From assembly GCA_036268025.1 (NCBI GenBank), contig DATAUY010000133.1, forward strand, positions 38,442-102,441: a DNA stretch of 64,000 nt, read 5' to 3'. Position 1 is the stretch's first letter; every line of letters begins with the position of its first letter. The notes beneath the pieces are model-generated. The model was not told the origin of the DNA and searched no databases. It saw only the letters and a program-made list of their open reading frames with translations. The translations under genes were made by a program, and so were the position numbers. This document shows positions 1 to 64,000 of the stretch, piece after piece. The DNA comes from Candidatus Sulfotelmatobacter sp. Its GTDB lineage: Bacteria > Acidobacteriota > Terriglobia > Terriglobales > Acidobacteriaceae.

Positions 1-393
1 TTCGGCGCGCTGAATTTCGCTTTGTGAGCGCCGGATCGCATCCTGATAGCGGCGGATATCGGCTTTCGCTCCGGCAACCTGTGCATTCAGCTCCGGAACC
101 TCCAAAACCGCAAGCACCTGGCCGGTTTTCGCGTGGTCGCCGACATCGACGTAGATTGTGCGGATGTATCCGGCCACTTTCGCGTGAACATCCACTTGCT
201 GGTATGGGCGAAACGCGCCGGAAAGAGTAAGAGCATTTGCAATTGTCGTGCGCTTCACCAGCGCAACGGCGGCAGGCCGGAGGAGAGTGTCGGGATTGAC
301 ATCTGCCTTTGCGCTTTTTCCCCAAAAGCGCAGGATGAGCAGCATCCCGAGCACGAGCACCGCGCCCAGCACCACCCAGGATCTCTTACTCAT
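1..393 (-). CDS. Efflux RND periplasmic adaptor (HlyD/MFP family), N-terminal part; gene runs off the window start
   Basis: Absent from the ORF track because it is open at the edge. Reverse complement from ATG 393-391 reads MSKRSWVVLGAVLVLGMLLILRFWGK...QQVDVHAKVAGYIRTIYVDVGDHAKTGQVLAVLEVPELNAQVAGAKADI. This is an N-terminal TM anchor plus the lipoyl-like hairpin typical of MFP adaptors. Confidence 0.75.
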   Translation of the reverse strand, partial: MSKRSWVVLGAVLVLGMLLILRFWGKSAKADVNPDTLLRPAAVALVKRTTIANALTLSGAFRPYQQVDVHAKVAGYIRTIYVDVGDHAKTGQVLAVLEVPELNAQVAGAKADIRRYQDAIRRSQSEIQRAE

Positions 394-575
394 TTTTACT
401 ACCATCCAATCACTTTCATTGCCGTACGCACTGGCGCCAGGTTTTGCAGCGGCGTAGAGCTTTTACCTGATTTCCCGTTTGCCCAGGTACGCGCGCATGG
501 AACGAATAGTTTCGACCTGATTTCCAAAAATTGTTACTGATCCGTTGAAACGTACTGCGCGCAGGAACGACATGG

Positions 576-902
576 TCAGCAACTGGGAGGCGGGCGATTT
601 GCGAGGCTTTGGTCAAAGAGAACGCTCAGCAGCGGCGGCGGCGCAGGCGCGAAACGGGGATAGAACGTGGGGCCCTGGAGAGCGAAAAGAATTGGAACCG
701 GAGGCACCCAAGCCACGGCATCGCGGTCCAGATGCTGCCGCACTGGCTGCGATGTGCTGGAAGCGACCTTTACCGCGTCGGTAGTAGGCTGGAGCCGGAA
801 AGTGCGAGTGGCCAAACTGACGCTCAAGCCGCAGATAGCAAGCGTGATAATGAGAATCTGCCATGCACGGGGCACGAGATCGCGATTTCCAGACACTCTC
901 AT
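576..902 (-). CDS. Hypothetical small membrane protein (one N-terminal TM helix, Pro-rich tail)
   Basis: ORF only. It has a hydrophobic stretch WQILIITLAICGLSVSLA and no recognisable family motif. It could be spurious. Confidence 0.25.
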   Translation of the reverse strand: MRVSGNRDLVPRAWQILIITLAICGLSVSLATRTFRLQPTTDAVKVASSTSQPVRQHLDRDAVAWVPPVPILFALQGPTFYPRFAPAPPPLLSVLFDQSLANRPPPSC

Positions 903-1013
903 TAGTTACCTAATTATAGCAACGCCAGGGCTACCTACAAGTACCGATGGTCACAGAGAGAAGCGCGTATCTGACAGGGCGTTGTCAAGGCACTCAATTT
1001 CGTAAGAAGCGAT

Positions 1014-1697
1014 TCAGACAGCCGTTGGATGCCTGAGTTCTGCCAGGCGCACAGCAAGCAACCCTAAATACTCATTTATGCCTTCCCCGGTCTTCGCGGA
1101 AAGCTTCAATACCGGCATGCCGGGACGCACCGCCTGAATGTTCTTATAGGCAGTCGGCCAGCTAAACTCAACAGCTTCGGCAAGATCCAGTTTGGTGACA
1201 ACGGCCATGTCGGCGCTGTGAAAGATGGTCGGATATTTAAGCGGCTTGTCTTCTCCTTCAGTCACCGACAAGATGACCAGTCGCAGATCTTCCCCCAGAT
1301 CGTAAGAAGAAGGACAGACAAGATTGCCGACGTTTTCGATAAAGAGGAAATCAAGCTGATTCACGTCCCAACCCTGCAGCGCGTTTTGTACCATCGCAGC
1401 TTCGAGATGACAGAGTGTGCCAGTAGTGATTTGCCGGACCGGAGCCTGGCTCCGCGCAAGGCGCAATGCATCATTTTCGGTGGCAAGGTCCCCAACCAGC
1501 GCGGCAACCTTGTAGTCAGGCCTGAGCAGCGTAAGGGTTTTTTCCAGGAAGGTCGTCTTGCCAGAACCGGGGCTCGAAACCAGACTAACGACGAATACAC
1601 CGGCGGCACGAAAGCGTTCGCGCAACGCTCGGGCCACCACGTCATTCTGCTTAAGAACATTTTTCCGGACTTCGATCAGGCGCGGTTCGGGACGCAT
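1014..1697 (-). CDS. hypB: Hydrogenase nickel incorporation GTPase HypB
   Basis: P-loop GSGKTTFLEK, ENVGNLVCP and TKLDL motifs of the HypB/UreG G3E family. The longest ORF starts at 1778. ATG 1697 (MRPEPRLIEV) gives a 22-nt overlap with the hypA stop and is preferred. Confidence 0.9.
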   Translation of the reverse strand: MRPEPRLIEVRKNVLKQNDVVARALRERFRAAGVFVVSLVSSPGSGKTTFLEKTLTLLRPDYKVAALVGDLATENDALRLARSQAPVRQITTGTLCHLEAAMVQNALQGWDVNQLDFLFIENVGNLVCPSSYDLGEDLRLVILSVTEGEDKPLKYPTIFHSADMAVVTKLDLAEAVEFSWPTAYKNIQAVRPGMPVLKLSAKTGEGINEYLGLLAVRLAELRHPTAV

Positions 1698-2038
1698 TCC
1701 TGCACCTCCAAAGCAATGACTTCGAGTTCTTTTCCGTGAAGGATTTCCGAACTGGGCGTGCCGCATTCGGAGCAGCAAAATGCCTGCACGGAACTAATCC
1801 TTCGTTGCGCCCGGCAGCTATCGCAATAAATAAGGATCGGAACATCCTCGATCACCAGACGTGAACCTTGAAGCGAAGTGCTTTCGCAGGCCATCTCATA
1901 GCAAGACAACAGAGCTTCTTTCACCACTCCAGATAAAGCCCCCAGCTTCACGTGCACGGCGATGATCTGAACACCGCGGCTGCTGGCTTCTTCCTCCGCA
2001 AGTTCGACGATGCTCATCGCAATGGAAAGTTCGTGCAT
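1676..2038 (-). CDS. hypA: Hydrogenase nickel insertion protein HypA
   Basis: N-terminal MHE motif and a CDSC...CSEC zinc site. Size (120 aa) and position next to hypB fit. Confidence 0.9.
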   Translation of the reverse strand: MHELSIAMSIVELAEEEASSRGVQIIAVHVKLGALSGVVKEALLSCYEMACESTSLQGSRLVIEDVPILIYCDSCRAQRRISSVQAFCCSECGTPSSEILHGKELEVIALEVQECVPNRA

Positions 2039-2044
2039 AATTCT

Positions 2045-4324
2045 CTATTCACTCCGTTCGATGCCGCCGTCGAAGCGGCTACACGCGGCCAATGCGGCTT
2101 GGCCCAGGCTAATGCCGCCATCGTTTGGCGGAACAGCCTGATTTGTCCAAATACGCAACGAACTGTTCGCCAAGAGAGACTTCAAATCTGCAAGCAACAA
2201 TTCATTCTGGAAGACGCCTCCGGAAAGGACGACGATGTCGAGTCCGTGTTCCGTAGAGATCGTCTTGAGGGCATCGCTTAATCCGCAGGCGACTCCGCGC
2301 TGAAAAGACCGGGCAATCTCGCCGACATCGCGCCCGCGAAGGCGGTCTTGAGCGACACTCCGCAGCAAAGGACGGAAATCGAGTTTCCCACCTGCGAAGG
2401 GAAATGGATACGGCTCCGTCAAGGAGGATCCACGCGCAGTTTGTTCGAGCCAGATGGCTGCCTGTCCTTCAAAGGTGACGTCCCGCGTAAAACCGAGAAG
2501 AGCCGCTGCCGCATCGAACAGCCTGCCGACCGAAGTCGTCGAAAATGTGCGTACTCCTTTTCGAATGAGATCCATTGCTGTCTCGTAACGATTCGGGAAG
2601 GAGAAGGGCGCGGCACACAGGTCCGGCAAATCCTCCACTTGTTCCAGAAAACCGGCGGCCGCCTGCACGGGATAACACGCCGCGGCATCGCCGCCCGCAA
2701 GAGCGGCAGGACGCAAATGCGCGACGCGAGTAAAACCCTCTGAAACGCTGCCCACGAAAATCTCTCCGCCCCAAATGGATCCGTCGTCACCGTAGCCGGT
2801 GCCGTCGAAGCTCACTCCGACGACTCGCTTCCGCAACTCTCCGCGCTCGGCGAGCACGGATGCGATGTGAGCGCGGTGGTGTTGCACCGCGCAGATCTGC
2901 CACGCCGGAAGTTTTTCGGCGTGGATGGTGGAGAAATACTGGGGATGAAGGTCATGAACCAGGAGCAGTTCTTCCCATGGCAATTCGTACATCGAGACCA
3001 GGTCTTCAATCGTTTCGTGAAACGCCTGGAGCGACTGATAATGATCGAGGTCTCCGATATGCTGGCTGACGAAAGCCTGACCATCAATGACCAGAGTAAT
3101 CGTGTTCTTGAGATCCGCGCCCAGTGCGAGAATGGGACGCTCGCTCGGAAGAGATGTTACCGCGCCCGGGGAGTATCCACGCGAACGGCGAAGAATGACC
3201 GGGCCGAAGGTACCTACACGTGCTACGGAATCGTCGACCCTTCGAGCGATAGGTCTCTCGCCGATCAGAAATGCGTCGGCAATTCCTGCAAGCCTCTGAA
3301 TCGCGTCTTCATCTTCATATGCGATCGGCTCGCTTGAACGATTCGCGCTGGTCATGACGAGAACGTCCGGAGCTCCTGCCGCAAATAACAAATGGTGTAG
3401 CGGCGCGTAAGGCAACATAATCCCTAATTCGTTGTTGTCGGGAGCAACTCCGGCAATATCGATTCTCGCCGGCACAAGCACGACAGGACGGGCGATCGAA
3501 GTGAGCAGCGCTTCCGCTTCGGGAGAAAGCTCAACCAAACTGTGAGCAGTCCATATATCGCGCAGCATCAGCGCGAAAGGTTTCTCCTTGCGAAATTTGC
3601 GCTCACGCAAAGCGGCGACGGCGTCGGCGTTCTTCGCATCACACGCGAGGTGATAACCGCCGAGTCCCTTCACTGCCAGAATCCCGCCCACGCGAAGCAG
3701 TTCAGCCGCCGTGCGAATATCGCTTGCACTGCCATCCACGGAATCACGCTTGCGGTGGAGATAGTAATCGGGGCCACATGCCGGACATGCAACCGGCTGC
3801 GCATGAAAGCGGCGGTTCGCGGGATCGGAATATTGCGCGTCGCAATAATCATCCAGCCGCCACTTTGCCATCGTAGTGTTCGGCCGGTCATACGGCAGTG
3901 CGGTCACGACGCTATAACGGGGCCCGCAGTTGGTGCAATTGATGTACGGGTACTGGTAACGCGGGTCGCCCGGATCAAACAGCTCACGCAGGCATTCATC
4001 ACAAACAGGAAGATCAGCAGAAATGCGAACTGTCGGCCGATCTCGTCGTTTGCTGGTGCGAATCGTGAATTCGTGCAAGCCGACTGGCTCGACTGTGCGC
4101 ACATCGATCTCCGCGATGCTGGCCGCTGGTGGCGGCTGCGCTTTGAGTTCCCGAACGAAGGCTTCAAGACGGGGCGCTGTGCCTTCGAGGTGAATCTCCA
4201 CTCCTTCTTCAGCGTTCAGAACCCACCCATTCAGCGTGTTCGCCTGCGCCAGACGAAAGACGAAAGGACGGAAGCCCACGCCTTGCACAATACCACGAAC
4301 CCGGATGGAGCAAGCGCTCGCCAT
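2045..4324 (-). CDS. hypF: Carbamoyltransferase HypF
   Basis: Acylphosphatase-like N-terminus (VRGIVQGVGFRPFV). Paired zinc fingers CDEC...CTNCGPRY and RRFHAQPVACPACGP. Long YrdC/Kae1-like C-terminal part; 759 aa. Confidence 0.95.
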   Translation of the reverse strand: MASACSIRVRGIVQGVGFRPFVFRLAQANTLNGWVLNAEEGVEIHLEGTAPRLEAFVRELKAQPPPAASIAEIDVRTVEPVGLHEFTIRTSKRRDRPTVRISADLPVCDECLRELFDPGDPRYQYPYINCTNCGPRYSVVTALPYDRPNTTMAKWRLDDYCDAQYSDPANRRFHAQPVACPACGPDYYLHRKRDSVDGSASDIRTAAELLRVGGILAVKGLGGYHLACDAKNADAVAALRERKFRKEKPFALMLRDIWTAHSLVELSPEAEALLTSIARPVVLVPARIDIAGVAPDNNELGIMLPYAPLHHLLFAAGAPDVLVMTSANRSSEPIAYEDEDAIQRLAGIADAFLIGERPIARRVDDSVARVGTFGPVILRRSRGYSPGAVTSLPSERPILALGADLKNTITLVIDGQAFVSQHIGDLDHYQSLQAFHETIEDLVSMYELPWEELLLVHDLHPQYFSTIHAEKLPAWQICAVQHHRAHIASVLAERGELRKRVVGVSFDGTGYGDDGSIWGGEIFVGSVSEGFTRVAHLRPAALAGGDAAACYPVQAAAGFLEQVEDLPDLCAAPFSFPNRYETAMDLIRKGVRTFSTTSVGRLFDAAAALLGFTRDVTFEGQAAIWLEQTARGSSLTEPYPFPFAGGKLDFRPLLRSVAQDRLRGRDVGEIARSFQRGVACGLSDALKTISTEHGLDIVVLSGGVFQNELLLADLKSLLANSSLRIWTNQAVPPNDGGISLGQAALAACSRFDGGIERSE

Positions 4325-4339
4325 AATGTGTTTGCGTAA

Positions 4340-4573
4340 CTAATCGTCGATTATGCAGCCGCGTCCTTGCCATCCCACTTGAATGACTTTTCCATCTTCT
4401 ACCAGGATAGGTACCGTGCGCTGTCCGCGTGCGATCTCGCGCATGCGTCCCCGCGCTGATGGATCGTTCTCGACGTCGTACTCCACAAAATCGCTGCGCT
4501 TCCACTCCAGCCACTCACGCATCTCGCCGGTATGAGGGCATCGCGCGGTCCCATAGAGTTCAAGCCTGGCCAC
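4340..4573 (-). CDS. Glutaredoxin/NrdH-like small thioredoxin-fold protein
   Basis: 77 aa with a CPHT redox motif at residues 12-15 and TVPILVEDGKV typical of the glutaredoxin fold. It overlaps the upstream SIS gene by 14 nt. Confidence 0.7.
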   Translation of the reverse strand: MARLELYGTARCPHTGEMREWLEWKRSDFVEYDVENDPSARGRMREIARGQRTVPILVEDGKVIQVGWQGRGCIIDD

Positions 4574-5774
4574 GTCTGAGCACCTCCAGCGACTCGCGAA
4601 TAACGTGGTAAATCGAAGCCTGTACTTCCTGAATGCGCGGAATATAGTCGCAGTTGACGACTACGGGAAAGTCGGCGAGGTTTTTGCGCTTGATTTCGCC
4701 GCCGTCATAGCCCAATAGAGCTACCGTCAAAAGCTTTCGCTTTCGAGCTTCCTCCAGCGCCATGATGATGTTGCGAGATCCGCCGCTCGTGGAAATACCA
4801 ATGGCGACATCCTCCGGACAGGCATGCGCGATCAACTGACGAAGGAAAATCGCATCCGTGCCAATATCGTTGGCAACGGCAGTGATATTGGCCGGTTCGA
4901 GGGAAAGAGAGATTGCGGGCACAGTTTCATATTCAGGCGGGGTAAGAACGCAGTCCATCGCGAAGTCGTTCGCATCTGTGGCAGAACCGCCGTTGCCGAA
5001 CAGGATAAGTTTGCCACCACACAAAAGTCGCTCGTGAATCGCGACTACTGTGTTGCTGATCTGCTCCGATTCTTCTCGCGCAACCTGCGCGCGCAGGTTA
5101 GCGTCATCATGGACCTTCATCAATATTGACGATGCCACTTCGGCGACCAGACTCGCGGTCCCCTGCTTTTCCTTGCCTAGAAAAGGATAGAGAAACTCCG
5201 ACTCCCCGACATCGTGGCCAAGTTCGCGATGCTCTAAGAAAACGTGAACCGTTTCCCACAGTGTGTGATACAGAACCTCGATCAATTCCTGATGGATAAA
5301 GGAATCTCGCGTCGCCGCTTCTACTGCATATGAGCCCTCGAAGCCCGGCAAGGCGAAGGTCATCGCTCCTTGTGTACGCGCCAATTGCAATGTGGCCCAA
5401 ACTTCCGGGTCGCCTTCCGGAGGGCCGAACCCCATCACGATATCTTCGGGGCGAAGAATGGCTTCGAGCCAAGGCCGCGGCAACACTGAGAGATCCAGTG
5501 CCGGCAGGGCGCGCTTTCCCACGATGACCGGATGAACAAACTCCACCGACACATGCTGCGCGTCGGTGACATAGGGGCCACGGCCAAACGCCAGCAAGCG
5601 GCCGCCGCGCAGAAAGCGCTCAGACATTTCACGGCAAGCTTCGGCAAGGCGTTGCGCCTCACGCGAGAAGAAGCGATCGAACACTTCGTTGCGTTCGAGC
5701 AGGCGCTCTTCGATCTGGCTTGCAAGGTTGCAGGTTGTAGCCATTTGATTTGTGTTTGCCGAATCCATCCTCAA
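4560..5774 (-). CDS. Tandem SIS-domain (GmhA/phosphosugar-isomerase-like) protein
   Basis: Two SIS-like halves: GGRLLAFGRGPYVTDAQHVSVEF and GGKLILFGNGGSATDANDFAMD...GISTSGGSRNII. Its start shares an ATGA overlap with the hypE stop. Confidence 0.75.
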   Translation of the reverse strand: MRMDSANTNQMATTCNLASQIEERLLERNEVFDRFFSREAQRLAEACREMSERFLRGGRLLAFGRGPYVTDAQHVSVEFVHPVIVGKRALPALDLSVLPRPWLEAILRPEDIVMGFGPPEGDPEVWATLQLARTQGAMTFALPGFEGSYAVEAATRDSFIHQELIEVLYHTLWETVHVFLEHRELGHDVGESEFLYPFLGKEKQGTASLVAEVASSILMKVHDDANLRAQVAREESEQISNTVVAIHERLLCGGKLILFGNGGSATDANDFAMDCVLTPPEYETVPAISLSLEPANITAVANDIGTDAIFLRQLIAHACPEDVAIGISTSGGSRNIIMALEEARKRKLLTVALLGYDGGEIKRKNLADFPVVVNCDYIPRIQEVQASIYHVIRESLEVLRRGQA

Positions 5775-6889
5775 CAGATTCTCGGCAAGGGATCGCCGAC
5801 AAGCATGTCTACGATTCGACTGCCGCCGTAAAGGGTTGTCACCAGCACACTGCCGGCCGGTTGTTCACGAACTTCGCCGATGACCTGCGCTTCGTCTCCA
5901 TCCGAAGCGAGGCTTAATGCATTGATCGCAGCATCGGCATATTCCGGTGAAACGACGGCGAGAAATTGGCCTTCATTCGCAATGTGCAGTGGATCAAGAC
6001 CCAGCAATTCGCAAGCGCCACGCACGCCGTCACGCACTGGAATCTGGTCCTCGAACAGGACCATTCCAAGCCCGCAATCTCGAGCTAGCTCGTTCAGCGA
6101 AGTAGCGGCGCCTCCGCGAGTGGGATCGCGCATCCAGCGAATGCCGGGGCCCGCTGCTTTCACGAGGGCCTCGACCAACGGCAACACCGAGCGCGTATCG
6201 GAATGGAGATCGGCTTCGAGATCTAACTCGCCGCGCGCCAGCAGGATGGTAATGCCGTGGTCGCCGATGGGCCCGGAAAGCAGAATTTTGTCGCCCACGC
6301 GAACCGAATGCGGATCGATACAAACGCCATGCAGCGGGCGTCCGATGCCGGTCGTTGTAATGTACATCTGATCTGCTTTGCCGTGTTCGACCACCTTGGT
6401 GTCGCCGCCTACGATGCGAACTCTCGCATTCCGCGCGGCCTTCGCCATGGCTCGTATTTCTGCATCGAGAATCGGCGTAGGCAGACCGGCTTCCAAGACA
6501 AATGTGACGACGAGTGCTTCCGCCTTCGCTCCTGAAACTGCGAGGTCATTTACGGTTCCGTTGATTGCAAGTTCACCTATGGATCCCCCGGGAAAGCTCA
6601 GCGGCTTGACGACGAAACTGTCGGTGGTGATAGCAACCTGCGTCCCATTAATATCGACGTGCGCCGCATCCGCAAGCGGGCCGATTTCTGCGCCGTACAG
6701 CAATGGAGCAAAAAGGCCCTCGACGAGCCGGCGGCTGGCCTTTCCGCCCGCGCCGTGAGCCATTTCAATCTGAGGATCGCGGAACCTCGTTGCGGGCTCT
6801 CGCAGAGGATCGATGGTTGCGGTCAGGCGATCGACAGCAGCGTTCCCTGCGCTGCTTTGCGGTGTTCGTAGTTGTAATATGCGGCGCAT
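5771..6889 (-). CDS. hypE: Hydrogenase maturation carbamoyl dehydratase HypE
   Basis: MAHGAGGKASRRLVEGLF N-terminal motif, AIR-synthase-like body, C-terminal PRIC. The longest ORF begins at 7063. ATG 6889 is preceded by GGAAGGA, so it is preferred. ATG 6763 is an alternative. Confidence 0.9.
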   Translation of the reverse strand: MRRILQLRTPQSSAGNAAVDRLTATIDPLREPATRFRDPQIEMAHGAGGKASRRLVEGLFAPLLYGAEIGPLADAAHVDINGTQVAITTDSFVVKPLSFPGGSIGELAINGTVNDLAVSGAKAEALVVTFVLEAGLPTPILDAEIRAMAKAARNARVRIVGGDTKVVEHGKADQMYITTTGIGRPLHGVCIDPHSVRVGDKILLSGPIGDHGITILLARGELDLEADLHSDTRSVLPLVEALVKAAGPGIRWMRDPTRGGAATSLNELARDCGLGMVLFEDQIPVRDGVRGACELLGLDPLHIANEGQFLAVVSPEYADAAINALSLASDGDEAQVIGEVREQPAGSVLVTTLYGGSRIVDMLVGDPLPRIC

Positions 6890-7953
6890 GATCCTTCCGA
6901 TGACACCATGAGCGCGCCGATTGGATGCTCCGGCGTACACTCGCGGCCAAAAAGTTTGCACTGGTGCGGCTTCAACACGCCCTTGAGCACTTCCCCACAT
7001 TGCGCGGCCTTTGGGTCGGTGACTCGAATGCCCGGAACTTCGAAGCGCTGCTCCGCATCCCATTCGGCATATCGGTCATTGATCCGAAGGGCCGACTGCG
7101 AGATGAAGCCGAGTCCCCTCCACTCAAAATAAGGACGAAGCTGAAAGACCTCAGCCATGGCTTTCAACGCCGCACGGTTGCCTTCCCAGGGAACTACGCG
7201 CTTGTACTGGTTTTCAACTTTGGCCTCACCCGCCTTAAGCTGGCGCAAAAGCATAACGATCGATTGCAGCATATCGAGAGGCTCAAAACCGGAAACGACA
7301 ATCGGCTTGCGCTCGTTCTGCGCGATCCATTCATAAGGACGGCATCCGATGACGGTTGAAACGTGACCGGGCCCGATAAACGCATCGAGTCGCATGTCGG
7401 GGGAATCGAGGATTGCACGAATAGCAGGGACGATCGTGACGTGATTGCAGAAAACCGAAAAGTTCCGGATGCCCTCAGCCTTGGCCCGCATCATTGTGAG
7501 CGCAGTGGATGGAGCGGTGGTCTCAAAGCCGATCGCGAAGAACATTACATGTTTTTCGGGATTGAGCCGCGCCAACTTCAGAGCATCCGAGGGAGAATAA
7601 ACGATGCGCACATCCATGCCCTGCGCTTTGCGCTCGAGCGGGCTGCCTTGTGTTCCCGGCACCCGCATCATGTCGCCAAAGGCGGCGAAAATGACATTCC
7701 CCTGCTGAGCGATCGCCAGCCCGTCGTCAATCCTTCCCATGGGAAGAACGCAGACCGGACAGCCGGGACCGTGAATTAATTCGATGTTTTCCGGAAGAAT
7801 ATCTTTCAGGCCGAAGCGGTAGATAGCATGTGTATGTCCTCCACACACTTCCATCATGCGGTAGTGCCGCTCGGTTCCGGCGAGGCGGCGGATCTCTTCC
7901 GCCGTCTTCGAAATCAGTTCGGGCTCCCGGAATTCATCTACGAATCTCATCAC
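6823..7953 (-). CDS. hypD: Hydrogenase maturation protein HypD
   Basis: CGGHTHAI, GPGCPVCV and GFETTAP motifs; 376 aa; located between hypC and hypE. Confidence 0.95.
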   Translation of the reverse strand: MMRFVDEFREPELISKTAEEIRRLAGTERHYRMMEVCGGHTHAIYRFGLKDILPENIELIHGPGCPVCVLPMGRIDDGLAIAQQGNVIFAAFGDMMRVPGTQGSPLERKAQGMDVRIVYSPSDALKLARLNPEKHVMFFAIGFETTAPSTALTMMRAKAEGIRNFSVFCNHVTIVPAIRAILDSPDMRLDAFIGPGHVSTVIGCRPYEWIAQNERKPIVVSGFEPLDMLQSIVMLLRQLKAGEAKVENQYKRVVPWEGNRAALKAMAEVFQLRPYFEWRGLGFISQSALRINDRYAEWDAEQRFEVPGIRVTDPKAAQCGEVLKGVLKPHQCKLFGRECTPEHPIGALMVSSEGSCAAYYNYEHRKAAQGTLLSIA

Positions 7954-7975
7954 TCCTCACTTGATCTGGGCCACA

Positions 7976-8254
7976 TCAATTCAAGTCCTCCAGCCCATAT
8001 CCCTGGACTTCCTGCATCGCGCCGTCAATTTCACCTAGCATTCGGAGCGTATTCATTTGATCCGCGGCATCCTGTTCGCTGATCTTGCTCATGGCGAAAC
8101 CCACATGAACCAGCACCCAGTCGCCGGGAACAGGCTTGTCGTGCTGCAATAAACCCAGATCAATCTTGCGCCGCACGCCGACAACCTCGACGAGCGCAGA
8201 ATCACGGTTCTCGGAAGAAATCTCGACGATCTTTCCTGGTATCGCCAAACACAT
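7976..8254 (-). CDS. hypC: Hydrogenase assembly chaperone HypC
   Basis: MCLAIPGKIVEI. HypC family proteins require Cys directly after the initiator Met, so the internal ATG at 8254 is used rather than the ORF start at 8290. Confidence 0.9.
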   Translation of the reverse strand: MCLAIPGKIVEISSENRDSALVEVVGVRRKIDLGLLQHDKPVPGDWVLVHVGFAMSKISEQDAADQMNTLRMLGEIDGAMQEVQGYGLEDLN

Positions 8255-8323
8255 GCGGCATCCTCCTGCAACATCATCATTCAGGTTCATTTTTCATTCG
8301 CTCGTCCCGAAACCGCCAGCCAT

Positions 8324-8965
8324 TCACTCTTGTTTGCGGGCGGTAATATCAAAAGATAGCTTGAGTTCGTCCTTGAGCTTTATTGCTCCTCCAACAGCGG
8401 AGACAGGTGGAATTTGATAGTCACTCTGCCGGATGGAGAAATCACCGGTCGCACGTAAAGTATCGCCATTCAGACGAACACGCGCGGACACCGGTTGGCT
8501 GCGTGTAACTCCGTGCAGAGTCAATTCGCCGTTCAATGCCGCCCAATACTGTCCTTCTCCGGCCTTGCTGGCAGAAATGCGGCCACATTCGTAGACAATT
8601 TCGGGAAACGTATCGGACTCCAGCGCTTCCTCGTGCATCCTGCGGTCCATTTCTGCGCGGTCTTTCTTGCTAATGTCATCAATCACGCCCATTGAAGCCG
8701 CCTGAAATACGAGTCGCAGTGAGCTTTGTTCAATCGTCTCGGGATGCAGCGAGATCGTGCCCTCAAAATCGGAGATCGCAATCGTCGGATTGTGGCCCAA
8801 AGCAGAAAGCAGCCCGGCAGCGAAAGCCCGCACGGTAAACTTACTGCCCTTGGATACAACAATGTAGTCAACTGTTGCGTTCTCGGTTTTTATCGTCATT
8901 TCCGGTGCGTAATGCACAGGATCCCTTCCGTCATTTGCCAAGCCTCGCTTACCAAGGCCGAACAA
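8324..8965 (-). CDS. YceI-like (polyisoprenoid-binding fold) protein without signal peptide
   Basis: FTVRAF...GHNPTIAI, KKDRAEMDRRMHEEALESDTFPEIVYE, GELTLHGVTRSQPV and IRQSDYQI match the YceI domain pattern. Start may instead be ATG 8899. Confidence 0.7.
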   Translation of the reverse strand: MFGLGKRGLANDGRDPVHYAPEMTIKTENATVDYIVVSKGSKFTVRAFAAGLLSALGHNPTIAISDFEGTISLHPETIEQSSLRLVFQAASMGVIDDISKKDRAEMDRRMHEEALESDTFPEIVYECGRISASKAGEGQYWAALNGELTLHGVTRSQPVSARVRLNGDTLRATGDFSIRQSDYQIPPVSAVGGAIKLKDELKLSFDITARKQE

Positions 8966-8966
8966 C

Positions 8967-9542
8967 TTACTCCGATTTGCGGGCCACCGCGTAAAAGGAA
9001 AATTTCAATTCATCCTGCAGCTTCAAAGAGACTCCCGCGATGGACGCGATGCGTATGTTGTAATCGCTTTGCAACAAAGTAAATGCTCCGTATGCTCGCG
9101 CGCTCTCGACACCTAAGGCAACCTGAGCCACCAACTCCTGCTCATTCGAAACACCATGAAGGCTCAGCATTCCGCGCACGGAGAGCCGGTACAGATCGTC
9201 TCTCAGCTTTTCCGCCTTGACCTCCGAACTCTCGTAAATCACCTCGGGATACTGGGTCGTTTCCAGGACTTCCTTGTTCATCACTCTGTGCAGTTCCCGG
9301 CGGTCCGAGTCTCGCATCTCATCCAGCACCTCGAGCGAAGCTGGGTTGACATGAATGCTGAGCAGCGCGTTTTCCAATCCATCGGGCGCAAGCTCTACGG
9401 TACCTGTCCACTCGCGAATCGCAATCTTTGGACTGTGCGCCACTGACGAAATCAGTCCATTGGCAAAAGCCTGAACCGTAAACTGGCTCTTTTGCGCATC
9501 CACAACGTAACGCGCATTCGCGCTTGCAGCACCCGTCGCCAT
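8967..9542 (-). CDS. YceI-like protein without signal peptide (tandem paralog)
   Basis: QFTVQAFANGLISSVAHSPKIAI, DSDRRELHRVMNKEVLETTQYPEVIYE, GMLSLHGVSNEQ and LLQSDYNI. Same architecture as the downstream neighbour. Confidence 0.7.
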   Translation of the reverse strand: MATGAASANARYVVDAQKSQFTVQAFANGLISSVAHSPKIAIREWTGTVELAPDGLENALLSIHVNPASLEVLDEMRDSDRRELHRVMNKEVLETTQYPEVIYESSEVKAEKLRDDLYRLSVRGMLSLHGVSNEQELVAQVALGVESARAYGAFTLLQSDYNIRIASIAGVSLKLQDELKFSFYAVARKSE

Positions 9543-9619
9543 CGAAGTCCACCTCCGCGATCATGCTATATCGATTGATCGCTGGCCCAAGGGGCCTCGG
9601 GTTACGAGTTCGGTTTTCG

Positions 9620-9826
9620 TTACATGGATCTCAATTTCAAGTACCGGTCGAGATCCGGCAATGCGGCTTGGGCCAAATCTCCAACCCCAAGACGGCCCAA
9701 ATACTTTCGCGCAACCGGATTGGAAAGTATCAAGCCCGCCCCGAAAACGACCAGTGCGATTCCGCCCAGCATGTAGAGAGTGTCTTTATCGGTTGAGCTT
9801 CCATTGCTCTTCTCTTCCCTTGACAC
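9620..9826 (-). CDS. Small single-pass membrane protein, unknown function
   Basis: 68-aa ORF with one TM helix (LGGIALVVFGAGLIL), co-directional within the hydrogenase gene train. Confidence 0.4.
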   Translation of the reverse strand: MSREEKSNGSSTDKDTLYMLGGIALVVFGAGLILSNPVARKYLGRLGVGDLAQAALPDLDRYLKLRSM

Positions 9827-9838
9827 GGCAGTCTCCTT

Positions 9839-10684
9839 TCATTCCTGAAAATTCACGCCTGAATCCGGTCGATTTCCGTTGAGAATTTCGTTAACTTTCG
9901 ACATCACCAGTTTGACTGCCTGATCTACGGCCGCTTCCACGGGCCGACTGAGTCCCATCGCGCCCTCCTCGCCTCCGAGCGTTTGGGGCTCACAGCCGAC
10001 TATAAACACACTCTTTACCTCGATATTCATTGCACGCGCCATGCGAAGCACGACCATCGGATTCATCACATGACCGTCTGCCATGCTTTGTGGAGCAGCG
10101 TCCAACTCTTTCAGGTCTGGTTCAACAACATAGAGTGTGCCCGGCGCCTCGCCGCGCGGGCAGGCGTCGATCAAAATAGCGGTTTCGTAGCCATTCAGCA
10201 GCGCATAGGCAAGATCGAAGCCACGAATTCCGAAGTCCGCCACCCGCACCCCGGCCGGTAGGTCAAATAGCGCGACACGGCGAACCACTTCCACGCCGAA
10301 CCCGTCGTCACCCAGAAAAATATTTCCGATGCCGGCGACGAGAATTGTCGGCTCCTCTCTTGTTACGATTTCCGGAACTCCATCGGATGATAGCGGCTCG
10401 ACTTCGTTGACATTGAAGAAGAAACGATGCCCCGGCTGGCGAAGCAGTCCCATGTCTCTTCCTGGATCGCTGTCGAGAACCACGCACACATGCTGCTTCC
10501 CTTCATAGTCTTGCTCAATACATTCGACCGTTGCAGTTTGGCCTTTGAGGGCTATATCCATCACGTCGCCCCCGGGGCGAGGATGCAGCCGGACGCGGCT
10601 TCCAGTTCTGACTTCGACGCCCGCAATCTCCAGGTGGTCGACCGGAGTCTTCTCTTCAAGAAGCTGCCACTCCCATTCGTTCAT
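9839..10684 (-). CDS. [NiFe] hydrogenase maturation endopeptidase (HyaD/HupD family) with an N-terminal extension of roughly 110 aa
   Basis: ILVAGIGNIFLGDDGFGVEVV, DACP.GEAPG and HVMNP...GCEP motifs occupy the C-terminal 170 aa. The N-terminal 110 aa has no motif I recognise. ATGA overlap with the next gene. Confidence 0.85.
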   Translation of the reverse strand: MNEWEWQLLEEKTPVDHLEIAGVEVRTGSRVRLHPRPGGDVMDIALKGQTATVECIEQDYEGKQHVCVVLDSDPGRDMGLLRQPGHRFFFNVNEVEPLSSDGVPEIVTREEPTILVAGIGNIFLGDDGFGVEVVRRVALFDLPAGVRVADFGIRGFDLAYALLNGYETAILIDACPRGEAPGTLYVVEPDLKELDAAPQSMADGHVMNPMVVLRMARAMNIEVKSVFIVGCEPQTLGGEEGAMGLSRPVEAAVDQAVKLVMSKVNEILNGNRPDSGVNFQE

Positions 10685-11742
10685 CGAGCCTCCTTGAGGG
10701 GCCGCATTCCGCGCAGAACTCCGTGCAGCTTCATGAACTGCTCCGCCGGCATAGATTCCGTACGCTCGAGCATTTCGCGCGCGCGCTCATCAGACTGGCT
10801 CATCTCCCGCTTCTCCTCGTCCGTCAGCGTCATGATACGCAGCGAGAGAATCTCGTCTATCTCAGTGCCGTCAAACAGGTCTCCCGCGCTTTCTGGGGCG
10901 ATCTGCGGATAGTCATAGAGAATGATGGGGGAAGAAAGAAGAGTGTCGTGCTGGCCTTCCTCACCAACGAGCACCGGCCACGTGCCGATGTTTTTGCAGT
11001 CCGCGGCGAACACAGTCGTCTCCTCGCTGGGCGCAAGCAAGGAAACGAAGCTTCCGTCGAGCATGCCCAAAATAGTATGAGTCGAGATCAAAGCACTTAA
11101 CAGGGCTTCGTCTCGACTCGCCTGACGCCCCGATTCGAAGTCCGTAGTGTTACGAACAACAACTCTAACGAGGAACATGTTGTCATTCTTCGCCACCGCC
11201 GAAATCTCGACTTCGCCGGAAAGAACATCGGTTTTGCGGAGGAGAATGCCAGCGATTGCGGCATCGGGCTCCCGGAGCGGATCGACTCGCTCTTCCGCCG
11301 GGAAGGAAAATTCTTGTCGCATCGGTCTTTGCGCGAGAGCTTTCACGTTGCAAGCGGCAACGACGACTTCCCGCTCAATCGCCTCTTGCCACCGTTGATA
11401 GAGGTGGCCATTTACCAAGAGACTCTCCACTGAGTAGAACTCAGGAGGTCCTTCCAAAGGTAATTCGCTCGACGACTTGCTCAGTTTCCCTACCGTACGG
11501 TTCACCAACTGGAGGAATCGCACTCGCACTTCCAATCCAGTCAGCGCATCGCCTTGTACCAAACACTCGGTCTGCATACTCCACGCTTCGGTGCCGTTTT
11601 GCGCTTCGCTGTAAGCTCGAGGACAAAGCACTCCGAAATTCCAGCGCTGCTGATTTTTCACAGACGATGGACGATAGGGATAGAGCATGTATCCCTCGTA
11701 GAGCACGGCTCTCGCGATCTTGTCTACCGTTGCGAGATTCAT
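10681..11742 (-). CDS. Conserved hypothetical protein of group 1h hydrogenase loci
   Basis: Start chosen at ATG 11742 (MNLATVDKIARAVLYEGYMLYPYR), which forms an ATGA overlap with the upstream stop. The longest ORF would begin at 11823. No catalytic motif recognised. Confidence 0.6.
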   Translation of the reverse strand: MNLATVDKIARAVLYEGYMLYPYRPSSVKNQQRWNFGVLCPRAYSEAQNGTEAWSMQTECLVQGDALTGLEVRVRFLQLVNRTVGKLSKSSSELPLEGPPEFYSVESLLVNGHLYQRWQEAIEREVVVAACNVKALAQRPMRQEFSFPAEERVDPLREPDAAIAGILLRKTDVLSGEVEISAVAKNDNMFLVRVVVRNTTDFESGRQASRDEALLSALISTHTILGMLDGSFVSLLAPSEETTVFAADCKNIGTWPVLVGEEGQHDTLLSSPIILYDYPQIAPESAGDLFDGTEIDEILSLRIMTLTDEEKREMSQSDERAREMLERTESMPAEQFMKLHGVLRGMRPLKEAR

Positions 11743-12437
11743 TGCAAGGCTTTCTCCTCGCTCTGGCGGTCTCGAATTGGCTGTTCCTCGGCAGGCAATA
11801 TGCTCTCCAGCGCCTGTTCCCACGTTGGAATCCCGCGCTGAACTTTATATCGATAAAACCGATCAAAAGCATCCTTGTGCAGACAAAGCCAGGCACTATT
11901 GGGATAGTGCGCTTCCATCATGTCTCGCCAGACTCGGATTGGGAGTCTGAACCGGCTCTCCTTGTCCCAGGAGATAGGAGCGACTTGCAGCAAACCCTCC
12001 GAGTTCGGATGAAAAACGGTGCCGCTGAATTGCAGACAAAGGGGAACTTCTCCCCCGGCAAGACCGTCGAAATACTTGGTGGCAGCCACATTGAAATCGA
12101 AGCTGCACGGCACAGGAAGATCAACTACCGTTGTTCCGGTAAACGAGGGAATGATCACGTTGACGTGCGTCCACAAAAGACTGCGCAGAGTCTGCCCCCA
12201 TCGGCTTGGCTCGCCGAAAAGATCGAGCAATCGGGCCTGGTCTTCCGGCGTATATCCTCGGCGAGTAACTTCAAGCAGAATCTGGCAGCGCAGCGCGATT
12301 GTGTGAATTGCTTCATCCGGATTTGCACAGTCCATCCGAAGCTTAAATGCAAGGAAAGGCGCCGCCGCTCCGGCGACGACCTCAACACCATCGACTTGGA
12401 AGTTCAGGTCAGGCATGAAATTACTGTTTTTCTGCAA
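11739..12437 (-). CDS. Conserved hypothetical protein of group 1h hydrogenase loci
   Basis: 232-aa ORF, translationally coupled on both sides (17-nt and 4-nt overlaps). No motif recognised. Confidence 0.6.
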   Translation of the reverse strand: MQKNSNFMPDLNFQVDGVEVVAGAAAPFLAFKLRMDCANPDEAIHTIALRCQILLEVTRRGYTPEDQARLLDLFGEPSRWGQTLRSLLWTHVNVIIPSFTGTTVVDLPVPCSFDFNVAATKYFDGLAGGEVPLCLQFSGTVFHPNSEGLLQVAPISWDKESRFRLPIRVWRDMMEAHYPNSAWLCLHKDAFDRFYRYKVQRGIPTWEQALESILPAEEQPIRDRQSEEKALQ

Positions 12438-13092
12438 ACGCGTCGGTAGTTGCGACCGCCGTTTCGATCGAACGCGCTTTCAATCCCGTAAAGAACTCTT
12501 CCAGCCCCCGCCACACTTCCGTTCCTCCGGAAAGGCCCTTCCAGTGCATGCGAATCAAACCGACTAGTCTGTAACATTCATCAATGGGAAGCAGGTAGTA
12601 CTGAAGAGCGGAATATCCTCGCGCGTCTCCCAAGCGATTGACCAGGAGCCCTTCCACATCTGATTCCATCTCGTGCAGCACCGGGTTGCGCGCCACAATA
12701 TCGTTCCAGGATTCGACAGCCAGCAAAGATTCGATCGCGCCCGCAGGACTGGGATAGAGAACGACCACTCGGTTCTCCATGCTGCTTTTGTAGAAGAAGG
12801 CCATGTTGATGGGAATCATCAGGCTGTTCCATTCATTCTCGTCGAGAAGGAACCCGCGAAGAATGCGGACCTGCCGGGGAACGCGTTTGAACTTCACTCC
12901 CTGGCCGCCGAACAGAATCGCGCAGGCGTCGCAGGCGCATAGCAGCTTGCGTGCCGCCAGTTCGAGGAGGTGGGCGTGATCCGAGCGCAACTCCAGACTG
13001 CATAGTTCGCAACGCTCGACATTGCGCTCGCGGCGCGCAAACTGACGGAGAGCCCCAAAACCCGAGGATCCTGCAAATTGTCCTGCACTCAT
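12421..13092 (-). CDS. Cys-rich conserved hypothetical protein of group 1h hydrogenase loci
   Basis: CELCSLEL...LLCACDACAILF gives a five-Cys cluster near the N-terminus. 223 aa, co-directional. Confidence 0.6.
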   Translation of the reverse strand: MSAGQFAGSSGFGALRQFARRERNVERCELCSLELRSDHAHLLELAARKLLCACDACAILFGGQGVKFKRVPRQVRILRGFLLDENEWNSLMIPINMAFFYKSSMENRVVVLYPSPAGAIESLLAVESWNDIVARNPVLHEMESDVEGLLVNRLGDARGYSALQYYLLPIDECYRLVGLIRMHWKGLSGGTEVWRGLEEFFTGLKARSIETAVATTDAFAEKQ

Positions 13093-13128
13093 CGCAACAC
13101 TTCCAAAATAACCAGACGGCTTCGATTT

Positions 13129-13734
13129 CTAGTCCGTACGCCGCTCCGCCACCAGGGAATTACCCTCTGTCAACGATGGAGCAGCGCCCACCATCAGCTT
13201 TTCCAGACCGACAAATCCGGAAGCAGGCTTCTCTTCGAATCCCTCAACGATTAAAGATGCCAGATCCGGAGCGGCGTCATACATCGTCTCTTCCAGCGTG
13301 GCGTGAAGGGTTTTTGCCGTAGAGCCGCATGTGTGTGAGCCGGTTTCGACACGCAGCCGGACTACACCTTCGGTCACCGCGAGCAGCTGTACTTCGCAGC
13401 CGTGTTTGCGCAATTGCGGGCGCACACGCTCCACGGCTCGCGTCACGCGGCTTTCGATATCTTCTGGATGTAGCCCATAGAGCACCAGCACACTGCTCAG
13501 AAGGGGATCATGCCCCAATCGATCAATAATGGCCATCCCTGGTTCCCCGGCTTCGGAAATGATCTCGAGCGCCTTCTCCAGCGCGGAACCGTGCAACTCC
13601 ATCAGCGATTGAACGAGGTTTTTCGTGGACGCACGAATTGCGGGATCGGCAATCGACTCGATCTCCTGCACGAGTCCGCCGATCCGCTGGATGTCATGTT
13701 GAACCTCGCCGTTGCTCACCAGGTTCCTTTCCAA
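13129..13734 (-). CDS. NifU/Nfu C-terminal-domain-like protein
   Basis: C-terminal half (IESRVTRAVERVRPQLRKHGCEVQLLAVTEGVVRLRVETGSHTCGST...TLEETMYDAAPDL) resembles the Nfu-type scaffold domain. It lies directly downstream of hhyL. Confidence 0.65.
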   Translation of the reverse strand: MERNLVSNGEVQHDIQRIGGLVQEIESIADPAIRASTKNLVQSLMELHGSALEKALEIISEAGEPGMAIIDRLGHDPLLSSVLVLYGLHPEDIESRVTRAVERVRPQLRKHGCEVQLLAVTEGVVRLRVETGSHTCGSTAKTLHATLEETMYDAAPDLASLIVEGFEEKPASGFVGLEKLMVGAAPSLTEGNSLVAERRTD

Positions 13735-13845
13735 TCGGAAGTAGGGAATGAGGGCCGCAGTTTGGAGGCGTCAGTTGCGATCGCCGGCGACCACAACCGA
13801 CAGCCCATTAGCTACGCCCTCACTCCCGGTCAACCCCGGTGCAGG

Positions 13846-15642
13846 TCAGGGTTGTAGACCAAACATCGGAGAATGATGCGTCTCCAGCACCTTTCCATTC
13901 CCCAGATACATGTGTACGCCGCACGGCAGGCACGGATCGAAACTTCGCACGGCACGCATGATGTCAATCCCTTTGAATTTCTCGGGGCCGTTCTCTTCAA
14001 AAATTGGTGTGTTCTGAACTGCATCCTCGTAAGGACCCGGCGTGCCATAAATGTCGCGGGGATTGGCATTCCAAGGCGTCGGTGGATATGGATGGTAGTT
14101 GGCGATCTTGCCGCCCTTGATAACGACGTGGTGCGAGAGCACGCCGCGTACGGCCTCGTGGAATCCACAGCCGATCGCCTCCTCCGGCACCTTGAAATCC
14201 GTCCACGTCTTGGTGTGACCGGCGTGCACTTCCGCCAGCGCCTTTTCCATGAAGTGCAAGGCGCAGCAGGCCGCATACACCTGGAAGTAGGTGCGCGCGC
14301 GGTCGCGCTCGATGGCATTGCTCCACTTGGGGATTTTCCACTCGAATTCGACCTCGGGCATTGAGGTGGTCTTCGGCAGATACATCTTCACGCTGCTCCC
14401 GGTAGCCTTGATGTAGCCGATGTCGACCAAACCAGCGAGGGCCGTGGACCAGAGGCGCGCGATGGGGCCGCCCCCGGTGTCCATAGCGAGATGGTCGCCG
14501 GTTCGCTTGTCAAGCCAGCGCGGCGACATCACCCATGTATACTTGCCGCCAAAATCGCGCTTCTGTGGACGGGGAATCGTCGTTTGATTCCACGGATGAT
14601 TCCTGTCAACCGGATTCCCGAGCGGATCAGTCTTGACGAACGTCTGTGAATTCTTCCAATCGTCGTAGTACGAACTGCCGAGCAGAATGCGGATGTTCAG
14701 GTTGATATCCACTAGATCGGTGGTGACGAGTTTCCCATCCACTACGATGCCGGGAGTCACGAACATTGCCTTGCCCCACTCCGACATATTCTTGTAGGTG
14801 TAGTCGCAGACATCCGGATTATTAAATGATCCCCAGCAGGCCAGCAGCACTCGGCGGCGGCCGACTTCTTCATAACCGGGCAGCGCCTGATAAAAGAAAT
14901 CGAACAGATCGTCGTGCAAGGGCACGACCTTCTTCATAAATTCCACATACTTCATCAGGCGAACCAGATAGTCCGTGAAGAGCTGAACGGTTGGCACAGT
15001 ACCCACGCCACCCGGATACAGCGTGGAAGGATGAACGTGGCGGCCCTCCATCAGGCAGAACATTTCGCGCGTCATGCGGCTCATCACCAGAGCTTCCCGG
15101 TAAAAAGCACCTGTGAACGGATTAAGCGCGGTCATGATGTCCGCAATCGTGCGGTAGCCATGCACATTCGAGTGCGGTGCAGCGGTTGACTGGGCCTTGG
15201 CCCAGACTTTCGGATTCGTCTCCTTGACCATTTGCTCGCAGAAGTCCACCCCGACCAGATTGTCCTGAAAAATATTATGGTCGAACATGTATTCGGCGGC
15301 TTCGCCGAGATTGACGATCCACTCGGCGATGGGCGGAGGCTTTATTCCGAATGCCATGTTCTGCGCGTAGGTGGCGCAGGTCGCGTGGTTGTCCCCGCAG
15401 ATCCCGCAGATGCGGCTGGTAATGAAGTGAGCATCGCGCGGATCTTTGCCTTTCATGAAGATGCTGTACCCGCGAAAGATGGATGAAGTGCTGTGGCACT
15501 CGACTACGTGGCGATTCTCAAAATCAATCTTGGTAAAAATTCCGAGGCTGCCCACGATGCGGGTGATCGGGTCCCAGTTCATTTCCACCAGATTCCTCGA
15601 TTGGCTGGGAACATCTTTGGTCGGTGCGGTAATCGTGCTCAT
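13846..15642 (-). CDS. hhyL: [NiFe] hydrogenase large subunit, group 1h/5 (high-affinity, O2-insensitive type)
   Basis: L1 motif TSRICGICGDNH near the N-terminus and L2 motif SFDPCLPCGVHM near the C-terminus, the diagnostic group 1h signatures as I recall them. 598 aa. Confidence 0.95.
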   Translation of the reverse strand: MSTITAPTKDVPSQSRNLVEMNWDPITRIVGSLGIFTKIDFENRHVVECHSTSSIFRGYSIFMKGKDPRDAHFITSRICGICGDNHATCATYAQNMAFGIKPPPIAEWIVNLGEAAEYMFDHNIFQDNLVGVDFCEQMVKETNPKVWAKAQSTAAPHSNVHGYRTIADIMTALNPFTGAFYREALVMSRMTREMFCLMEGRHVHPSTLYPGGVGTVPTVQLFTDYLVRLMKYVEFMKKVVPLHDDLFDFFYQALPGYEEVGRRRVLLACWGSFNNPDVCDYTYKNMSEWGKAMFVTPGIVVDGKLVTTDLVDINLNIRILLGSSYYDDWKNSQTFVKTDPLGNPVDRNHPWNQTTIPRPQKRDFGGKYTWVMSPRWLDKRTGDHLAMDTGGGPIARLWSTALAGLVDIGYIKATGSSVKMYLPKTTSMPEVEFEWKIPKWSNAIERDRARTYFQVYAACCALHFMEKALAEVHAGHTKTWTDFKVPEEAIGCGFHEAVRGVLSHHVVIKGGKIANYHPYPPTPWNANPRDIYGTPGPYEDAVQNTPIFEENGPEKFKGIDIMRAVRSFDPCLPCGVHMYLGNGKVLETHHSPMFGLQP

Positions 15643-15686
15643 GGCGATCGCTCCTTATTTTCACGGTGGGCCTTCCAATCGGCTCG

Positions 15687-16775
15687 TTAGTAAGATCGTG
15701 GATGATAACCGGTGGTCAGTTCTGTACGTGGGTGGCGCCACTTCGGCTCTTTGTTGACAGTGGATTGAGTCATCGAGCGTAGTGCCCGAATGGCGCGCCC
15801 ATACGCGCCTACCGCCGTGCTTGAGAGTTTTCCTCCAGGCGGTTCGTCCATAAAAGGCATGAATTTGTCGGGGAAGCCGGGCATGGTGCACCCGATGCAG
15901 ATACCACCTACGTTAGGACAGCCACCTATCCCTGCCATCCACCCGCGCTTGGGAACATTGCAGTTGACGACCGGGCCCCAGCACCCCAGCTTCACGATGC
16001 ACTTCGGCGAGCCATAAACTTCGGCGAAGTCGCCCTGCTCGTAGTAACCAGCCCGATCGCAGCCCTCGTGGACGGTCTTGCCGAACAACCAGGTAGGTCG
16101 AAGCTGATCGTCGAGCGGAATCATAGGCGCGAGTCCGGCTACCTGATAGAGGAGATAGAGCACCGTCTCCATGAAGTTGTCAGGCTGCACAGGGCATCCG
16201 GGAACATTGACGATGGGCAGTCCGGCTTTCGAGCGCCAATCCCACCCAAGATAATCAGCGAGCCCCATGCAACCCGTTGGATTGCCTTCCATGGCGTGGA
16301 TGCCGCCATAGGTGGCGCAGGTACCGGCACCTATAATCGCGAGAGCCTTTGGAGCCAAGCGGTCGATCCACTCGTTCGTGGTAATGGGCTGATTGGTTTT
16401 GGGATCGGTGCCCAGCGCGGCCCAGTAGCCTTCCTTCTTTATTTTTTCGTTCGGTATCGACCCTTCCACCACCAGCACGAATGGTTCGAGTTCACCTTTT
16501 TCTGCCATATACCAGTACTTCATGAAGTCGTCTCCGACTTCATAGGCCAGCACAGGATTGTGCAGATGCACTTTCGGAAGTCCGGGGATAGCTCCCAGCA
16601 AGACGTCTTCGATGCTGGGCTGCGTCGCAGCCGTGACCGACACTGAGTCTCCGTCACAGCCGAGCCCCGCCGTTATCCAAAGAATATGCACCTCGGGAAC
16701 TGGCGATGGTTTTTGCGTGACCCGACCGTACGGAACTGTTTCCGCTGGCATACTGGAGTCTCCTCTCGCGCTCAC
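15687..16775 (-). CDS. hhyS: [NiFe] hydrogenase small subunit, group 1h/5
   Basis: GLGCDGDS, i.e. an Asp where other groups have the second Cys of CxxC, as reported for the group 1h proximal cluster. Also GTCATYGGIHA, VPGCPVQPDN and GGCPNVGGICIGCTMPGFPD. No twin-arginine signal. Confidence 0.95.
   Translation of the reverse strand: MSARGDSSMPAETVPYGRVTQKPSPVPEVHILWITAGLGCDGDSVSVTAATQPSIEDVLLGAIPGLPKVHLHNPVLAYEVGDDFMKYWYMAEKGELEPFVLVVEGSIPNEKIKKEGYWAALGTDPKTNQPITTNEWIDRLAPKALAIIGAGTCATYGGIHAMEGNPTGCMGLADYLGWDWRSKAGLPIVNVPGCPVQPDNFMETVLYLLYQVAGLAPMIPLDDQLRPTWLFGKTVHEGCDRAGYYEQGDFAEVYGSPKCIVKLGCWGPVVNCNVPKRGWMAGIGGCPNVGGICIGCTMPGFPDKFMPFMDEPPGGKLSSTAVGAYGRAIRALRSMTQSTVNKEPKWRHPRTELTTGYHPRSY
15735..16694 (-). 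repeat. Paralogous copy A of a 960-nt hhyS core (partner 19437-20396)
   Basis: 320 codons align without gaps to the second copy. Off-frame ORFs in both copies even translate to the same peptides (MNLSGKPGMVHPMQIPPTLGQPPIP at 15790 and 19561; SSMLGCVAAV at 16558 and 20239), which shows nucleotide-level conservation. Confidence 0.85.
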
Positions 16776-17051
16776 CGTGCTCGCTGTAACGGGGTTGGTT
16801 GCCGAATATCTCGCTGTGGGATGCTGTGCAAAAAATCCTAAAGTCTGGCTTCGCGGAGTTAGCCGGCCCGCTCTTAGAATGGAGCTGGTGTAAGTAGAAT
16901 CAACAATTTGCTTAGTGCTTTACAAGCAGGAGTGCCACGTTTTGCCTGGCATGGAAACCACCTTAGGAATGGTCAGGGATTCCCTTATGCTTCGAGGGTT
17001 TTAGCGAATGCAAGTAAACAAGGTAATAAGCGCGATTGGCGGTGCTTCGGA

Positions 17052-17741
17052 TCAACTCGCCTTCTCTTGCATGTTCCATCGAATGGCATGCTGCACAAGT
17101 TCGCGAGCGCTGCGCAGCGATAATTTCTCCTTGATGTGCGCCTGGTAAGATTCCACGGTTTTCACGCTCAGGTGTAACGCCTCTGCGATCTGGCGAGTCC
17201 CATGGCCCTCGCCAATCAGGCGGAACACTTCTAGTTCGCGGTCGCTGAGATCCGCAATTGAAGAACTTCGCAGCGTTCCGGGGCCGGTGATGTAATGCTT
17301 CAGCATCCTGTTAGCAATGTTGTCGCTCACATAAATCTCGCCGCCCAGAATGCGGCGAATTGCCACCAGGACCCGCTCAGCCGCTTCCTGTTTCATGATG
17401 TAGCCATTTGCTCCCGCGCGCAGCGCGCGTTCCGCATAGATACCCTCATCGTGCATAGAGAGAATCAAGACGGGCAGAGAGGGATGACTCGTTCGAACGC
17501 TTTTCAGCAAGTCGAGGCCATCAGGGCCATTCAGCGATATATCTACGATGAGAAAGTCCGGCCGGTTCATGGTGAGCATGTGAATCGCGGTAGTTGCCTC
17601 CTGCGCTTCCCCGCACACCATCAGGTCGGACTCACGGTTGATGAGCAGAGCCAAACCCTGGCGAACAATCGGATGATCATCCACTACAAGTATTTTTTTC
17701 TTTGTTGCCGACGGACTTTGTGCTCTCAAGGCAGTAGTCAT
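17052..17741 (-). CDS. NarL/FixJ(LuxR)-family response regulator
   Basis: Receiver domain (ILVVDDHPIVRQGL...LIVDISLNGPDG...) plus a C-terminal LuxR HTH (LSDRELEVFRLIGEGHGTRQIAEALHLSVKTVESY). ATGA overlap with the kinase stop. Confidence 0.9.
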   Translation of the reverse strand: MTTALRAQSPSATKKKILVVDDHPIVRQGLALLINRESDLMVCGEAQEATTAIHMLTMNRPDFLIVDISLNGPDGLDLLKSVRTSHPSLPVLILSMHDEGIYAERALRAGANGYIMKQEAAERVLVAIRRILGGEIYVSDNIANRMLKHYITGPGTLRSSSIADLSDRELEVFRLIGEGHGTRQIAEALHLSVKTVESYQAHIKEKLSLRSARELVQHAIRWNMQEKAS

Positions 17742-19360
17742 GTTTCACTTCGGTCTTTCGATGCAGGCTGAGGTGGAACAGGAAAAGGACAAGTCACAGT
17801 TGTTCCACCGCTGTTGGTTCTTTGCACGTCGAGCGAACCGCCGACCATGCGGGCCCTGTAGTTCATGAGATGCAGGCCCATTCCTTTGTCCGTCAGCGGA
17901 ACAGTGGCGATTCCAGCGCCATCGTCCTGGATCGTAAGAAGTCCCTGCTGTTCGTCCGCAGCCAAACGAATGACGATGTGGCGTGCGTGACCGTGCTTGA
18001 TAGCGTTGTTCACCGCTTCGCGTGCAATGTAATAAAGATGAGTGGCGACCGTGTCGTCGTGAATCAACACGGGAGTAAAACACTCAAAGCGGCAATTCAC
18101 CGCGAACAGATCTTCTACCTCACCGGCCCATCCCTGCAAGGCAGACATTAGTCCTTGTGTTTCGGATACGACTGGCAGCAGTCCACGAGCCAGTTCCCGG
18201 GTTCTATTTATGGCCTCATTGACCAGGTGCACAATCTTGGCTGCGTCAGCCGCTTCGGGCAGCGACCTCTCGGCCAATCTTTGCTCCTGGACCTTGCTCA
18301 TAAAAGCGATGCCGGTCAGATGCTGGCCCAAGCCATCGTGCAGGTCCTGGCCAATTCGCCGTTGCTCGTGTGCGCTGACCTCCAGGATCGCCTTCTCCAG
18401 ATGCTTCTTCTCCGTGACGTCAATGCCGGTGGCAATGATGTAATTCGGCCTGCCATTGTCGCCCGGTAATACAGTGCTCGACCATGAGATCAACCGGCGA
18501 CTGCCATCTCGAGTGACCATATACGTTTCGTCGTCAATCGAAAGCCGATTTGCGCAGAGTTCGTCAAACACAGATCGAAAGCGGTCCACTTCCTCCGGCG
18601 CAATAAAAATTTCCCAGATCTTCTGCCCGCCAACTTCCGCCAGCGAATATCCGCTGGTTTGCTCACACGCGCGATTGAGACGGACGATCCGGCCTGCCGA
18701 ATCGAGAACGACGACCAGCGCAGCGACCGTGTGCAGGATCGCTGAAACTACATTGCGCTCTTCCTGCAACGCTTCTTCAGTGCGCTTCAGATCGGTGATG
18801 TCAAAGCCTACACCATGAATAAACCAGGGCTCGCCGTTCTCCTGGCGCACCATTTTGGCTTCGCAGTGAAACCACAGGACCCGGCCATCCTTTGAAACTA
18901 CTCGATAGGCGGAGCGCAGCGGATTGCCTGTCAGAAACATATCGGCCGCTTCGGTGCTCCAGCGCTGCTTGTCATCGGGATGAATGTGCCTGTACCAGCG
19001 AACCGGGTCCTCCAGCCATTCCTCCTGGGAGAACCCGAGCGCAGCCTCAATTTGCGGGCTTACGTAGGCTTCTCCGATTCCGCGGTCGAGATATGCCATG
19101 AAAACTACCGCGGGAATCTGTTCGACTAGAGCTCGATATCTTGCTTCGAGGTTCGGGAGTTGAGAGTTGTCGGGCCATTCCGCTTCACCCTGTTTCGGCG
19201 GATAGACGATTCGGCGCGCGCTGTTTGTGCTGTAGTGATGAAGCATGCCGGCGAGGTCCTGGAGAATCGCCTCTGCCTGCGAAGGAGTGGGATTGGGACT
19301 CAGGGACCCTGGATCATCGTGAAGGGGAGTATTCGCTTTGGGCCAGAACGACGAAACCAT
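17738..19360 (-). CDS. Soluble double-PAS sensor histidine kinase (HisKA_3/NarX-type core)
   Basis: No TM segment. Two PAS-like blocks, an H-box EQRRIGQDLHDGLGQHLTG, an N-box REAVNNAIKHGHA and G-boxes IQDDGAGI / GMGLHLMNYRA. Confidence 0.9.
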   Translation of the reverse strand: MVSSFWPKANTPLHDDPGSLSPNPTPSQAEAILQDLAGMLHHYSTNSARRIVYPPKQGEAEWPDNSQLPNLEARYRALVEQIPAVVFMAYLDRGIGEAYVSPQIEAALGFSQEEWLEDPVRWYRHIHPDDKQRWSTEAADMFLTGNPLRSAYRVVSKDGRVLWFHCEAKMVRQENGEPWFIHGVGFDITDLKRTEEALQEERNVVSAILHTVAALVVVLDSAGRIVRLNRACEQTSGYSLAEVGGQKIWEIFIAPEEVDRFRSVFDELCANRLSIDDETYMVTRDGSRRLISWSSTVLPGDNGRPNYIIATGIDVTEKKHLEKAILEVSAHEQRRIGQDLHDGLGQHLTGIAFMSKVQEQRLAERSLPEAADAAKIVHLVNEAINRTRELARGLLPVVSETQGLMSALQGWAGEVEDLFAVNCRFECFTPVLIHDDTVATHLYYIAREAVNNAIKHGHARHIVIRLAADEQQGLLTIQDDGAGIATVPLTDKGMGLHLMNYRARMVGGSLDVQRTNSGGTTVTCPFPVPPQPASKDRSET

Positions 19361-19394
19361 CTTTACTCCTGCAACGAACTGCCCAACGACAATT

Positions 19395-20432
19395 TCACAG
19401 GGCTGTGCTTGGATGCTGATTTGGCCGGGCCGGCTTCCGCCACCCCGGCTCTTTGTTCAGTGAGGCTTGAGTAAACCGGCGCAATGCATGAATGGCGCGG
19501 CCATACGTTTGAACGGCAGCGGAAGACAGCAGCGAGCCTGGAGGTTGATTCATAAAGGGCATGAACTTGTCAGGAAAGCCTGGCATGGTGCATCCAATGC
19601 AAATTCCGCCGACGTTGGGGCAACCGCCAATCCCGCCCATCCAGCCACGCTTTCCAACATTGCATTGGACCACCGGCCCCCAACATCCTAGCTTCACAAT
19701 GCAAAGCGGAGATCCGTATTCTTCGGCAAACTGCGCTTGCTCGTAAAAGCCACCGCGATCACAGCCTTCATGCACGGTATTACCGAAAATCCAGGTCGGC
19801 CGCAAGGCGTCATCCAGCGGGATCATGGGCGCTCGGCCTGATGCCATATAGAACAGATACAAGAGCGTCTCCATGAGATTATCCGGCTGAACCGGACAGC
19901 CGGGCACACAGACGATCGGAATCTGCGCCTTTGATTTCCATTCCCATCCCAGGTAGTCGGGAAGTCCCATGCACCCGGTAGGATTGCCCTCCATGGCGTG
20001 AATACCGCCATAAGTGGCACAAGTGCCCGCGGCTAGTACTGCCCACGCTTTGGGAGCGAGGCGGTCAATCCACTCACACGTGGTGATCGGTTGCCCGGTC
20101 TCGCGATCAGTCCCGAACGATGCCCAATATCCTTCCGTCTTGTTGTGTTCGTTTGGAATGGAACCTTCGATCACAAGAATGAAACTCTTCGTCTCGCCTT
20201 CGGCTGCGTGATGAAAGGGCTCGAGGAAATTATCGCCATTGGCCATGGCGAGAAAGGGATTGTGCAGGGTAACTTTCGGGATCCAGGGGATCTGGCCAAG
20301 AAGAACGTCTTCAATGCTCGGCTGCGTTGCGGCTGTCATTGCGATGGAATCGCCGTCACAGCCGAGGCCAGCTGTGATCCACAGCACATCGAGCTCGTTG
20401 ACCACACTCTGGCTCATGGCTGCGAGCGCCAC
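19395..20432 (-). CDS. Second, orphan group 1h [NiFe] hydrogenase small-subunit paralog
   Basis: About 75 percent identical to HhyS over 320 ungapped residues (hand alignment). It retains GLGCDGDS and all other FeS Cys motifs, has distinct N- and C-terminal tails, and has no adjacent large-subunit gene. Confidence 0.9.
   Translation of the reverse strand: MALAAMSQSVVNELDVLWITAGLGCDGDSIAMTAATQPSIEDVLLGQIPWIPKVTLHNPFLAMANGDNFLEPFHHAAEGETKSFILVIEGSIPNEHNKTEGYWASFGTDRETGQPITTCEWIDRLAPKAWAVLAAGTCATYGGIHAMEGNPTGCMGLPDYLGWEWKSKAQIPIVCVPGCPVQPDNLMETLLYLFYMASGRAPMIPLDDALRPTWIFGNTVHEGCDRGGFYEQAQFAEEYGSPLCIVKLGCWGPVVQCNVGKRGWMGGIGGCPNVGGICIGCTMPGFPDKFMPFMNQPPGSLLSSAAVQTYGRAIHALRRFTQASLNKEPGWRKPARPNQHPSTAL
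19437..20396 (-). repeat. Paralogous copy B of the 960-nt hhyS core (partner 15735-16694)
   Basis: See copy A. Same orientation, about 3.7 kb apart, bracketing the two-component genes. Confidence 0.85.
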
Positions 20433-20620
20433 CTGGCACCCGGTTCAACAATGATAGGCCTTCAATCCTGGAAGCAAAAGCCCAAAGTCTAAACATTGAG
20501 TAGTACGTTTCCAGTATTGCTCGGCCCCACAATCGCCCGTATCTTCCTCTGCAACCTTGTAGTCCCAAGTTGTCGAGTAGCGCGGTCTTAAGTCTTTCGC
20601 AAACACATCAGGAACTTGAG

Positions 20621-22138
20621 ATGAAACTGGCGTTGGCGGCGCAGTTGTGTGTGACCATTCTTCTTTCTTCATTTCTTTTCGGACAGCAAAATGCTCCGGC
20701 GCAGCTGGCGGCTTCGGCTTCCCCGCAAGCGAGGGGGAAAAAAGATGGCCCTCCAATGAAGCACAAGATTGGCCCCCTGGGAATCTCCGTCAATTGGCGC
20801 ACGCGGGCGGAAGGATGGAACTGGTTCGAAGCGCCTACAGGAAACAGCGATTACGGGTTTTGGAATTCTCTGCTCCGCGTTGGAATCGGACAAACTGGTG
20901 AAAAAGTCGAGTGGTTCCTCGAGGGCGAACAGCCCTTAATTCTCGGATTGCCCGGCGATGCCGTCATTGGCGCGCCTCAAGGACAGCTCGGCTTGGGTGG
21001 AAGCTACTACGCCGCAAACCACAACCACACCAATGTCGCCAACGGATTCGTCAAGCAGGCGTTCGTGAACTTCAAGCAGCTTGGTCCGGCGGCGTTGAAA
21101 ATCGGACGCTTCGAATACTTCGATGGCCTGGAAGTGAAGCCGAAAGATTCCCTGTTGGCGACCGTAATACAAACGAGAATCTCCAGCCGCCTGATTTCGA
21201 ATTTCGCATTCACTGCCGTGCAGAGAAGCTTCGATGGCGTTAAATTCTCAGCGAATGCTGGCTCCAACAATTTCACCTTCTTCGGCGGCCGTCCAACACA
21301 GGGCGTGTTTCAGGTCAAAGGCATGGATGAACTCGATGTTGACACCTACTACGGCGCTTATACACATTCAGTATCGGCAGGCGAGAGTTCAGGTCAATTC
21401 CGACTGTTCGCGATTGGTTATATTGACCACCGCACGAGAATCCTAAAAACTGACAACCGCCCCGCCCCAATCCGAGCGGCAGACTTCGGCAAAATTGAAA
21501 TTGCCACCTGGGGAGCGGACTATGTTCACGTCATTAACACGGCCGGCGCAGGAAAATTCGACGTGCTGGCATGGGGTGCGATCCAAACCGGATCGTGGGG
21601 CAGCCAATCGCAACACGCCGGCTCATTCGTTGGCGAAGCCGGATGGCAGCCGCCAGTCAAGATTCTCAAGCCGTGGGCCAGCGTCGGCTATTCCTGGGGC
21701 AGCGGCGACAATAATCCCAATGACTCTCGTCACGGTACGTTTTTTCAGGATCTACCCACGCCCCGCCAGTATGCGCGTTTCCCTTTCTACAACATGATGA
21801 ACAACGAGGACTGGTACGGCACGTTGAACCTTAAACCAGTATCAAAGCTGGCACTTCGCAGCGAAGCTCATGCTTTGCGCCTGGCCAGCGCCTCGGATCT
21901 CTGGTACAGCGGCGGCGGGGCGTTTCAGCCATCGACGTTCGGCTATACCGGGCGTCCCAGCAACGGCAATCGGGGCCTAGCGAACGTCTGGGACGCGAGC
22001 GCCGACTATCAGTTCACGCCAATGTTTGGCACGACACTTTATTACGGCCATGCCTGGGGAAAGGGCGTGATTTCACCAATTTACCCCAAGGACAAGAATG
22101 GCCAATTGGTTTTCCTCGAGACGAACCTTCACTTTTGA
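20621..22138 (+). CDS. Outer-membrane beta-barrel porin (alginate-export/AlgE-like family suspected)
   Basis: Signal peptide MKLALAAQLCVTILLSSFLFGQQ, an AGGA 8 nt before ATG 20621, alternating amphipathic strands rich in Gly/Tyr/Trp, and a C-terminal ...LETNLHF. The family assignment is tentative. Confidence 0.55.
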   Translation: MKLALAAQLCVTILLSSFLFGQQNAPAQLAASASPQARGKKDGPPMKHKIGPLGISVNWRTRAEGWNWFEAPTGNSDYGFWNSLLRVGIGQTGEKVEWFLEGEQPLILGLPGDAVIGAPQGQLGLGGSYYAANHNHTNVANGFVKQAFVNFKQLGPAALKIGRFEYFDGLEVKPKDSLLATVIQTRISSRLISNFAFTAVQRSFDGVKFSANAGSNNFTFFGGRPTQGVFQVKGMDELDVDTYYGAYTHSVSAGESSGQFRLFAIGYIDHRTRILKTDNRPAPIRAADFGKIEIATWGADYVHVINTAGAGKFDVLAWGAIQTGSWGSQSQHAGSFVGEAGWQPPVKILKPWASVGYSWGSGDNNPNDSRHGTFFQDLPTPRQYARFPFYNMMNNEDWYGTLNLKPVSKLALRSEAHALRLASASDLWYSGGGAFQPSTFGYTGRPSNGNRGLANVWDASADYQFTPMFGTTLYYGHAWGKGVISPIYPKDKNGQLVFLETNLHF

Positions 22139-22257
22139 ACGCGGTTCGGGGTTCCGCTACGGCAACAGGTAATATGATTTGACTATTGAACTAAGATACT
22201 CAAAATGGGATTGTTATCAACGCTTCAGGGCGGGTCTCGGGTTCAGGGAGAAAACTG

Positions 22258-22857
22258 ATGGCAGTCTCAAGTCCAGCGGTTCCCCATATTCACGCTGCTC
22301 CCAGTCCAAATGCCGGCTTCTTCGAGAAGCTGAATACTGTTTGGCATGAGCGGGCGCTCCAAGGATTCATGGTCATTGTCTTGGCGCATTGGGGAGAGCA
22401 CCTGGTCCAGGCGTATCAGATTTACGTAATGGGGTGGCCGCGGCCCAAGGCAAATGGAATTCTGGGGTTGTGGTACCCATGGCTCATTAAATCCGAAGCG
22501 CTTCATTATGGTTATGCGGTAGTGATGCTGATAGGCATCTGGGTGCTCCGCAAGGGATTCACGGGAAAGTCGCACACCTGGTGGATGGTGGCATTCTGGA
22601 TCCAGTTTTGGCACCACATCGAGCACTTTTTGCTGATCTTTCAGGCCACAACGCACCACAATTTCTGGGGCAAGCCTGTTCCGTTCAGTGTTCTGCAACT
22701 GGTTTTACCCCGCGCGGAACTTCATCTGTTTTATAACGCGGTCGTCTTCGTCCCGATGGTAATCGCCATGTACTATCACATCTTTCCGCCAGTGGGAGAA
22801 AAGCCGGCCGTCTGTACCTGCGCCTGGCACCGCGAGGAATTGCCCAGCGCTGCCTGA
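22258..22857 (+). CDS. His-rich four-helix integral membrane protein, unknown function
   Basis: Four predicted TM helices carrying HWGEH, WHHIEH and THHNFW histidine clusters. No family recognised. Confidence 0.6.
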   Translation: MAVSSPAVPHIHAAPSPNAGFFEKLNTVWHERALQGFMVIVLAHWGEHLVQAYQIYVMGWPRPKANGILGLWYPWLIKSEALHYGYAVVMLIGIWVLRKGFTGKSHTWWMVAFWIQFWHHIEHFLLIFQATTHHNFWGKPVPFSVLQLVLPRAELHLFYNAVVFVPMVIAMYYHIFPPVGEKPAVCTCAWHREELPSAA

Positions 22858-22861
22858 TCTT

Positions 22862-23314
22862 GTGACCGGGAACGTAACGATTAGAAGGCCGGACCCTGCG
22901 AGGGGCGGGCAAGGAGCCCGCCTCTTTTCACGCCAGCAGTGCCTGGTTGTTATATCCGCTGCGTTGCTATTTCTCGTGGCGTGTCAGCGAAAAGATGCGC
23001 TGTCGCAGCAACTTGCCGTTGATTGCAAATTTACGCCACAACCCCCTCATGTGGGACCAACGACAGTGACTTTTGCAATTGCCGACGGTGCGAAGCGCCC
23101 CATCGTGGGAGCGCACGTGACTACCGAGGCAGATATGTCGCATCCGGGCATGAGTCCGGTATTCGCGGACGCCAAGGAAATCGCGCCCGGCCGCTATCAA
23201 TCGACGATACTTCTGAGGATGGCGGGCGATTGGGTGGTATTGCTTCACGGTTCGCTCCCCAACGGAGACAAATTCGAGCGGCAATTCGATCTCAGGGGCG
23301 TTCGCGCCAACTAG
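22862..23314 (+). CDS. FixH/YtkA-like periplasmic lipoprotein
   Basis: Lipobox-like LFLVAC. VTFAIADGAKRPIVGAHVTTEADMSHPGMSPV...APGRYQSTILLRMAGDWVVLLHG matches the YtkA-like/FixH beta-sandwich pattern. GTG start. Confidence 0.7.
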   Translation: MTGNVTIRRPDPARGGQGARLFSRQQCLVVISAALLFLVACQRKDALSQQLAVDCKFTPQPPHVGPTTVTFAIADGAKRPIVGAHVTTEADMSHPGMSPVFADAKEIAPGRYQSTILLRMAGDWVVLLHGSLPNGDKFERQFDLRGVRAN

Positions 23315-23321
23315 GCTTGCA

Positions 23322-24785
23322 TTGAATTCGACCTCCATTCCGGCCTCGGAAGACCTCGACGCGCCGAGTCTTGACTTGCTGCGTATGCCGGTCCTCGGCA
23401 GCTTGTTTCGCTGGCGCTACGTACGCCCGGTTCTGCAAGTGCCGCTGCTGATCGTTAGCGTGCTCATGATTCTTCATGGGCTGCTCGGGCCGTCGCTTGC
23501 TCCGAAGAATCTTGCCACTACGCTAAGCTGGCTGCACTTTCGCGGCGTCCTGGTGCTTGTTCTTCTTTGCGCCGGAAATTTTTTCTGCCTTGCGTGTCCC
23601 TTCATCCTCGTCAGAAATGCGGCCCGGCGCTTTTTCAAGCCGAGATGGAACTGGCCACGGCACCTGCGTAACAAATGGATCTCTGTCGCGCTGTTCGTCT
23701 TGATTCTCTTCACCTACGAACTCTTCGATCTATGGTCATCGCCCTGGTGGACCGCATGCTTAATCGTCGGCTACTTCCTTAGCGTGCTGATCGTGGATGG
23801 ACTCTTCAAACACGCTTCGTTCTGCAAGTTCGTTTGCCCGATCGGTCAATTCAACTTTGTCGCTTCCACGCTATCGCCGTTCGAAGTGAAGGTGCGCGAA
23901 CAGGCGGTTTGCACGTCCTGCCATACGAAAGACTGCATTCGCGGCCGGCGCGAGTCTTCATCTGACCTGGTGACGATCCGCGGCTGCGAACTGGCGCTCT
24001 TCCAGCCGAGCAAAGTCGGCAATATGGACTGCACCTTCTGCCTCGACTGCGTGCATGCCTGCCCGCATGACAACATCGGCATCTTGAGCCGCTTGCCGGG
24101 CAGTGAATTGCTGACTAATCCGCTGCGATCGGGAGTTGGATATTTCTCCAAGCGCAAAGACCTCGCCGCACTGGTCATCGTGTTCTGCTTCGGCGCGCTG
24201 CTGAATGCCTTCGGCATGGTGAGCCCGGTATACGCGGTGGAGAATTGGCTGGGGAAAATTCTGCATGTCAGCCATGAAGCGCCGGTGCTTGGTTTGATCT
24301 TCGCTGCCTTCCTTGTGCTGGAACCGCTATTGCTCTTGGGTGCTGCCGTCTGGCTGACCCGCGCCTGGGCAGGCGTTCGGCAATCGGCGCTTCCCTTGGC
24401 TGTCCGCTATACGTATGGCTTGGTGCCTCTGGGCTTCGGCATGTGGCTGGCCCACTATGGTTTTCATTTCTTAACGGGGATCCTGACTATCGTTCCGGTC
24501 ACCCAGAGCGCCGTCGCGAATCTTGGGCGGGCGTTTCTCGGAGAGCCACGATGGCTCCTGACCGGGATTCCGGCGAATATCGTTCAAGTCATTGAGATTG
24601 GGTTTCTATTGCTTGGACTGGCCGGGTCTCTGACGGTGACCCACGGCTTGGCAGAAGAAGACTCGCCTGATCATCCCATGCGGGCGTTTATTCCTTGGGC
24701 GATGGTTTGTACGATTCTGTGGATAGCCTCGATGTGGCTCATCTTCCAGCCGATGGAAATGCGCGCCACTCTGATGAACGGGTAG
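23322..24785 (+). CDS. Membrane polyferredoxin (FixG/NapH-like 4Fe-4S protein with an extra C-terminal multi-TM domain)
   Basis: FFCLACPF and FCKFVCPIGQF (CxxCP-type motifs at TM ends), CTSCHTKDC and CTFCLDCVHACPHDNI (canonical 4Fe-4S), followed by about five more TM helices. TTG start at 23322; ATG 23385 is an alternative. Confidence 0.75.
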   Translation: MNSTSIPASEDLDAPSLDLLRMPVLGSLFRWRYVRPVLQVPLLIVSVLMILHGLLGPSLAPKNLATTLSWLHFRGVLVLVLLCAGNFFCLACPFILVRNAARRFFKPRWNWPRHLRNKWISVALFVLILFTYELFDLWSSPWWTACLIVGYFLSVLIVDGLFKHASFCKFVCPIGQFNFVASTLSPFEVKVREQAVCTSCHTKDCIRGRRESSSDLVTIRGCELALFQPSKVGNMDCTFCLDCVHACPHDNIGILSRLPGSELLTNPLRSGVGYFSKRKDLAALVIVFCFGALLNAFGMVSPVYAVENWLGKILHVSHEAPVLGLIFAAFLVLEPLLLLGAAVWLTRAWAGVRQSALPLAVRYTYGLVPLGFGMWLAHYGFHFLTGILTIVPVTQSAVANLGRAFLGEPRWLLTGIPANIVQVIEIGFLLLGLAGSLTVTHGLAEEDSPDHPMRAFIPWAMVCTILWIASMWLIFQPMEMRATLMNG

Positions 24786-24787
24786 AT

Positions 24788-25375
24788 ATGCAGAGCACAA
24801 CCTCACGGGTTGATTCCAGAGGCAAGGGAGCGTTGGTCGCGTGCACGGTGTTCGTAGTCTTGCTAATGTCTCCCTTTCCCGCCGGTGCGCACAAAGGACC
24901 ACCGTTTCCGATTATCGAGAACCGTCGGGTCGGTCCTTACGTTGTTGCTCTATGGACCCATCCCGATGTGGGCACGGGAACATTCTTTGTTCTGGTCGAT
25001 CCAGTTCCCGGCGGCAAAGTACCGGACGATCTTAAGATTTCGATTGGAGTACAACCCGAGAGCGGCCGGCTTACGGAAGTCATTTACGGCGCGCAACGTG
25101 ACAGCACGCGAGGGCAGGTAGAATACGACGCTGCGGCTCAGTTTGATCGCGACGAATTTTGGCGGGTACGGCTCATTCTGCAGAGTTCGGAGGGTGGCGG
25201 GGAGGCCTTGTCGAGAGTGGAGGCGACGCCTCCCGGATATGGGCGTTGGGACCTGCTGCTCTACATGTTGCCCTTCCTGGCAATCGCATTCTTGTGGTTT
25301 TTCGGCATGACGCGCCGGCGAAGGCAAAAGGCTAGGCTCCGGGCTGCGCGACTTGCCGATACAGCGGTGCATTAA
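24788..25375 (+). CDS. Exported, C-terminally anchored protein with predicted mature N-terminal His
   Basis: ATG 24788 follows the previous stop by 2 nt. Signal peptide ...LLMSPFPAGA then HKGPPFPI, a beta-rich domain, and a C-terminal TM helix plus RRRRQK stop-transfer. The ORF-track start at 24695 would overlap the previous gene. Confidence 0.6.
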   Translation: MQSTTSRVDSRGKGALVACTVFVVLLMSPFPAGAHKGPPFPIIENRRVGPYVVALWTHPDVGTGTFFVLVDPVPGGKVPDDLKISIGVQPESGRLTEVIYGAQRDSTRGQVEYDAAAQFDRDEFWRVRLILQSSEGGGEALSRVEATPPGYGRWDLLLYMLPFLAIAFLWFFGMTRRRRQKARLRAARLADTAVH

Positions 25376-25526
25376 GACGTTTGCGCGCGCAGCGAATCGT
25401 CTGCGTTCAGAAAGCTGAGTGTTAGAAAGAACGTCCGAACAGTTTCACGAGGGAGTGGTTCTTTCGCCGCTTGGATGACGGGGAGATTTGGCAGCAAGGC
25501 TCGACGTTCTTGAATTAAACGTTCAC

Positions 25527-28500
25527 ATGCAAATCGGGCAACGCAGTTTCGTGGCAGGCGTACTCCTTGGGTCACTGATCTTCGGTTCTGGCTGCACTTC
25601 GAAACCCAAGTTCCCTGAAACGAATTCGAAGGAATATAAAGATGTCGTCTCCGCCTTCTATATCGGACTTTCGGCCCTACAGGTTGGCGACGACGTTCAT
25701 GCCGAGTCCAAGCTTTCCGAAGTGACGCAACTCGTTCCGGGTGAACCGGCCGGTTGGGCAAACTGGGGAATTCTCGCCCTGCGACAGAGAAATTACGATC
25801 TGGCTGCGCAACGCCTGGAGAAAGCGCGCGACCTCGCTCCGCAGAACGATCAAATCTACAACCTTCTCGGAATTCTTGAAACCCAGCGCGGGAATTCTGC
25901 CCAGGCGCTTACTGACTTTCGCAAAGCGGCAGAACTCAATCCTCGCAACCTGCGGGCGATTTATTCTCTCGCCGAGGAAACTGAGCGGCAAGGCGCTCCC
26001 AATAACGACTCGGATTTTCAGTCGCTGATGCAAAAGATTCTTGCCGCTCAGCCCGGCAACCTAGCCGCCCAACTTGAGTTCAGCCGCATGGCGGCAAAGC
26101 GCGGCGATGCCATTGCTCTGAAATCAAGCCTTTCTCAGATTGACGCCGAATCGTCCGCATGGCCAGCCGAAGCGCAGCGTCAACTTGCGGCAGTGCGGAC
26201 CGCTGTTTCCAGCGGCGATCTGCGGGCTGCGGCCACGCAGACGACATTCTTGCGCAATGTGCTGATGCGCGATCCTGACTATCGTCACAGCTTACGCGTA
26301 ATCAAGGCGGCTCCGGGAGATGAAGCGGAGCCGTTTACTCATTTTTTGTTGATGTCGACGCCGACCTTCAAACCAGCACCGCCCGATACGGCGCTGACAT
26401 TCAGTTCGCAGCCCTTGCCAAGTGAAGGCTCAGCGAAATGGGACTGGATCGGAGCCGTCTCTCTCGGCAGCACAGGCGTGCCGGTAGTGGCCACCGCCAA
26501 TGGACGCGAAGTCCACCTCGCAAGTGGCACAAGTTTCCCATTCCCGGGAGGGCCTTCAGCCGTACCGCCGCAACCCGAAGGCATCGTTCCCGTTGACTTC
26601 AACTACGATTTCAAAACGGATTTCGTTCTCGCAGGGGCTGGCGGCGTGCGCTTTCTTCGGCAGGACAGCCCCAGCGCATTTACCGATGTCACCACCCAAA
26701 CTAAGCTGCCGAAATCGGTGACGGGCGGGTCTTACACCGGCGCGTGGGCCGTCGACATTGAGGCTGATGGCGATCTGGACATTGTTCTCGGCGCTAAGAA
26801 CGGTGTTCCGATTGTCCTGAGGAACAATGGAGACGGAACGTTTCTGGCAATCCATCCTTTTGCCGGAATCGCAGGTATTCGCTCTTTTGCCTGGGCTGAT
26901 TTTGACGGTGACGGGAACCCCGATGCAGCGATCATTGACGGCGCAGGCAAACTTCATGTCTTCATGAATGAACGGCAGGGCCAGTTCCGTGAGCGCGCAC
27001 TGGCTGACATCTTTGCTTCCGTGAAGGCCCTGGCAGTCGCTGATGCAAATAATGACGGGATTCTCGATCTGCTTGCGCTCCTCAGCGATGGCGCTATCGT
27101 TCGTATCTCTGACAAGAACGATGGACAGAGCTGGGAGACGGCAGAGATTGCACACGTGCCCGATGCTTCGCGCGACATTGCTGGTAATGTGCGGCTATTC
27201 ACTGCCGATATCGACAACAACGGTGCGGTCGACCTGATTTTGTCGCCGGTTTCGGCGACCGCTTCCAGTGGCCCGCTCATTTGGCTTGGCGACGAGCAAG
27301 GGAAGTTCACGCTGCTGAAGCAAGTCATGAGATCACTCGCGGTTTTTGCTGCAGCAGATCTGAAAAGCAACGGTAAGCTCGATCTGATGGCATTGTCGCC
27401 GGATGGACAGGCGATTCGCGAAGTCAATCAAAGCACGAAGAATTATCACTGGCAGGTTGTGCGGCCTCATGCGGTCCAGGCGGTTGGCGATCAGCGGATC
27501 AATCCTTTCGGTGTCGGTGGAGAAATCGAAGTTCGTTCAGGCCTGTTGGTGCAGAAGCAGCGGATCACCGGACCGCTGCTTCATTTCGGGTTGGGCGAAC
27601 AATCGGAAGCAGAAGTCGTTCGCGTAGTGTGGCCGAATGGGACGGTGCGCGCCGAGTTTGGCGTAAAGGCCGACCAGGATGTCGTGACCGAGCAGCGATT
27701 GAAGGCATCCTGCCCATTCCTCTTTGCCTATAACGGCAAGCAGATGGAGTTCGTGAAAGACGCCGTGCCCTGGGGCTCGGCCATCGGTCTGCGCATCAAC
27801 ACGCTCGGATCGGCGCAGATTGCTGCAACCGGCGAATGGTACAAGATCGGGCGCGATCAACTTACGCCGCATGATGGCTACTATGACATCCGCGTCACTG
27901 CCGAATTGTGGGAGGTCTACTACTACGACTATCTCGCATTGATGACAGTCGATCATCCCGTGGGAACAGAAATCTTCGTGGATGAGCGCTTTGTGATTCC
28001 TCCCGCGAAACTCGCCGTCACGGTTGTCGAAACTCCGCACGATATCGCACGCGCCACAGATGACAATGGCCAGGATGTAACCGAACTAGTCCGCACTCTC
28101 GACGGAAAAGCTGTAAGCAGCTTTGGGCGGGGGCAGTTTCAGGGAGTAACACACGATCACTATCTGGAAGTCGATCTTGGCGATGAGGCGCCGACCGGCG
28201 GTCCCCTCTATCTGATCGCGCAAGGCTCGATCCACGACACCGAATCGTCGGTGAATGTAGCCATCACCCAGGGCAATCGCTGGCGCGCCCACGGGCTGAG
28301 CGTCGAAGTTCCGGATGGCCGCGGCGGCTGGGTCACGGCGCAAGACAATTTGGGATTCCCCGCTGGGCGCAAGAAGACAGTTCTGTTCAATCTGACGAAT
28401 ATCTTCCGGCCTGGAACTCCGCATCGCGTGCGACTCCGGACAAACCTCGAAATCTATTGGGACGCAATTCATTGGGCCAAAGGAGCGCCGGATGCGCCCT

Positions 28501-29015
28501 TGAAAGAGACCACACTTGATCCGACCGTTGCAGATCTGCACTATCGCGGATATTCCATCATGCAGATGCCCATCGGCGCCGGAGCACCGGAGATTCCTGA
28601 CTACAACCGAATCGAAGGCACCAAGCAGCGCTGGCGTGATCTGATCGGCTACTACACGCGTTACGGTGATGTGCGCGAGCTTATCAAGACGATTGACGAT
28701 CGCTACCTGATTGTGAATTCCGGTGACGAACTTTCTATGCGCTTCGCAGAACAGCCCCCACCGCCGACAGGTTGGGTGCGTGACTTTGTCATCAAGGGCG
28801 ACGGCTGGATCAAAGACGGCGACTACAACTCGACTTTTTCAAAGACAGTTCTACCGCTGCCGCATCACTCGCAGAATGAGTACACCGTCCGGCCGGGTGC
28901 TCTGGAAGATGAGTGGACCTACAAACAGCATCCGGAGGATTGGCAGACCTACCACACGCGATACATCACGCCGGAAGTCTTCAAGAATGCATTGCGGAGT
29001 GATGCGACTCAATGA
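25527..29015 (+). CDS. TPR + FG-GAP/VCBS + ASPIC/UnbV-domain lipoprotein (CRTAC1-family, long form)
   Basis: Lipobox FGSGC, N-terminal TPR-like repeats, repeated D.D.DG..D FG-GAP calcium motifs, and GGEIEVRSG...HFGLG...VRVVWPNG (ASPIC/UnbV signature), plus about 450 extra C-terminal residues. Confidence 0.85.
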   Translation: MQIGQRSFVAGVLLGSLIFGSGCTSKPKFPETNSKEYKDVVSAFYIGLSALQVGDDVHAESKLSEVTQLVPGEPAGWANWGILALRQRNYDLAAQRLEKARDLAPQNDQIYNLLGILETQRGNSAQALTDFRKAAELNPRNLRAIYSLAEETERQGAPNNDSDFQSLMQKILAAQPGNLAAQLEFSRMAAKRGDAIALKSSLSQIDAESSAWPAEAQRQLAAVRTAVSSGDLRAAATQTTFLRNVLMRDPDYRHSLRVIKAAPGDEAEPFTHFLLMSTPTFKPAPPDTALTFSSQPLPSEGSAKWDWIGAVSLGSTGVPVVATANGREVHLASGTSFPFPGGPSAVPPQPEGIVPVDFNYDFKTDFVLAGAGGVRFLRQDSPSAFTDVTTQTKLPKSVTGGSYTGAWAVDIEADGDLDIVLGAKNGVPIVLRNNGDGTFLAIHPFAGIAGIRSFAWADFDGDGNPDAAIIDGAGKLHVFMNERQGQFRERALADIFASVKALAVADANNDGILDLLALLSDGAIVRISDKNDGQSWETAEIAHVPDASRDIAGNVRLFTADIDNNGAVDLILSPVSATASSGPLIWLGDEQGKFTLLKQVMRSLAVFAAADLKSNGKLDLMALSPDGQAIREVNQSTKNYHWQVVRPHAVQAVGDQRINPFGVGGEIEVRSGLLVQKQRITGPLLHFGLGEQSEAEVVRVVWPNGTVRAEFGVKADQDVVTEQRLKASCPFLFAYNGKQMEFVKDAVPWGSAIGLRINTLGSAQIAATGEWYKIGRDQLTPHDGYYDIRVTAELWEVYYYDYLALMTVDHPVGTEIFVDERFVIPPAKLAVTVVETPHDIARATDDNGQDVTELVRTLDGKAVSSFGRGQFQGVTHDHYLEVDLGDEAPTGGPLYLIAQGSIHDTESSVNVAITQGNRWRAHGLSVEVPDGRGGWVTAQDNLGFPAGRKKTVLFNLTNIFRPGTPHRVRLRTNLEIYWDAIHWAKGAPDAPLKETTLDPTVADLHYRGYSIMQMPIGAGAPEIPDYNRIEGTKQRWRDLIGYYTRYGDVRELIKTIDDRYLIVNSGDELSMRFAEQPPPPTGWVRDFVIKGDGWIKDGDYNSTFSKTVLPLPHHSQNEYTVRPGALEDEWTYKQHPEDWQTYHTRYITPEVFKNALRSDATQ

Positions 29016-30808
29016 GCGGCAGTCGAATCGCAAGAATTATTCTGACAGTCCTGTTCGTCGGGCTGCTGCTCGTTCCCCTTGCCATGAAGCGCTATGCGGC
29101 GCGGCGCGAGTCGGACCGCTCCGCTTCGAGCGCTCAGACTGCGATCGCGCGTCATGGATTTTACTTGCAGGAAGTCTCGCACGAAGCCGGAATTAATTTC
29201 GTTCATCAAGCGCCACAGCTCGATCCGAAACTCCAGCCGATCATGCCCGAAGTCGCTTCGATGGGCGCGTCGGTGTCGATCGTTGATTACGACCGCGACG
29301 GGTGGCCTGATATCTACGTGACCAACAGTGCGATCGGAAGCAAGAACGCCCTCTACCGCAACCTGGGTAATGGGAAATTTCAGGACGTCGCGCCGGAGCT
29401 CGGCATTGCAGACGTCAACCAGGAAGGCACTGGCGTTTCTACCGGCGCGGTTTGGGGAGACTATGACAACGACGGCTACGAAGATCTTTTCCTGATCAAG
29501 TGGGGACGTCCAGAGCTGTATCACAACGATCAGGGCCACGGATTCACGCGCGTTACCGGGCAAGCCGGCTTGCCGCCATGGATCAACGCCAACACCGCGA
29601 TCTGGTTCGACTATGACGGCGATGGGTTGCTCGATCTCTTTGTCGGCGGCTACTACGCGCAAGACATTGATCTCTGGCATCTCACGACGACGCGGATCAT
29701 GCCAGACAGTTTCGAATACGCGAACAATGGTGGACGAAAGTATCTCTTCCACAATCTGGGCAACGGAAAGTTTGAGGAAGTAAGCGAAAAGGTTGGCATC
29801 AACAGCCACCGTTGGGCGCTGGCGGCGTCAGCGGCAGATTTGCGCGGCACGGGACATCCGGACCTGTTTGTCGCGAATGACTACGGCGTGTCAGAACTCT
29901 ACTTCAACGATGGAGGCAGGTTCCACGAGGCAGGACAACAGACCGGCGTTGGTTTCGCTCCCAAGAGTGGCATGAGCGCCTCCTTCGGCGACATTCTCAA
30001 TCGAGGCCGCTACGCTGTCTATGTTTCGAACATTTCGGAAGACGGCATTCTGATTCAGGGAAACAACCTCTGGATGCCGAAGGAGGGAACCGCCGGCGAT
30101 GCGATTCAGTACGAAAACCTCGCGCGCGACTTTGGCGTTGAACTCGGCGGATGGAGCTTCGGCGCGCAATTTGGCGATCTGAATAACGATGGGAACCTAG
30201 ACCTCTATCTTGCCAATGGATACATTTCGCTCGACCACAATCGCAGCTACTGGTACGACTTCTCGAAAGTTGCAGGCGGAAACAGCACAATCATCGGCGA
30301 CGCGAGGAATTGGCCGGCATTCGATGGGCGTAGTCTTTCGGGATATCAAAACAAAAAAGTCTGGCTAAATGACGGCGCAGGCAAGTTCATTGATGTTGCG
30401 CAGTCAGTCGGAGTAACCGATAGCTACGATGGACGGGCCGTGGCCCTCGCGGACCTGTGGAACCGCGGAGTTCTTGACGTTGTAGTTGCAAATCAGAAAG
30501 GGCCGTTGCTCGTCTATAAGAATATGGTCACGCCCGAGAATGAGTGGATAGAGTTCCAACTCAAGGGGACGGGCAGCAACCGCAGTGCAATCGGTGCGCA
30601 GGTGACCGTGTTTTGGAACGGTCAGAAGCAGGTACAGGAAGTCTCGGGCGGCAGCGGATTCGCGGCGCAGAACGATCGGCGCTTGCATTTCGGGCTGGGC
30701 AAGGACCCGCAACTGGAAAAGGCGGTGATCCGCTGGCCGTCGGATAAAGTTCAGACCATCGAGCGGCCAGCCGCCGATCAGTTGCACGCCGTCGAGGAGC
30801 CGAAATGA
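29012..30808 (+). CDS. CRTAC1-family protein (FG-GAP repeats + ASPIC/UnbV domain)
   Basis: N-terminal TM/signal anchor. DYDRDGWPDIYV, DYDNDGYEDLF, DYDGDGLLDLF and similar motifs. GAQVTVFWNG...SGGSGFAAQNDRRLHFGLG...IRWPS. ATGA overlap with the upstream gene. Confidence 0.85.
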   Translation: MSGSRIARIILTVLFVGLLLVPLAMKRYAARRESDRSASSAQTAIARHGFYLQEVSHEAGINFVHQAPQLDPKLQPIMPEVASMGASVSIVDYDRDGWPDIYVTNSAIGSKNALYRNLGNGKFQDVAPELGIADVNQEGTGVSTGAVWGDYDNDGYEDLFLIKWGRPELYHNDQGHGFTRVTGQAGLPPWINANTAIWFDYDGDGLLDLFVGGYYAQDIDLWHLTTTRIMPDSFEYANNGGRKYLFHNLGNGKFEEVSEKVGINSHRWALAASAADLRGTGHPDLFVANDYGVSELYFNDGGRFHEAGQQTGVGFAPKSGMSASFGDILNRGRYAVYVSNISEDGILIQGNNLWMPKEGTAGDAIQYENLARDFGVELGGWSFGAQFGDLNNDGNLDLYLANGYISLDHNRSYWYDFSKVAGGNSTIIGDARNWPAFDGRSLSGYQNKKVWLNDGAGKFIDVAQSVGVTDSYDGRAVALADLWNRGVLDVVVANQKGPLLVYKNMVTPENEWIEFQLKGTGSNRSAIGAQVTVFWNGQKQVQEVSGGSGFAAQNDRRLHFGLGKDPQLEKAVIRWPSDKVQTIERPAADQLHAVEEPK

Positions 30809-31659
30809 GCGGAATGACAGCGCCTGCCGCTTTGCCTCCGGCAACTGCGCCACCCAAGCGGCCCTTCAGCCTCGACAACCGCTACATCGCGCCCGCATTC
30901 ATCACTTGCATCCTGCTGGCAGGGCATCTGTCATTCGGGATTCTGGAAAGCTATCAAAAGACGCTGCTGGCTATCGTCACGAGCATTGTTCTCGAACTTA
31001 TTCTCGGCCGCATTTTTTTTCACAAATGGCTGCATCCCGCGAGCGCATACATCACGGGTATCAGCGTAGGCATATTGGTTCGATCACCCGCGTTCTGGCC
31101 CTACGCCCTGTGCAGTGCAATCTCGATCATGTCCAAATATGTGCTGCGCGTGAAGGGCCGCCACATCTGGAACCCGTCCAACTTCGGCATTTCGGTAATG
31201 CTCTTTCTCGCAGCAGACGCCGTCGCTAGCCTGAGTATCCAGTGGGGAAACTATCTCTGGCCGATGCTGGTGATCTGGGCGCTCGGTTCTCTCATCATCG
31301 CGCGCCTGCACCGGTTTCACATCACCGGAATCTACGTCGCGTCCTTTCTCGCGTTCGCTTTTTTGCGAAGCTGGATAGTAGGAAGTCCCTGGCAGTCAGA
31401 AGTCGCGCCCATAACTGGACCGATGTATCAGCTGTTCATCTTCTTCATGATCACCGATCCAAAGACGACCGTCCGCTCGAAGCGTGGCCAATGCGTCGTC
31501 GTGTTTCTGGTGGCTGTGCTGGAAATGGTGCTGCGCCTGCTCCAGGTCGTTTACGCGCCGTTCTATGCGCTCTTTATCGTTGGCCCGGCTGCAATGCTGG
31601 TAGAAATCTGGATGGATTCGCGGCGCTCAGACGAGAAGATATTGGCGGCAAAGCGATGA
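30805..31659 (+). CDS. Polytopic membrane protein, UnbU-like (possibly NqrB/RnfD-related fold)
   Basis: Seven or eight predicted TM helices. Motifs HIWNPSNFG and FFMITDPKTT; the latter resembles the FFMATDPVT segment of RnfD/NqrB as I recall it. ATGA overlaps on both sides. Confidence 0.6.
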   Translation: MSGMTAPAALPPATAPPKRPFSLDNRYIAPAFITCILLAGHLSFGILESYQKTLLAIVTSIVLELILGRIFFHKWLHPASAYITGISVGILVRSPAFWPYALCSAISIMSKYVLRVKGRHIWNPSNFGISVMLFLAADAVASLSIQWGNYLWPMLVIWALGSLIIARLHRFHITGIYVASFLAFAFLRSWIVGSPWQSEVAPITGPMYQLFIFFMITDPKTTVRSKRGQCVVVFLVAVLEMVLRLLQVVYAPFYALFIVGPAAMLVEIWMDSRRSDEKILAAKR

Positions 31660-33512
31660 TTGGAAAACGACGAATGAGCTATCAAATGGTTGGAATTCAG
31701 CCTGCCCTTGTTCTGCTTGGCGCGATGGTGCTTGGTTTATCTGCATGCACACAAACATCGGCGAAATCGATCCAAGCTGTCGCGGAGCTTCCGACGCACG
31801 ATCCGGTTCGGAGGCCAACGTCCGCTCCAGGCGGTCCCATTCCGGCGCGCTCGTCCGTGGCGGCCGCACCTGCCACGCGTCCATCCGGCCCCATCGAGTT
31901 CATGGATGTAACTGAGAAAGCCGGAATTCACTTCAAGCACAACACAGGCGCATTCGGAAAAAAATACTTGCCGGAAACGATGGGCAGCGGCGTGTGCTTT
32001 ATCGACTATGACAATGATGGCTGGCAGGACATTCTGCTTATCAACTCGATGGATTGGCCCGGGCACAAAACTAGCAAATCGTATCCGGCGCTTTATCACA
32101 ACAATAAAGACGGAACGTTCAGCGACGTGACCCGCCAGGCCGGACTCGCGATTGAAATGTATGGTCTCGGCTGCGCCGTGGGCGATTACGACAACGACGG
32201 ATATGACGACATCTATATCACGACGGTCGGATCGAATCATTTGTTCCGCAATCTCGGTAACGGTAAGTTTGCCGATGTGACTGCGAAGGCCGGCGTCGCC
32301 GATTCCGGATTTTCTGCCAGCGCCGCATGGGTCGACTACGACAACGATGGCAAACTGGATCTGTTTGTTGCCCATTACGTTGTTTGGTCGCCCGCCAACG
32401 ACCAATACTGCTCCCTCGACAACAAGAACAAATCCTATTGCACGCCTCAGCGTTTTAAAGGCGAGAGTTCCACTCTCTTTCACAACAGGGGGGATGGCAC
32501 GTTCGAGAATGTGACGCGTAAAGCCGGACTTTACGACCCTAGCAGCAAGGCTTTGGGAGTTGCGCTGCTCGACTACGACAACGACGGCTGGATGGATCTT
32601 TTCGTCTCCAATGACACGGAGCCCAACAAGCTCTACCACAACAATCACAACGGAACTTTTACGGATGTAGCCGTACCCGCGGGGCTTGCGTACGGAGAAG
32701 CCGGCACCGCGCGCGCCGGCATGGGAACTGACGCCGCCGACTACGACAACTCTGGATGGCAAAGTCTAGTGCTTGGCAATTTCACAAACGAGGGCATGGC
32801 GCTTTATCACAACGACGGCTCGGGGCTGTTCACGGATCAGGCGCCCTCGACGGGCATCGCCCGCCTGTCCTCGAAGTCGCTCACTTTCGGCGCGCTTTTC
32901 TTCGACTACGATCTCGACGGATTGCCCGATATTCTTGCGATTAACGGCCACGTCTCCGACGACATTAGCGTAGTACAGCCCAATGTGAAATATGCGCAGC
33001 CGCCGCACGTGTTTCATAATCTTGGCAACAACCATTTCGATGAAGTGACGGCGAAGCTTGGCTCTGCGTTGCCAAAGCCGATCGTCGGCCGCGGCGCTGC
33101 ATACGCCGATTTCGACAACGACGGCGACCTTGATCTGGTGATCATGGCCAATGGCGGAACTGCGCGCTTGCTCAGAAATGACAACGGAAATCAGAATGAC
33201 GTGCTTCGCGTGAAGACCGTGGGAACGAAGTCGAACCGCGACGGCATCGGAGCTAAAGTCACCGTCAGAACCAGTACCGGAACTCGCCTATTTGGTATGG
33301 TGAAGACCGGATCGAGCTACCTTTCGCAAAGCGAGTTGCCTCTTACCTTCGGGTTAGGCAAGCCTGGCGGCAAGACTGTGAGTGTCGATGTTGTGTGGCC
33401 GAGTGGCCTCAAAGAGTCGATCGCAAACGTCAAGCCAAACCAGTTCATCGTGATTCGCGAGGGGAAGGGCATCATCGTCTCCCATGCACTGCCTTTTAAT
33501 CCGGGTGACTAG
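31656..33512 (+). CDS. CRTAC1-family lipoprotein (FG-GAP repeats + ASPIC/UnbV domain)
   Basis: ATG 31656 overlaps the upstream stop (ATGA). Lipobox LGLSAC. DYDNDGWQDILL, DYDNDGYDDIYI, DYDNDGKLDLF and similar. GAKVTVRT...KTGSSYLSQSELPLTFGLG...VVWPSG. The ORF-track start at 31242 is an in-frame read-through of the upstream gene. Confidence 0.85.
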   Translation: MIGKRRMSYQMVGIQPALVLLGAMVLGLSACTQTSAKSIQAVAELPTHDPVRRPTSAPGGPIPARSSVAAAPATRPSGPIEFMDVTEKAGIHFKHNTGAFGKKYLPETMGSGVCFIDYDNDGWQDILLINSMDWPGHKTSKSYPALYHNNKDGTFSDVTRQAGLAIEMYGLGCAVGDYDNDGYDDIYITTVGSNHLFRNLGNGKFADVTAKAGVADSGFSASAAWVDYDNDGKLDLFVAHYVVWSPANDQYCSLDNKNKSYCTPQRFKGESSTLFHNRGDGTFENVTRKAGLYDPSSKALGVALLDYDNDGWMDLFVSNDTEPNKLYHNNHNGTFTDVAVPAGLAYGEAGTARAGMGTDAADYDNSGWQSLVLGNFTNEGMALYHNDGSGLFTDQAPSTGIARLSSKSLTFGALFFDYDLDGLPDILAINGHVSDDISVVQPNVKYAQPPHVFHNLGNNHFDEVTAKLGSALPKPIVGRGAAYADFDNDGDLDLVIMANGGTARLLRNDNGNQNDVLRVKTVGTKSNRDGIGAKVTVRTSTGTRLFGMVKTGSSYLSQSELPLTFGLGKPGGKTVSVDVVWPSGLKESIANVKPNQFIVIREGKGIIVSHALPFNPGD

Positions 33513-33772
33513 TTGGGTGGAAGACATTCGTCCATACCTGGGGCGCGCTGCTATCTTCATTGTGCCCTTACGCGTCGGGGGAGGCACGCAGCTGAAAATC
33601 ATTGAAGCGATGGCGATGGGGAAAGCGGTGATCTCCACTCCAGTTGGCGCCGAGGCGCCTTCCGCTCGTTTCTGGCGAAAAGATCTTTCTGGCGGACACA
33701 CCTGAGGACTCCACCCCGCAGCGAATCACGGTCTTGCGGACCCCATCACGTGGCCCAGAAATCCGTCGGTGA
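33484..33772 (+). pseudogene. C-terminal remnant of a GT-B (family 1/4-like) glycosyltransferase, frameshifted
   Basis: IFIVPLRVGGGTQLKIIEAMAMGKAVISTPVGAE is the conserved C-terminal nucleotide-sugar-binding motif of GT1/GT4 enzymes. After about 33655 the homology continues in the +1 frame (LPLVSGEKIFLADTPED...) to a TGA at 33770-33772. The N-terminal 250 or more aa are missing. Confidence 0.6.
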
Positions 33773-33793
33773 ATGAGGGGTTGTAGGCAAAGC

Positions 33794-34369
33794 TCAAACG
33801 TGGGGCGAAGTCGTGCCAATCAGGATGGTAGTAGCCGGGCGCATGGTTCGCTTTGCCGCCAAAGTTGTACAGCATAGCAGCGGCGTGTCCCGGATGGCCT
33901 GGGGAAGTTCGTGGACCATGAGCATGTCGAGAGATGCCGCGACCGTGGTGTCCATCGTATCTAGCGAGACCTGAGAGCCGGTTCCGTTGACTTCAATTGC
34001 CTCGGTCGCGTTGCCGATCTTCAGCTGAGTATTTTGCGTATGCGCGGAATTGACTCCGACGTACACATTGTCGATGTTCTGCTGTGCAAAACCTTCCTTT
34101 GTGAAGGTGAGCCGGTATGCTGCGCCCGGCAACACCTTCAGAAACGTGTACACGCCAACCGCGTTCGTCTTGGTCTCGTAGCTGGTGTTGGTTTTTGTGT
34201 CAGTGAGCTTCACCATGACATCAGGGATTAGCGCTCCACTCGCGTCAGTGACGACGCCATTAAGGGAGGAAACATCCCGCGCTGCCAGCAAGGACGGCAA
34301 AACAAGACAAAGCGCCGAAACAACCATCAACACAACTTGTACGAAGTATCGACCAGGACTCGATTGCAT
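33794..34369 (-). pseudogene. N-terminal fragment of a CarboxypepD_reg-type TonB-dependent receptor (truncated)
   Basis: Signal peptide plus LNGVVTDASGALIPDVMVKLTDTKTNTSYETKTNAVGVYTF..LPGAYRLTFTKEGF parallels the N-terminus of the intact receptor at 39618-43253. The similarity ends after about 160 aa and no plug or barrel follows in any frame. Confidence 0.6.
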
Positions 34370-34704
34370 GCGGAGAGCCTCCTTTTGTCACACGGCTCTC
34401 GCCTGTCAATGTGCAGGTGAGACTCCAAATAATTGTTGCGATCGGTGTTGGGGACAACTATTCGTGAGAACATGGCCGGCCGCTTGCTTAGGGAGACGGA
34501 CTAACGCTCTTTGCGGACGGGGCAGAGCAGAAGCGATGGGACAGTCGAACGAGGTCTACTGGAATTTGTAAATAAATATAAAGATCCGAAATTGTGGTTT
34601 TCCGGCACAATGCAAGACAAAACACCCACCGAACAAGACTGTGAAATCGCGCAGGAGTCTTTGCTGAAGAGAAAGCGTCTTGTCTTACGAACCGAGAATA
34701 ATGG

Positions 34705-36096
34705 TCAGGCTGATTCTTCCATTTGGAGCGCCAGCACCTCGGACGGCCCAGACGAGATCTTCTCCGCGTCGCGCGGCGCGACGCGGAACGGGATCGTGAT
34801 GGTCACAGAAACTCCGCCCTCAGGAGGGCATGCCAGCTCGACGCTCTGATTTTCGCCATACAGCGTCTCCATACGTTGCCGCGTAACTTTGAGGCCGACC
34901 CCACAGCCGCGCTCATTGCTGGCGGACAATCCGGGCCCATTGTCTTTGATCTCCAGCTTTAAATCGCCATTCTGACGGCATGAAGAGATCCGTATCTCTC
35001 CACCTGAAGTCATGCGGGAAATGCCATGCTTCACTGCGTTATCGACAACAGGCTGCAACAGGAGCAACGGCACCTGGGCATCGAGTGTTTCCGGTGCAAC
35101 GTCGAAAACCACGCTGAGTCGTTCTTCGAAACGAATCCGCTCAATTTCCAGATAGCAGTTTACGAATTCGAGTTCGCGGTTGAACGTGGTGATCTGCGTT
35201 CCGGCGAACTCCAGATTCATCCGCAGCAGATCGGCGAGGCGTGTAATCATGCGGTCCGCTGCATGCACATCCGTAAGCATCAACGCAGAGATGGAATGCA
35301 TGGTATTGAAGAGAAAATGCGGCTGCAGCTGGCTTTTCAGCGACTGCAAATGCGCTTTGGCGAGCTGGCCTTCAAGCTGGGTCGCGCGAAGTTCACGGTT
35401 CTGGAACTTTCCGTAATAGGAGATCGCCTGCGCGACGAGAACTATGGGAACAAACGTTCCAGTGATGTCGTCCACGACGTTGTTGAGAAACAGCTTTCGC
35501 AGGCCCGACCATTGGATCGCGAAGGAATGCGTATGCGAGTTCCAGATGGCCGAAGTCCAGTCATGTAGTTTCCCATCATAGAGGGCATAGGGCGTAAGAC
35601 CGCGCAACGCCACGTGCGCCATCGAAAACAAAATTCCTGCCGCGAGATACATTAATGCGCGAAGCTTCCAATTATGGCGGCTGACCGGATATCGAATCGC
35701 GAATGCGTAAACAAAAGGGGTCAGCGGCGCGTACATGAGAATCTGGCTGAGTTCGAGCCACAGAGTAGTGGTGAACTTCATTGGCATATCGGTGGAGAGA
35801 TAAAGCCTCCAGATGGTGAAGGTACCGACCAGCGCTACAAACAACCAGACGCCGAAACTGATTCCCCAGATTGGCCAAGTCCACGGAGCACGGGATGGGA
35901 TTGAGAAGGACGGGACCTCTTTGCGAAATGCATCAACATTCCGCCGGGGCCGCCGGGCGAGTTCCCCTCCACAATTCGGACATGTCCTTTGCCGGTTGGC
36001 ATAGCATGCTAAACAGAACGTACAGTCGTAGGAACATGCGTAGGCTTCGCCGTCGAGCGGCAGCGCAATTCCGCATGCTTCGCAGTTGCCTTTCAT
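34705..36096 (-). CDS. LytS/YehU-type sensor histidine kinase with N-terminal Cys-rich (DUF1272-like) domain
   Basis: N-terminus MKGNCEACGIALPLDGEAYACSYDCTFCLACYANRQRTCPNCGGELARRPRR. This is followed by about six TM helices, the His_kinase motif LQPHFLFNTMHSI and an HATPase (DNGPGL, GVGL). Confidence 0.85.
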   Translation of the reverse strand: MKGNCEACGIALPLDGEAYACSYDCTFCLACYANRQRTCPNCGGELARRPRRNVDAFRKEVPSFSIPSRAPWTWPIWGISFGVWLFVALVGTFTIWRLYLSTDMPMKFTTTLWLELSQILMYAPLTPFVYAFAIRYPVSRHNWKLRALMYLAAGILFSMAHVALRGLTPYALYDGKLHDWTSAIWNSHTHSFAIQWSGLRKLFLNNVVDDITGTFVPIVLVAQAISYYGKFQNRELRATQLEGQLAKAHLQSLKSQLQPHFLFNTMHSISALMLTDVHAADRMITRLADLLRMNLEFAGTQITTFNRELEFVNCYLEIERIRFEERLSVVFDVAPETLDAQVPLLLLQPVVDNAVKHGISRMTSGGEIRISSCRQNGDLKLEIKDNGPGLSASNERGCGVGLKVTRQRMETLYGENQSVELACPPEGGVSVTITIPFRVAPRDAEKISSGPSEVLALQMEESA

Positions 36097-36288
36097 TGTC
36101 CGGGCCTCTTGATCGGGAGTGAGAGTAATCCACTATTCAATCACGCACGTGCTGCAGCAAGCGGTGGATTCCATCCCTATTAGACGTGCATTCGTCCCAT
36201 AGGAAATCACTCTAATCCTCTATTTCCAGCGGGTAGAAGCAATTCGACGCTGCTTGTGTAGAAGCTGTCCGAAGTAGATGGGCTGCCT

Positions 36289-36792
36289 TCAGACGCGTTG
36301 CCATCCGCTGCCTGCAACTGATTCGACTCGCCGCAGTTCCCCTTGTTCCGTCATAATTCTTAACTCTTCTGCGATCGCTTGAACTGCGAGGTCGTCGTTG
36401 GGAAACGAGAAGGATCCGCGCCGCAAGATGCGCGCATGGACTTCCTGACTAGAAACTACGTCGAAAGTCTCGAAAACTGCGATGCGGATCGCACGCCGAA
36501 GCGCCAAATCCTGGCTATCGGCACTTTGCCTGTTTGAATCGGGATCTGTCCGCACTTCGACCGGGTCGCTCGCGAATTCATTCTCGCCACAGACTTTGGT
36601 CTTTTCTTGCCGGGCTGCCGGCGCACTTCCCCCACCCAGGCTCCGCAGAGTTCTGACAGCGATTCGCAAATTGCGGATGCGGGTCGTGACTTCCTTGTAT
36701 TGAGCCCGGAGTTCATGGTGTTCGAGGACAACAAGTTTCAGGACCTCTGAAACAGAAGCCTGTTGGGGTACGTGAGTGTAGTCGGTAGCCAT
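36289..36792 (-). CDS. Hypothetical protein (coiled-coil N-terminus)
   Basis: 167-aa ORF with plausible amino-acid composition, lying between the LytS kinase and the divergent LytTR regulator. No motif recognised. Confidence 0.45.
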   Translation of the reverse strand: MATDYTHVPQQASVSEVLKLVVLEHHELRAQYKEVTTRIRNLRIAVRTLRSLGGGSAPAARQEKTKVCGENEFASDPVEVRTDPDSNRQSADSQDLALRRAIRIAVFETFDVVSSQEVHARILRRGSFSFPNDDLAVQAIAEELRIMTEQGELRRVESVAGSGWQRV

Positions 36793-36960
36793 AGCAACAT
36801 CGCCATTATTGACACGATTTGTTTTTTCTTCCAGATGTTGGGGACAGAAGCATCCGCAACCGGGGCAGGTTCATCAAACATTTACAAAATCTGCACTTCT
36901 TCTTTAACGATTTCGCCTGGTCTGCGTCTATTCGCTAATACGGAATGGTGGCACGGAAAT

Positions 36961-37791
36961 ATGCTTCCCGATTCTGCTCCATTGGCGCCTACAGACGTAA
37001 CGCCGAGCAAGCTGGTGCGCATCGTGATCGCGGATGACGAACGGCTTGCTCGTCAAAAAGTGCGAATGTTGCTTGAGTCGGAGCCGAACGTAACCGTCAT
37101 CGCGGAATGCCAGGACGGCAAACAGACCGTGTCAGCGATCAACGTCCTCCGCCCAGACCTGCTTCTTCTCGACATTCAAATGCCTGACCTGGATGGGTTC
37201 CAGGTGCTCGACGAGATTCCTGCACAGGAAATGCCGGTTGTGATCTTTACTTCGGCCTACGATCAATACGCCATTCGTGCATTCGAAGCACATGCGCTTG
37301 ACTACCTCTTGAAGCCTTTCGATCAGGAGCGCCTCCATCAGGCGATCGAGCGCGCTCGGATCGAGTTGCTGAACTCCGAACATCGCGAAGTAACGCACCG
37401 CATCATGGAATTGTTATCTCATATCAAATCCGGTGCGGTAGCAGCGCCGTCAGATTCGCCCAACCGGCTGATAATCAAAGCGAAAGGTCGCGTCATTTTC
37501 CTGGATATGGACGAGATTGACTGGGTGGAAGCGGCTGCAAACTATGTTCGGCTGAACGTTGGCAAGGAGGCGTATCTTCTGCGCGAAACTATCTCCCGCA
37601 CGTCGGAACGCCTCAACCCCGATCATTTCATTCGCATTCATCGCTCAACAATTGTGAATGTGAAGAAGATCAAGGAATTGATTCCAGTCAACAGCGGCGA
37701 ATACATTGTCGTGCTCAAGAACGGCAAGGAACTATCCTGCAGCCGCGGCTACCGCGGCTTTTTACAGAGCGTGATCGAGAAAAACTCCTGA
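36961..37791 (+). CDS. LytR/AlgR-family response regulator (receiver + LytTR DNA-binding domain)
   Basis: RIVIADDERLARQ...LLLLDIQMPDLDGF receiver, plus C-terminal LytTR (VIFLDMDEIDWVEAAANYVRLNVG...FIRIHRSTIVN). ATG 36961 chosen because the ORF-track start at 36763 adds 66 non-homologous residues. Confidence 0.9.
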   Translation: MLPDSAPLAPTDVTPSKLVRIVIADDERLARQKVRMLLESEPNVTVIAECQDGKQTVSAINVLRPDLLLLDIQMPDLDGFQVLDEIPAQEMPVVIFTSAYDQYAIRAFEAHALDYLLKPFDQERLHQAIERARIELLNSEHREVTHRIMELLSHIKSGAVAAPSDSPNRLIIKAKGRVIFLDMDEIDWVEAAANYVRLNVGKEAYLLRETISRTSERLNPDHFIRIHRSTIVNVKKIKELIPVNSGEYIVVLKNGKELSCSRGYRGFLQSVIEKNS

Positions 37792-37887
37792 TTCGCTCTC
37801 TTTTCTGTTTTCGCTGTCTTCATCCCGGCAAATCATCTAAGCGTCCCATGAGTTGAGGCCCGTTGCACGAGGGCCCGTCTTGTAGGC

Positions 37888-38844
37888 ATGGCTGGATGTC
37901 GCTGCAACGGCGAAGCGGCTCGCGATGGCTCATCATTTGGACGTCGCCTCTCCCGACTGTGCTCTCGCAGACATTCCAGAGCATGCGGGATTCTGTTGAC
38001 TGTTCTTGCGCTGAGCCTCTGGAGCTATGCTTCGGGCGGCGACCTCGTCGGTACCATACCGAAGAACGAACAGATTCCGGATTTGCCCTTCCACCTCTAT
38101 CAGGGATATCTGGTCGTAGTCGAAGGAAGAATCGGCAATCTCGATCACCAGAATCTACTGCTCGATACCGGAACGAGTCCAAGCATGATCGACAGCAGCG
38201 CCGCTAAGAAACTTGACCTCAGTGGGACGGCAGACGGCATTTCGCTTTTCAACAAACAAATTGCGGCAGAAAGGATTGTTTTACATGATCTACAGATTGG
38301 TCCATTACGGCGGCGGGATTTTCAGGTGATGGTGGCAGACTTCTCGAAGATCGCAAATGATCTGGGAACGCATCTCGACGGCGTGATCGGACTCGACGTC
38401 TTAGGCGCACAAAGTTTCACTATTGATTACAAGAAGCAGCGCATTTCTTTCCACGCTTCGCGACAACGTCATTCCGCGCCATTCTCAGCGGGGCCGCAAT
38501 TCATCACCGTCAAGTTCAATACAGGCAACCGGGAGCTTCACCTGCTCGTAGATACGGGCACGCCGCATCTGGTGATCTTTAAGCAGGCTTTGCAGGACTT
38601 AGACTACGAATGGTCCCCGGTGACGGGGTCAGGGAAAAACCTCTCCGGCATCGTGTCGTATCGGGATATCATCCTGCCCAAAGCAATGCTGGGCGCGGAG
38701 ATCATTGGCCCGGAGCGCGCCTCCGTGGTCGTCAACCAGAAAAATGTCGAGACTGAATACGACGGCCTGATCGGAGTTTCACTCTTGCGGCCCAACCAGC
38801 TGAGCTTCGATTTTGAGAACAGAGTTCTGGGATGGAACAATTGA
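37888..38844 (+). CDS. Secreted retropepsin-like aspartic protease with two catalytic lobes in one chain
   Basis: Two Asp-Thr-Gly sites (LLLDTGTSPSMID and LLVDTGTPHLVIF), each followed by a GVIGLD / GLIGVS flap-like motif. N-terminal hydrophobic signal-like segment. Confidence 0.7.
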   Translation: MAGCRCNGEAARDGSSFGRRLSRLCSRRHSRACGILLTVLALSLWSYASGGDLVGTIPKNEQIPDLPFHLYQGYLVVVEGRIGNLDHQNLLLDTGTSPSMIDSSAAKKLDLSGTADGISLFNKQIAAERIVLHDLQIGPLRRRDFQVMVADFSKIANDLGTHLDGVIGLDVLGAQSFTIDYKKQRISFHASRQRHSAPFSAGPQFITVKFNTGNRELHLLVDTGTPHLVIFKQALQDLDYEWSPVTGSGKNLSGIVSYRDIILPKAMLGAEIIGPERASVVVNQKNVETEYDGLIGVSLLRPNQLSFDFENRVLGWNN

Positions 38845-38863
38845 AGCGCAGTAAACGGAATTT

Positions 38864-39502
38864 GTGAACCGGCGCGAACTGATGCACGGAATGAGTCTTT
38901 GCGGGCTGGCCGCTGCGACTCCGCGTCCAAATGCTCATTCGAACGCCTTTGTTCACTCCCGGTTAACTGTAGATGAGGCGCCGCTGCCGAAGAATGTTGC
39001 CGGCATTCGCCTTGTCGATTCCCATGTCGCTCGAAAAGCCGCCCTGCTTGCCCGCGAATGCTCGCCGCCGTATTTGTTCAACCACGCGGTCCGGACATTT
39101 CTATTTGCTTCTATCACCGGCCGCTCTCTAAAACAGAACTTCGATGAAGAACTGCTATTTTTAGCATGCATTTTTCACGATATGGGGCTGACGGACCGAT
39201 TCCAGGGCGACTTGCCTTTCGAGATTAAGGGAGCGGAGGCAGCGAAGCAATTCCTCACGTCACATTCCTACGCGGAGCCCGGAATTCAGACGATTTGGGA
39301 TGGAATCGCCATGCACGCCTCAGCAAAACGCAGACTTGAATCCGAGGCGGGGAAATGCCTTCACGATCTGGTCAACCTCACTCTTGCTGACCTGCGTAGG
39401 ATCAGCCCCGAGCACATCGGCTCCCGCCCCCTCCGCTACGTATCTGGATTCCGCCCGAAGAATTTCTGTGATCTGGTGGTGCAGGCTCTGTACTCCGATT
39501 AG
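38864..39502 (+). CDS. HD-domain protein with twin-arginine-like N-terminus
   Basis: MNRRELMHGMSLCGLAAATP resembles a Tat signal. LFNHAVRT...ACIFHDMGL is an HD metal-binding motif (cyanamide-hydratase-like HD family suspected). Confidence 0.6.
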   Translation: MNRRELMHGMSLCGLAAATPRPNAHSNAFVHSRLTVDEAPLPKNVAGIRLVDSHVARKAALLARECSPPYLFNHAVRTFLFASITGRSLKQNFDEELLFLACIFHDMGLTDRFQGDLPFEIKGAEAAKQFLTSHSYAEPGIQTIWDGIAMHASAKRRLESEAGKCLHDLVNLTLADLRRISPEHIGSRPLRYVSGFRPKNFCDLVVQALYSD

Positions 39503-39564
39503 GCACCGCCTTTCCCAAGAAATACGTCCCGATTCTCAAGGAAGAACACTCCATTCCACTCGTC

Positions 39565-39597
39565 CAATAAAAAGAGCCGCCAGCAGAAGCTGGCGGC
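39565..39597 (-). terminator. Rho-independent terminator for the TonB-dependent receptor gene (possibly bidirectional)
   Basis: Perfect 9-bp stem GCCGCCAGC / GCTGGCGGC (39576-39584 and 39589-39597) with a 4-nt loop. On the minus strand it is followed by TCTTTTTATT. It sits between convergent genes. Confidence 0.7.
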
Positions 39598-39617
39598 CTG
39601 CAGGCGCATAGCGCATG

Positions 39618-42600
39618 CTAGAAGGTGAGCTTTAAGGTGAACTCCGCAACCCGCGGCGCTCCCAGTCCATAGACTCCTGTGCCAGCTCCGACCCGAACGT
39701 TTTGCGTTCCTTTGTAATCCGTTCCACCGATGCTTCCTGGCTGCCCCGACAGGTACGGGCTGAGAACGTTTGGAGGAAGATCGAAGTTGGCGAAGTTGAA
39801 CAAATTGAAGAACCCGATGCCCGGTTCGATGGTGACCGTCTCCTTAATGCGGTACTTCCAGCGAAGCGACATATCGAGATCCTTGAGCCATGCCAGGCCG
39901 ACTGCGCCCGGAACCGCAGAAGGAAGAGCCGGAGCCACGCCTGCCATTCCCTGCAGCTGAGACAATGTGAATAGTCCTTGACTGATTAGCACCTGGCCGG
40001 CCGGAGTCGGCTGTCCCGCAACCGTCTGGTTATAGTTGCTGATGACTCTCGCCAAGTCGCCCGGCCCAATTCCTCTCATGAACGAGCCGTTCTTCGTTCC
40101 CGGCAGGTAATCCTGCGTCGTTCCATCACCGGTAAAGTCAGTGCGGAAGATTTCGCCGTCGCCCAGGCCGGAGTTCGGCACCACGAGTGGCGTTGAAAGC
40201 GGGCTGTAGAAGTGGCCAATCATTCCCAACTGAAATCCAAACGGAAGATCGAAGCTGCCGCCGAATGAGAGTTGATGTGTGCGGTCGAGGGTGGATGGTC
40301 CCATAAAGCGGAACGGATTCGCATTGTCTGCAGCGCCCGTGACGAAATCCTGGTCCGCATACTGTTGATAGTTCGGAGGCTGGGAAGTGGGACCCGCCCC
40401 TCCGGGATTCACGAACTTTGACAGGCTATAGGAAACTTGAAGGTTCGCATTCTTCAGTCCCTTGATCGGGTTGGCCACGTTCTGCACCAGTTTAAGATCG
40501 AGTGCGTTGTAGACGGAGCGTCCGATCGGAAGCAGGAAGTTCAGATTGGCAGCGCCTGGATTGAGCCCGGGAAAAGCGCAGCCCTGAGGCGGGCAGCCGC
40601 CGACTCCATTTGTTCCAGTCACTGTGGTTCCAAGTGGACCTACACCTAATTCGGTTGTCGTGGTCAGTCCCTGCTTGGCGAAGTCTTTCATCTGGGCGCC
40701 CAGATTGGCGGGTTCTCCCAACCCCGGGCATCCGCCAGCCGCCAGCGCTCCCGCGAGTGAGGAAGCACCGCAAGCCGCAATCGTGTTGTTGATCGCGGCC
40801 TGCGCCCCGGCCAGATTGAAATAGCGCGTGTCGCCAGCATGGTTCAAATCGACACCGAGCAGCGAGTGGGTTTCCACGTTGCGAACGTAATCAGCGCTGA
40901 GAATCGTCCCGCGGCGCAATTCGCGTTGGATACCGACATTGATCTGAACCGACCGCGGAGTCTGGAAGTTTGGTGCGAAGGTGGAAGGAGTCGTGGCTGT
41001 ACCGAGTCCTACACCTTGATCGAGTAGACTGCCGATGTAGCCGCCGTTCTGCAAAGTTGGGGTAAATGGGTAGCTCGACTGATAAGTGTTGAACAGATTA
41101 ATGATATTGGCCGCGGCTGCTCCCATCGTGATGGGATTGCTGCCGTTGCCGCAAATACCATCGGGAATCGGAATGGAGCCTCCCGGGATGGGAATGGGTT
41201 GCGCTACTGCTCCGGGCCCATTACAAAGACTGGGGGTTTGCAGGAAGGCTCCGGTCGCTTCACGTGTTGGACGGTCGAAGAGCACGTTATTCCAGATCGT
41301 GTTCTCGTAGTAGAGTCCCGCTCCAGCGCGTATCACCGTCTTTCCGTTTCGGGTCGGATCCCACGCAATGCCGATTTGCGGCGCAAAATTCAGATTCGGT
41401 TGACGAATGCGCGCACCGAGGTCCGGGTAGGTAGGGACAATATTGTTGAGAGCCGGGATGCCGGGAAGATCCGCATCGTTTCGTCCTGTGTCTCTTACGT
41501 AGCGGAGGCCGACTTCGATGTTCAAGTTCGGCCTGGCCTTCCAGCTATCTCCTAAATAGAAAGCAATGCGGTTGTCTGGTCCGAGGCCTCCCGCTGGGTA
41601 CCCGAAGGCCGGTTGAGTTGTCGCGAACCCAATTCCGTTGCCCATCTGGATCGCCTGAACGTCATAATTCAGCGGGTTAGAAGCGGTCGTACCATCCGGG
41701 CCAGCAGGACAGGCGGGGCTGACAACCGCGCAATTCGCATCCAGCAAGTTGGGAGATGAGAAAACTACGGGCGCAATACTGAAGAAAGCCGCAAAACCTC
41801 CGCCTTGAATATGGTTGTAGGTTGCCCCAAAGCGCACGAGATGAGTCTTAATTGATTTGCTGCCGTCGTACTTGAGCTCGTGATCACTTTGCGGCGTGCC
41901 CTGCGGGGCCAGATAGTTGGGGCCGACTGCAAGCGGACCGTTGAGTATCGTCAGGCCTGAATCGGAGAAAGGTTGCCCCTGATCGCCGTTTTGAATTTGG
42001 TTTTGGAATTTCAGATATTCGAAGCGCACGCTGTGGGTAAAGGTCCCGGTATTGAAATCCAGGCCCAGTACGTGCGAGCGCGAATCGTTCTTGTTGCTGT
42101 AGACCTGAAAGCTTGAAGCAAAGAATGTCGCGTCGGTCAGACTCGCGAAATAACCATACCGGTAAAACAACTTCGCGCTGTTTGTGAGCTGGTAGTCTAA
42201 CTTTCCCAGCAATTCAGTCTCACGGAACGGCGCATTGAAAAAGCCGGAATCCGCGGCAAACGGCGCAGGCAGAGATACCGGCGATTGCAAGTTGTTTAGC
42301 GTGCGTTCGCCGTCCGCGAAGAAAAAGAGTTTGTCTCTAATGATCCGGCCGCCGAGATTGCCACCGTACTGGTTTCTCTGAAACCCGGGAGCGCCCAAGC
42401 CCGGAGGCGTGGGCAGCGCGGCGGAAATTGCATCATGATCGCGGAAATATCCAAACGCCTGGCCGTGATACGAGTTTGTTCCGGACTGGGTCGTGACGTT
42501 CACGGCACCAGAGGACGTCAGGTCGTTTGAGAGATCGAGCTTCGATTGGCTGATCTGGAACTCCGCAATTGCGCTGGCAGGAATGTCCTGGGTCGTAGTT

Positions 42601-43253
42601 CCTACAGTCTCATCGCTGACGTCGACGCCGTCGACTTCAATGCGAGCACTGCGACCGAATCGGCCGCCGAAAGAAATCGAGGAGTAGCCGACCTTCGTCG
42701 GATCGAAGTTTGTGCCGTCCTGGATTTGCACCCCAGGCTCGAGCTGCGCGAGATCAAGAAAGTTTCTGCCATTCACGGGCAGGTTCTCGATCTGCTGGCG
42801 AGTCAGAACACCCTGCACAGACGCCTGTTCGGTGTTGACTTCGATTCCTCCAGCCTGCACTTCAATCACCTGGCTCTCCTGGCCGACTTGCAGCGTGGGA
42901 TTGAAGGTCGCGGTGTTTCCGACCTGCACATTCACCACTTGACTCACGCTGCTGAAGCCTTTGGCTGAAACCTGGACGCGGTACTCGCCGGGAGTAAGCG
43001 CGCCAGAAGTGTAGGCACCCGAAGAATTCGAGGTCAGCCGAATGATCGAATTAGTCGCGGTGTTGGTGACAGATACCGTAGCAGTGCTGACAACCGCCCC
43101 TGTGGGGTCGGTCACAACACCATTGATACTGCCAGTGCCCACCGTGGTCTGCGCGTTTGCGGGCGAAAGCGCCACCAGCCATAACGCGGTTGCAATGTTT
43201 AGATATAAAAATGCGCGTTGCACACACCAAACCAGACCACGCTGCTCCATCAT
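39618..43253 (-). CDS. TonB-dependent receptor with N-terminal carboxypeptidase-regulatory-like domain (acidobacterial long type)
   Basis: Signal peptide ...SPANAQ. INGVVTDPTGAVVSTATVSVTNTATN...GEYRVQVSAKGF (CarboxypepD_reg). Plug motif LPVNGRNFLDLAQLEPGV, a long beta-barrel, and a C-terminal ...FTLKLTF. Confidence 0.9.
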   Translation of the reverse strand: MMEQRGLVWCVQRAFLYLNIATALWLVALSPANAQTTVGTGSINGVVTDPTGAVVSTATVSVTNTATNSIIRLTSNSSGAYTSGALTPGEYRVQVSAKGFSSVSQVVNVQVGNTATFNPTLQVGQESQVIEVQAGGIEVNTEQASVQGVLTRQQIENLPVNGRNFLDLAQLEPGVQIQDGTNFDPTKVGYSSISFGGRFGRSARIEVDGVDVSDETVGTTTQDIPASAIAEFQISQSKLDLSNDLTSSGAVNVTTQSGTNSYHGQAFGYFRDHDAISAALPTPPGLGAPGFQRNQYGGNLGGRIIRDKLFFFADGERTLNNLQSPVSLPAPFAADSGFFNAPFRETELLGKLDYQLTNSAKLFYRYGYFASLTDATFFASSFQVYSNKNDSRSHVLGLDFNTGTFTHSVRFEYLKFQNQIQNGDQGQPFSDSGLTILNGPLAVGPNYLAPQGTPQSDHELKYDGSKSIKTHLVRFGATYNHIQGGGFAAFFSIAPVVFSSPNLLDANCAVVSPACPAGPDGTTASNPLNYDVQAIQMGNGIGFATTQPAFGYPAGGLGPDNRIAFYLGDSWKARPNLNIEVGLRYVRDTGRNDADLPGIPALNNIVPTYPDLGARIRQPNLNFAPQIGIAWDPTRNGKTVIRAGAGLYYENTIWNNVLFDRPTREATGAFLQTPSLCNGPGAVAQPIPIPGGSIPIPDGICGNGSNPITMGAAAANIINLFNTYQSSYPFTPTLQNGGYIGSLLDQGVGLGTATTPSTFAPNFQTPRSVQINVGIQRELRRGTILSADYVRNVETHSLLGVDLNHAGDTRYFNLAGAQAAINNTIAACGASSLAGALAAGGCPGLGEPANLGAQMKDFAKQGLTTTTELGVGPLGTTVTGTNGVGGCPPQGCAFPGLNPGAANLNFLLPIGRSVYNALDLKLVQNVANPIKGLKNANLQVSYSLSKFVNPGGAGPTSQPPNYQQYADQDFVTGAADNANPFRFMGPSTLDRTHQLSFGGSFDLPFGFQLGMIGHFYSPLSTPLVVPNSGLGDGEIFRTDFTGDGTTQDYLPGTKNGSFMRGIGPGDLARVISNYNQTVAGQPTPAGQVLISQGLFTLSQLQGMAGVAPALPSAVPGAVGLAWLKDLDMSLRWKYRIKETVTIEPGIGFFNLFNFANFDLPPNVLSPYLSGQPGSIGGTDYKGTQNVRVGAGTGVYGLGAPRVAEFTLKLTF

Positions 43254-43624
43254 GCCAAGCCTCCGCTGCCGTTCTTGAACTCTCGACGGTCAGATTCAAC
43301 TTGTCGAAGGGCAACTTGGCATCCGCTCAGGGGAACACTCTACGGGTGCATGGATGGCAGGGACAGATGAATGAATAAGAGAGATCAGCAGTGGAGTTTT
43401 GGTAAGAAGGGAATCTGCAGGTTAATCGTGATGAAGGCGATTTCTATGGTTCTCCAAAGTTTCTGCGTGTTTAGCTATGAAGAACTGGATCACGAGGAAT
43501 TGGTCCAGGAGTTTGGCACTTAGTCCTCTCACCTTTCTTCCTCGCAACAATGTAACGTCCCGGTCACAGCCCAACTCCTGAGAACGTCAATCTGCACAAC
43601 AAGGTGTCCCGTGCAATGGGAGGA

Positions 43625-46600
43625 TTAAGGCAAAAGTCCGTAAACGTCGAGTTCCGTCTGGGTCCCGATATATACCTTCCCATTGGCGACCGTCGGCACG
43701 GCAAATTTTATGAATGTCCCTGCTTTATCGCGGGTCGAATTCTGGCCGCTGTTGTAAAGCTCGCGGGTAAGATTTGCGGCGTCATAGGCATGAAGTTGCG
43801 CAACGTTCCCGGTGATCGTACTAATGGCCCAGACAATTCCGTCGGCATTTCCGTTCGCCGATACCGCGGGCGTCGCGCCTGGGTATGGATAAGTGGTGGC
43901 AGATTCTGAAGTTGGCGATGTGGAAAGCAGCCCCTCCGAAAGCAGGAAAGATTTCAAGAAATCACCGACTCCACAGAAGTAAACATTGCTCTGCCAATAA
44001 GCTGGGTTGCTATGGGCATTCGGCACCGTGCCGGCAGGCAACGTTTGCAGCACTTGGTTCCCAAGCGGACTGTACTTCCCAAGGTTGGTGCGGTCCATCA
44101 GATACACCATTCCTTGCTTGCCGAAGACAACCAGCACATCAGTCGGAGGTGCGGGTTGGGTAGGCAATAGCAAAGGCCCTCCGGAACCCAAATCCAGATC
44201 TGAACCATTGAGCGATTGGAAGTTCGAGGGGACAAAATAGTCATTTACGTTGAGCGTGCTCCCACTGAGGCCGAGATTGAGCAGACCCTCGCTATAGTCG
44301 ATTCCTCCCTGATCGATGTCAGTCGTGCCATTTCCGATCGCAACGAAGATGTTGCCAAATTCATCGACGGCGGGGGCTGCGCCACTCTGCCAGATTCCAC
44401 CTTCAACACCGTTCGGGGTGGGGTTGAAAACTGCGACCTGTTGTAAGGAACCTTCCTCATATCCCATGAGCCAGCCATGGAAAGGCTGGATATCGCAATG
44501 CGAAGCCCAGCCGATGTAAACCACACCGTTATCAATGAACAAGCCGGCACGCTGGTTCTCCGTTTGCGGATTGAATATCACCGAACCATTTGCTGTGTTC
44601 ACGGATGCCTGAATAATGACCGGACTGCCCGGAGTTTCAAGGCCCGTCGTGATGTCAAGGGCGTGGAGGGTCTGGAAATACGAGGGCACACCGCCAGTGA
44701 CCACTTTCGTTCGCGCCAAGATATATATGGTGTTCGTCTGCGGATCGATCACTGGCGTGGAAGTGATGCCGACCTGCGGTGAAATATTGTTGCAGCCGCC
44801 GATGTCGGTTGTATTGAGCGTTTGCGCTCCGTTCGTCAGGAAACTCACTTGCCATAAAGGCGCGCTGCCTATTCCGTCAGCGTCGAAAGCGTACGCTGAG
44901 TCGTTTTCTGTTACCACATACAGCACGTTATGCGCACCCTGGCCGGGAATGTTAACGCCCTGAACGTACAACGGTTCCGCATATATTTGCCCATCCACGG
45001 GATAAGAAAATAATTTTCCAAACTGATCCACATTCACGTTGCCGGTGGTCAATACGGTTTCGTCCAGATTCTGACCGGTGCGCCCGTCGTCGTTGTGGTA
45101 TACGAAGGTCCCTGCGTAGGACGTAACCACCATGGGAACGCTTGCGCTCTGCGTCGGATTGGCGGTGCTGGTCGCGTTCACGAGGTGCGGGCCGGCGGCA
45201 AGTGGAGCGGTATACAAGCCGCTGGTGGATATTGTGCCCACGGTGCTGTTGCCGCCAGTGATACCGTCGACCGCCCACGTGACCGCCGAACTCACTACGC
45301 CATTGATGGAGGCCTGAAATTGTGCGGTCTGGCCAGGCGTCGCCGACGCCTGCACGGGACTGATCGAAACCGTGCTGCTCGGCTGGGTCGCGGTTCCGTT
45401 GAGCATCACGGTTTGCAGCGTGGATGGATCCGCGTCGGAAAAGGTGACAAATCCAGATCGCGATCCTGTCGCCGTGGGAGTGAACGTGACTTGCACGCTG
45501 CACTTTGCCCCAGCCGCCAACGACGAACCGCAATTGTTGGTCTCCCCATAATCGCCACTGGCCACGATGCTTGAAATGCTGAGCGCAGTAGCTCCTGAAT
45601 TTGTCAATGTGATGGTTTGCGGAGAACTTGTTGACAGCAGATTCTGCGATCCAAAGGTCAGAGTCGAGGGCGAAATCGAGGCCACGGGGCCTCCCGCTGT
45701 CCCGGTTCCACCCAAGGTAACTGATTGCGGACTGCCCGTAGCATTGTCGGATACGGAAACAGCTGCGGCCCGGGCACCCGCAGCGGTGGGCCTGAAGGTT
45801 ACGTCGATCGTGCAACTTCCTCCGTTAGCTACAGCAGTGCCGCAGTTGTTGGTTTGCGAAAAGTCCGCGGCGTTAGCGCCCGTGGCTGCAATGCTTGAAA
45901 TCGTCAGTGTGCCACTGCCGGTGTTGAACAGCGTAATTCCATTTACCGGGCTTGAGGTCCCGATCGCCTGATCGGGGAAGGTGACACTGGAAGTGCTGAA
46001 ACTCACGCTGGAGGCAATTCCCGTGCCTCCCAACGGCGCACTTTGCGGACTTCCTGCCGCATTGTCGCTGACGGAAATGCTGGCCTGACGCGATCCTGCG
46101 GCAATCGGCTTAAAACTAACGTTGATCGTGCAATTCGTGGCGGCAGCCAGAGAATTCCCGCAGTTGTTCGTTTCCGAGAAATCTCCTGGATCAAGGCCGG
46201 TAATCGTTATGCCTGTAATTGTCAGGGTCGCATTCCCGGCATTGCTCAGGGTCAATTTCTGCGCGCTGCTGGTGGATCCCACGTTAACGTTTCCAAAAGA
46301 AAGAGTGCTGGGAGACAACGTGACCGTGGCTGCGATGCCCGTGCCGCTCAGAGACGCCGTCTGCGGGCTTCCGCTGGCATTGTCCGCAATGCTGACCGTC
46401 GCAGTGCGTGTGCCGGTTGCGGTTGGTTTGAAGGTCACGTTGACCTGGCAGCTTCCACCGGCCACGACTTTGCTGCAGGTATTGGTCTGCAAGAAGTCGG
46501 TCTTGTTCGTGCCGGTAATGCTGATGCTAGTCACGGTCAGCCCTGCTCCACCCGCATTGGTGAGCGTTATGGTGGAAATCGAGCTTGATGATCCAACAAT

Positions 46601-49600
46601 CTGGTCCGGGAATGTGACGCTGGTTGGGGAAAGGGTCACGCTCGGAGCAATGCCGGTGCCGGTAAGAGGAACGGTTTGAGGACTGGTGCTGGCGCTGTCG
46701 GTAACGGTGAGCGTGCCTGGCGCCACGCCCGCTGCCGCCGGCGAAAAGGTGACGCTGATCGTGCAATTCGCTCCCTTTGTGACCGAGGCGCCGCAAGTAT
46801 TGGTCTGAGAATAGTTGGCAGATGTTGCAACCTTGGTGATGGTCAGCGTCGCGCCTGTATTGTTGGTGAGGGTAATCGCTTTCACGCCACTTTTGGCCCC
46901 GACGCTTACATTGCCAAAGTTTGCACTGGTGGGCGCAAATAGGACGGCTGGTGTCGTTCCTGTTCCCATCAGCGTCACACTTTGCGGGCTGCTGGAGGCA
47001 TTGTCTGTAATGACGACTGTTCCCAAATTTGTTCCTGAAGAGGTCGGAGTAAACGCGACGCTGATCGCGCAGTTTGCTCCCGCAGCGACCGAACCGCCAC
47101 ACGTATTGGTCTGCGAATAATTGCCGGTCGTGGAAATGGTCGTGATGGTGAGCGGTCCGCTGCCCGTATTGGTGAGCGTAACCGTTTGCACTGGACTCGT
47201 CGTGTCTACGCTCTGATTGCCGAAGGTTAACGAGGTGGGTGACAGGCTGATTCCCGGCGCGCTTGTCCCTGTGCCGCTAAGACTGACCGTTTGTGGGCTG
47301 CCTGCGACGTTGTCAGCTACGCTGACGTTCCCCGTGAGAGTGCCGGTGATCGTCGGTGCAAACGTAACCGTGATGATGCACGCCCCGCCGGCGGCGATCG
47401 TCGTTCCACAGGTATTGGTCTGGCTGAAGTTTGCGCTGGCAGTTATGGATGTGATCGTAAGCGGCACGCTGCCCGCATTCGTAAGCGTGACCGTCTGCGC
47501 GGGACTCGTTGTCCCTACCGTTTGCGAACTGAATGTCAGGCTGCTTGGGGAAAGAGTCACGCTTGCAGACACACCCGTTCCCAGTAGACTGACCAGTTGA
47601 GGGCTGCCCGAAGCATTGTCGGCAATGGAAAGATTGGCGGTCATTGTTCCGCCCGCCGTAGGCAGGAATGTGACATTGATCGTGCAACTAGTGCCGCCAT
47701 TCATACTGGCCGGGCAGTTATTGGTCTGACTGTATTGGTTGCTGTTCGTGCCGGTGATCGTGATGCTGCCGATCGCGAGCGCCGCGCTGCCTGAGTTAGT
47801 CAGCACCACGCTTTGTGCGGCACTTTGAGTGCCGATACTTTGTGACCCGAACGCCAGACTTGTTGTCGAGAGCTTGGCCGCAGGCCCCTGTAGCAGGATC
47901 GAAACCGTGTTGTCTTCGGAGTTCGAAGCAACAAGATCGAGTCTGCCATCCAGATTGAAATCTCCGGCCGCCAGTCCGATCGGCGAGTCGCCCGTAGGAA
48001 AAGTGACCGCCGTTGCCGTGCTGAACGTGCCGTCGCCGTTCCCAGGCAGGATGGAAACGGTGTTGTCACCAAAGTTCGAAACTGCAACGTCGAGTTTGCC
48101 GTTATTGAAGAAATCTCCCACCATCAGCGCGAAGGGCAAATCCCCGACTGGATAAGTCACGCCGTTGGCGAAAACTCCACTTCCGCGATTCAAAAGGACA
48201 GAGACAGTATTGCTGCCATTGTTGGAGGCGACCAGGTCAAGCTTGCCGTCACCGTTCAAATCCGGCGCGACCAAGCCGTCCGGGTCAGAGCCGGTCCCAT
48301 AAAAGACGGCGCTTTGGAAAGTTCCATCACCGTTACCGAAAAAAACACCGATATTGTTCGTTCCGGAATTGACCGTAGCGAAATCAACAATCCCGTCTCC
48401 ATTGAAATCGCCAGCCACGATAGCAATGGGGCTGGATCCAGCTGGGTAAGTCACGCCTGACTTGAAGGTGCCATCCCCCATTCCGAGATAAACGGAGATC
48501 GTGTTATCGGCGCTGTTCACCGAAATGATGTCGAGGAATCCGTCGCCGTTGACGTCGGCGGTGGTGACCGCGATCGGTTCCGTGCCACCTGCATAGTCCA
48601 AGTGAGGCTGGAAGGTGCCATCGCCATTGCCAAGCAGCACAGAAATTGTGTAAGACGCACGATTGGCGGTGACGATGTCCAGTTTGCCGTCGCCATTGAA
48701 GTCGCCGACGGCGACCGCGCAAGGATCCGTGCCCGTCGCCGGACTCGATTGCAGAGTAAATCCTCCCGATCCGTTTCCTACCAGAATCGAAACCGTATTG
48801 GAATTGCGATTGCCTACGGCAATGTCAGGCTTGCCGTCGTTGTTGAAATCGCCAACTATCACGCCACGCGGATTCGTCCCCACGTTTAATGTCGATCCCC
48901 CCATCGCGATGGTCTTGACGGAGGTAGCGATTTGAAAAAATTGTGGATTCGACGCGCCGCCTGAGGGAATCGGGTTGTTGACGACTATCTTGCCGGTTCC
49001 TGCCACAGCCAGATCCGAGGAGAGAAGAGAGGCCTTGAGCTGCATCGTGCTTACGAATGTTGTAGTCCGGCTCGCGCCATTCCAGAGAACCGAAGCCCCG
49101 TTGGCAAATCCCACGCCATTCACCGTCACGTTGGTGGCCGCGCTTCCAGGAGATGCGGCCGTCGGGACCAGGGGCTGTTGAAGTAAAGGAACAGGATTCG
49201 GCACAGTTCCAGACAAAGGGATGCTTTGCGGACTTCCAGACGCGTTGTCGGTGACGAGGACTGAGGCACTCCGGGAACCGGTTGCAGTCGGCTGAAACCG
49301 AACGCTGATGGTGCAGTTGCCGCCCACTGGCACAGAACTTCCGCATGTATTGCTTTGGCTGAAGTCAGCCGGGTTCGTGCCGCTTATCGAAATGCTCGTA
49401 ATGCTCAACACGGAAGTCGCTGCGTTGGTGAGGGTTACGTTCTGCGGATTGCTCGTCACTTGTAGAGGCTGGCTGGCGAAAGTCAGAGACGAAGGAGAAA
49501 GACCGACCGTAGAAGACGAGGTGCCGGTACCCGTGAGCGTGGCGGGAACCGGGGAAATAGCCGACGTAAAAGTCACGTTGACGGTCGCGGAGCGGCTTCC

Positions 49601-50260
49601 CACAGCCGCAGGGGTAAAGCTTATGCTGATCGTGCAGGATGCTCCGGCGCTAATGCTTCCACAGCTGTTCGTCTGGGAAAAATCGGACGCGTTGGCTCCG
49701 CCAATGGTGATCGTGGAAACGCGAACGGTGCTCTGGCCGACGTTGGAAAGCGTAAGTGTCTGGCCGGCAGATTTCGTACCTACGGCTTGATTGCCAAAGT
49801 TAATAGTGGCTGGCGAAAGGCTCCCGATGGTTCCAGTTCCCGTGAGAGAAATGACCTGCGGGCTGCCCGTGGCACTATCCGTGATTGTCAGAGTTCCATT
49901 TGCTGTGCCGTTTACTTGAGGCGAGAACGTAACCGAGATCGTACAACTGGCTGAGACCGCCAGTGTTGCCCCGCAAGTCCTGGTTTGCGCAAACCCATTG
50001 CTCGCAATAATGCTGGAGAGTGTTACAGAACTGGCGCCTGTGTTGGTGAGGGTGACGGTCTGAGCCGGACTGGTGGTTCCCTTAAGCTGCGTGCTGAAAG
50101 TGAGACTGGTTGGCGATAAAGACACCGAACTGGCCGCCTGAGCCCACGAGCAGGAAAAAAATAATAGGAACGACATCAGCAAAGCACGGGAGCAACGTGG
50201 GAGGGGACCCGGGCAGGAATTGCCAGGGAAACGGCGCGAAAGTCCAGAAGTGGACGGCAC
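43625..50260 (-). CDS. Giant secreted multi-domain protein: 3 + 8 Ig-like Cys-pair modules, IPT-like domain, 7 FG-GAP blades, Big-like domain, C-terminal PQQ/BamB-like propeller
   Basis: The GTG start at 50260 is preceded by AAGGGG. Signal peptide ...SWAQA. See the repeat features for the module arrays. The C-terminal 500 aa (YHNDDGRTGQN...VDGQIYAEPLYV...VVTENDSAYAFDA...GKVYIGT) resembles a PQQ-like beta-propeller. Confidence 0.85.
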   Translation of the reverse strand: MPSTSGLSRRFPGNSCPGPLPRCSRALLMSFLLFFSCSWAQAASSVSLSPTSLTFSTQLKGTTSPAQTVTLTNTGASSVTLSSIIASNGFAQTRTCGATLAVSASCTISVTFSPQVNGTANGTLTITDSATGSPQVISLTGTGTIGSLSPATINFGNQAVGTKSAGQTLTLSNVGQSTVRVSTITIGGANASDFSQTNSCGSISAGASCTISISFTPAAVGSRSATVNVTFTSAISPVPATLTGTGTSSSTVGLSPSSLTFASQPLQVTSNPQNVTLTNAATSVLSITSISISGTNPADFSQSNTCGSSVPVGGNCTISVRFQPTATGSRSASVLVTDNASGSPQSIPLSGTVPNPVPLLQQPLVPTAASPGSAATNVTVNGVGFANGASVLWNGASRTTTFVSTMQLKASLLSSDLAVAGTGKIVVNNPIPSGGASNPQFFQIATSVKTIAMGGSTLNVGTNPRGVIVGDFNNDGKPDIAVGNRNSNTVSILVGNGSGGFTLQSSPATGTDPCAVAVGDFNGDGKLDIVTANRASYTISVLLGNGDGTFQPHLDYAGGTEPIAVTTADVNGDGFLDIISVNSADNTISVYLGMGDGTFKSGVTYPAGSSPIAIVAGDFNGDGIVDFATVNSGTNNIGVFFGNGDGTFQSAVFYGTGSDPDGLVAPDLNGDGKLDLVASNNGSNTVSVLLNRGSGVFANGVTYPVGDLPFALMVGDFFNNGKLDVAVSNFGDNTVSILPGNGDGTFSTATAVTFPTGDSPIGLAAGDFNLDGRLDLVASNSEDNTVSILLQGPAAKLSTTSLAFGSQSIGTQSAAQSVVLTNSGSAALAIGSITITGTNSNQYSQTNNCPASMNGGTSCTINVTFLPTAGGTMTANLSIADNASGSPQLVSLLGTGVSASVTLSPSSLTFSSQTVGTTSPAQTVTLTNAGSVPLTITSITASANFSQTNTCGTTIAAGGACIITVTFAPTITGTLTGNVSVADNVAGSPQTVSLSGTGTSAPGISLSPTSLTFGNQSVDTTSPVQTVTLTNTGSGPLTITTISTTGNYSQTNTCGGSVAAGANCAISVAFTPTSSGTNLGTVVITDNASSSPQSVTLMGTGTTPAVLFAPTSANFGNVSVGAKSGVKAITLTNNTGATLTITKVATSANYSQTNTCGASVTKGANCTISVTFSPAAAGVAPGTLTVTDSASTSPQTVPLTGTGIAPSVTLSPTSVTFPDQIVGSSSSISTITLTNAGGAGLTVTSISITGTNKTDFLQTNTCSKVVAGGSCQVNVTFKPTATGTRTATVSIADNASGSPQTASLSGTGIAATVTLSPSTLSFGNVNVGSTSSAQKLTLSNAGNATLTITGITITGLDPGDFSETNNCGNSLAAATNCTINVSFKPIAAGSRQASISVSDNAAGSPQSAPLGGTGIASSVSFSTSSVTFPDQAIGTSSPVNGITLFNTGSGTLTISSIAATGANAADFSQTNNCGTAVANGGSCTIDVTFRPTAAGARAAAVSVSDNATGSPQSVTLGGTGTAGGPVASISPSTLTFGSQNLLSTSSPQTITLTNSGATALSISSIVASGDYGETNNCGSSLAAGAKCSVQVTFTPTATGSRSGFVTFSDADPSTLQTVMLNGTATQPSSTVSISPVQASATPGQTAQFQASINGVVSSAVTWAVDGITGGNSTVGTISTSGLYTAPLAAGPHLVNATSTANPTQSASVPMVVTSYAGTFVYHNDDGRTGQNLDETVLTTGNVNVDQFGKLFSYPVDGQIYAEPLYVQGVNIPGQGAHNVLYVVTENDSAYAFDADGIGSAPLWQVSFLTNGAQTLNTTDIGGCNNISPQVGITSTPVIDPQTNTIYILARTKVVTGGVPSYFQTLHALDITTGLETPGSPVIIQASVNTANGSVIFNPQTENQRAGLFIDNGVVYIGWASHCDIQPFHGWLMGYEEGSLQQVAVFNPTPNGVEGGIWQSGAAPAVDEFGNIFVAIGNGTTDIDQGGIDYSEGLLNLGLSGSTLNVNDYFVPSNFQSLNGSDLDLGSGGPLLLPTQPAPPTDVLVVFGKQGMVYLMDRTNLGKYSPLGNQVLQTLPAGTVPNAHSNPAYWQSNVYFCGVGDFLKSFLLSEGLLSTSPTSESATTYPYPGATPAVSANGNADGIVWAISTITGNVAQLHAYDAANLTRELYNSGQNSTRDKAGTFIKFAVPTVANGKVYIGTQTELDVYGLLP
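45386..47878 (-). repeat. Eight tandem modules of about 104 aa (coding repeats) inside the giant gene
   Basis: Each module follows the pattern LSP.SL.F..Q.VG..S..Q.VTLTN.G...L.I.SI...G....FSQTN.CG..(8-10 aa).C.I.V.F.P...G.....(V/I).D.A.GSPQ...L.GTG, with two invariant Cys (protein residues about 795-1625). Confidence 0.85.
47885..48898 (-). repeat. Seven FG-GAP/VCBS blades inside the giant gene
   Basis: DFNNDGKPDI, DFNGDGKLDI, DVNGDGFLDI, DFNGDGIVDF, DLNGDGKLDL, DFFNNGKLDV and DFNLDGRLDL, each followed by N..(S/D)NT(V/I)S(V/I)LL(G/N).G.G.F. Confidence 0.85.
49205..50131 (-). repeat. Three N-terminal copies of the same Cys-pair Ig-like module inside the giant gene
   Basis: Protein residues about 44-352; same consensus as the eight-copy array. 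Confidence 0.8.
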
Positions 50261-50621
50261 GGACCTACCCCTTGTTCGATAGTTAAAGGTTTACGGCGAA
50301 ACCAGCCGTAAGAGGCCAGAAACGGGGAGCTTGAGTATCTCATACAGATTGTCCTTGGGGAAGGGTCTTCTATTCTCTTCGCGATCCTCCAAATCCCTTG
50401 CGGGGCAGGACTTTTGCGGCATTGCACGGTAAGAGAGAGACTGCGGAAACTCAAGGCTGGGGTCTTCTGCTTTCACGTGTCGAGCCCAGTTTGCCGGGCC
50501 GAGATGCGGTGGATCATTGCCCTCCGCATGTTGCGAGCGGATCGGATTCCGCCCTTGCTCCAGTGCGTGGCCCTATGAAAAACTAGGAAGTTAATAGCTT
50601 CCCACCAGGTTCCAGCAAACT

Positions 50622-52031
50622 ATGTCTAGTGTGCGCACATTGTTCGAGAAAATTTGGGACGCGCATCTTGTCGCGCAACCGGCCGGTCGGTCGCCCATTG
50701 TGTACATCGATTTGCACCTCGTCCACGAGGTGACTTCGCCGCAGGCGTTCGATGGCTTGCGGGCCGGGGGGAGAAGAGTCCGGCAGCCTGCGCGAACTGT
50801 CGCCACCGTCGATCACAACATCCCTACGGAACCGCGGGGAACTCCGATCACAGATCTGATAGCCGCAAAGCAGATTTCCGCCTTGCAGCAGAATTGCAAG
50901 GAGTTCGGCGTCCGGCTGTTTGATATGGATTCGCCGGAGCAAGGCATAGTGCACGTGATTGGCCCCGAGTTGGGGATTACGCAACCGGGGATGACGATCG
51001 TGTGCGGAGACAGCCACACGAGCACTCATGGCGCGTTTGGAGCGCTGGCGTTTGGTATCGGCACTTCAGAAGTCGAACACGTGCTGGCCACGCAATGCCT
51101 GACGCAATCCAAACCGAAAACCATGAAGATTGATGTTCGCGGCCAGTTGGCCGAGGGCGTGACCGCGAAGGATCTGGCCCTCGGAATCATTGGCCAAATC
51201 GGGACCGATGGCGCGACAGGACACGTAATCGAATACGCCGGCGATGCGGTCCGGGCGCTATCGATGGAGAGTCGAATGACTCTCTGTAACATGAGCATCG
51301 AGGCGGGCGCTCGGGCGGGCATGATTGCGCCCGACGAAACGACAATTGGCTATGTGAAAGAACGCCGCTTCGCGCCCGCTGGAGCCGATTGGGACAAGGC
51401 GGTTGCATACTGGCGCAGCTTGCCGTCCGATCAACATGCTTCTTTCGACAAGGTCGTGGAGATCGATGCCACCCATCTCGGCCCCTTCGTGACCTGGGGA
51501 ACGAACCCGGGCATGGTCGCTCCGGTGACCGGGCGCGTGCCGGAGATCAGCGCGATGCAGAACTCCGATAGGCGTGCTGCTGAACTCGCATTGCAATACA
51601 TGGCGCTTGAGCCAGGACGAAAAATTGAAGATATCGGCATCGACCGCGTCTTTATCGGTTCATGCACGAATTCGCGCATCGAAGACTTGCGTGCGGCAGC
51701 TCGCGTGGCCAAGGGGCACCATGTGAATCCAAAGGTCCGCGCGATGGTTGTGCCGGGATCGCAAGCCGTGAAGCGCGTGGCAGAACAAGAGGGCTTGCAC
51801 CGCATCTTTCAGGAAGCGGGCTTCGAGTGGCGGGAATCCGGGTGCTCGATGTGTCTGGGAATGAACCCCGATATTTTGCAGCCGGGCGAGCGCTGTGCTT
51901 CCACAAGCAACCGCAACTTCGAAGGGCGGCAGGGGCGCGGAGGACGGACGCATCTTGTCAGTCCTATGATGGCCGCGGCTGCCGCGATCGCCGGGCATTT
52001 CACAGACATTCGCGGTTGGAAGTTTCAGTAA
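50622..52031 (+). CDS. leuC: 3-isopropylmalate dehydratase large subunit
   Basis: [17 protein letters not shown]...[51 protein letters not shown] and CSMCLGMN (aconitase-family FeS Cys ligands). Confidence 0.95.
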
Positions 52032-52033
52032 TT

Positions 52034-52651
52034 ATGAAACCATTCACAGTACATCGCGGGCGCGTTGCTCCTCTGGATCGGGTCAACGTCGACACCGATC
52101 AGATCATCCCCAAGCAGTTTCTGAAACGAATTGAGAAGAGCGGATTTGGGCAGTTTGTCTTCTACGATTGGCGATTCAGCGCGGCCGGAAAGAAAAATCC
52201 CGACTTTGTTCTACATGAGCCGCGCTACGAAGGCGCAAGCATTCTCGTCGCCGGCAGGAATTTCGGTTGTGGATCATCGCGCGAGCATGCTGTGTGGGCG
52301 CTGAACGATTTCGGATTTCGGGCTGTCATCTCGTCGTCATTCGCCGACATCTTTGCCAACAACAGCACAAAAAACGGATTTCTGACCGTGCGCCTGAGCG
52401 AAGACAATGTCGCCACACTCATGCAGCGCGCGGAGGAGATTGAAGACTACTCCCTCACCATCGATCTCCAGAAGAGCGAGGTGCGCGACGATCATGGATT
52501 CCTTGCCAACTTTCCGATGGATGACTTTGTCCGGCATTGCCTTCTGAATGGGCTCGACGATATCGGCCTCACGTTGAAACATGAAGCCGAAATCGCAGCA
52601 TATGAGGCGCAGCACCCCGCGCCAGCCGCGCTGAAAATGCCAATTCGGTAA
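52034..52651 (+). CDS. leuD: 3-isopropylmalate dehydratase small subunit
   Basis: MKPFTVHRGRVAPLDRVNVDTDQIIPKQFLKRI and GRNFGCGSSREHAVWAL. ATG 52034 lies 2 nt after the leuC stop. The ORF-track start at 51662 is an out-of-context read-through inside leuC. Confidence 0.95.
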   Translation: MKPFTVHRGRVAPLDRVNVDTDQIIPKQFLKRIEKSGFGQFVFYDWRFSAAGKKNPDFVLHEPRYEGASILVAGRNFGCGSSREHAVWALNDFGFRAVISSSFADIFANNSTKNGFLTVRLSEDNVATLMQRAEEIEDYSLTIDLQKSEVRDDHGFLANFPMDDFVRHCLLNGLDDIGLTLKHEAEIAAYEAQHPAPAALKMPIR

Positions 52652-52909
52652 ACAGAGGGTCAAACGGAGTAAAGATTTGTAAAACTCCCGCACCGGTATT
52701 GACCCGCTATACGCGCGCGGTTGAAGCTAGATAGGCGGTTTTGCCAACCTTCACTTCTTTCTTGATCTGGGTCTGCTCAGAGAAGGTCCCGCGGGCATGG
52801 AATTTCGCTTTTCGAGGCAGAGTTGCCGCAACCGAGACTAAAATGCAAACGTCTAACAACCGGACTTACTACCGGGCCCGGGTCGAATGAACGCTGACGG
52901 AAAAACCCT

Positions 52910-54121
52910 GTGACCATGCCAAATTCCTATGAAAGAAAGGCCTGCGCAGTAGGCATTACGCACGTTCTAGCCTTCTGCTCTCTGGCCGCCCTCTCGTCGT
53001 TCCTTGGGTGTAGCAGCGGAGCTACCTCTAAATCGCAGAATGCGCACGCCGCCGGTCCCCGTTCCATTTCTGTGGCCATCGCGCCTGTACAAAAGCAGGA
53101 TGTCCCAGTCTATCTCTCCGGGCTCGGTTCAGTGACGGCATTCAACACCGCCAACATCAAGAGCCGCGTAGATGGCCAAATCATGAAGGTGAACTTTCGT
53201 GAAGGCCAGGACGTCCGCGAAGGTGAGTTACTGATCGAGATCGATTCCCGCCCTTACCAGGTCCAGGTTGAGCAAATGCAAGCGCAATTATTTCGCGATC
53301 AGGCACAACTGCGCGACGCGAAACTGAACCTTGAGCGTTACACCACCCTGATTCCCTCGGGAAGCATTGCGCAACAACAGGTGGACACCCAAAAAGCGCT
53401 GGTAGACCAACTGGATGGAACTGTACGTACGGATCAGGCTCAAATCGACAGCGCCAAGCTGAATATCATTTACTGCCACATCACGGCCCCATTCAGTGGG
53501 CGTGTTGGATTGCGGCAAGTCGACCCTGGAAACATTGTCCATGCGTCGGATACGAACCCGATGCTGATCCTCACGCAGTTGCAGCCCATCGCCGTGATTT
53601 TCACGCTTCCCGAAGATGTCCTGCCAAGCGTCGCAGAACACATGAAAAAGACGACGCTGGAAGTGGATGCGTTCAGCCGCGACGACCAAACGAAACTGGC
53701 AACTGGGAAACTGCTGACCATTGACAATCAAATCGATCCGACGACCGGAACCGCGAAGCTGAAGTCCGTGTTCGATAATCGCGATAACAAACTATGGCCG
53801 AATCAATTCGTTAATGCTGATCTGCTGCTGGAGACAAGAAAGAACAGTACCGTCCTTCCGACCGCCGCGATCTTGCGCGGTCCGCAAGGCGCGTTCGTTT
53901 ACTCCGTTAATGCAGACAAGACGGTGCAAGACCGCCCGGTGACCATCTCATTAACCCAGGGCGATACCACGGTCATTACGAGCGGCGTAAACCCGGGAGA
54001 CACGGTAGTGACAGACGGGCAGGACAAGCTCCAAACTGGCAGTCACATCGAGCCGCGCAGCGGCACTCCGACTTCCGGAACTGCAAAATCGAACGCGGGC
54101 GGACAGGCTCCGGGAAGCTAG
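52910..54121 (+). CDS. mdtA: RND efflux periplasmic adaptor, MdtA-like
   Basis: Lipoprotein-like N-terminus (FLGC). VDGQIMKVNFREGQDVREGELLIEIDSRPYQ, coiled-coil hairpin, ITAPFSGRVGLRQVDPGNIV. Lies upstream of paired RND pumps. Confidence 0.85.
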   Translation: MTMPNSYERKACAVGITHVLAFCSLAALSSFLGCSSGATSKSQNAHAAGPRSISVAIAPVQKQDVPVYLSGLGSVTAFNTANIKSRVDGQIMKVNFREGQDVREGELLIEIDSRPYQVQVEQMQAQLFRDQAQLRDAKLNLERYTTLIPSGSIAQQQVDTQKALVDQLDGTVRTDQAQIDSAKLNIIYCHITAPFSGRVGLRQVDPGNIVHASDTNPMLILTQLQPIAVIFTLPEDVLPSVAEHMKKTTLEVDAFSRDDQTKLATGKLLTIDNQIDPTTGTAKLKSVFDNRDNKLWPNQFVNADLLLETRKNSTVLPTAAILRGPQGAFVYSVNADKTVQDRPVTISLTQGDTTVITSGVNPGDTVVTDGQDKLQTGSHIEPRSGTPTSGTAKSNAGGQAPGS

Positions 54122-54201
54122 CTCGCACAGCAATGACCGCGAAAAAGATAGCAAGTATTCGAGGGACGGAGCGAAGCTCCTTCCCTCATTAAGACCGTCT
54201 C

Positions 54202-57200
54202 ATGAGTCCTTCACGACTATTCATTCTCCGGCCTGTTGCCACCTTCCTCTTGATGGTGGGCGTCGTCTTGGTCGGCTTGGTTGCATTTCTACAACTTCCG
54301 GTCTCCGCGCTGCCCGAAGTTGACTACCCCACGATCCAGGTAGTGACGTTTTATCCGGGGGCTTCTCCGGATGTGATGGCCTCTTCCGTAACTGCGCCGC
54401 TGGAGCGGCAATTCGGCCAGGTTCCCGGCCTCAGCCAGATGACTTCGACGAGTTCGTTTGGCAGTTCGGTCATCACCTTGCAATTCGGCCTCGACCAGAA
54501 CATCGATGTCGAAGAGCAGCAGGTACAGGCGGCGATCAATTCCGGCTCGACCTACCTGCCGACCGATCTGCCGAATCCTCCCATCTACAACAAGGTCAAT
54601 CCCGCCGACGCGCCGATTCTGACGTTGGCATTAAGTTCGGACTCGCTGCCACTATCGAAAGTGGAAGATCTCGCGGATACATCGCTTGCCCAAAAGATTT
54701 CTCAGCTACCGGGCGTCGGACTTGTCTCTATCAGCGGTGGTCAGAAGCCCGCGGTACGGATCCAGGCGAATCCGACCGCGCTATCGTCTTACGGTCTAAG
54801 CCTGGAGGACTTGCGCGCGGCACTGGCGCAGGCAAACGTGGACCAAGCTAAGGGCGAAATCGACGGCGTGCGGCAGTCTTATACGATCGGCGCCAATGAC
54901 CAGCTTTTCTCCAGCGAGCAGTACAAGCCGATTGTGATCGCCTACCACAACGGCGCGCCGGTCCGGTTGAGCGATGTCGCTAACGTTATTGACGGTACGG
55001 AGAACGATCAACTCGCGGCGTGGATGAACCTCACTCCTGCGGTGATCGTCAATATTCAAAGGCAGCCGGGCGCAAACATCATCAGCGTGGTCGACCGGAT
55101 CAAGAAACTGCTGCCGCAATTGCAGGCGTCGTTGCCCACAGCGGTCAAGGTACAAATTCTTACTGACCGCACGACGACCATCCGTGCGTCGGTAAAGGAT
55201 GTCGAATTTGAGTTGATGCTCGCCATTGGCCTCGTCGTAATGGTGGTATTCCTGTTTCTCCGGAACCTCTCCGCGACGGTGATTCCGAGCGTCGCTGTGC
55301 CGCTCTCGCTGATCGGTACCTTTGGCGTGATGTACCTGCTCGGATACAGCCTCAATAATCTTACTCTGATGGCGCTCACGATCTCGACTGGATTTGTGGT
55401 GGACGACGCCATCGTGATGATCGAGAACATCGACCGGTTTCTCGAATCCGGAGACACCCCTCTGGACGCGGCACTTAAGGGATCGGCCCAGATCGGATTC
55501 ACGATTATTTCGCTGACCGTGTCGCTGATCGCCGTTCTGATTCCTCTGCTCTTCATGGGCGACATCGTCGGAAGGCTGTTCCGCGAGTTCGCAGTCACGC
55601 TGGCCGTGACCATTCTCGTGTCAGCGGCAGTCTCCTTGAGCCTGACGCCGATGATGTCAGCTAAGCTGCTCAAACATCGCAAAGAGGGCGAGAAAGGGCG
55701 CTTCTACGAGATCACAGAGGACTACTACAACCGCATCATCGCCTTTTACGGGCGTACGGTGAAATTCGTTCTCAAGCACCAGCCTGCGACATTGTTGGTG
55801 ACGCTCGCGACCCTGGTGCTGACGCTGTTTCTATACGTAGTTGTTCCTAAAGGCTTCTTTCCCGTGCAGGATACCGGAGTGATCCTGGGTATATCCCAGG
55901 CCCCCGATTCTGTTTCGTTCGACGCCTTGTCGACACGGCAACAGGAACTGGCCAAGGTCATTCTCAAAGACACAGATGTGGAAAGCCTGTCGTCGTTCAT
56001 CGGCGTCGACGGAACGAACACGACGCCAAACGAAGGCCGCATTCAGATCAATCTGAAGCCGCGGGATGAACGAAAAGATGACGCATCGGCCATCATCCGG
56101 CGCCTGCAACCCGAACTCGCCAAAGTTGACGGGATCACGCTCTACATGCAACCGGTGCAGGACCTTACCGTGGAAGATCGCGTAAGCCGCACGCAATTCC
56201 AATATTCGATTGAAGATGCGGACGCACAGGAACTTGCGCAGTGGACGCCAAAGCTGGTTGCAAAGCTGCAAACCCTGCCTGAGTTGCGCGATGTCGCCAC
56301 CGACCAACTCAACAATGGTCTGAAAACAACCCTCTCAATTGATCGCGACAGTGCGTCTCGACTTGGAATTTTCCCCCAGGCGATCGACAACACTTTGTAT
56401 GACGCTTTCGGTCAGCGCCTGGTTTCGACGATCTTCACACAGTTGAACCAATATCATGTGGTCCTCGAAGTCCTGCCGAACTTCGCCAAGAGCCCGGACA
56501 GCCTCAATGACATCTACATCCGTCCCAGCACGGTGAATGCGAATACCGGCGCTCCGTCGGCCAACGGTGCAACGGTGACGACCAGTGGAGCGCCCGTCCC
56601 GATCTCGACGTTTACGCGGATGAGTTCCACCAACACATCTCTTTCCGTCAACCATCAAGGGCAATTCCCTGTGGTAACGCTCTCATTCAATCTTGCGCCG
56701 GGAGCTTCGCTGGGAGATGCGACGAAAGCGATTCAGCAGGCTGAAAAGGACATTCAACTTCCTCCCAGCATTCATGCTTCGTTCCAGGGCACCGCGGCGG
56801 CATTCCAGAATTCTTTGGCCTCCGAGCCTTACCTGATTCTCGCGGCTGTCATTACCGTCTACATCGTGCTCGGAGTGCTGTATGAAAGTTATATCCATCC
56901 GATCACGATCCTTTCCACCTTGCCCTCGGCGGGAGTCGGCGCGATTCTCGCGCTGATGATCACCGGCAATGACCTGACTGTCGTGGCGCTGATCGGCATC
57001 ATTCTTCTCATTGGCATTGTGAAGAAGAACGCCATCATGATGATCGACTTCGCGCTCGAAGCCGAACGCGAAGAGCATAAGCCTCCGGAAGAAGCGATCT
57101 ATCAGGCATGCTTGCTGCGGTTCCGGCCGATTATGATGACCACGATGGCAGCACTGCTCGGGGGACTGCCGCTGGCTCTCGGTTCCGGCACGGGTGCGGA

Positions 57201-57372
57201 ACTCCGTCGTCCCCTGGGAATCACGATTGTCGGCGGGTTGTTGTTGAGTCAATTGCTTACTCTCTACACCACGCCGGTCGTCTATCTATGGTTCGACCGG
57301 CTTGCGCAACGGTTCTCACGCTACCGAATCGGCAATCCGATTCCCCACGATGAGCCGATCTCGGCGGACTAA
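54202..57372 (+). CDS. mdtB: RND multidrug efflux permease, MdtB-like
   Basis: [22 protein letters not shown]...[42 protein letters not shown] closely parallels the E. coli MdtB N-terminus as I recall it. 1056 aa, 12-TM RND layout. Confidence 0.9.
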
Positions 57373-57374
57373 CG

Positions 57375-60300
57375 ATGAGTATCTCGGCTCCATTTATCAA
57401 GCGTCCGATCGGTACCTCGCTGCTCGCAGCCGCGGTGTTGCTCTCGGGAATTCTTGCCTTCAACTTTCTGCCGGTAGCGCCTTTACCCAGGGTGGATTTT
57501 CCAGTCATCAGCGTGGGCGCGAGTTTACCGGGAGCAGACCCGCAGACTATGGCCTCTGCCGTGGCCACGCCCCTGGAACGGCAGTTTGGGCGCATTTCCG
57601 GCGTCAACCAAATGACGTCGTCGAGCCAGCTTGGATCAACCGGCATCACCATGCAGTTCGATCTGAACCGCGACATTAACGCTGCAGCGCGAGATGTTCA
57701 GGCGTCCATTAACGCGGCGCGAAGTCAACTGCCGGCGAACCTGCCGAGCAATCCGAGCTACCGCAAATCGAATCCCGCCGATGCGCCGATTCTTATTCTT
57801 GCGCTGACATCGGACACCATGACAGTGCCACGCATGTATGACGCGGCGGATTCAATTCTTGCCCAGAAGTTGGCCCAGGTCGATGGGGTCGGACAGGTTT
57901 TCGTCGGTGGCGCCGCGCAGCCCGCTGTCCGCGCGGAAGTAAACCCTACACTGCTGAATAAACTGGGCGTTGGGCTCGATACTGTCCGCAATGCACTCAA
58001 CGCCGCGAATGCAAACCTCGCGAAAGGTGCGGTCACCAGCAAAACGACTTCCAATGTTCTCGACGATACCGATCAGCTCTTCACTGCCGATCAGTACCGT
58101 CCGCTGATCATGTCTTATAAGAACGGCGCTGCCGTGCGCCTGGGAGACGTTGCTGAGGTCGAGGATTCGGTTGCGGATACGCGCAACATTGGGCTGTCGA
58201 ACGGCAAGCCCAGCGTTCTCATTATCGTGTTCCGCCAGCCCGGCGCCAACATTATCGACACTGTCGACCGCGTTCGGGCGCTCATGCCGTACCTGCAGTC
58301 GTCGATCTCGCCGGCCATCAATCTCTCGATCGCGATGGACCGCACCGTTACAGTACGCGCTTCGGTGAAAGACATTGAAGGGACACTCATCATCTCCGTC
58401 ATTCTGGTGATCCTGGTAGTGTTCGCATTTCTCCGCACAGTGCGCGCGACAATTATTCCCAGCATTGCAGTGCCGCTGTCGCTCATCGGCACATTCGGCG
58501 GAATGTACCTGTGTGGCTACAGCCTCGACAATCTTTCGCTGATGGCATTGGCGATTTCCACGGGTTTTGTAGTAGACGATGCCATCGTTGTTCTGGAGAA
58601 CATCACGCGCTACGTCGAGCACGGGATGGGTGCGGTGCAAGCAGCTTTCAAGGGCGCCGCGGAGATCGGCTTCACCGTCATATCGATGAGCGTATCGCTG
58701 GTAGCCGTGTTCATCCCGCTGTTGATGATGGGTGGAATTGTCGGGCGGTTATTCCGGGAGTTTGCGGTGACGCTCAGCATGGCGATTGGCATGTCGCTGG
58801 TCGTCTCGCTGACCACCACACCCACCATGTGCGCTAAATTCCTGCGTCCTGCCAAAAAAGAAGAGAAGCACAACCTGTTTTACCGGGCAAGCGAATGGGT
58901 TTTCGACGCCCTCCTCGCAACTTACACACGCATGCTGAAGTGGGTCTTGGCGTATCAGCCTGTGATGCTGACGGTCACGATTCTCGTGGCCTGCCTGAGC
59001 GTTTATCTCTACATCAAGGTCCCGAAGGGATTCTTTCCGCAGCAGGACGCGGGACGTCTTCAAGGCTCTGTCGTAGGGGCACAGGACATCTCATTTCAGT
59101 CGATGCGCGACAAGATGCAGCGATACATTGCTATCGTAATGAAAGACCCGGCGGTCGATTCGGTGGCCGGTTTTGCGGGCGGAAACACGGCGCTAAACCA
59201 GGGCCGTTTCTTTGTAATGCTTAAATCCCTGGAAGAACGAGGACCATGCGAAAAGAAACATTTCTGGGAACGCTGCCACTATGCGTCAGCAGATGACGTG
59301 ATCAACCGGCTTCGCAACAAGCTTGCGGTCGTGCCTGGCGCAACTCTGATCATGCAGGCTTCTCAGGATCTTACGATTGGCGGCCGCTTCGGCAACGCAC
59401 AGTATCAATACACTCTGCAAAGCGCAAATCTCGACGACCTGAATACGTGGTCTCCGCGGTTGTTGCAAAAGCTGAAGACGCTGCCGGAGTTGCGGGACCA
59501 GAACTCGGACCAGCAGGACAAAGGCTTGCAAGCCAAGCTGGTGATTGACCGTGATACCGCAAGCCGGATGGGAATCACCCCCCAAACTCTGGACAATGCT
59601 CTTTACGACGCGTTCGGGCAACGGCAGGTTTCAACCATGTACCGGCCTTTGAACCAATACCACGTGGTCATGGAGGTTGCGCCGCAATTCCAGCAGACGA
59701 CGGAAGCCCTCAACAATATCTATCTGCGTTCGACCGCGGGTACTCCAATACCTCTGGCGGCATTCACCCATTTTGAACCGTCGAACACACCGCTGGCTGT
59801 AAACCACCAGGGCCAGGTGCCATCGGTGACCATCTCCTTCAATCTTGCGCCAGGGATCTCGCTGGGTCAGGCGACTCAGGCGATTGAGAATGCAGAGCGC
59901 AGCATCGGATTCCCGCCAACGGTAACGGCAAGCTTTCAGGGCACCGCGCAGGCTTTTCAGGATTCTCTGTCGAGCGAGCCGGTCTTGATTCTAACCGCTT
60001 TAATTACCGTCTATATCGTGCTCGGAATGCTCTATGAGAGCTACATTCATCCGATCACGATACTTTCGACTCTGCCTTCGGCCGGGGTTGGGGCCTTGCT
60101 GGCACTTCTTCTTACTCACAACGAACTGAACGTGATCGGTACGATCGGCATCATTTTGCTCATTGGCCTCGTAAAAAAGAACGCCATCATGATGATAGAC
60201 GTTGCCCTCGATGTGGAACGCAAGCAGGGGAAGAAGCCAGTGGAGGCAATTTACGAAGCGTGCATTCTGCGCTTTCGGCCCATCACGATGACCACGATGG

Positions 60301-60539
60301 CGGCGCTGCTTGGCGGCCTGCCTTTGGCATTGGGCACAGGAACAGGTTCTGAATTGCACCGGCCGCTCGGTATCACCATCGTGGGCGGACTGATAGTCAG
60401 CCAGATGCTTACTCTTTTCACCACTCCGGTCGTTTACGTTTATCTTGACCGGCTGCGCCTGGCCCTGCGAGGCGGCGAAGACAAGGAATTGCCCTCAACA
60501 TCGGCCCCCGTAACTCCGCGGCCCAGTCCGGCCCACTAA
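57375..60539 (+). CDS. mdtC: RND multidrug efflux permease, MdtC-like
   Basis: FIKRPIGTSLLAAAVLLSGILAFNFLPVAPLPRVDFPVISVGASLPGADPQTMASAVATPLERQFGRI parallels the MdtC N-terminus. 1054 aa; begins 2 nt after the mdtB stop. Confidence 0.9.
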   Translation: MSISAPFIKRPIGTSLLAAAVLLSGILAFNFLPVAPLPRVDFPVISVGASLPGADPQTMASAVATPLERQFGRISGVNQMTSSSQLGSTGITMQFDLNRDINAAARDVQASINAARSQLPANLPSNPSYRKSNPADAPILILALTSDTMTVPRMYDAADSILAQKLAQVDGVGQVFVGGAAQPAVRAEVNPTLLNKLGVGLDTVRNALNAANANLAKGAVTSKTTSNVLDDTDQLFTADQYRPLIMSYKNGAAVRLGDVAEVEDSVADTRNIGLSNGKPSVLIIVFRQPGANIIDTVDRVRALMPYLQSSISPAINLSIAMDRTVTVRASVKDIEGTLIISVILVILVVFAFLRTVRATIIPSIAVPLSLIGTFGGMYLCGYSLDNLSLMALAISTGFVVDDAIVVLENITRYVEHGMGAVQAAFKGAAEIGFTVISMSVSLVAVFIPLLMMGGIVGRLFREFAVTLSMAIGMSLVVSLTTTPTMCAKFLRPAKKEEKHNLFYRASEWVFDALLATYTRMLKWVLAYQPVMLTVTILVACLSVYLYIKVPKGFFPQQDAGRLQGSVVGAQDISFQSMRDKMQRYIAIVMKDPAVDSVAGFAGGNTALNQGRFFVMLKSLEERGPCEKKHFWERCHYASADDVINRLRNKLAVVPGATLIMQASQDLTIGGRFGNAQYQYTLQSANLDDLNTWSPRLLQKLKTLPELRDQNSDQQDKGLQAKLVIDRDTASRMGITPQTLDNALYDAFGQRQVSTMYRPLNQYHVVMEVAPQFQQTTEALNNIYLRSTAGTPIPLAAFTHFEPSNTPLAVNHQGQVPSVTISFNLAPGISLGQATQAIENAERSIGFPPTVTASFQGTAQAFQDSLSSEPVLILTALITVYIVLGMLYESYIHPITILSTLPSAGVGALLALLLTHNELNVIGTIGIILLIGLVKKNAIMMIDVALDVERKQGKKPVEAIYEACILRFRPITMTTMAALLGGLPLALGTGTGSELHRPLGITIVGGLIVSQMLTLFTTPVVYVYLDRLRLALRGGEDKELPSTSAPVTPRPSPAH

Positions 60540-60772
60540 TTCCTCACGACTTCCGGCGGCGTGCCCGCATGGCAGTATGCAACCTGGGGAAAGAAATCCC
60601 GCATCGCAGAGCTAGGTCGTGCTGCCTAAAGATGAGATTGTCCCGTATGATAGGGGTTCGCGAGTAGACTGCCGGGGGTACCGCACATTCGTCGACGTGT
60701 GCCGGCCGAACCAGCGATTTCGAACCAGCGATTTCCAGGATCGTTTTCGACAAAACTCTTGAGGAGTTACGG

Positions 60773-61852
60773 ATGCTAAAGAAAGCAGCAGCTTTGTTGC
60801 TGGTGGGTACGGTTGTGGGAATGTGCGTCAGTTGTGGTTTGATCGGTTCCAACTCCGGCAGCAACCGGTACGTTTACGCGGCGATTCCCGCCTCCAACGA
60901 GATTGTTGTTTATCGCGAAGATCCTAATTCCGGAGTCCTGAGCCAACTGGCGGGCAGCCCGATCAGTGTCGGATCCGCCGTGCAATCACTCGCGATCCAT
61001 CCATCGAAAAAATTTTTGTACGCCGCCAATTCCGGTGAGGGAGATATTTCGCAGTTTACGATCTTGAGCGGGGGGGGATTGCAGGAAATGACTCCCCGCC
61101 CCCCCGCAGGCACAGCGCCAACTGTTCTAGTCATGGATTCTGCCGGCAGCTACCTGTTCGTCGGCAATGCGGGATCGAATGACATTTCGATTTTTTCCAT
61201 CGACTCGAGCAGTGGCCTCTTGACCCAGGTGGGAACCAATGTTCCGATCGGCCTCACTCCGCTGGCCATGAAACTTTCTCCTTTGGGGAATTATCTTTAC
61301 GTGACTGGTCAGCAGTCGCAGGGATTCGTAGAAGTATTTACCGTCAACGCCGGCGCGATCGCGCCTTTATTGCCCAATGCGGTGTTTCTTACGGGAAATG
61401 GGCCGTACGGACTTGAGGTTGCTTCCAGCGGCAGCGTCCTCTACACCGCGAACAAGATTGACAATACGATCTCTGAGTTCACAGTCCAGTCCGATGGATC
61501 GCTACAACAGATCACGGGTTCGCCGCTGGGCGAAAGCTTCGCCGGTCCAGCCGCGCTGCTGATCGACAAGTCGGGGACCTACATGTATGTGGCCAATCAG
61601 GGCTCGACTAATTTAGCTGGATATTCTGTCGGTTCCGATGGCACCATCGCGTTGCTCACGACATCCCCGTTTGGCACAGGATCGCAGCCAAGTATTATTG
61701 CCGCCGATCCGAATGGAAAATATCTTTTTGTCGGCAACCAGTCGAGCCCCGCGCTTCAGTCTTTCAGCCTTGATGGCAGTACGGGGACACTTACATCGGT
61801 GCAAACCTACCCGGTTCCGGGTAACCCGACCTCGATCGCTGTGACGCCGTAG
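60773..61852 (+). CDS. Lactonase-type seven-bladed beta-propeller lipoprotein (6-phosphogluconolactonase-like family)
   Basis: Lipobox GMCVSCG. Repeated blades of the type YVYAA...I.V(Y/F).(I/V)D..SG.L....G.P...G..P..(L/I)A..P.GK(F/Y)L(Y/F)V(A/G)N. Confidence 0.7.
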   Translation: MLKKAAALLLVGTVVGMCVSCGLIGSNSGSNRYVYAAIPASNEIVVYREDPNSGVLSQLAGSPISVGSAVQSLAIHPSKKFLYAANSGEGDISQFTILSGGGLQEMTPRPPAGTAPTVLVMDSAGSYLFVGNAGSNDISIFSIDSSSGLLTQVGTNVPIGLTPLAMKLSPLGNYLYVTGQQSQGFVEVFTVNAGAIAPLLPNAVFLTGNGPYGLEVASSGSVLYTANKIDNTISEFTVQSDGSLQQITGSPLGESFAGPAALLIDKSGTYMYVANQGSTNLAGYSVGSDGTIALLTTSPFGTGSQPSIIAADPNGKYLFVGNQSSPALQSFSLDGSTGTLTSVQTYPVPGNPTSIAVTP

Positions 61853-62118
61853 TCACATCGTTGCCAAAACATCCGTCAGACGTTCGACTCCTTATCGGAC
61901 GCTCAAAACGGCTTCAGAATTCGCCGTCTGTGCGTTTTGAAATGATGTTTTCTTGACAAATCGGCGACAATGCTTGGGTTCAGCATTGGCACAATACACT
62001 ACAAGGCACGCTGAAACTCAGTACAACTGCGGTACCCGCGAGGGTCATCCAATCTTTCTAGATGATGCCCCGCAAGCAGTGGCGCTGACTGCGTGCCGGA
62101 GAGCGAAACGAACATCCC

Positions 62119-63168
62119 ATGAGAATCGCCAGCGCCGCGAGCGCTTTTCCCAAATATTACTATCCTCAGAAATTTCTCCTCGAACAATTGCAGGCGTATT
62201 GGGGCGACCGCCTGAAGAACCCCCTTATGCTGGCGCGCCTGCACAAGAACGTTGCCGTCGAGGGCCGTCATCTCTGCATGTCGTACGAAAAATACTACGA
62301 CGTGAAGACTTGGGGCAATGCGAATGACATCTGGATTCAGGTCGCGCAAGAGCTTGGCGAGCAGGCGCTTTGCCGGGCGCTGCATCACGCGGGGCTTGAG
62401 TCAGGGGCTTTGGGCGCGCTGTTTTTCACTTCGGTGACCGGCATATCGAGCCCGTCGATCGATGCCCTGCTCGTGAACCGCATGAAGCTGCCGCGGAACA
62501 TCAAGCGCGTTCCGATTTTCGGACTCGGCTGCGTTGCGGGAGCTGCAGGAATCGCGCGCTGCGCCGATTATGTTCGCGCCTACCCGTCTCAAGCTGCCGC
62601 CCTGGTCTCGGTGGAATTGTGCTCGCTGACGATCCAGCGCGAGAATCTTTCCGTCGCGAATCTGATTTCCTCGGGACTATTTGCCGACGGATCGGCTGCG
62701 GTAGTTGTGACCGGAAAAGACGTCGAGGCGAACGGCCCCGAAGTTCTCGCAACCCAATCAGTCTTCTATCCGCAAACCGAAGAGATGATGGGATGGCAGG
62801 TGAGCGAGAAGGGATTCAATATCACCCTGTCTCCGGAAGTGCCGACGCTCATCCGCGAAAACCTGGGGCAGAACATGGACGACTTTCTGTCCGCGCATGA
62901 TCTGAAACGCCGTGATATTGGAAGCTGGGTGCTGCACACCGGCGGGCCGAAGGTGCTGGAAGCGACGGCGGCCGCCCTGGATCTGCATGATGGAGAACTC
63001 GACGCTTCGTGGGACTGCCTGAAGAAAGTCGGGAACCTCTCGTCGGCATCGGTGCTGGTGGTGCTCGAAGACGTAATGCGCAATCGCCGCCCGGAACCGG
63101 GAACGCTTGGAATTCTGGCAGCAATGGGTCCGGGATTCTGTTCCGAACTTTTGCTGTTGCGCTGGTGA
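62119..63168 (+). CDS. Type III polyketide synthase (chalcone/stilbene synthase superfamily)
   Basis: Catalytic Cys in FGLGCVAGAAG, His in WVLHTGGPKVL, Asn in VGNLSSASVLVVL. 349 aa. Confidence 0.9.
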   Translation: MRIASAASAFPKYYYPQKFLLEQLQAYWGDRLKNPLMLARLHKNVAVEGRHLCMSYEKYYDVKTWGNANDIWIQVAQELGEQALCRALHHAGLESGALGALFFTSVTGISSPSIDALLVNRMKLPRNIKRVPIFGLGCVAGAAGIARCADYVRAYPSQAAALVSVELCSLTIQRENLSVANLISSGLFADGSAAVVVTGKDVEANGPEVLATQSVFYPQTEEMMGWQVSEKGFNITLSPEVPTLIRENLGQNMDDFLSAHDLKRRDIGSWVLHTGGPKVLEATAAALDLHDGELDASWDCLKKVGNLSSASVLVVLEDVMRNRRPEPGTLGILAAMGPGFCSELLLLRW

Positions 63169-63177
63169 AGTCCAACT

Positions 63178-64000
63178 ATGCCGCAAGACGCGACCGACGT
63201 TTTCGTGATTGGTGGGGGCCCCGCGGGACTTGCGGTCGCGATCGCCGCCCGCCAAAGAGGTCTAACGGTAACGGTTGCAGATGGCGCGCAGCCTCCCATC
63301 GACAAAGCATGCGGCGAGGGACTCCTACCGGACAGTTTAACGGCACTTGGGCGATTGGGAATTCAGCTGCCCCTTTCCGAGGCGTACGCATTTTCGGGGA
63401 TTCGCTTTCTCAATCCTCGATTGTCCGCCGAAGCTCCATTCCCGTCGCGGCAGTGTGGCGTCTCTATTCGCCGGACTGTGCTCCATCGGATTATGACGGA
63501 ACGGGCCGAGCAGTTGGGGGCTCATCTATTGTGGCGAACTTCCGTGAATGGCATTTCTGAAGATGCGGTGCGGCTTGCAGATCGTGTAATTCACACTCGC
63601 TGGATCGTAGGCGCCGACGGAGCGAATTCGCGGGTGCGCCACTGGGCCGGGATTCAAGCTGCGAAACATCCCCGGTTGCGCTATGCCTTTCGCCGCCACT
63701 ATCGCACTGCTCCCTGGACCGATCACATGGAGATTCATTGGGGCGACCGCTGTCAGGGCTACGCGACGGGGGTGACCAACGACGAGGTGTGTGTGGCGCT
63801 GGCATCGTACGATCCACAGTTGCGATTGGAGGAAGGCCTCCAAGAATTGCCGAGGCTTCGAACTCGTTTGCAGGGAGCCGAGATTGCTTCATCGGAAAGA
63901 GGAGCCCTCACCGGCAATCGCAGCCTGAAACGGGTTTGGAGGAGCAACGTTGCTCTCGTCGGCGATGCTTCCGGCACAGTCGATGCGATTACAGGGGAAG
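63178..64000 (+). CDS. FAD-dependent oxidoreductase (geranylgeranyl-reductase/flavin monooxygenase-like), 3' end beyond window
   Basis: Not in the ORF track (no stop before the edge). ATG 63178 gives MPQDATDVFVIGGGPAGLAVAIAARQRGL (GxGxxG), DKACGEGL, IVGADGANSRVR and LVGDASGTVDAITGE. Confidence 0.8.
   Translation, partial: MPQDATDVFVIGGGPAGLAVAIAARQRGLTVTVADGAQPPIDKACGEGLLPDSLTALGRLGIQLPLSEAYAFSGIRFLNPRLSAEAPFPSRQCGVSIRRTVLHRIMTERAEQLGAHLLWRTSVNGISEDAVRLADRVIHTRWIVGADGANSRVRHWAGIQAAKHPRLRYAFRRHYRTAPWTDHMEIHWGDRCQGYATGVTNDEVCVALASYDPQLRLEEGLQELPRLRTRLQGAEIASSERGALTGNRSLKRVWRSNVALVGDASGTVDAITGE

Follow-up and report, generated by a model that had tools for sequence, protein, structure and literature searches.

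A small-subunit paralog, a soluble PAS kinase and a NarL-type regulator as a candidate regulatory operon of the group 1h hydrogenase cluster in Terriglobales

Gene order at the hhy locus

The window analyzed here is a 64,000-nucleotide stretch of a contig (DATAUY010000133.1) of the soil acidobacterium Candidatus Sulfotelmatobacter sp., in which the genes of a group 1h (Hhy) hydrogenase, an enzyme that scavenges H2 from air, lie on the minus strand behind three further genes of the same orientation. The first of these (positions 19395-20432) encodes a paralog of HhyS with a group 1h small-subunit core, termed S', as judged from its Pfam domains, its match to HofK and its clade. The second (17738-19360) encodes a cytoplasmic sensor histidine kinase with two PAS domains and a HisKA_3 domain (K), and the third (17052-17741) a NarL/LuxR-type response regulator with REC and GerE HTH domains (R), both identified by Pfam and PDB matches. 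They are followed by the canonical hhyS (15687-16775), whose product (S) carries both conserved terminal extensions according to Pfam and the HofK alignment, and by hhyL (13846-15642), encoding the [NiFe] large subunit (Pfam NiFeSe_Hases, 1.5e-62). Downstream of hhyL, a train of accessory and maturation genes (1014-13734, Pfam) encodes, in this order, a NifU-like protein, DUF5947 and DUF6084 proteins, an unnamed conserved protein, a HycI-type endopeptidase, two YceI proteins, HypC, HypD, HypE, a SIS protein, HypF, HypA and HypB; the order up to HycI recurs in related loci.

The first-pass annotation of this DNA had placed the three reading frames correctly, with a 34-nt gap between S' and K, inside which we found an AGGAG ribosome-binding site, and a 4-nt overlap (ATGA) between K and R. 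The 276-nt spacer that it gave between R and hhyS is right up to a GTG start codon, but the true start of hhyS is almost certainly ATG 16751 (MPAETVPYGR...), because orthologs and HofK have kept the N-terminus that begins there; the spacer would therefore be ~300 nt long. The true start of S' may be ATG 20417. S' was also said to have no large subunit of its own, and tblastn indeed located a single hhyL copy in the window, behind the canonical hhyS; neither the window nor any of the 84 loci listed holds a second NiFeSe_Hases gene. Encoding beside a cognate large-subunit gene is a trait of group 1h small subunits that S' does not share. An Rfam search of the window returned no matches, and no NCBIfam equivalog cutoff was reached by S', K or R.

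Related loci were taken from the best 80 matches of one genome scan, all of them from Terriglobia, and synteny was counted over the species-level Terriglobales loci whose flanks extended over at least 6 kb (n = 73). Loss of the trio's synteny in relatives had been named beforehand as grounds for abandoning the module; among the matches listed, the order S'-K-R-hhyS-hhyL is identical in 72 of these 73 loci, ruling out a one-off rearrangement. At least 80 related species carry S' in one block with K and R, which follow S' in 83 of 84 loci, again among the matches listed. Mostly fewer than 60 nt separate S' from K, and K overlaps R or almost does so. Since this spacing is kept in nearly all loci, cotranscription of S', K and R is plausible. 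The genes beyond the far side of S' differ from locus to locus. One locus (L084) contains S'-K-R with hhySL absent within 7 kb, which weighs against the regulatory reading given below.

The module is not undescribed, as had been supposed. Giguere et al. (ISME J 2021; PMC8027828, SI-2), crediting Greening et al. (PNAS 2015), already mention it: an "hhyS homolog" is noted in Acidobacteriaceae bacterium KBS 83 (G002DRAFT_03432-03434), in Edaphobacter aggregans (Q363DRAFT_01014-01016) and in Pyrinomonas methylaliphatogenes. In these cultured Acidobacteria, ~3600 bp separate hhySL from the extra upstream hhyS, which has ~71% similarity to hhyS (PMC8027828); the window matches the modules of these three bacteria, with a spacing of 3657 bp and 75% identity. 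Those reports consist of a passing remark and RT-qPCR, and distribution, clade, tail loss, extra cysteines, operator and mechanism are absent from them.

The small-subunit paralog

S' possesses the two group 1h small-subunit domains, Oxidored_q6 (2.6e-22) and NiFe_hyd_SSU_C (3.8e-22), and is 75% identical over 326 residues to the canonical HhyS of the window. It retains every FeS ligand, including the Cys-Asp GCDGD proximal motif, as had been read from the single sequence: across 73 S' sequences, C25, C138, C179, C224, C244, C250, C257, C271, C278 and C281 never vary, the proximal GCDGD motif and the HEGC histidine align identically to HofK, and all twelve cluster ligands are strictly kept. 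HofK agrees with S at 205 of the columns invariant in S, and S' retains 84% of these 205.

Comparison of both copies bore out a separate, conserved clade. Identity is 88% within S' (minimum 82%) and 73% between S' and S (maximum 78%), whereas identity to HofK is 78% for S and 72% for S'. We counted 24 clade-fixed substitutions in S', including W50, C175 and G260, and the segment 43-64 is altered. S' has two extra fixed cysteines, Cys119 and Cys175, the latter four residues before the proximal-cluster ligand Cys179. On these comparisons, S' is to be regarded as an old, separate clade. The dN/dS values are 0.043 for S', 0.035 for S, 0.036 for HhyL and 0.11 for K, although dS is near saturation, which makes the ratios rough and dN the safer basis for comparing them. 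This pattern indicates very strong purifying selection on S', comparable to that on HhyS and HhyL. A degenerating duplicate is ruled out by the low ratio of S' together with the invariant ligands.

The "divergent tails" ascribed to S' do differ from those of HhyS, but the phrase understates the matter, as the HhyS tails are conserved and S' has lost them. The best PDB match of S', HofK (5AA5_A, 6.5e-170), spans residues 10-333 only, whereas the canonical HhyS aligns with HofK from end to end (3-350 of 351, 1.3e-196). Missing from S' are the N-terminus "ETVPYGRVTQKPSPV" and the C-terminus "HPRxELTTGYHPRSY", and with them the HhyS/HofK motifs VPYGR.TQ (N-terminal) and WRH...LTTGY (C-terminal). 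Both extensions have been kept from Acidobacteria HhyS through to betaproteobacterial HofK; the termini of S' are short and unconserved. Overall, S' has 72-75% identity, the domains and the FeS ligands in common with canonical HhyS and HofK (PDB 5AA5, the R. eutropha actinobacterial-type hydrogenase), and differs from them by the lost extensions, the altered segment 43-64, Cys119 and the lack of an adjoining hhyL. Because the extensions are lost and both cysteines fixed, S' appears to be more than a plain spare catalytic subunit. The conserved core would permit binding to HhyL, and the loss of the tails might lower it.

Kinase, regulator and candidate operator

K is composed of a short conserved N-terminal motif, PAS-A (residues ~76-200), PAS-B (~201-325), a HisKA_3 DHp domain and HATPase_c (Pfam PAS_3, PAS/PAS_9, HisKA_3, HATPase_c). 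Its description as a double-PAS protein free of transmembrane segments was accurate, the sole hydrophobic stretch (204-222) lying inside the PAS-B core. PDB matches comprise the FixL PAS domain, the DesK transmitter and the DosT ATP-binding domain, and the H-box "DLHDGLGQ" is intact. Over 67 orthologs, conservation reaches 90% in PAS-A and DHp and 66% in PAS-B, which is variable and duplicated in some lineages. R contains Response_reg (3.9e-27) and GerE (9.7e-16) domains and no AAA+ domain, and matches VraR, NarL, EvgA and DevR in the PDB; the motifs "VVDDHP" and "LIVDISL" were read from its sequence. The two proteins thus form a NarL/DosR-class pair: a HisKA_3 and HATPase_c kinase with a REC-GerE regulator having the phospho-acceptor Asp.

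The spacer between R and hhyS contains a conserved 17-bp palindrome with the consensus ATCrGGGA-A-TCCCyGAT, present in 64 of 73 such spacers among the matches listed (two-motif criterion). Its copy in the window, CATAAGGGAATCCCTGAC (16972-16989, minus strand), is a candidate operator identified by weight matrix. The 21-column matrix that spans the palindrome carries 23.8 bits, and 139 of its 149 hits of at least 14 bits (85 loci listed) fall in the R-hhyS spacer. When the matrix was built without the window, the window site scored 22.1 bits, the runner-up in the 64 kb scoring 10.4. Where 1.2-2.1 kb has been inserted after R, the palindrome remains by hhyS. These properties are consistent with the neighbouring R, of NarL type, controlling the hhy train, as far as a sequence motif can tell; the palindrome could also belong to another regulator.

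Two promoter-proximal blocks (16894-16945, minus strand) are conserved at fixed spacing across loci, "GAAAAAGTGGyGCTCCCGCTTGT" lying 52-54 bp downstream of the palindrome and "TTGTTGATTCTA" ~25 bp beyond the first block; they are probably a further regulator site and the core promoter. A consensus scan of the R-hhyS spacer called neither a sigma-70 promoter nor a terminator. We also considered a sigma-54 promoter (TGGCAC-N5-CTTGT) in this spacer and rejected it, as the GG-to-GC spacing is off by one, the -12 GC is missing, and an AAA+ activator is absent. Autoregulation through the same operator is unsupported, since only 10 of the 149 hits of at least 14 bits lie upstream of S', mostly kilobases away. 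In some loci, a GGGAAT(C/T)C element adjoins a TAGAAT -10-like hexamer upstream of S'.

Possible roles of the module

With a probability of about 0.55, we regard S'-K-R as an operon, conserved in Terriglobales, whose dedicated role is to regulate the group 1h (Hhy) hydrogenase cluster and that acts as a switch from an FeS input protein through a NarL-type two-component system to the hhy promoter. S' would be a neofunctionalised small subunit that kept three FeS clusters and the core fold, shed its extensions and gained two cysteines. As a redox-active partner, it would supply the soluble kinase with its input, docking most likely on the unusually conserved PAS-A. K would then set the phosphorylation state of R, and an R dimer would bind the palindrome upstream of hhyS, controlling hhySL and the genes behind. 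We infer that S' contacts K, that R binds the palindrome, and in which direction control runs. The sensor module proposed in the first-pass annotation is in part backed by the linkage of the trio, the clade, the selection and the palindrome. Its supposed novelty is not upheld, and NarL-type regulation of a group 1h enzyme also has a precedent, DosST/DosR being stated to modulate Hhy in M. smegmatis (PMC13098282).

The two-component logic of H2 sensing in group 2b is described in PMC13098282 and in HydDB. The group 2b systems (HoxBC-HoxJ-HoxA of Cupriavidus necator and HupUV-HupT-HupR of Rhodobacter capsulatus) likewise encode a hydrogenase-derived FeS subunit together with a soluble PAS kinase and a response regulator, beside uptake-hydrogenase genes that such a module could control, and the small subunit is without a Tat signal in both. 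K resembles their soluble PAS histidine kinase in having PAS domains, two in number, and no transmembrane segment. In contrast to group 2b, with its sensor large subunit HoxC/HupV and its NtrC-type (AAA+, sigma-54-dependent) regulator, the S'-K-R module has no large subunit in the window or the 84 loci listed and a NarL/GerE-type regulator; S' is of group 1h (HofK-like) descent, and the DHp domain of K is HisKA_3. HoxB carries a C-terminal extension, whereas S' is without a C-terminal tail.

The mycobacterial DosS/DosT-DosR (DevST-DevR) system pairs a HisKA_3 kinase with a REC-GerE regulator, as K-R does. The DosR box is a palindrome with GGGA/TCCC half-sites, like the palindrome of the trio, although the spacing differs. 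DosS and DosT receive their input through haem-GAF domains, the trio would do so through two PAS domains and a separate FeS protein, and DosR governs a global dormancy regulon, whereas S'-K-R is local and dedicated to hhy; the systems are non-orthologous.

Transcript data from cultured strains bear on what S' may report to K. RT-qPCR on KBS 83 picked up the homolog transcript in exponential phase, with a ~13-fold rise in stationary phase; in exponential phase hhyL could be quantified and hhyS was undetectable (PMC8027828). Expression of hhyL without detectable hhyS is compatible with pairing of S' and HhyL. In E. aggregans, the homolog transcript was undetected in both growth phases, while the cells induced hhyS and hhyL and consumed H2 (PMC8027828), which argues against an obligatory activating role. 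In the sub-model that we tentatively prefer, a fraction of HhyL may pair with S' to form a non-respiratory sensor akin to a regulatory hydrogenase, its H2-dependent reduction state being read by K. It is equally tentative that Terriglobales sense H2 to near-atmospheric levels in this way: S' would compete with HhyS for HhyL, the S'-HhyL pair could not feed the respiratory chain, and its FeS state, possibly via Cys119/Cys175, would gate K, R and the palindrome. Since atmospheric H2 is nearly constant, it is not evident what a cell would gain by sensing it.

It is rather unlikely that S' works alone, as an FeS redox or O2 sensor whose clusters, or a Cys119/Cys175 thiol switch, come to equilibrium with a redox pool of the cell, modulate K and report energy or redox state (starvation) instead of H2. 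The absence of an own large-subunit gene, the induction of hhy genes by carbon limitation rather than H2 (PMC8027828), the clade-specific cysteines close to the proximal cluster, the loss of catalytic-subunit tails and the reported control of mycobacterial Hhy by the redox/O2-sensing DosST/DosR, of the same two-component class (PMC13098282), all point this way. Distance-matrix coevolution (partial r of -0.07 for S'-L, 0.21 for S'-K and 0.60 for L-R) adds a weak point in the missing S'-L signal, the method being non-discriminating because L-R also gives 0.60; we therefore rejected it for deciding between S'-L and S'-K contact. However, S' is constrained like HhyS and HhyL, which is hard to explain if the large-subunit interface was abandoned, and it retains most columns invariant from Acidobacteria to HofK. 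We know of no stand-alone [NiFe] small subunit, and this lack of an example also weighs against S' acting alone.

Less probable still, S' is an alternative catalytic small subunit forming with HhyL an isoenzyme of other acceptor or potential, K and R sensing something else and merely sharing the operon. The fully conserved ligands and core, the very low dN/dS and the stationary-phase rise of the KBS 83 transcript in parallel with hhyL (PMC8027828) would suit such a subunit, but it would normally be duplicated with hhyL or set beside it, and S' stands in tight order before the kinase and regulator in nearly all loci listed, lacks the extensions that every catalytic group 1h small subunit examined retains, and was not detected as transcript in E. 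aggregans, which nonetheless oxidises H2 (PMC8027828). A decoy or assembly factor that binds immature or free HhyL, or K, and couples large-subunit supply to transcription by post-translational feedback, without H2 or redox sensing, is very improbable: despite the kept interface columns, the shared operon with regulators and the unlike exponential-phase transcripts of hhyL and hhyS (PMC8027828), such a role would not need the strict retention of twelve cluster ligands. To our knowledge it has no precedent, a further point against it.

In summary, the S'-K-R module is a variant of the regulatory-hydrogenase idea whose existence had already been noted in the literature; its distribution, clade, tail loss, cysteines and operator go beyond those mentions. 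How group 1h enzymes are switched on in starvation is an openly stated gap, the induction of Hhy being posed as a question by a 2026 mycobacterial study (PMC13098282), and S'-K-R offers a concrete, widely conserved candidate. With cultured hosts (KBS 83 and E. aggregans), a defined operator sequence and few signature residues, the question is directly testable. If the switch proposed here is true, it would mean that a hydrogenase subunit was recruited as a two-component input a second time, by an independent route. A sensor that borrows HhyL, if true, would be the first H2-responsive regulator dedicated to a high-affinity group 1h enzyme; it would have arisen separately from the regulatory hydrogenases of group 2b and would have feedback from enzyme abundance built in.

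The S'-K-R block and its conservation

Upstream of the genes for the canonical group 1h [NiFe]-hydrogenase (hhyS and hhyL), three minus-strand open reading frames occupy exactly the coordinates of the first-pass annotation: an hhyS paralog (S', 19395-20432, 345 aa, Pfam Oxidored_q6 and NiFe_hyd_SSU_C), a cytoplasmic kinase (K, 17738-19360, 540 aa, two PAS domains, HisKA_3, and HATPase_c), and a NarL-type regulator (R, 17052-17741, 229 aa, Response_reg and GerE). The spacings reported there also match the sequence, i.e. a 34-nt gap between S' and K, which contains an AGGAG ribosome-binding site, an ATGA overlap between K and R, and 276 nt between R and the annotated GTG of hhyS. Further genes in this orientation follow downstream; in order, Pfam assigns them as hhyS, hhyL, a NifU-like gene, DUF5947, DUF6084, an unnamed conserved gene, a HycI-type endopeptidase, two YceI genes, hypC, hypD, hypE, a SIS gene, hypF, hypA, and hypB. 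S' and HhyS share 75% identity across 326 residues, and a Tat motif was found in neither. Within the 64 kb, the hhyL adjoining the canonical hhyS is the sole large-subunit gene, which agrees with the earlier statement that S' has none of its own.

Several start codons in the window merit revision. Those of hhyS (15687-16775) and S' (19395-20432) were set by a longest-ORF rule and are probably wrong. The hhyS start is most likely ATG 16751 (MPAETVPYGR...), because that N-terminus is kept in orthologs and in HofK, the Ralstonia eutropha small subunit (PDB 5AA5); the S' start may be ATG 20417, since many orthologs have 340 aa. The longest HypE reading frame (5771-7063) overlaps hypD (6823-7953) by ~240 nt, and its true start probably lies further downstream, because the AIRS domain begins at residue 132.

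The closest matches to S' in the database, at 80-89% identity, resemble it more than HhyS from its own genome does. On the contigs of two of them, precomputed Pfam labels give the same order, S'-kinase-regulator-HhyS-HhyL-NifU-DUF5947-DUF6084-x-HycI. When one genome per GTDB species was scanned, 594 relatives were retrieved, the best 80 of which all come from Terriglobia MAGs (Acidobacteriaceae, Ca. Korobacteraceae/Sulfotelmatobacter, Terracidiphilus, Pseudacidobacterium, and Alloacidobacterium). Using the window proteins as tblastn queries, we found K directly after S' in 83 of 84 loci; in the last one, the sequence stops 143 nt beyond S'. K, R, hhyS, and hhyL all follow S' in order in 72 of the 73 loci with at least 6 kb downstream, so the trio is not a one-off; these loci are all from MAGs picked by S' similarity, so the counts cover S'-bearing genomes and do not extend to those with hhySL alone. 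Most S'-K spacers are shorter than 60 nt, and the K and R genes overlap or almost do. Beyond S', on the side away from K, gene content varies among loci; S' is thus the first gene of the conserved block.

The single exception among the loci with sufficient flank is L084 (10001-20996), where S'-K-R runs into an ArsR-like HTH reading frame (from translation), an AMP-binding/PP-binding/acyltransferase gene, and a member of the PrpD family in place of hhySL. Either a rearranged assembly or a separation of the module from the hydrogenase cluster in this genome may account for this. Another locus, L032 (DATHMV010000003.1), is labelled Candidatus Aquilonibacter (phylum Vulcanimicrobiota) and carries the whole cluster, its proteins being 72-95% identical to those of the window; mis-binning of an acidobacterial contig or a recent transfer is the probable explanation. 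At NCBI, four S' orthologs (P0059, P0137, P0140, and P0174 in our set) are named "hydrogenase expression protein HypE", a misannotation that hides the module from keyword searches.

S' as a derived, core-only small subunit

We compared 73 S' sequences with 72 HhyS sequences and HofK. Identity is 88% within S' (minimum 82%) and 91% within HhyS, and 73% between the two (maximum 78%), so S' forms a separate conserved clade. HhyS is nearer to HofK (78% identity) than S' is (72%). Together, these values put the duplication before the sampled Terriglobales radiation and make S' the derived copy. Nei-Gojobori dN/dS estimates, for which dS is close to saturation, are 0.043 for S', 0.035 for HhyS, and 0.036 for HhyL, with 0.08 for R, 0.11 for K, and 0.09-0.19 for accessory proteins; dN alone yields the same ranking (0.081, 0.070, and 0.060 for S', HhyS, and HhyL, versus 0.236 for K). 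All cluster ligands are invariant across the S' alignment, in line with the earlier observation that every FeS ligand is kept. Of the core columns, 205 show one residue throughout HhyS and the same residue in HofK; S' retains 172 of these (84%). Changes are concentrated at residues 29-31, 43-64, 94-97, 158-175, and 195-200, and 24 columns are fixed differently between the two clades.

S' had also been described as having divergent tails. Its termini do differ from those of HhyS, but more exactly, conserved HhyS extensions are missing. HhyS aligns with HofK over residues 3-350 of 351, including an N-terminal "VPYGR.TQ" and a C-terminal "WRH...LTTGY" that are present in HofK and near-invariant among acidobacterial HhyS. 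In contrast, S' aligns over the core only (10-333), and its short, variable termini show no conservation. S' is a core-only small subunit; it also differs from canonical HhyS in not being adjacent to hhyL. Two cysteines are conserved specifically in the paralog clade: Cys119 (72/73) and Cys175 (71/73), the latter replacing an Asn found in every HhyS and in HofK, four residues ahead of the proximal-cluster ligand Cys179 (IVCVPGCP versus IVNVPGCP). They could reflect an altered cluster environment or a thiol switch.

The kinase, the regulator, and the hhyS promoter region

The HisKA_3 H-box of K is intact, and its single hydrophobic stretch lies within PAS-B. In the PDB, K matches FixL PAS domains, the DesK transmitter, and DosT/DevS ATP-binding domains, and R matches VraR, NarL, EvgA, and DevR, placing this signalling pair in the NarL/DosR class; neither protein matched an NCBIfam equivalog above cutoff. 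Across 67 K orthologs, conservation of PAS-A (residues 76-200) equals that of the HisKA_3 (DHp) domain (0.90 mean majority frequency) while PAS-B is variable or duplicated (0.66), making PAS-A the best candidate for a conserved surface for input or docking. Residues 29-39, near the N-terminus, form a further short conserved motif. About one third of the orthologs are 650-710 aa long with an additional PAS domain, and PAS-A is still highly conserved in these; loci with a long K include L009, L010, L012, L013, L016, L018, and L019 (K at ~11000-13100).

In 64 of 73 loci, the R-hhyS spacer shares one fixed arrangement: a 17-bp palindrome (consensus ATCrGGGA-A-TCCCyGAT), a block "GAAAAAGTGGyGCTCCCGCTTGT" at a fixed 52-54 bp downstream of it, and a block "TTGTTGATTCTA" ~25 bp beyond that. 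A 21-column weight matrix across the palindrome carries 23.8 bits, and 139 of its 149 matches of at least 14 bits in ~1.6 Mb of loci fall within this spacer. With a matrix built without the window, the window site (16970-16990) scores 22.1 bits, the runner-up in the 64 kb reaching 10.4; the palindrome was sought in the L084 locus and not found there. Insertions of 1.2-2.1 kb separate R from hhyS in six loci (L020, L031, L043, L056, L058, and L067). In L020, L031, L056, and L058, hhyS retains next to it both the palindrome, 160-430 bp upstream, and the promoter blocks. Because it stays with hhyS when insertions follow R, the palindrome is part of the hhyS promoter. The obvious candidate for its putative binder is R, a dimeric GerE-type regulator encoded just upstream. 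No terminator-like site was called in the spacer, so transcription may read through from S'KR into hhyS.

Two similar A-rich/TCCC blocks (consensus AAAAATAGTGnTTCCCA and GAAAAAGTGGnGCTCCCG) lie between the palindrome and the putative promoter (16920-16967); they look like direct repeats and may be additional regulator half-sites. In eight loci (L010, L013, L031, L039, L043, L047, L050, and L067), an operator-core-like GGGAAT(C/T)C element sits immediately next to a TAGAAT -10-like hexamer, ~80-155 nt before the S' gene. It is absent upstream of the window's own S' and could be an autoregulatory half-site in some lineages.

A putative hhy regulatory operon

Based on these observations, we propose with modest confidence (probability of roughly 0.55) that S'-K-R is a dedicated hhy regulatory operon, in which S' would provide FeS input to K and R would act at the palindrome before hhyS. 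The module functionally resembles the group 2b regulatory hydrogenases (HoxBC-HoxJ-HoxA), but falls outside that group because a sensor large subunit is missing, the small subunit is of group 1h origin, and the regulator is of the NarL rather than the NtrC type.

The first-pass annotation called the module undescribed, which does not hold: Giguere et al. (ISME J 2021, PMC8027828 SI-2) already mention an hhyS homolog 3,600 bp upstream, as in P. methylaliphatogenes. For reach past Terriglobales, our source is this cited remark on Pyrinomonas. By RT-qPCR (Giguere et al., PMC8027828), the homolog of Acidobacteriaceae bacterium KBS 83 rose ~13-fold, from 128 copies per ng in exponential phase to 2153 in stationary phase, and the E. 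aggregans homolog was undetected in either phase, which speaks against every model needing S' for activation. In the same study, hhyL, compared across both phases, rose ~125-fold in KBS 83 and ~3.5-fold in E. aggregans in stationary phase, and hhyS was undetectable in exponential phase in both. The cluster drawings of Eichorst et al. 2018 do not include the paralog.

As to how S' might act, our favoured though tentative reading is an H2 sensor in which S' would pair with a borrowed HhyL, because S' is under constraint like that on the catalytic subunits and retains most of the deeply invariant columns; the simplest account of this constraint is that the large HhyL interface is still in use. 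The loss of the tails would fit a complex that has ceased to supply the usual acceptor or oligomer. Alternatively, S' might act without a large subunit as a redox or thiol sensor; this fits the starvation induction and the new cysteines, and we consider it rather unlikely. Ligand conservation would suit a catalytic isoenzyme containing S', a doubtful proposition given the tail loss and the fixed place of S' before a kinase. A decoy or assembly role for S' seems very improbable.

A 2026 study (PMC13098282) lists as known controls the C. necator sensory hydrogenase and mycobacterial DosST/DosR, which modulates Hhy, and names the starvation induction of Hhy as an open question. Our literature searches found no mechanistic work on the acidobacterial S'-K-R module. 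In summary, the existence of the module is already known from the literature; new to this analysis are its breadth, the definition of the S' clade, the tail loss and two clade-specific cysteines of S', the conservation pattern of PAS-A, and the candidate operator.
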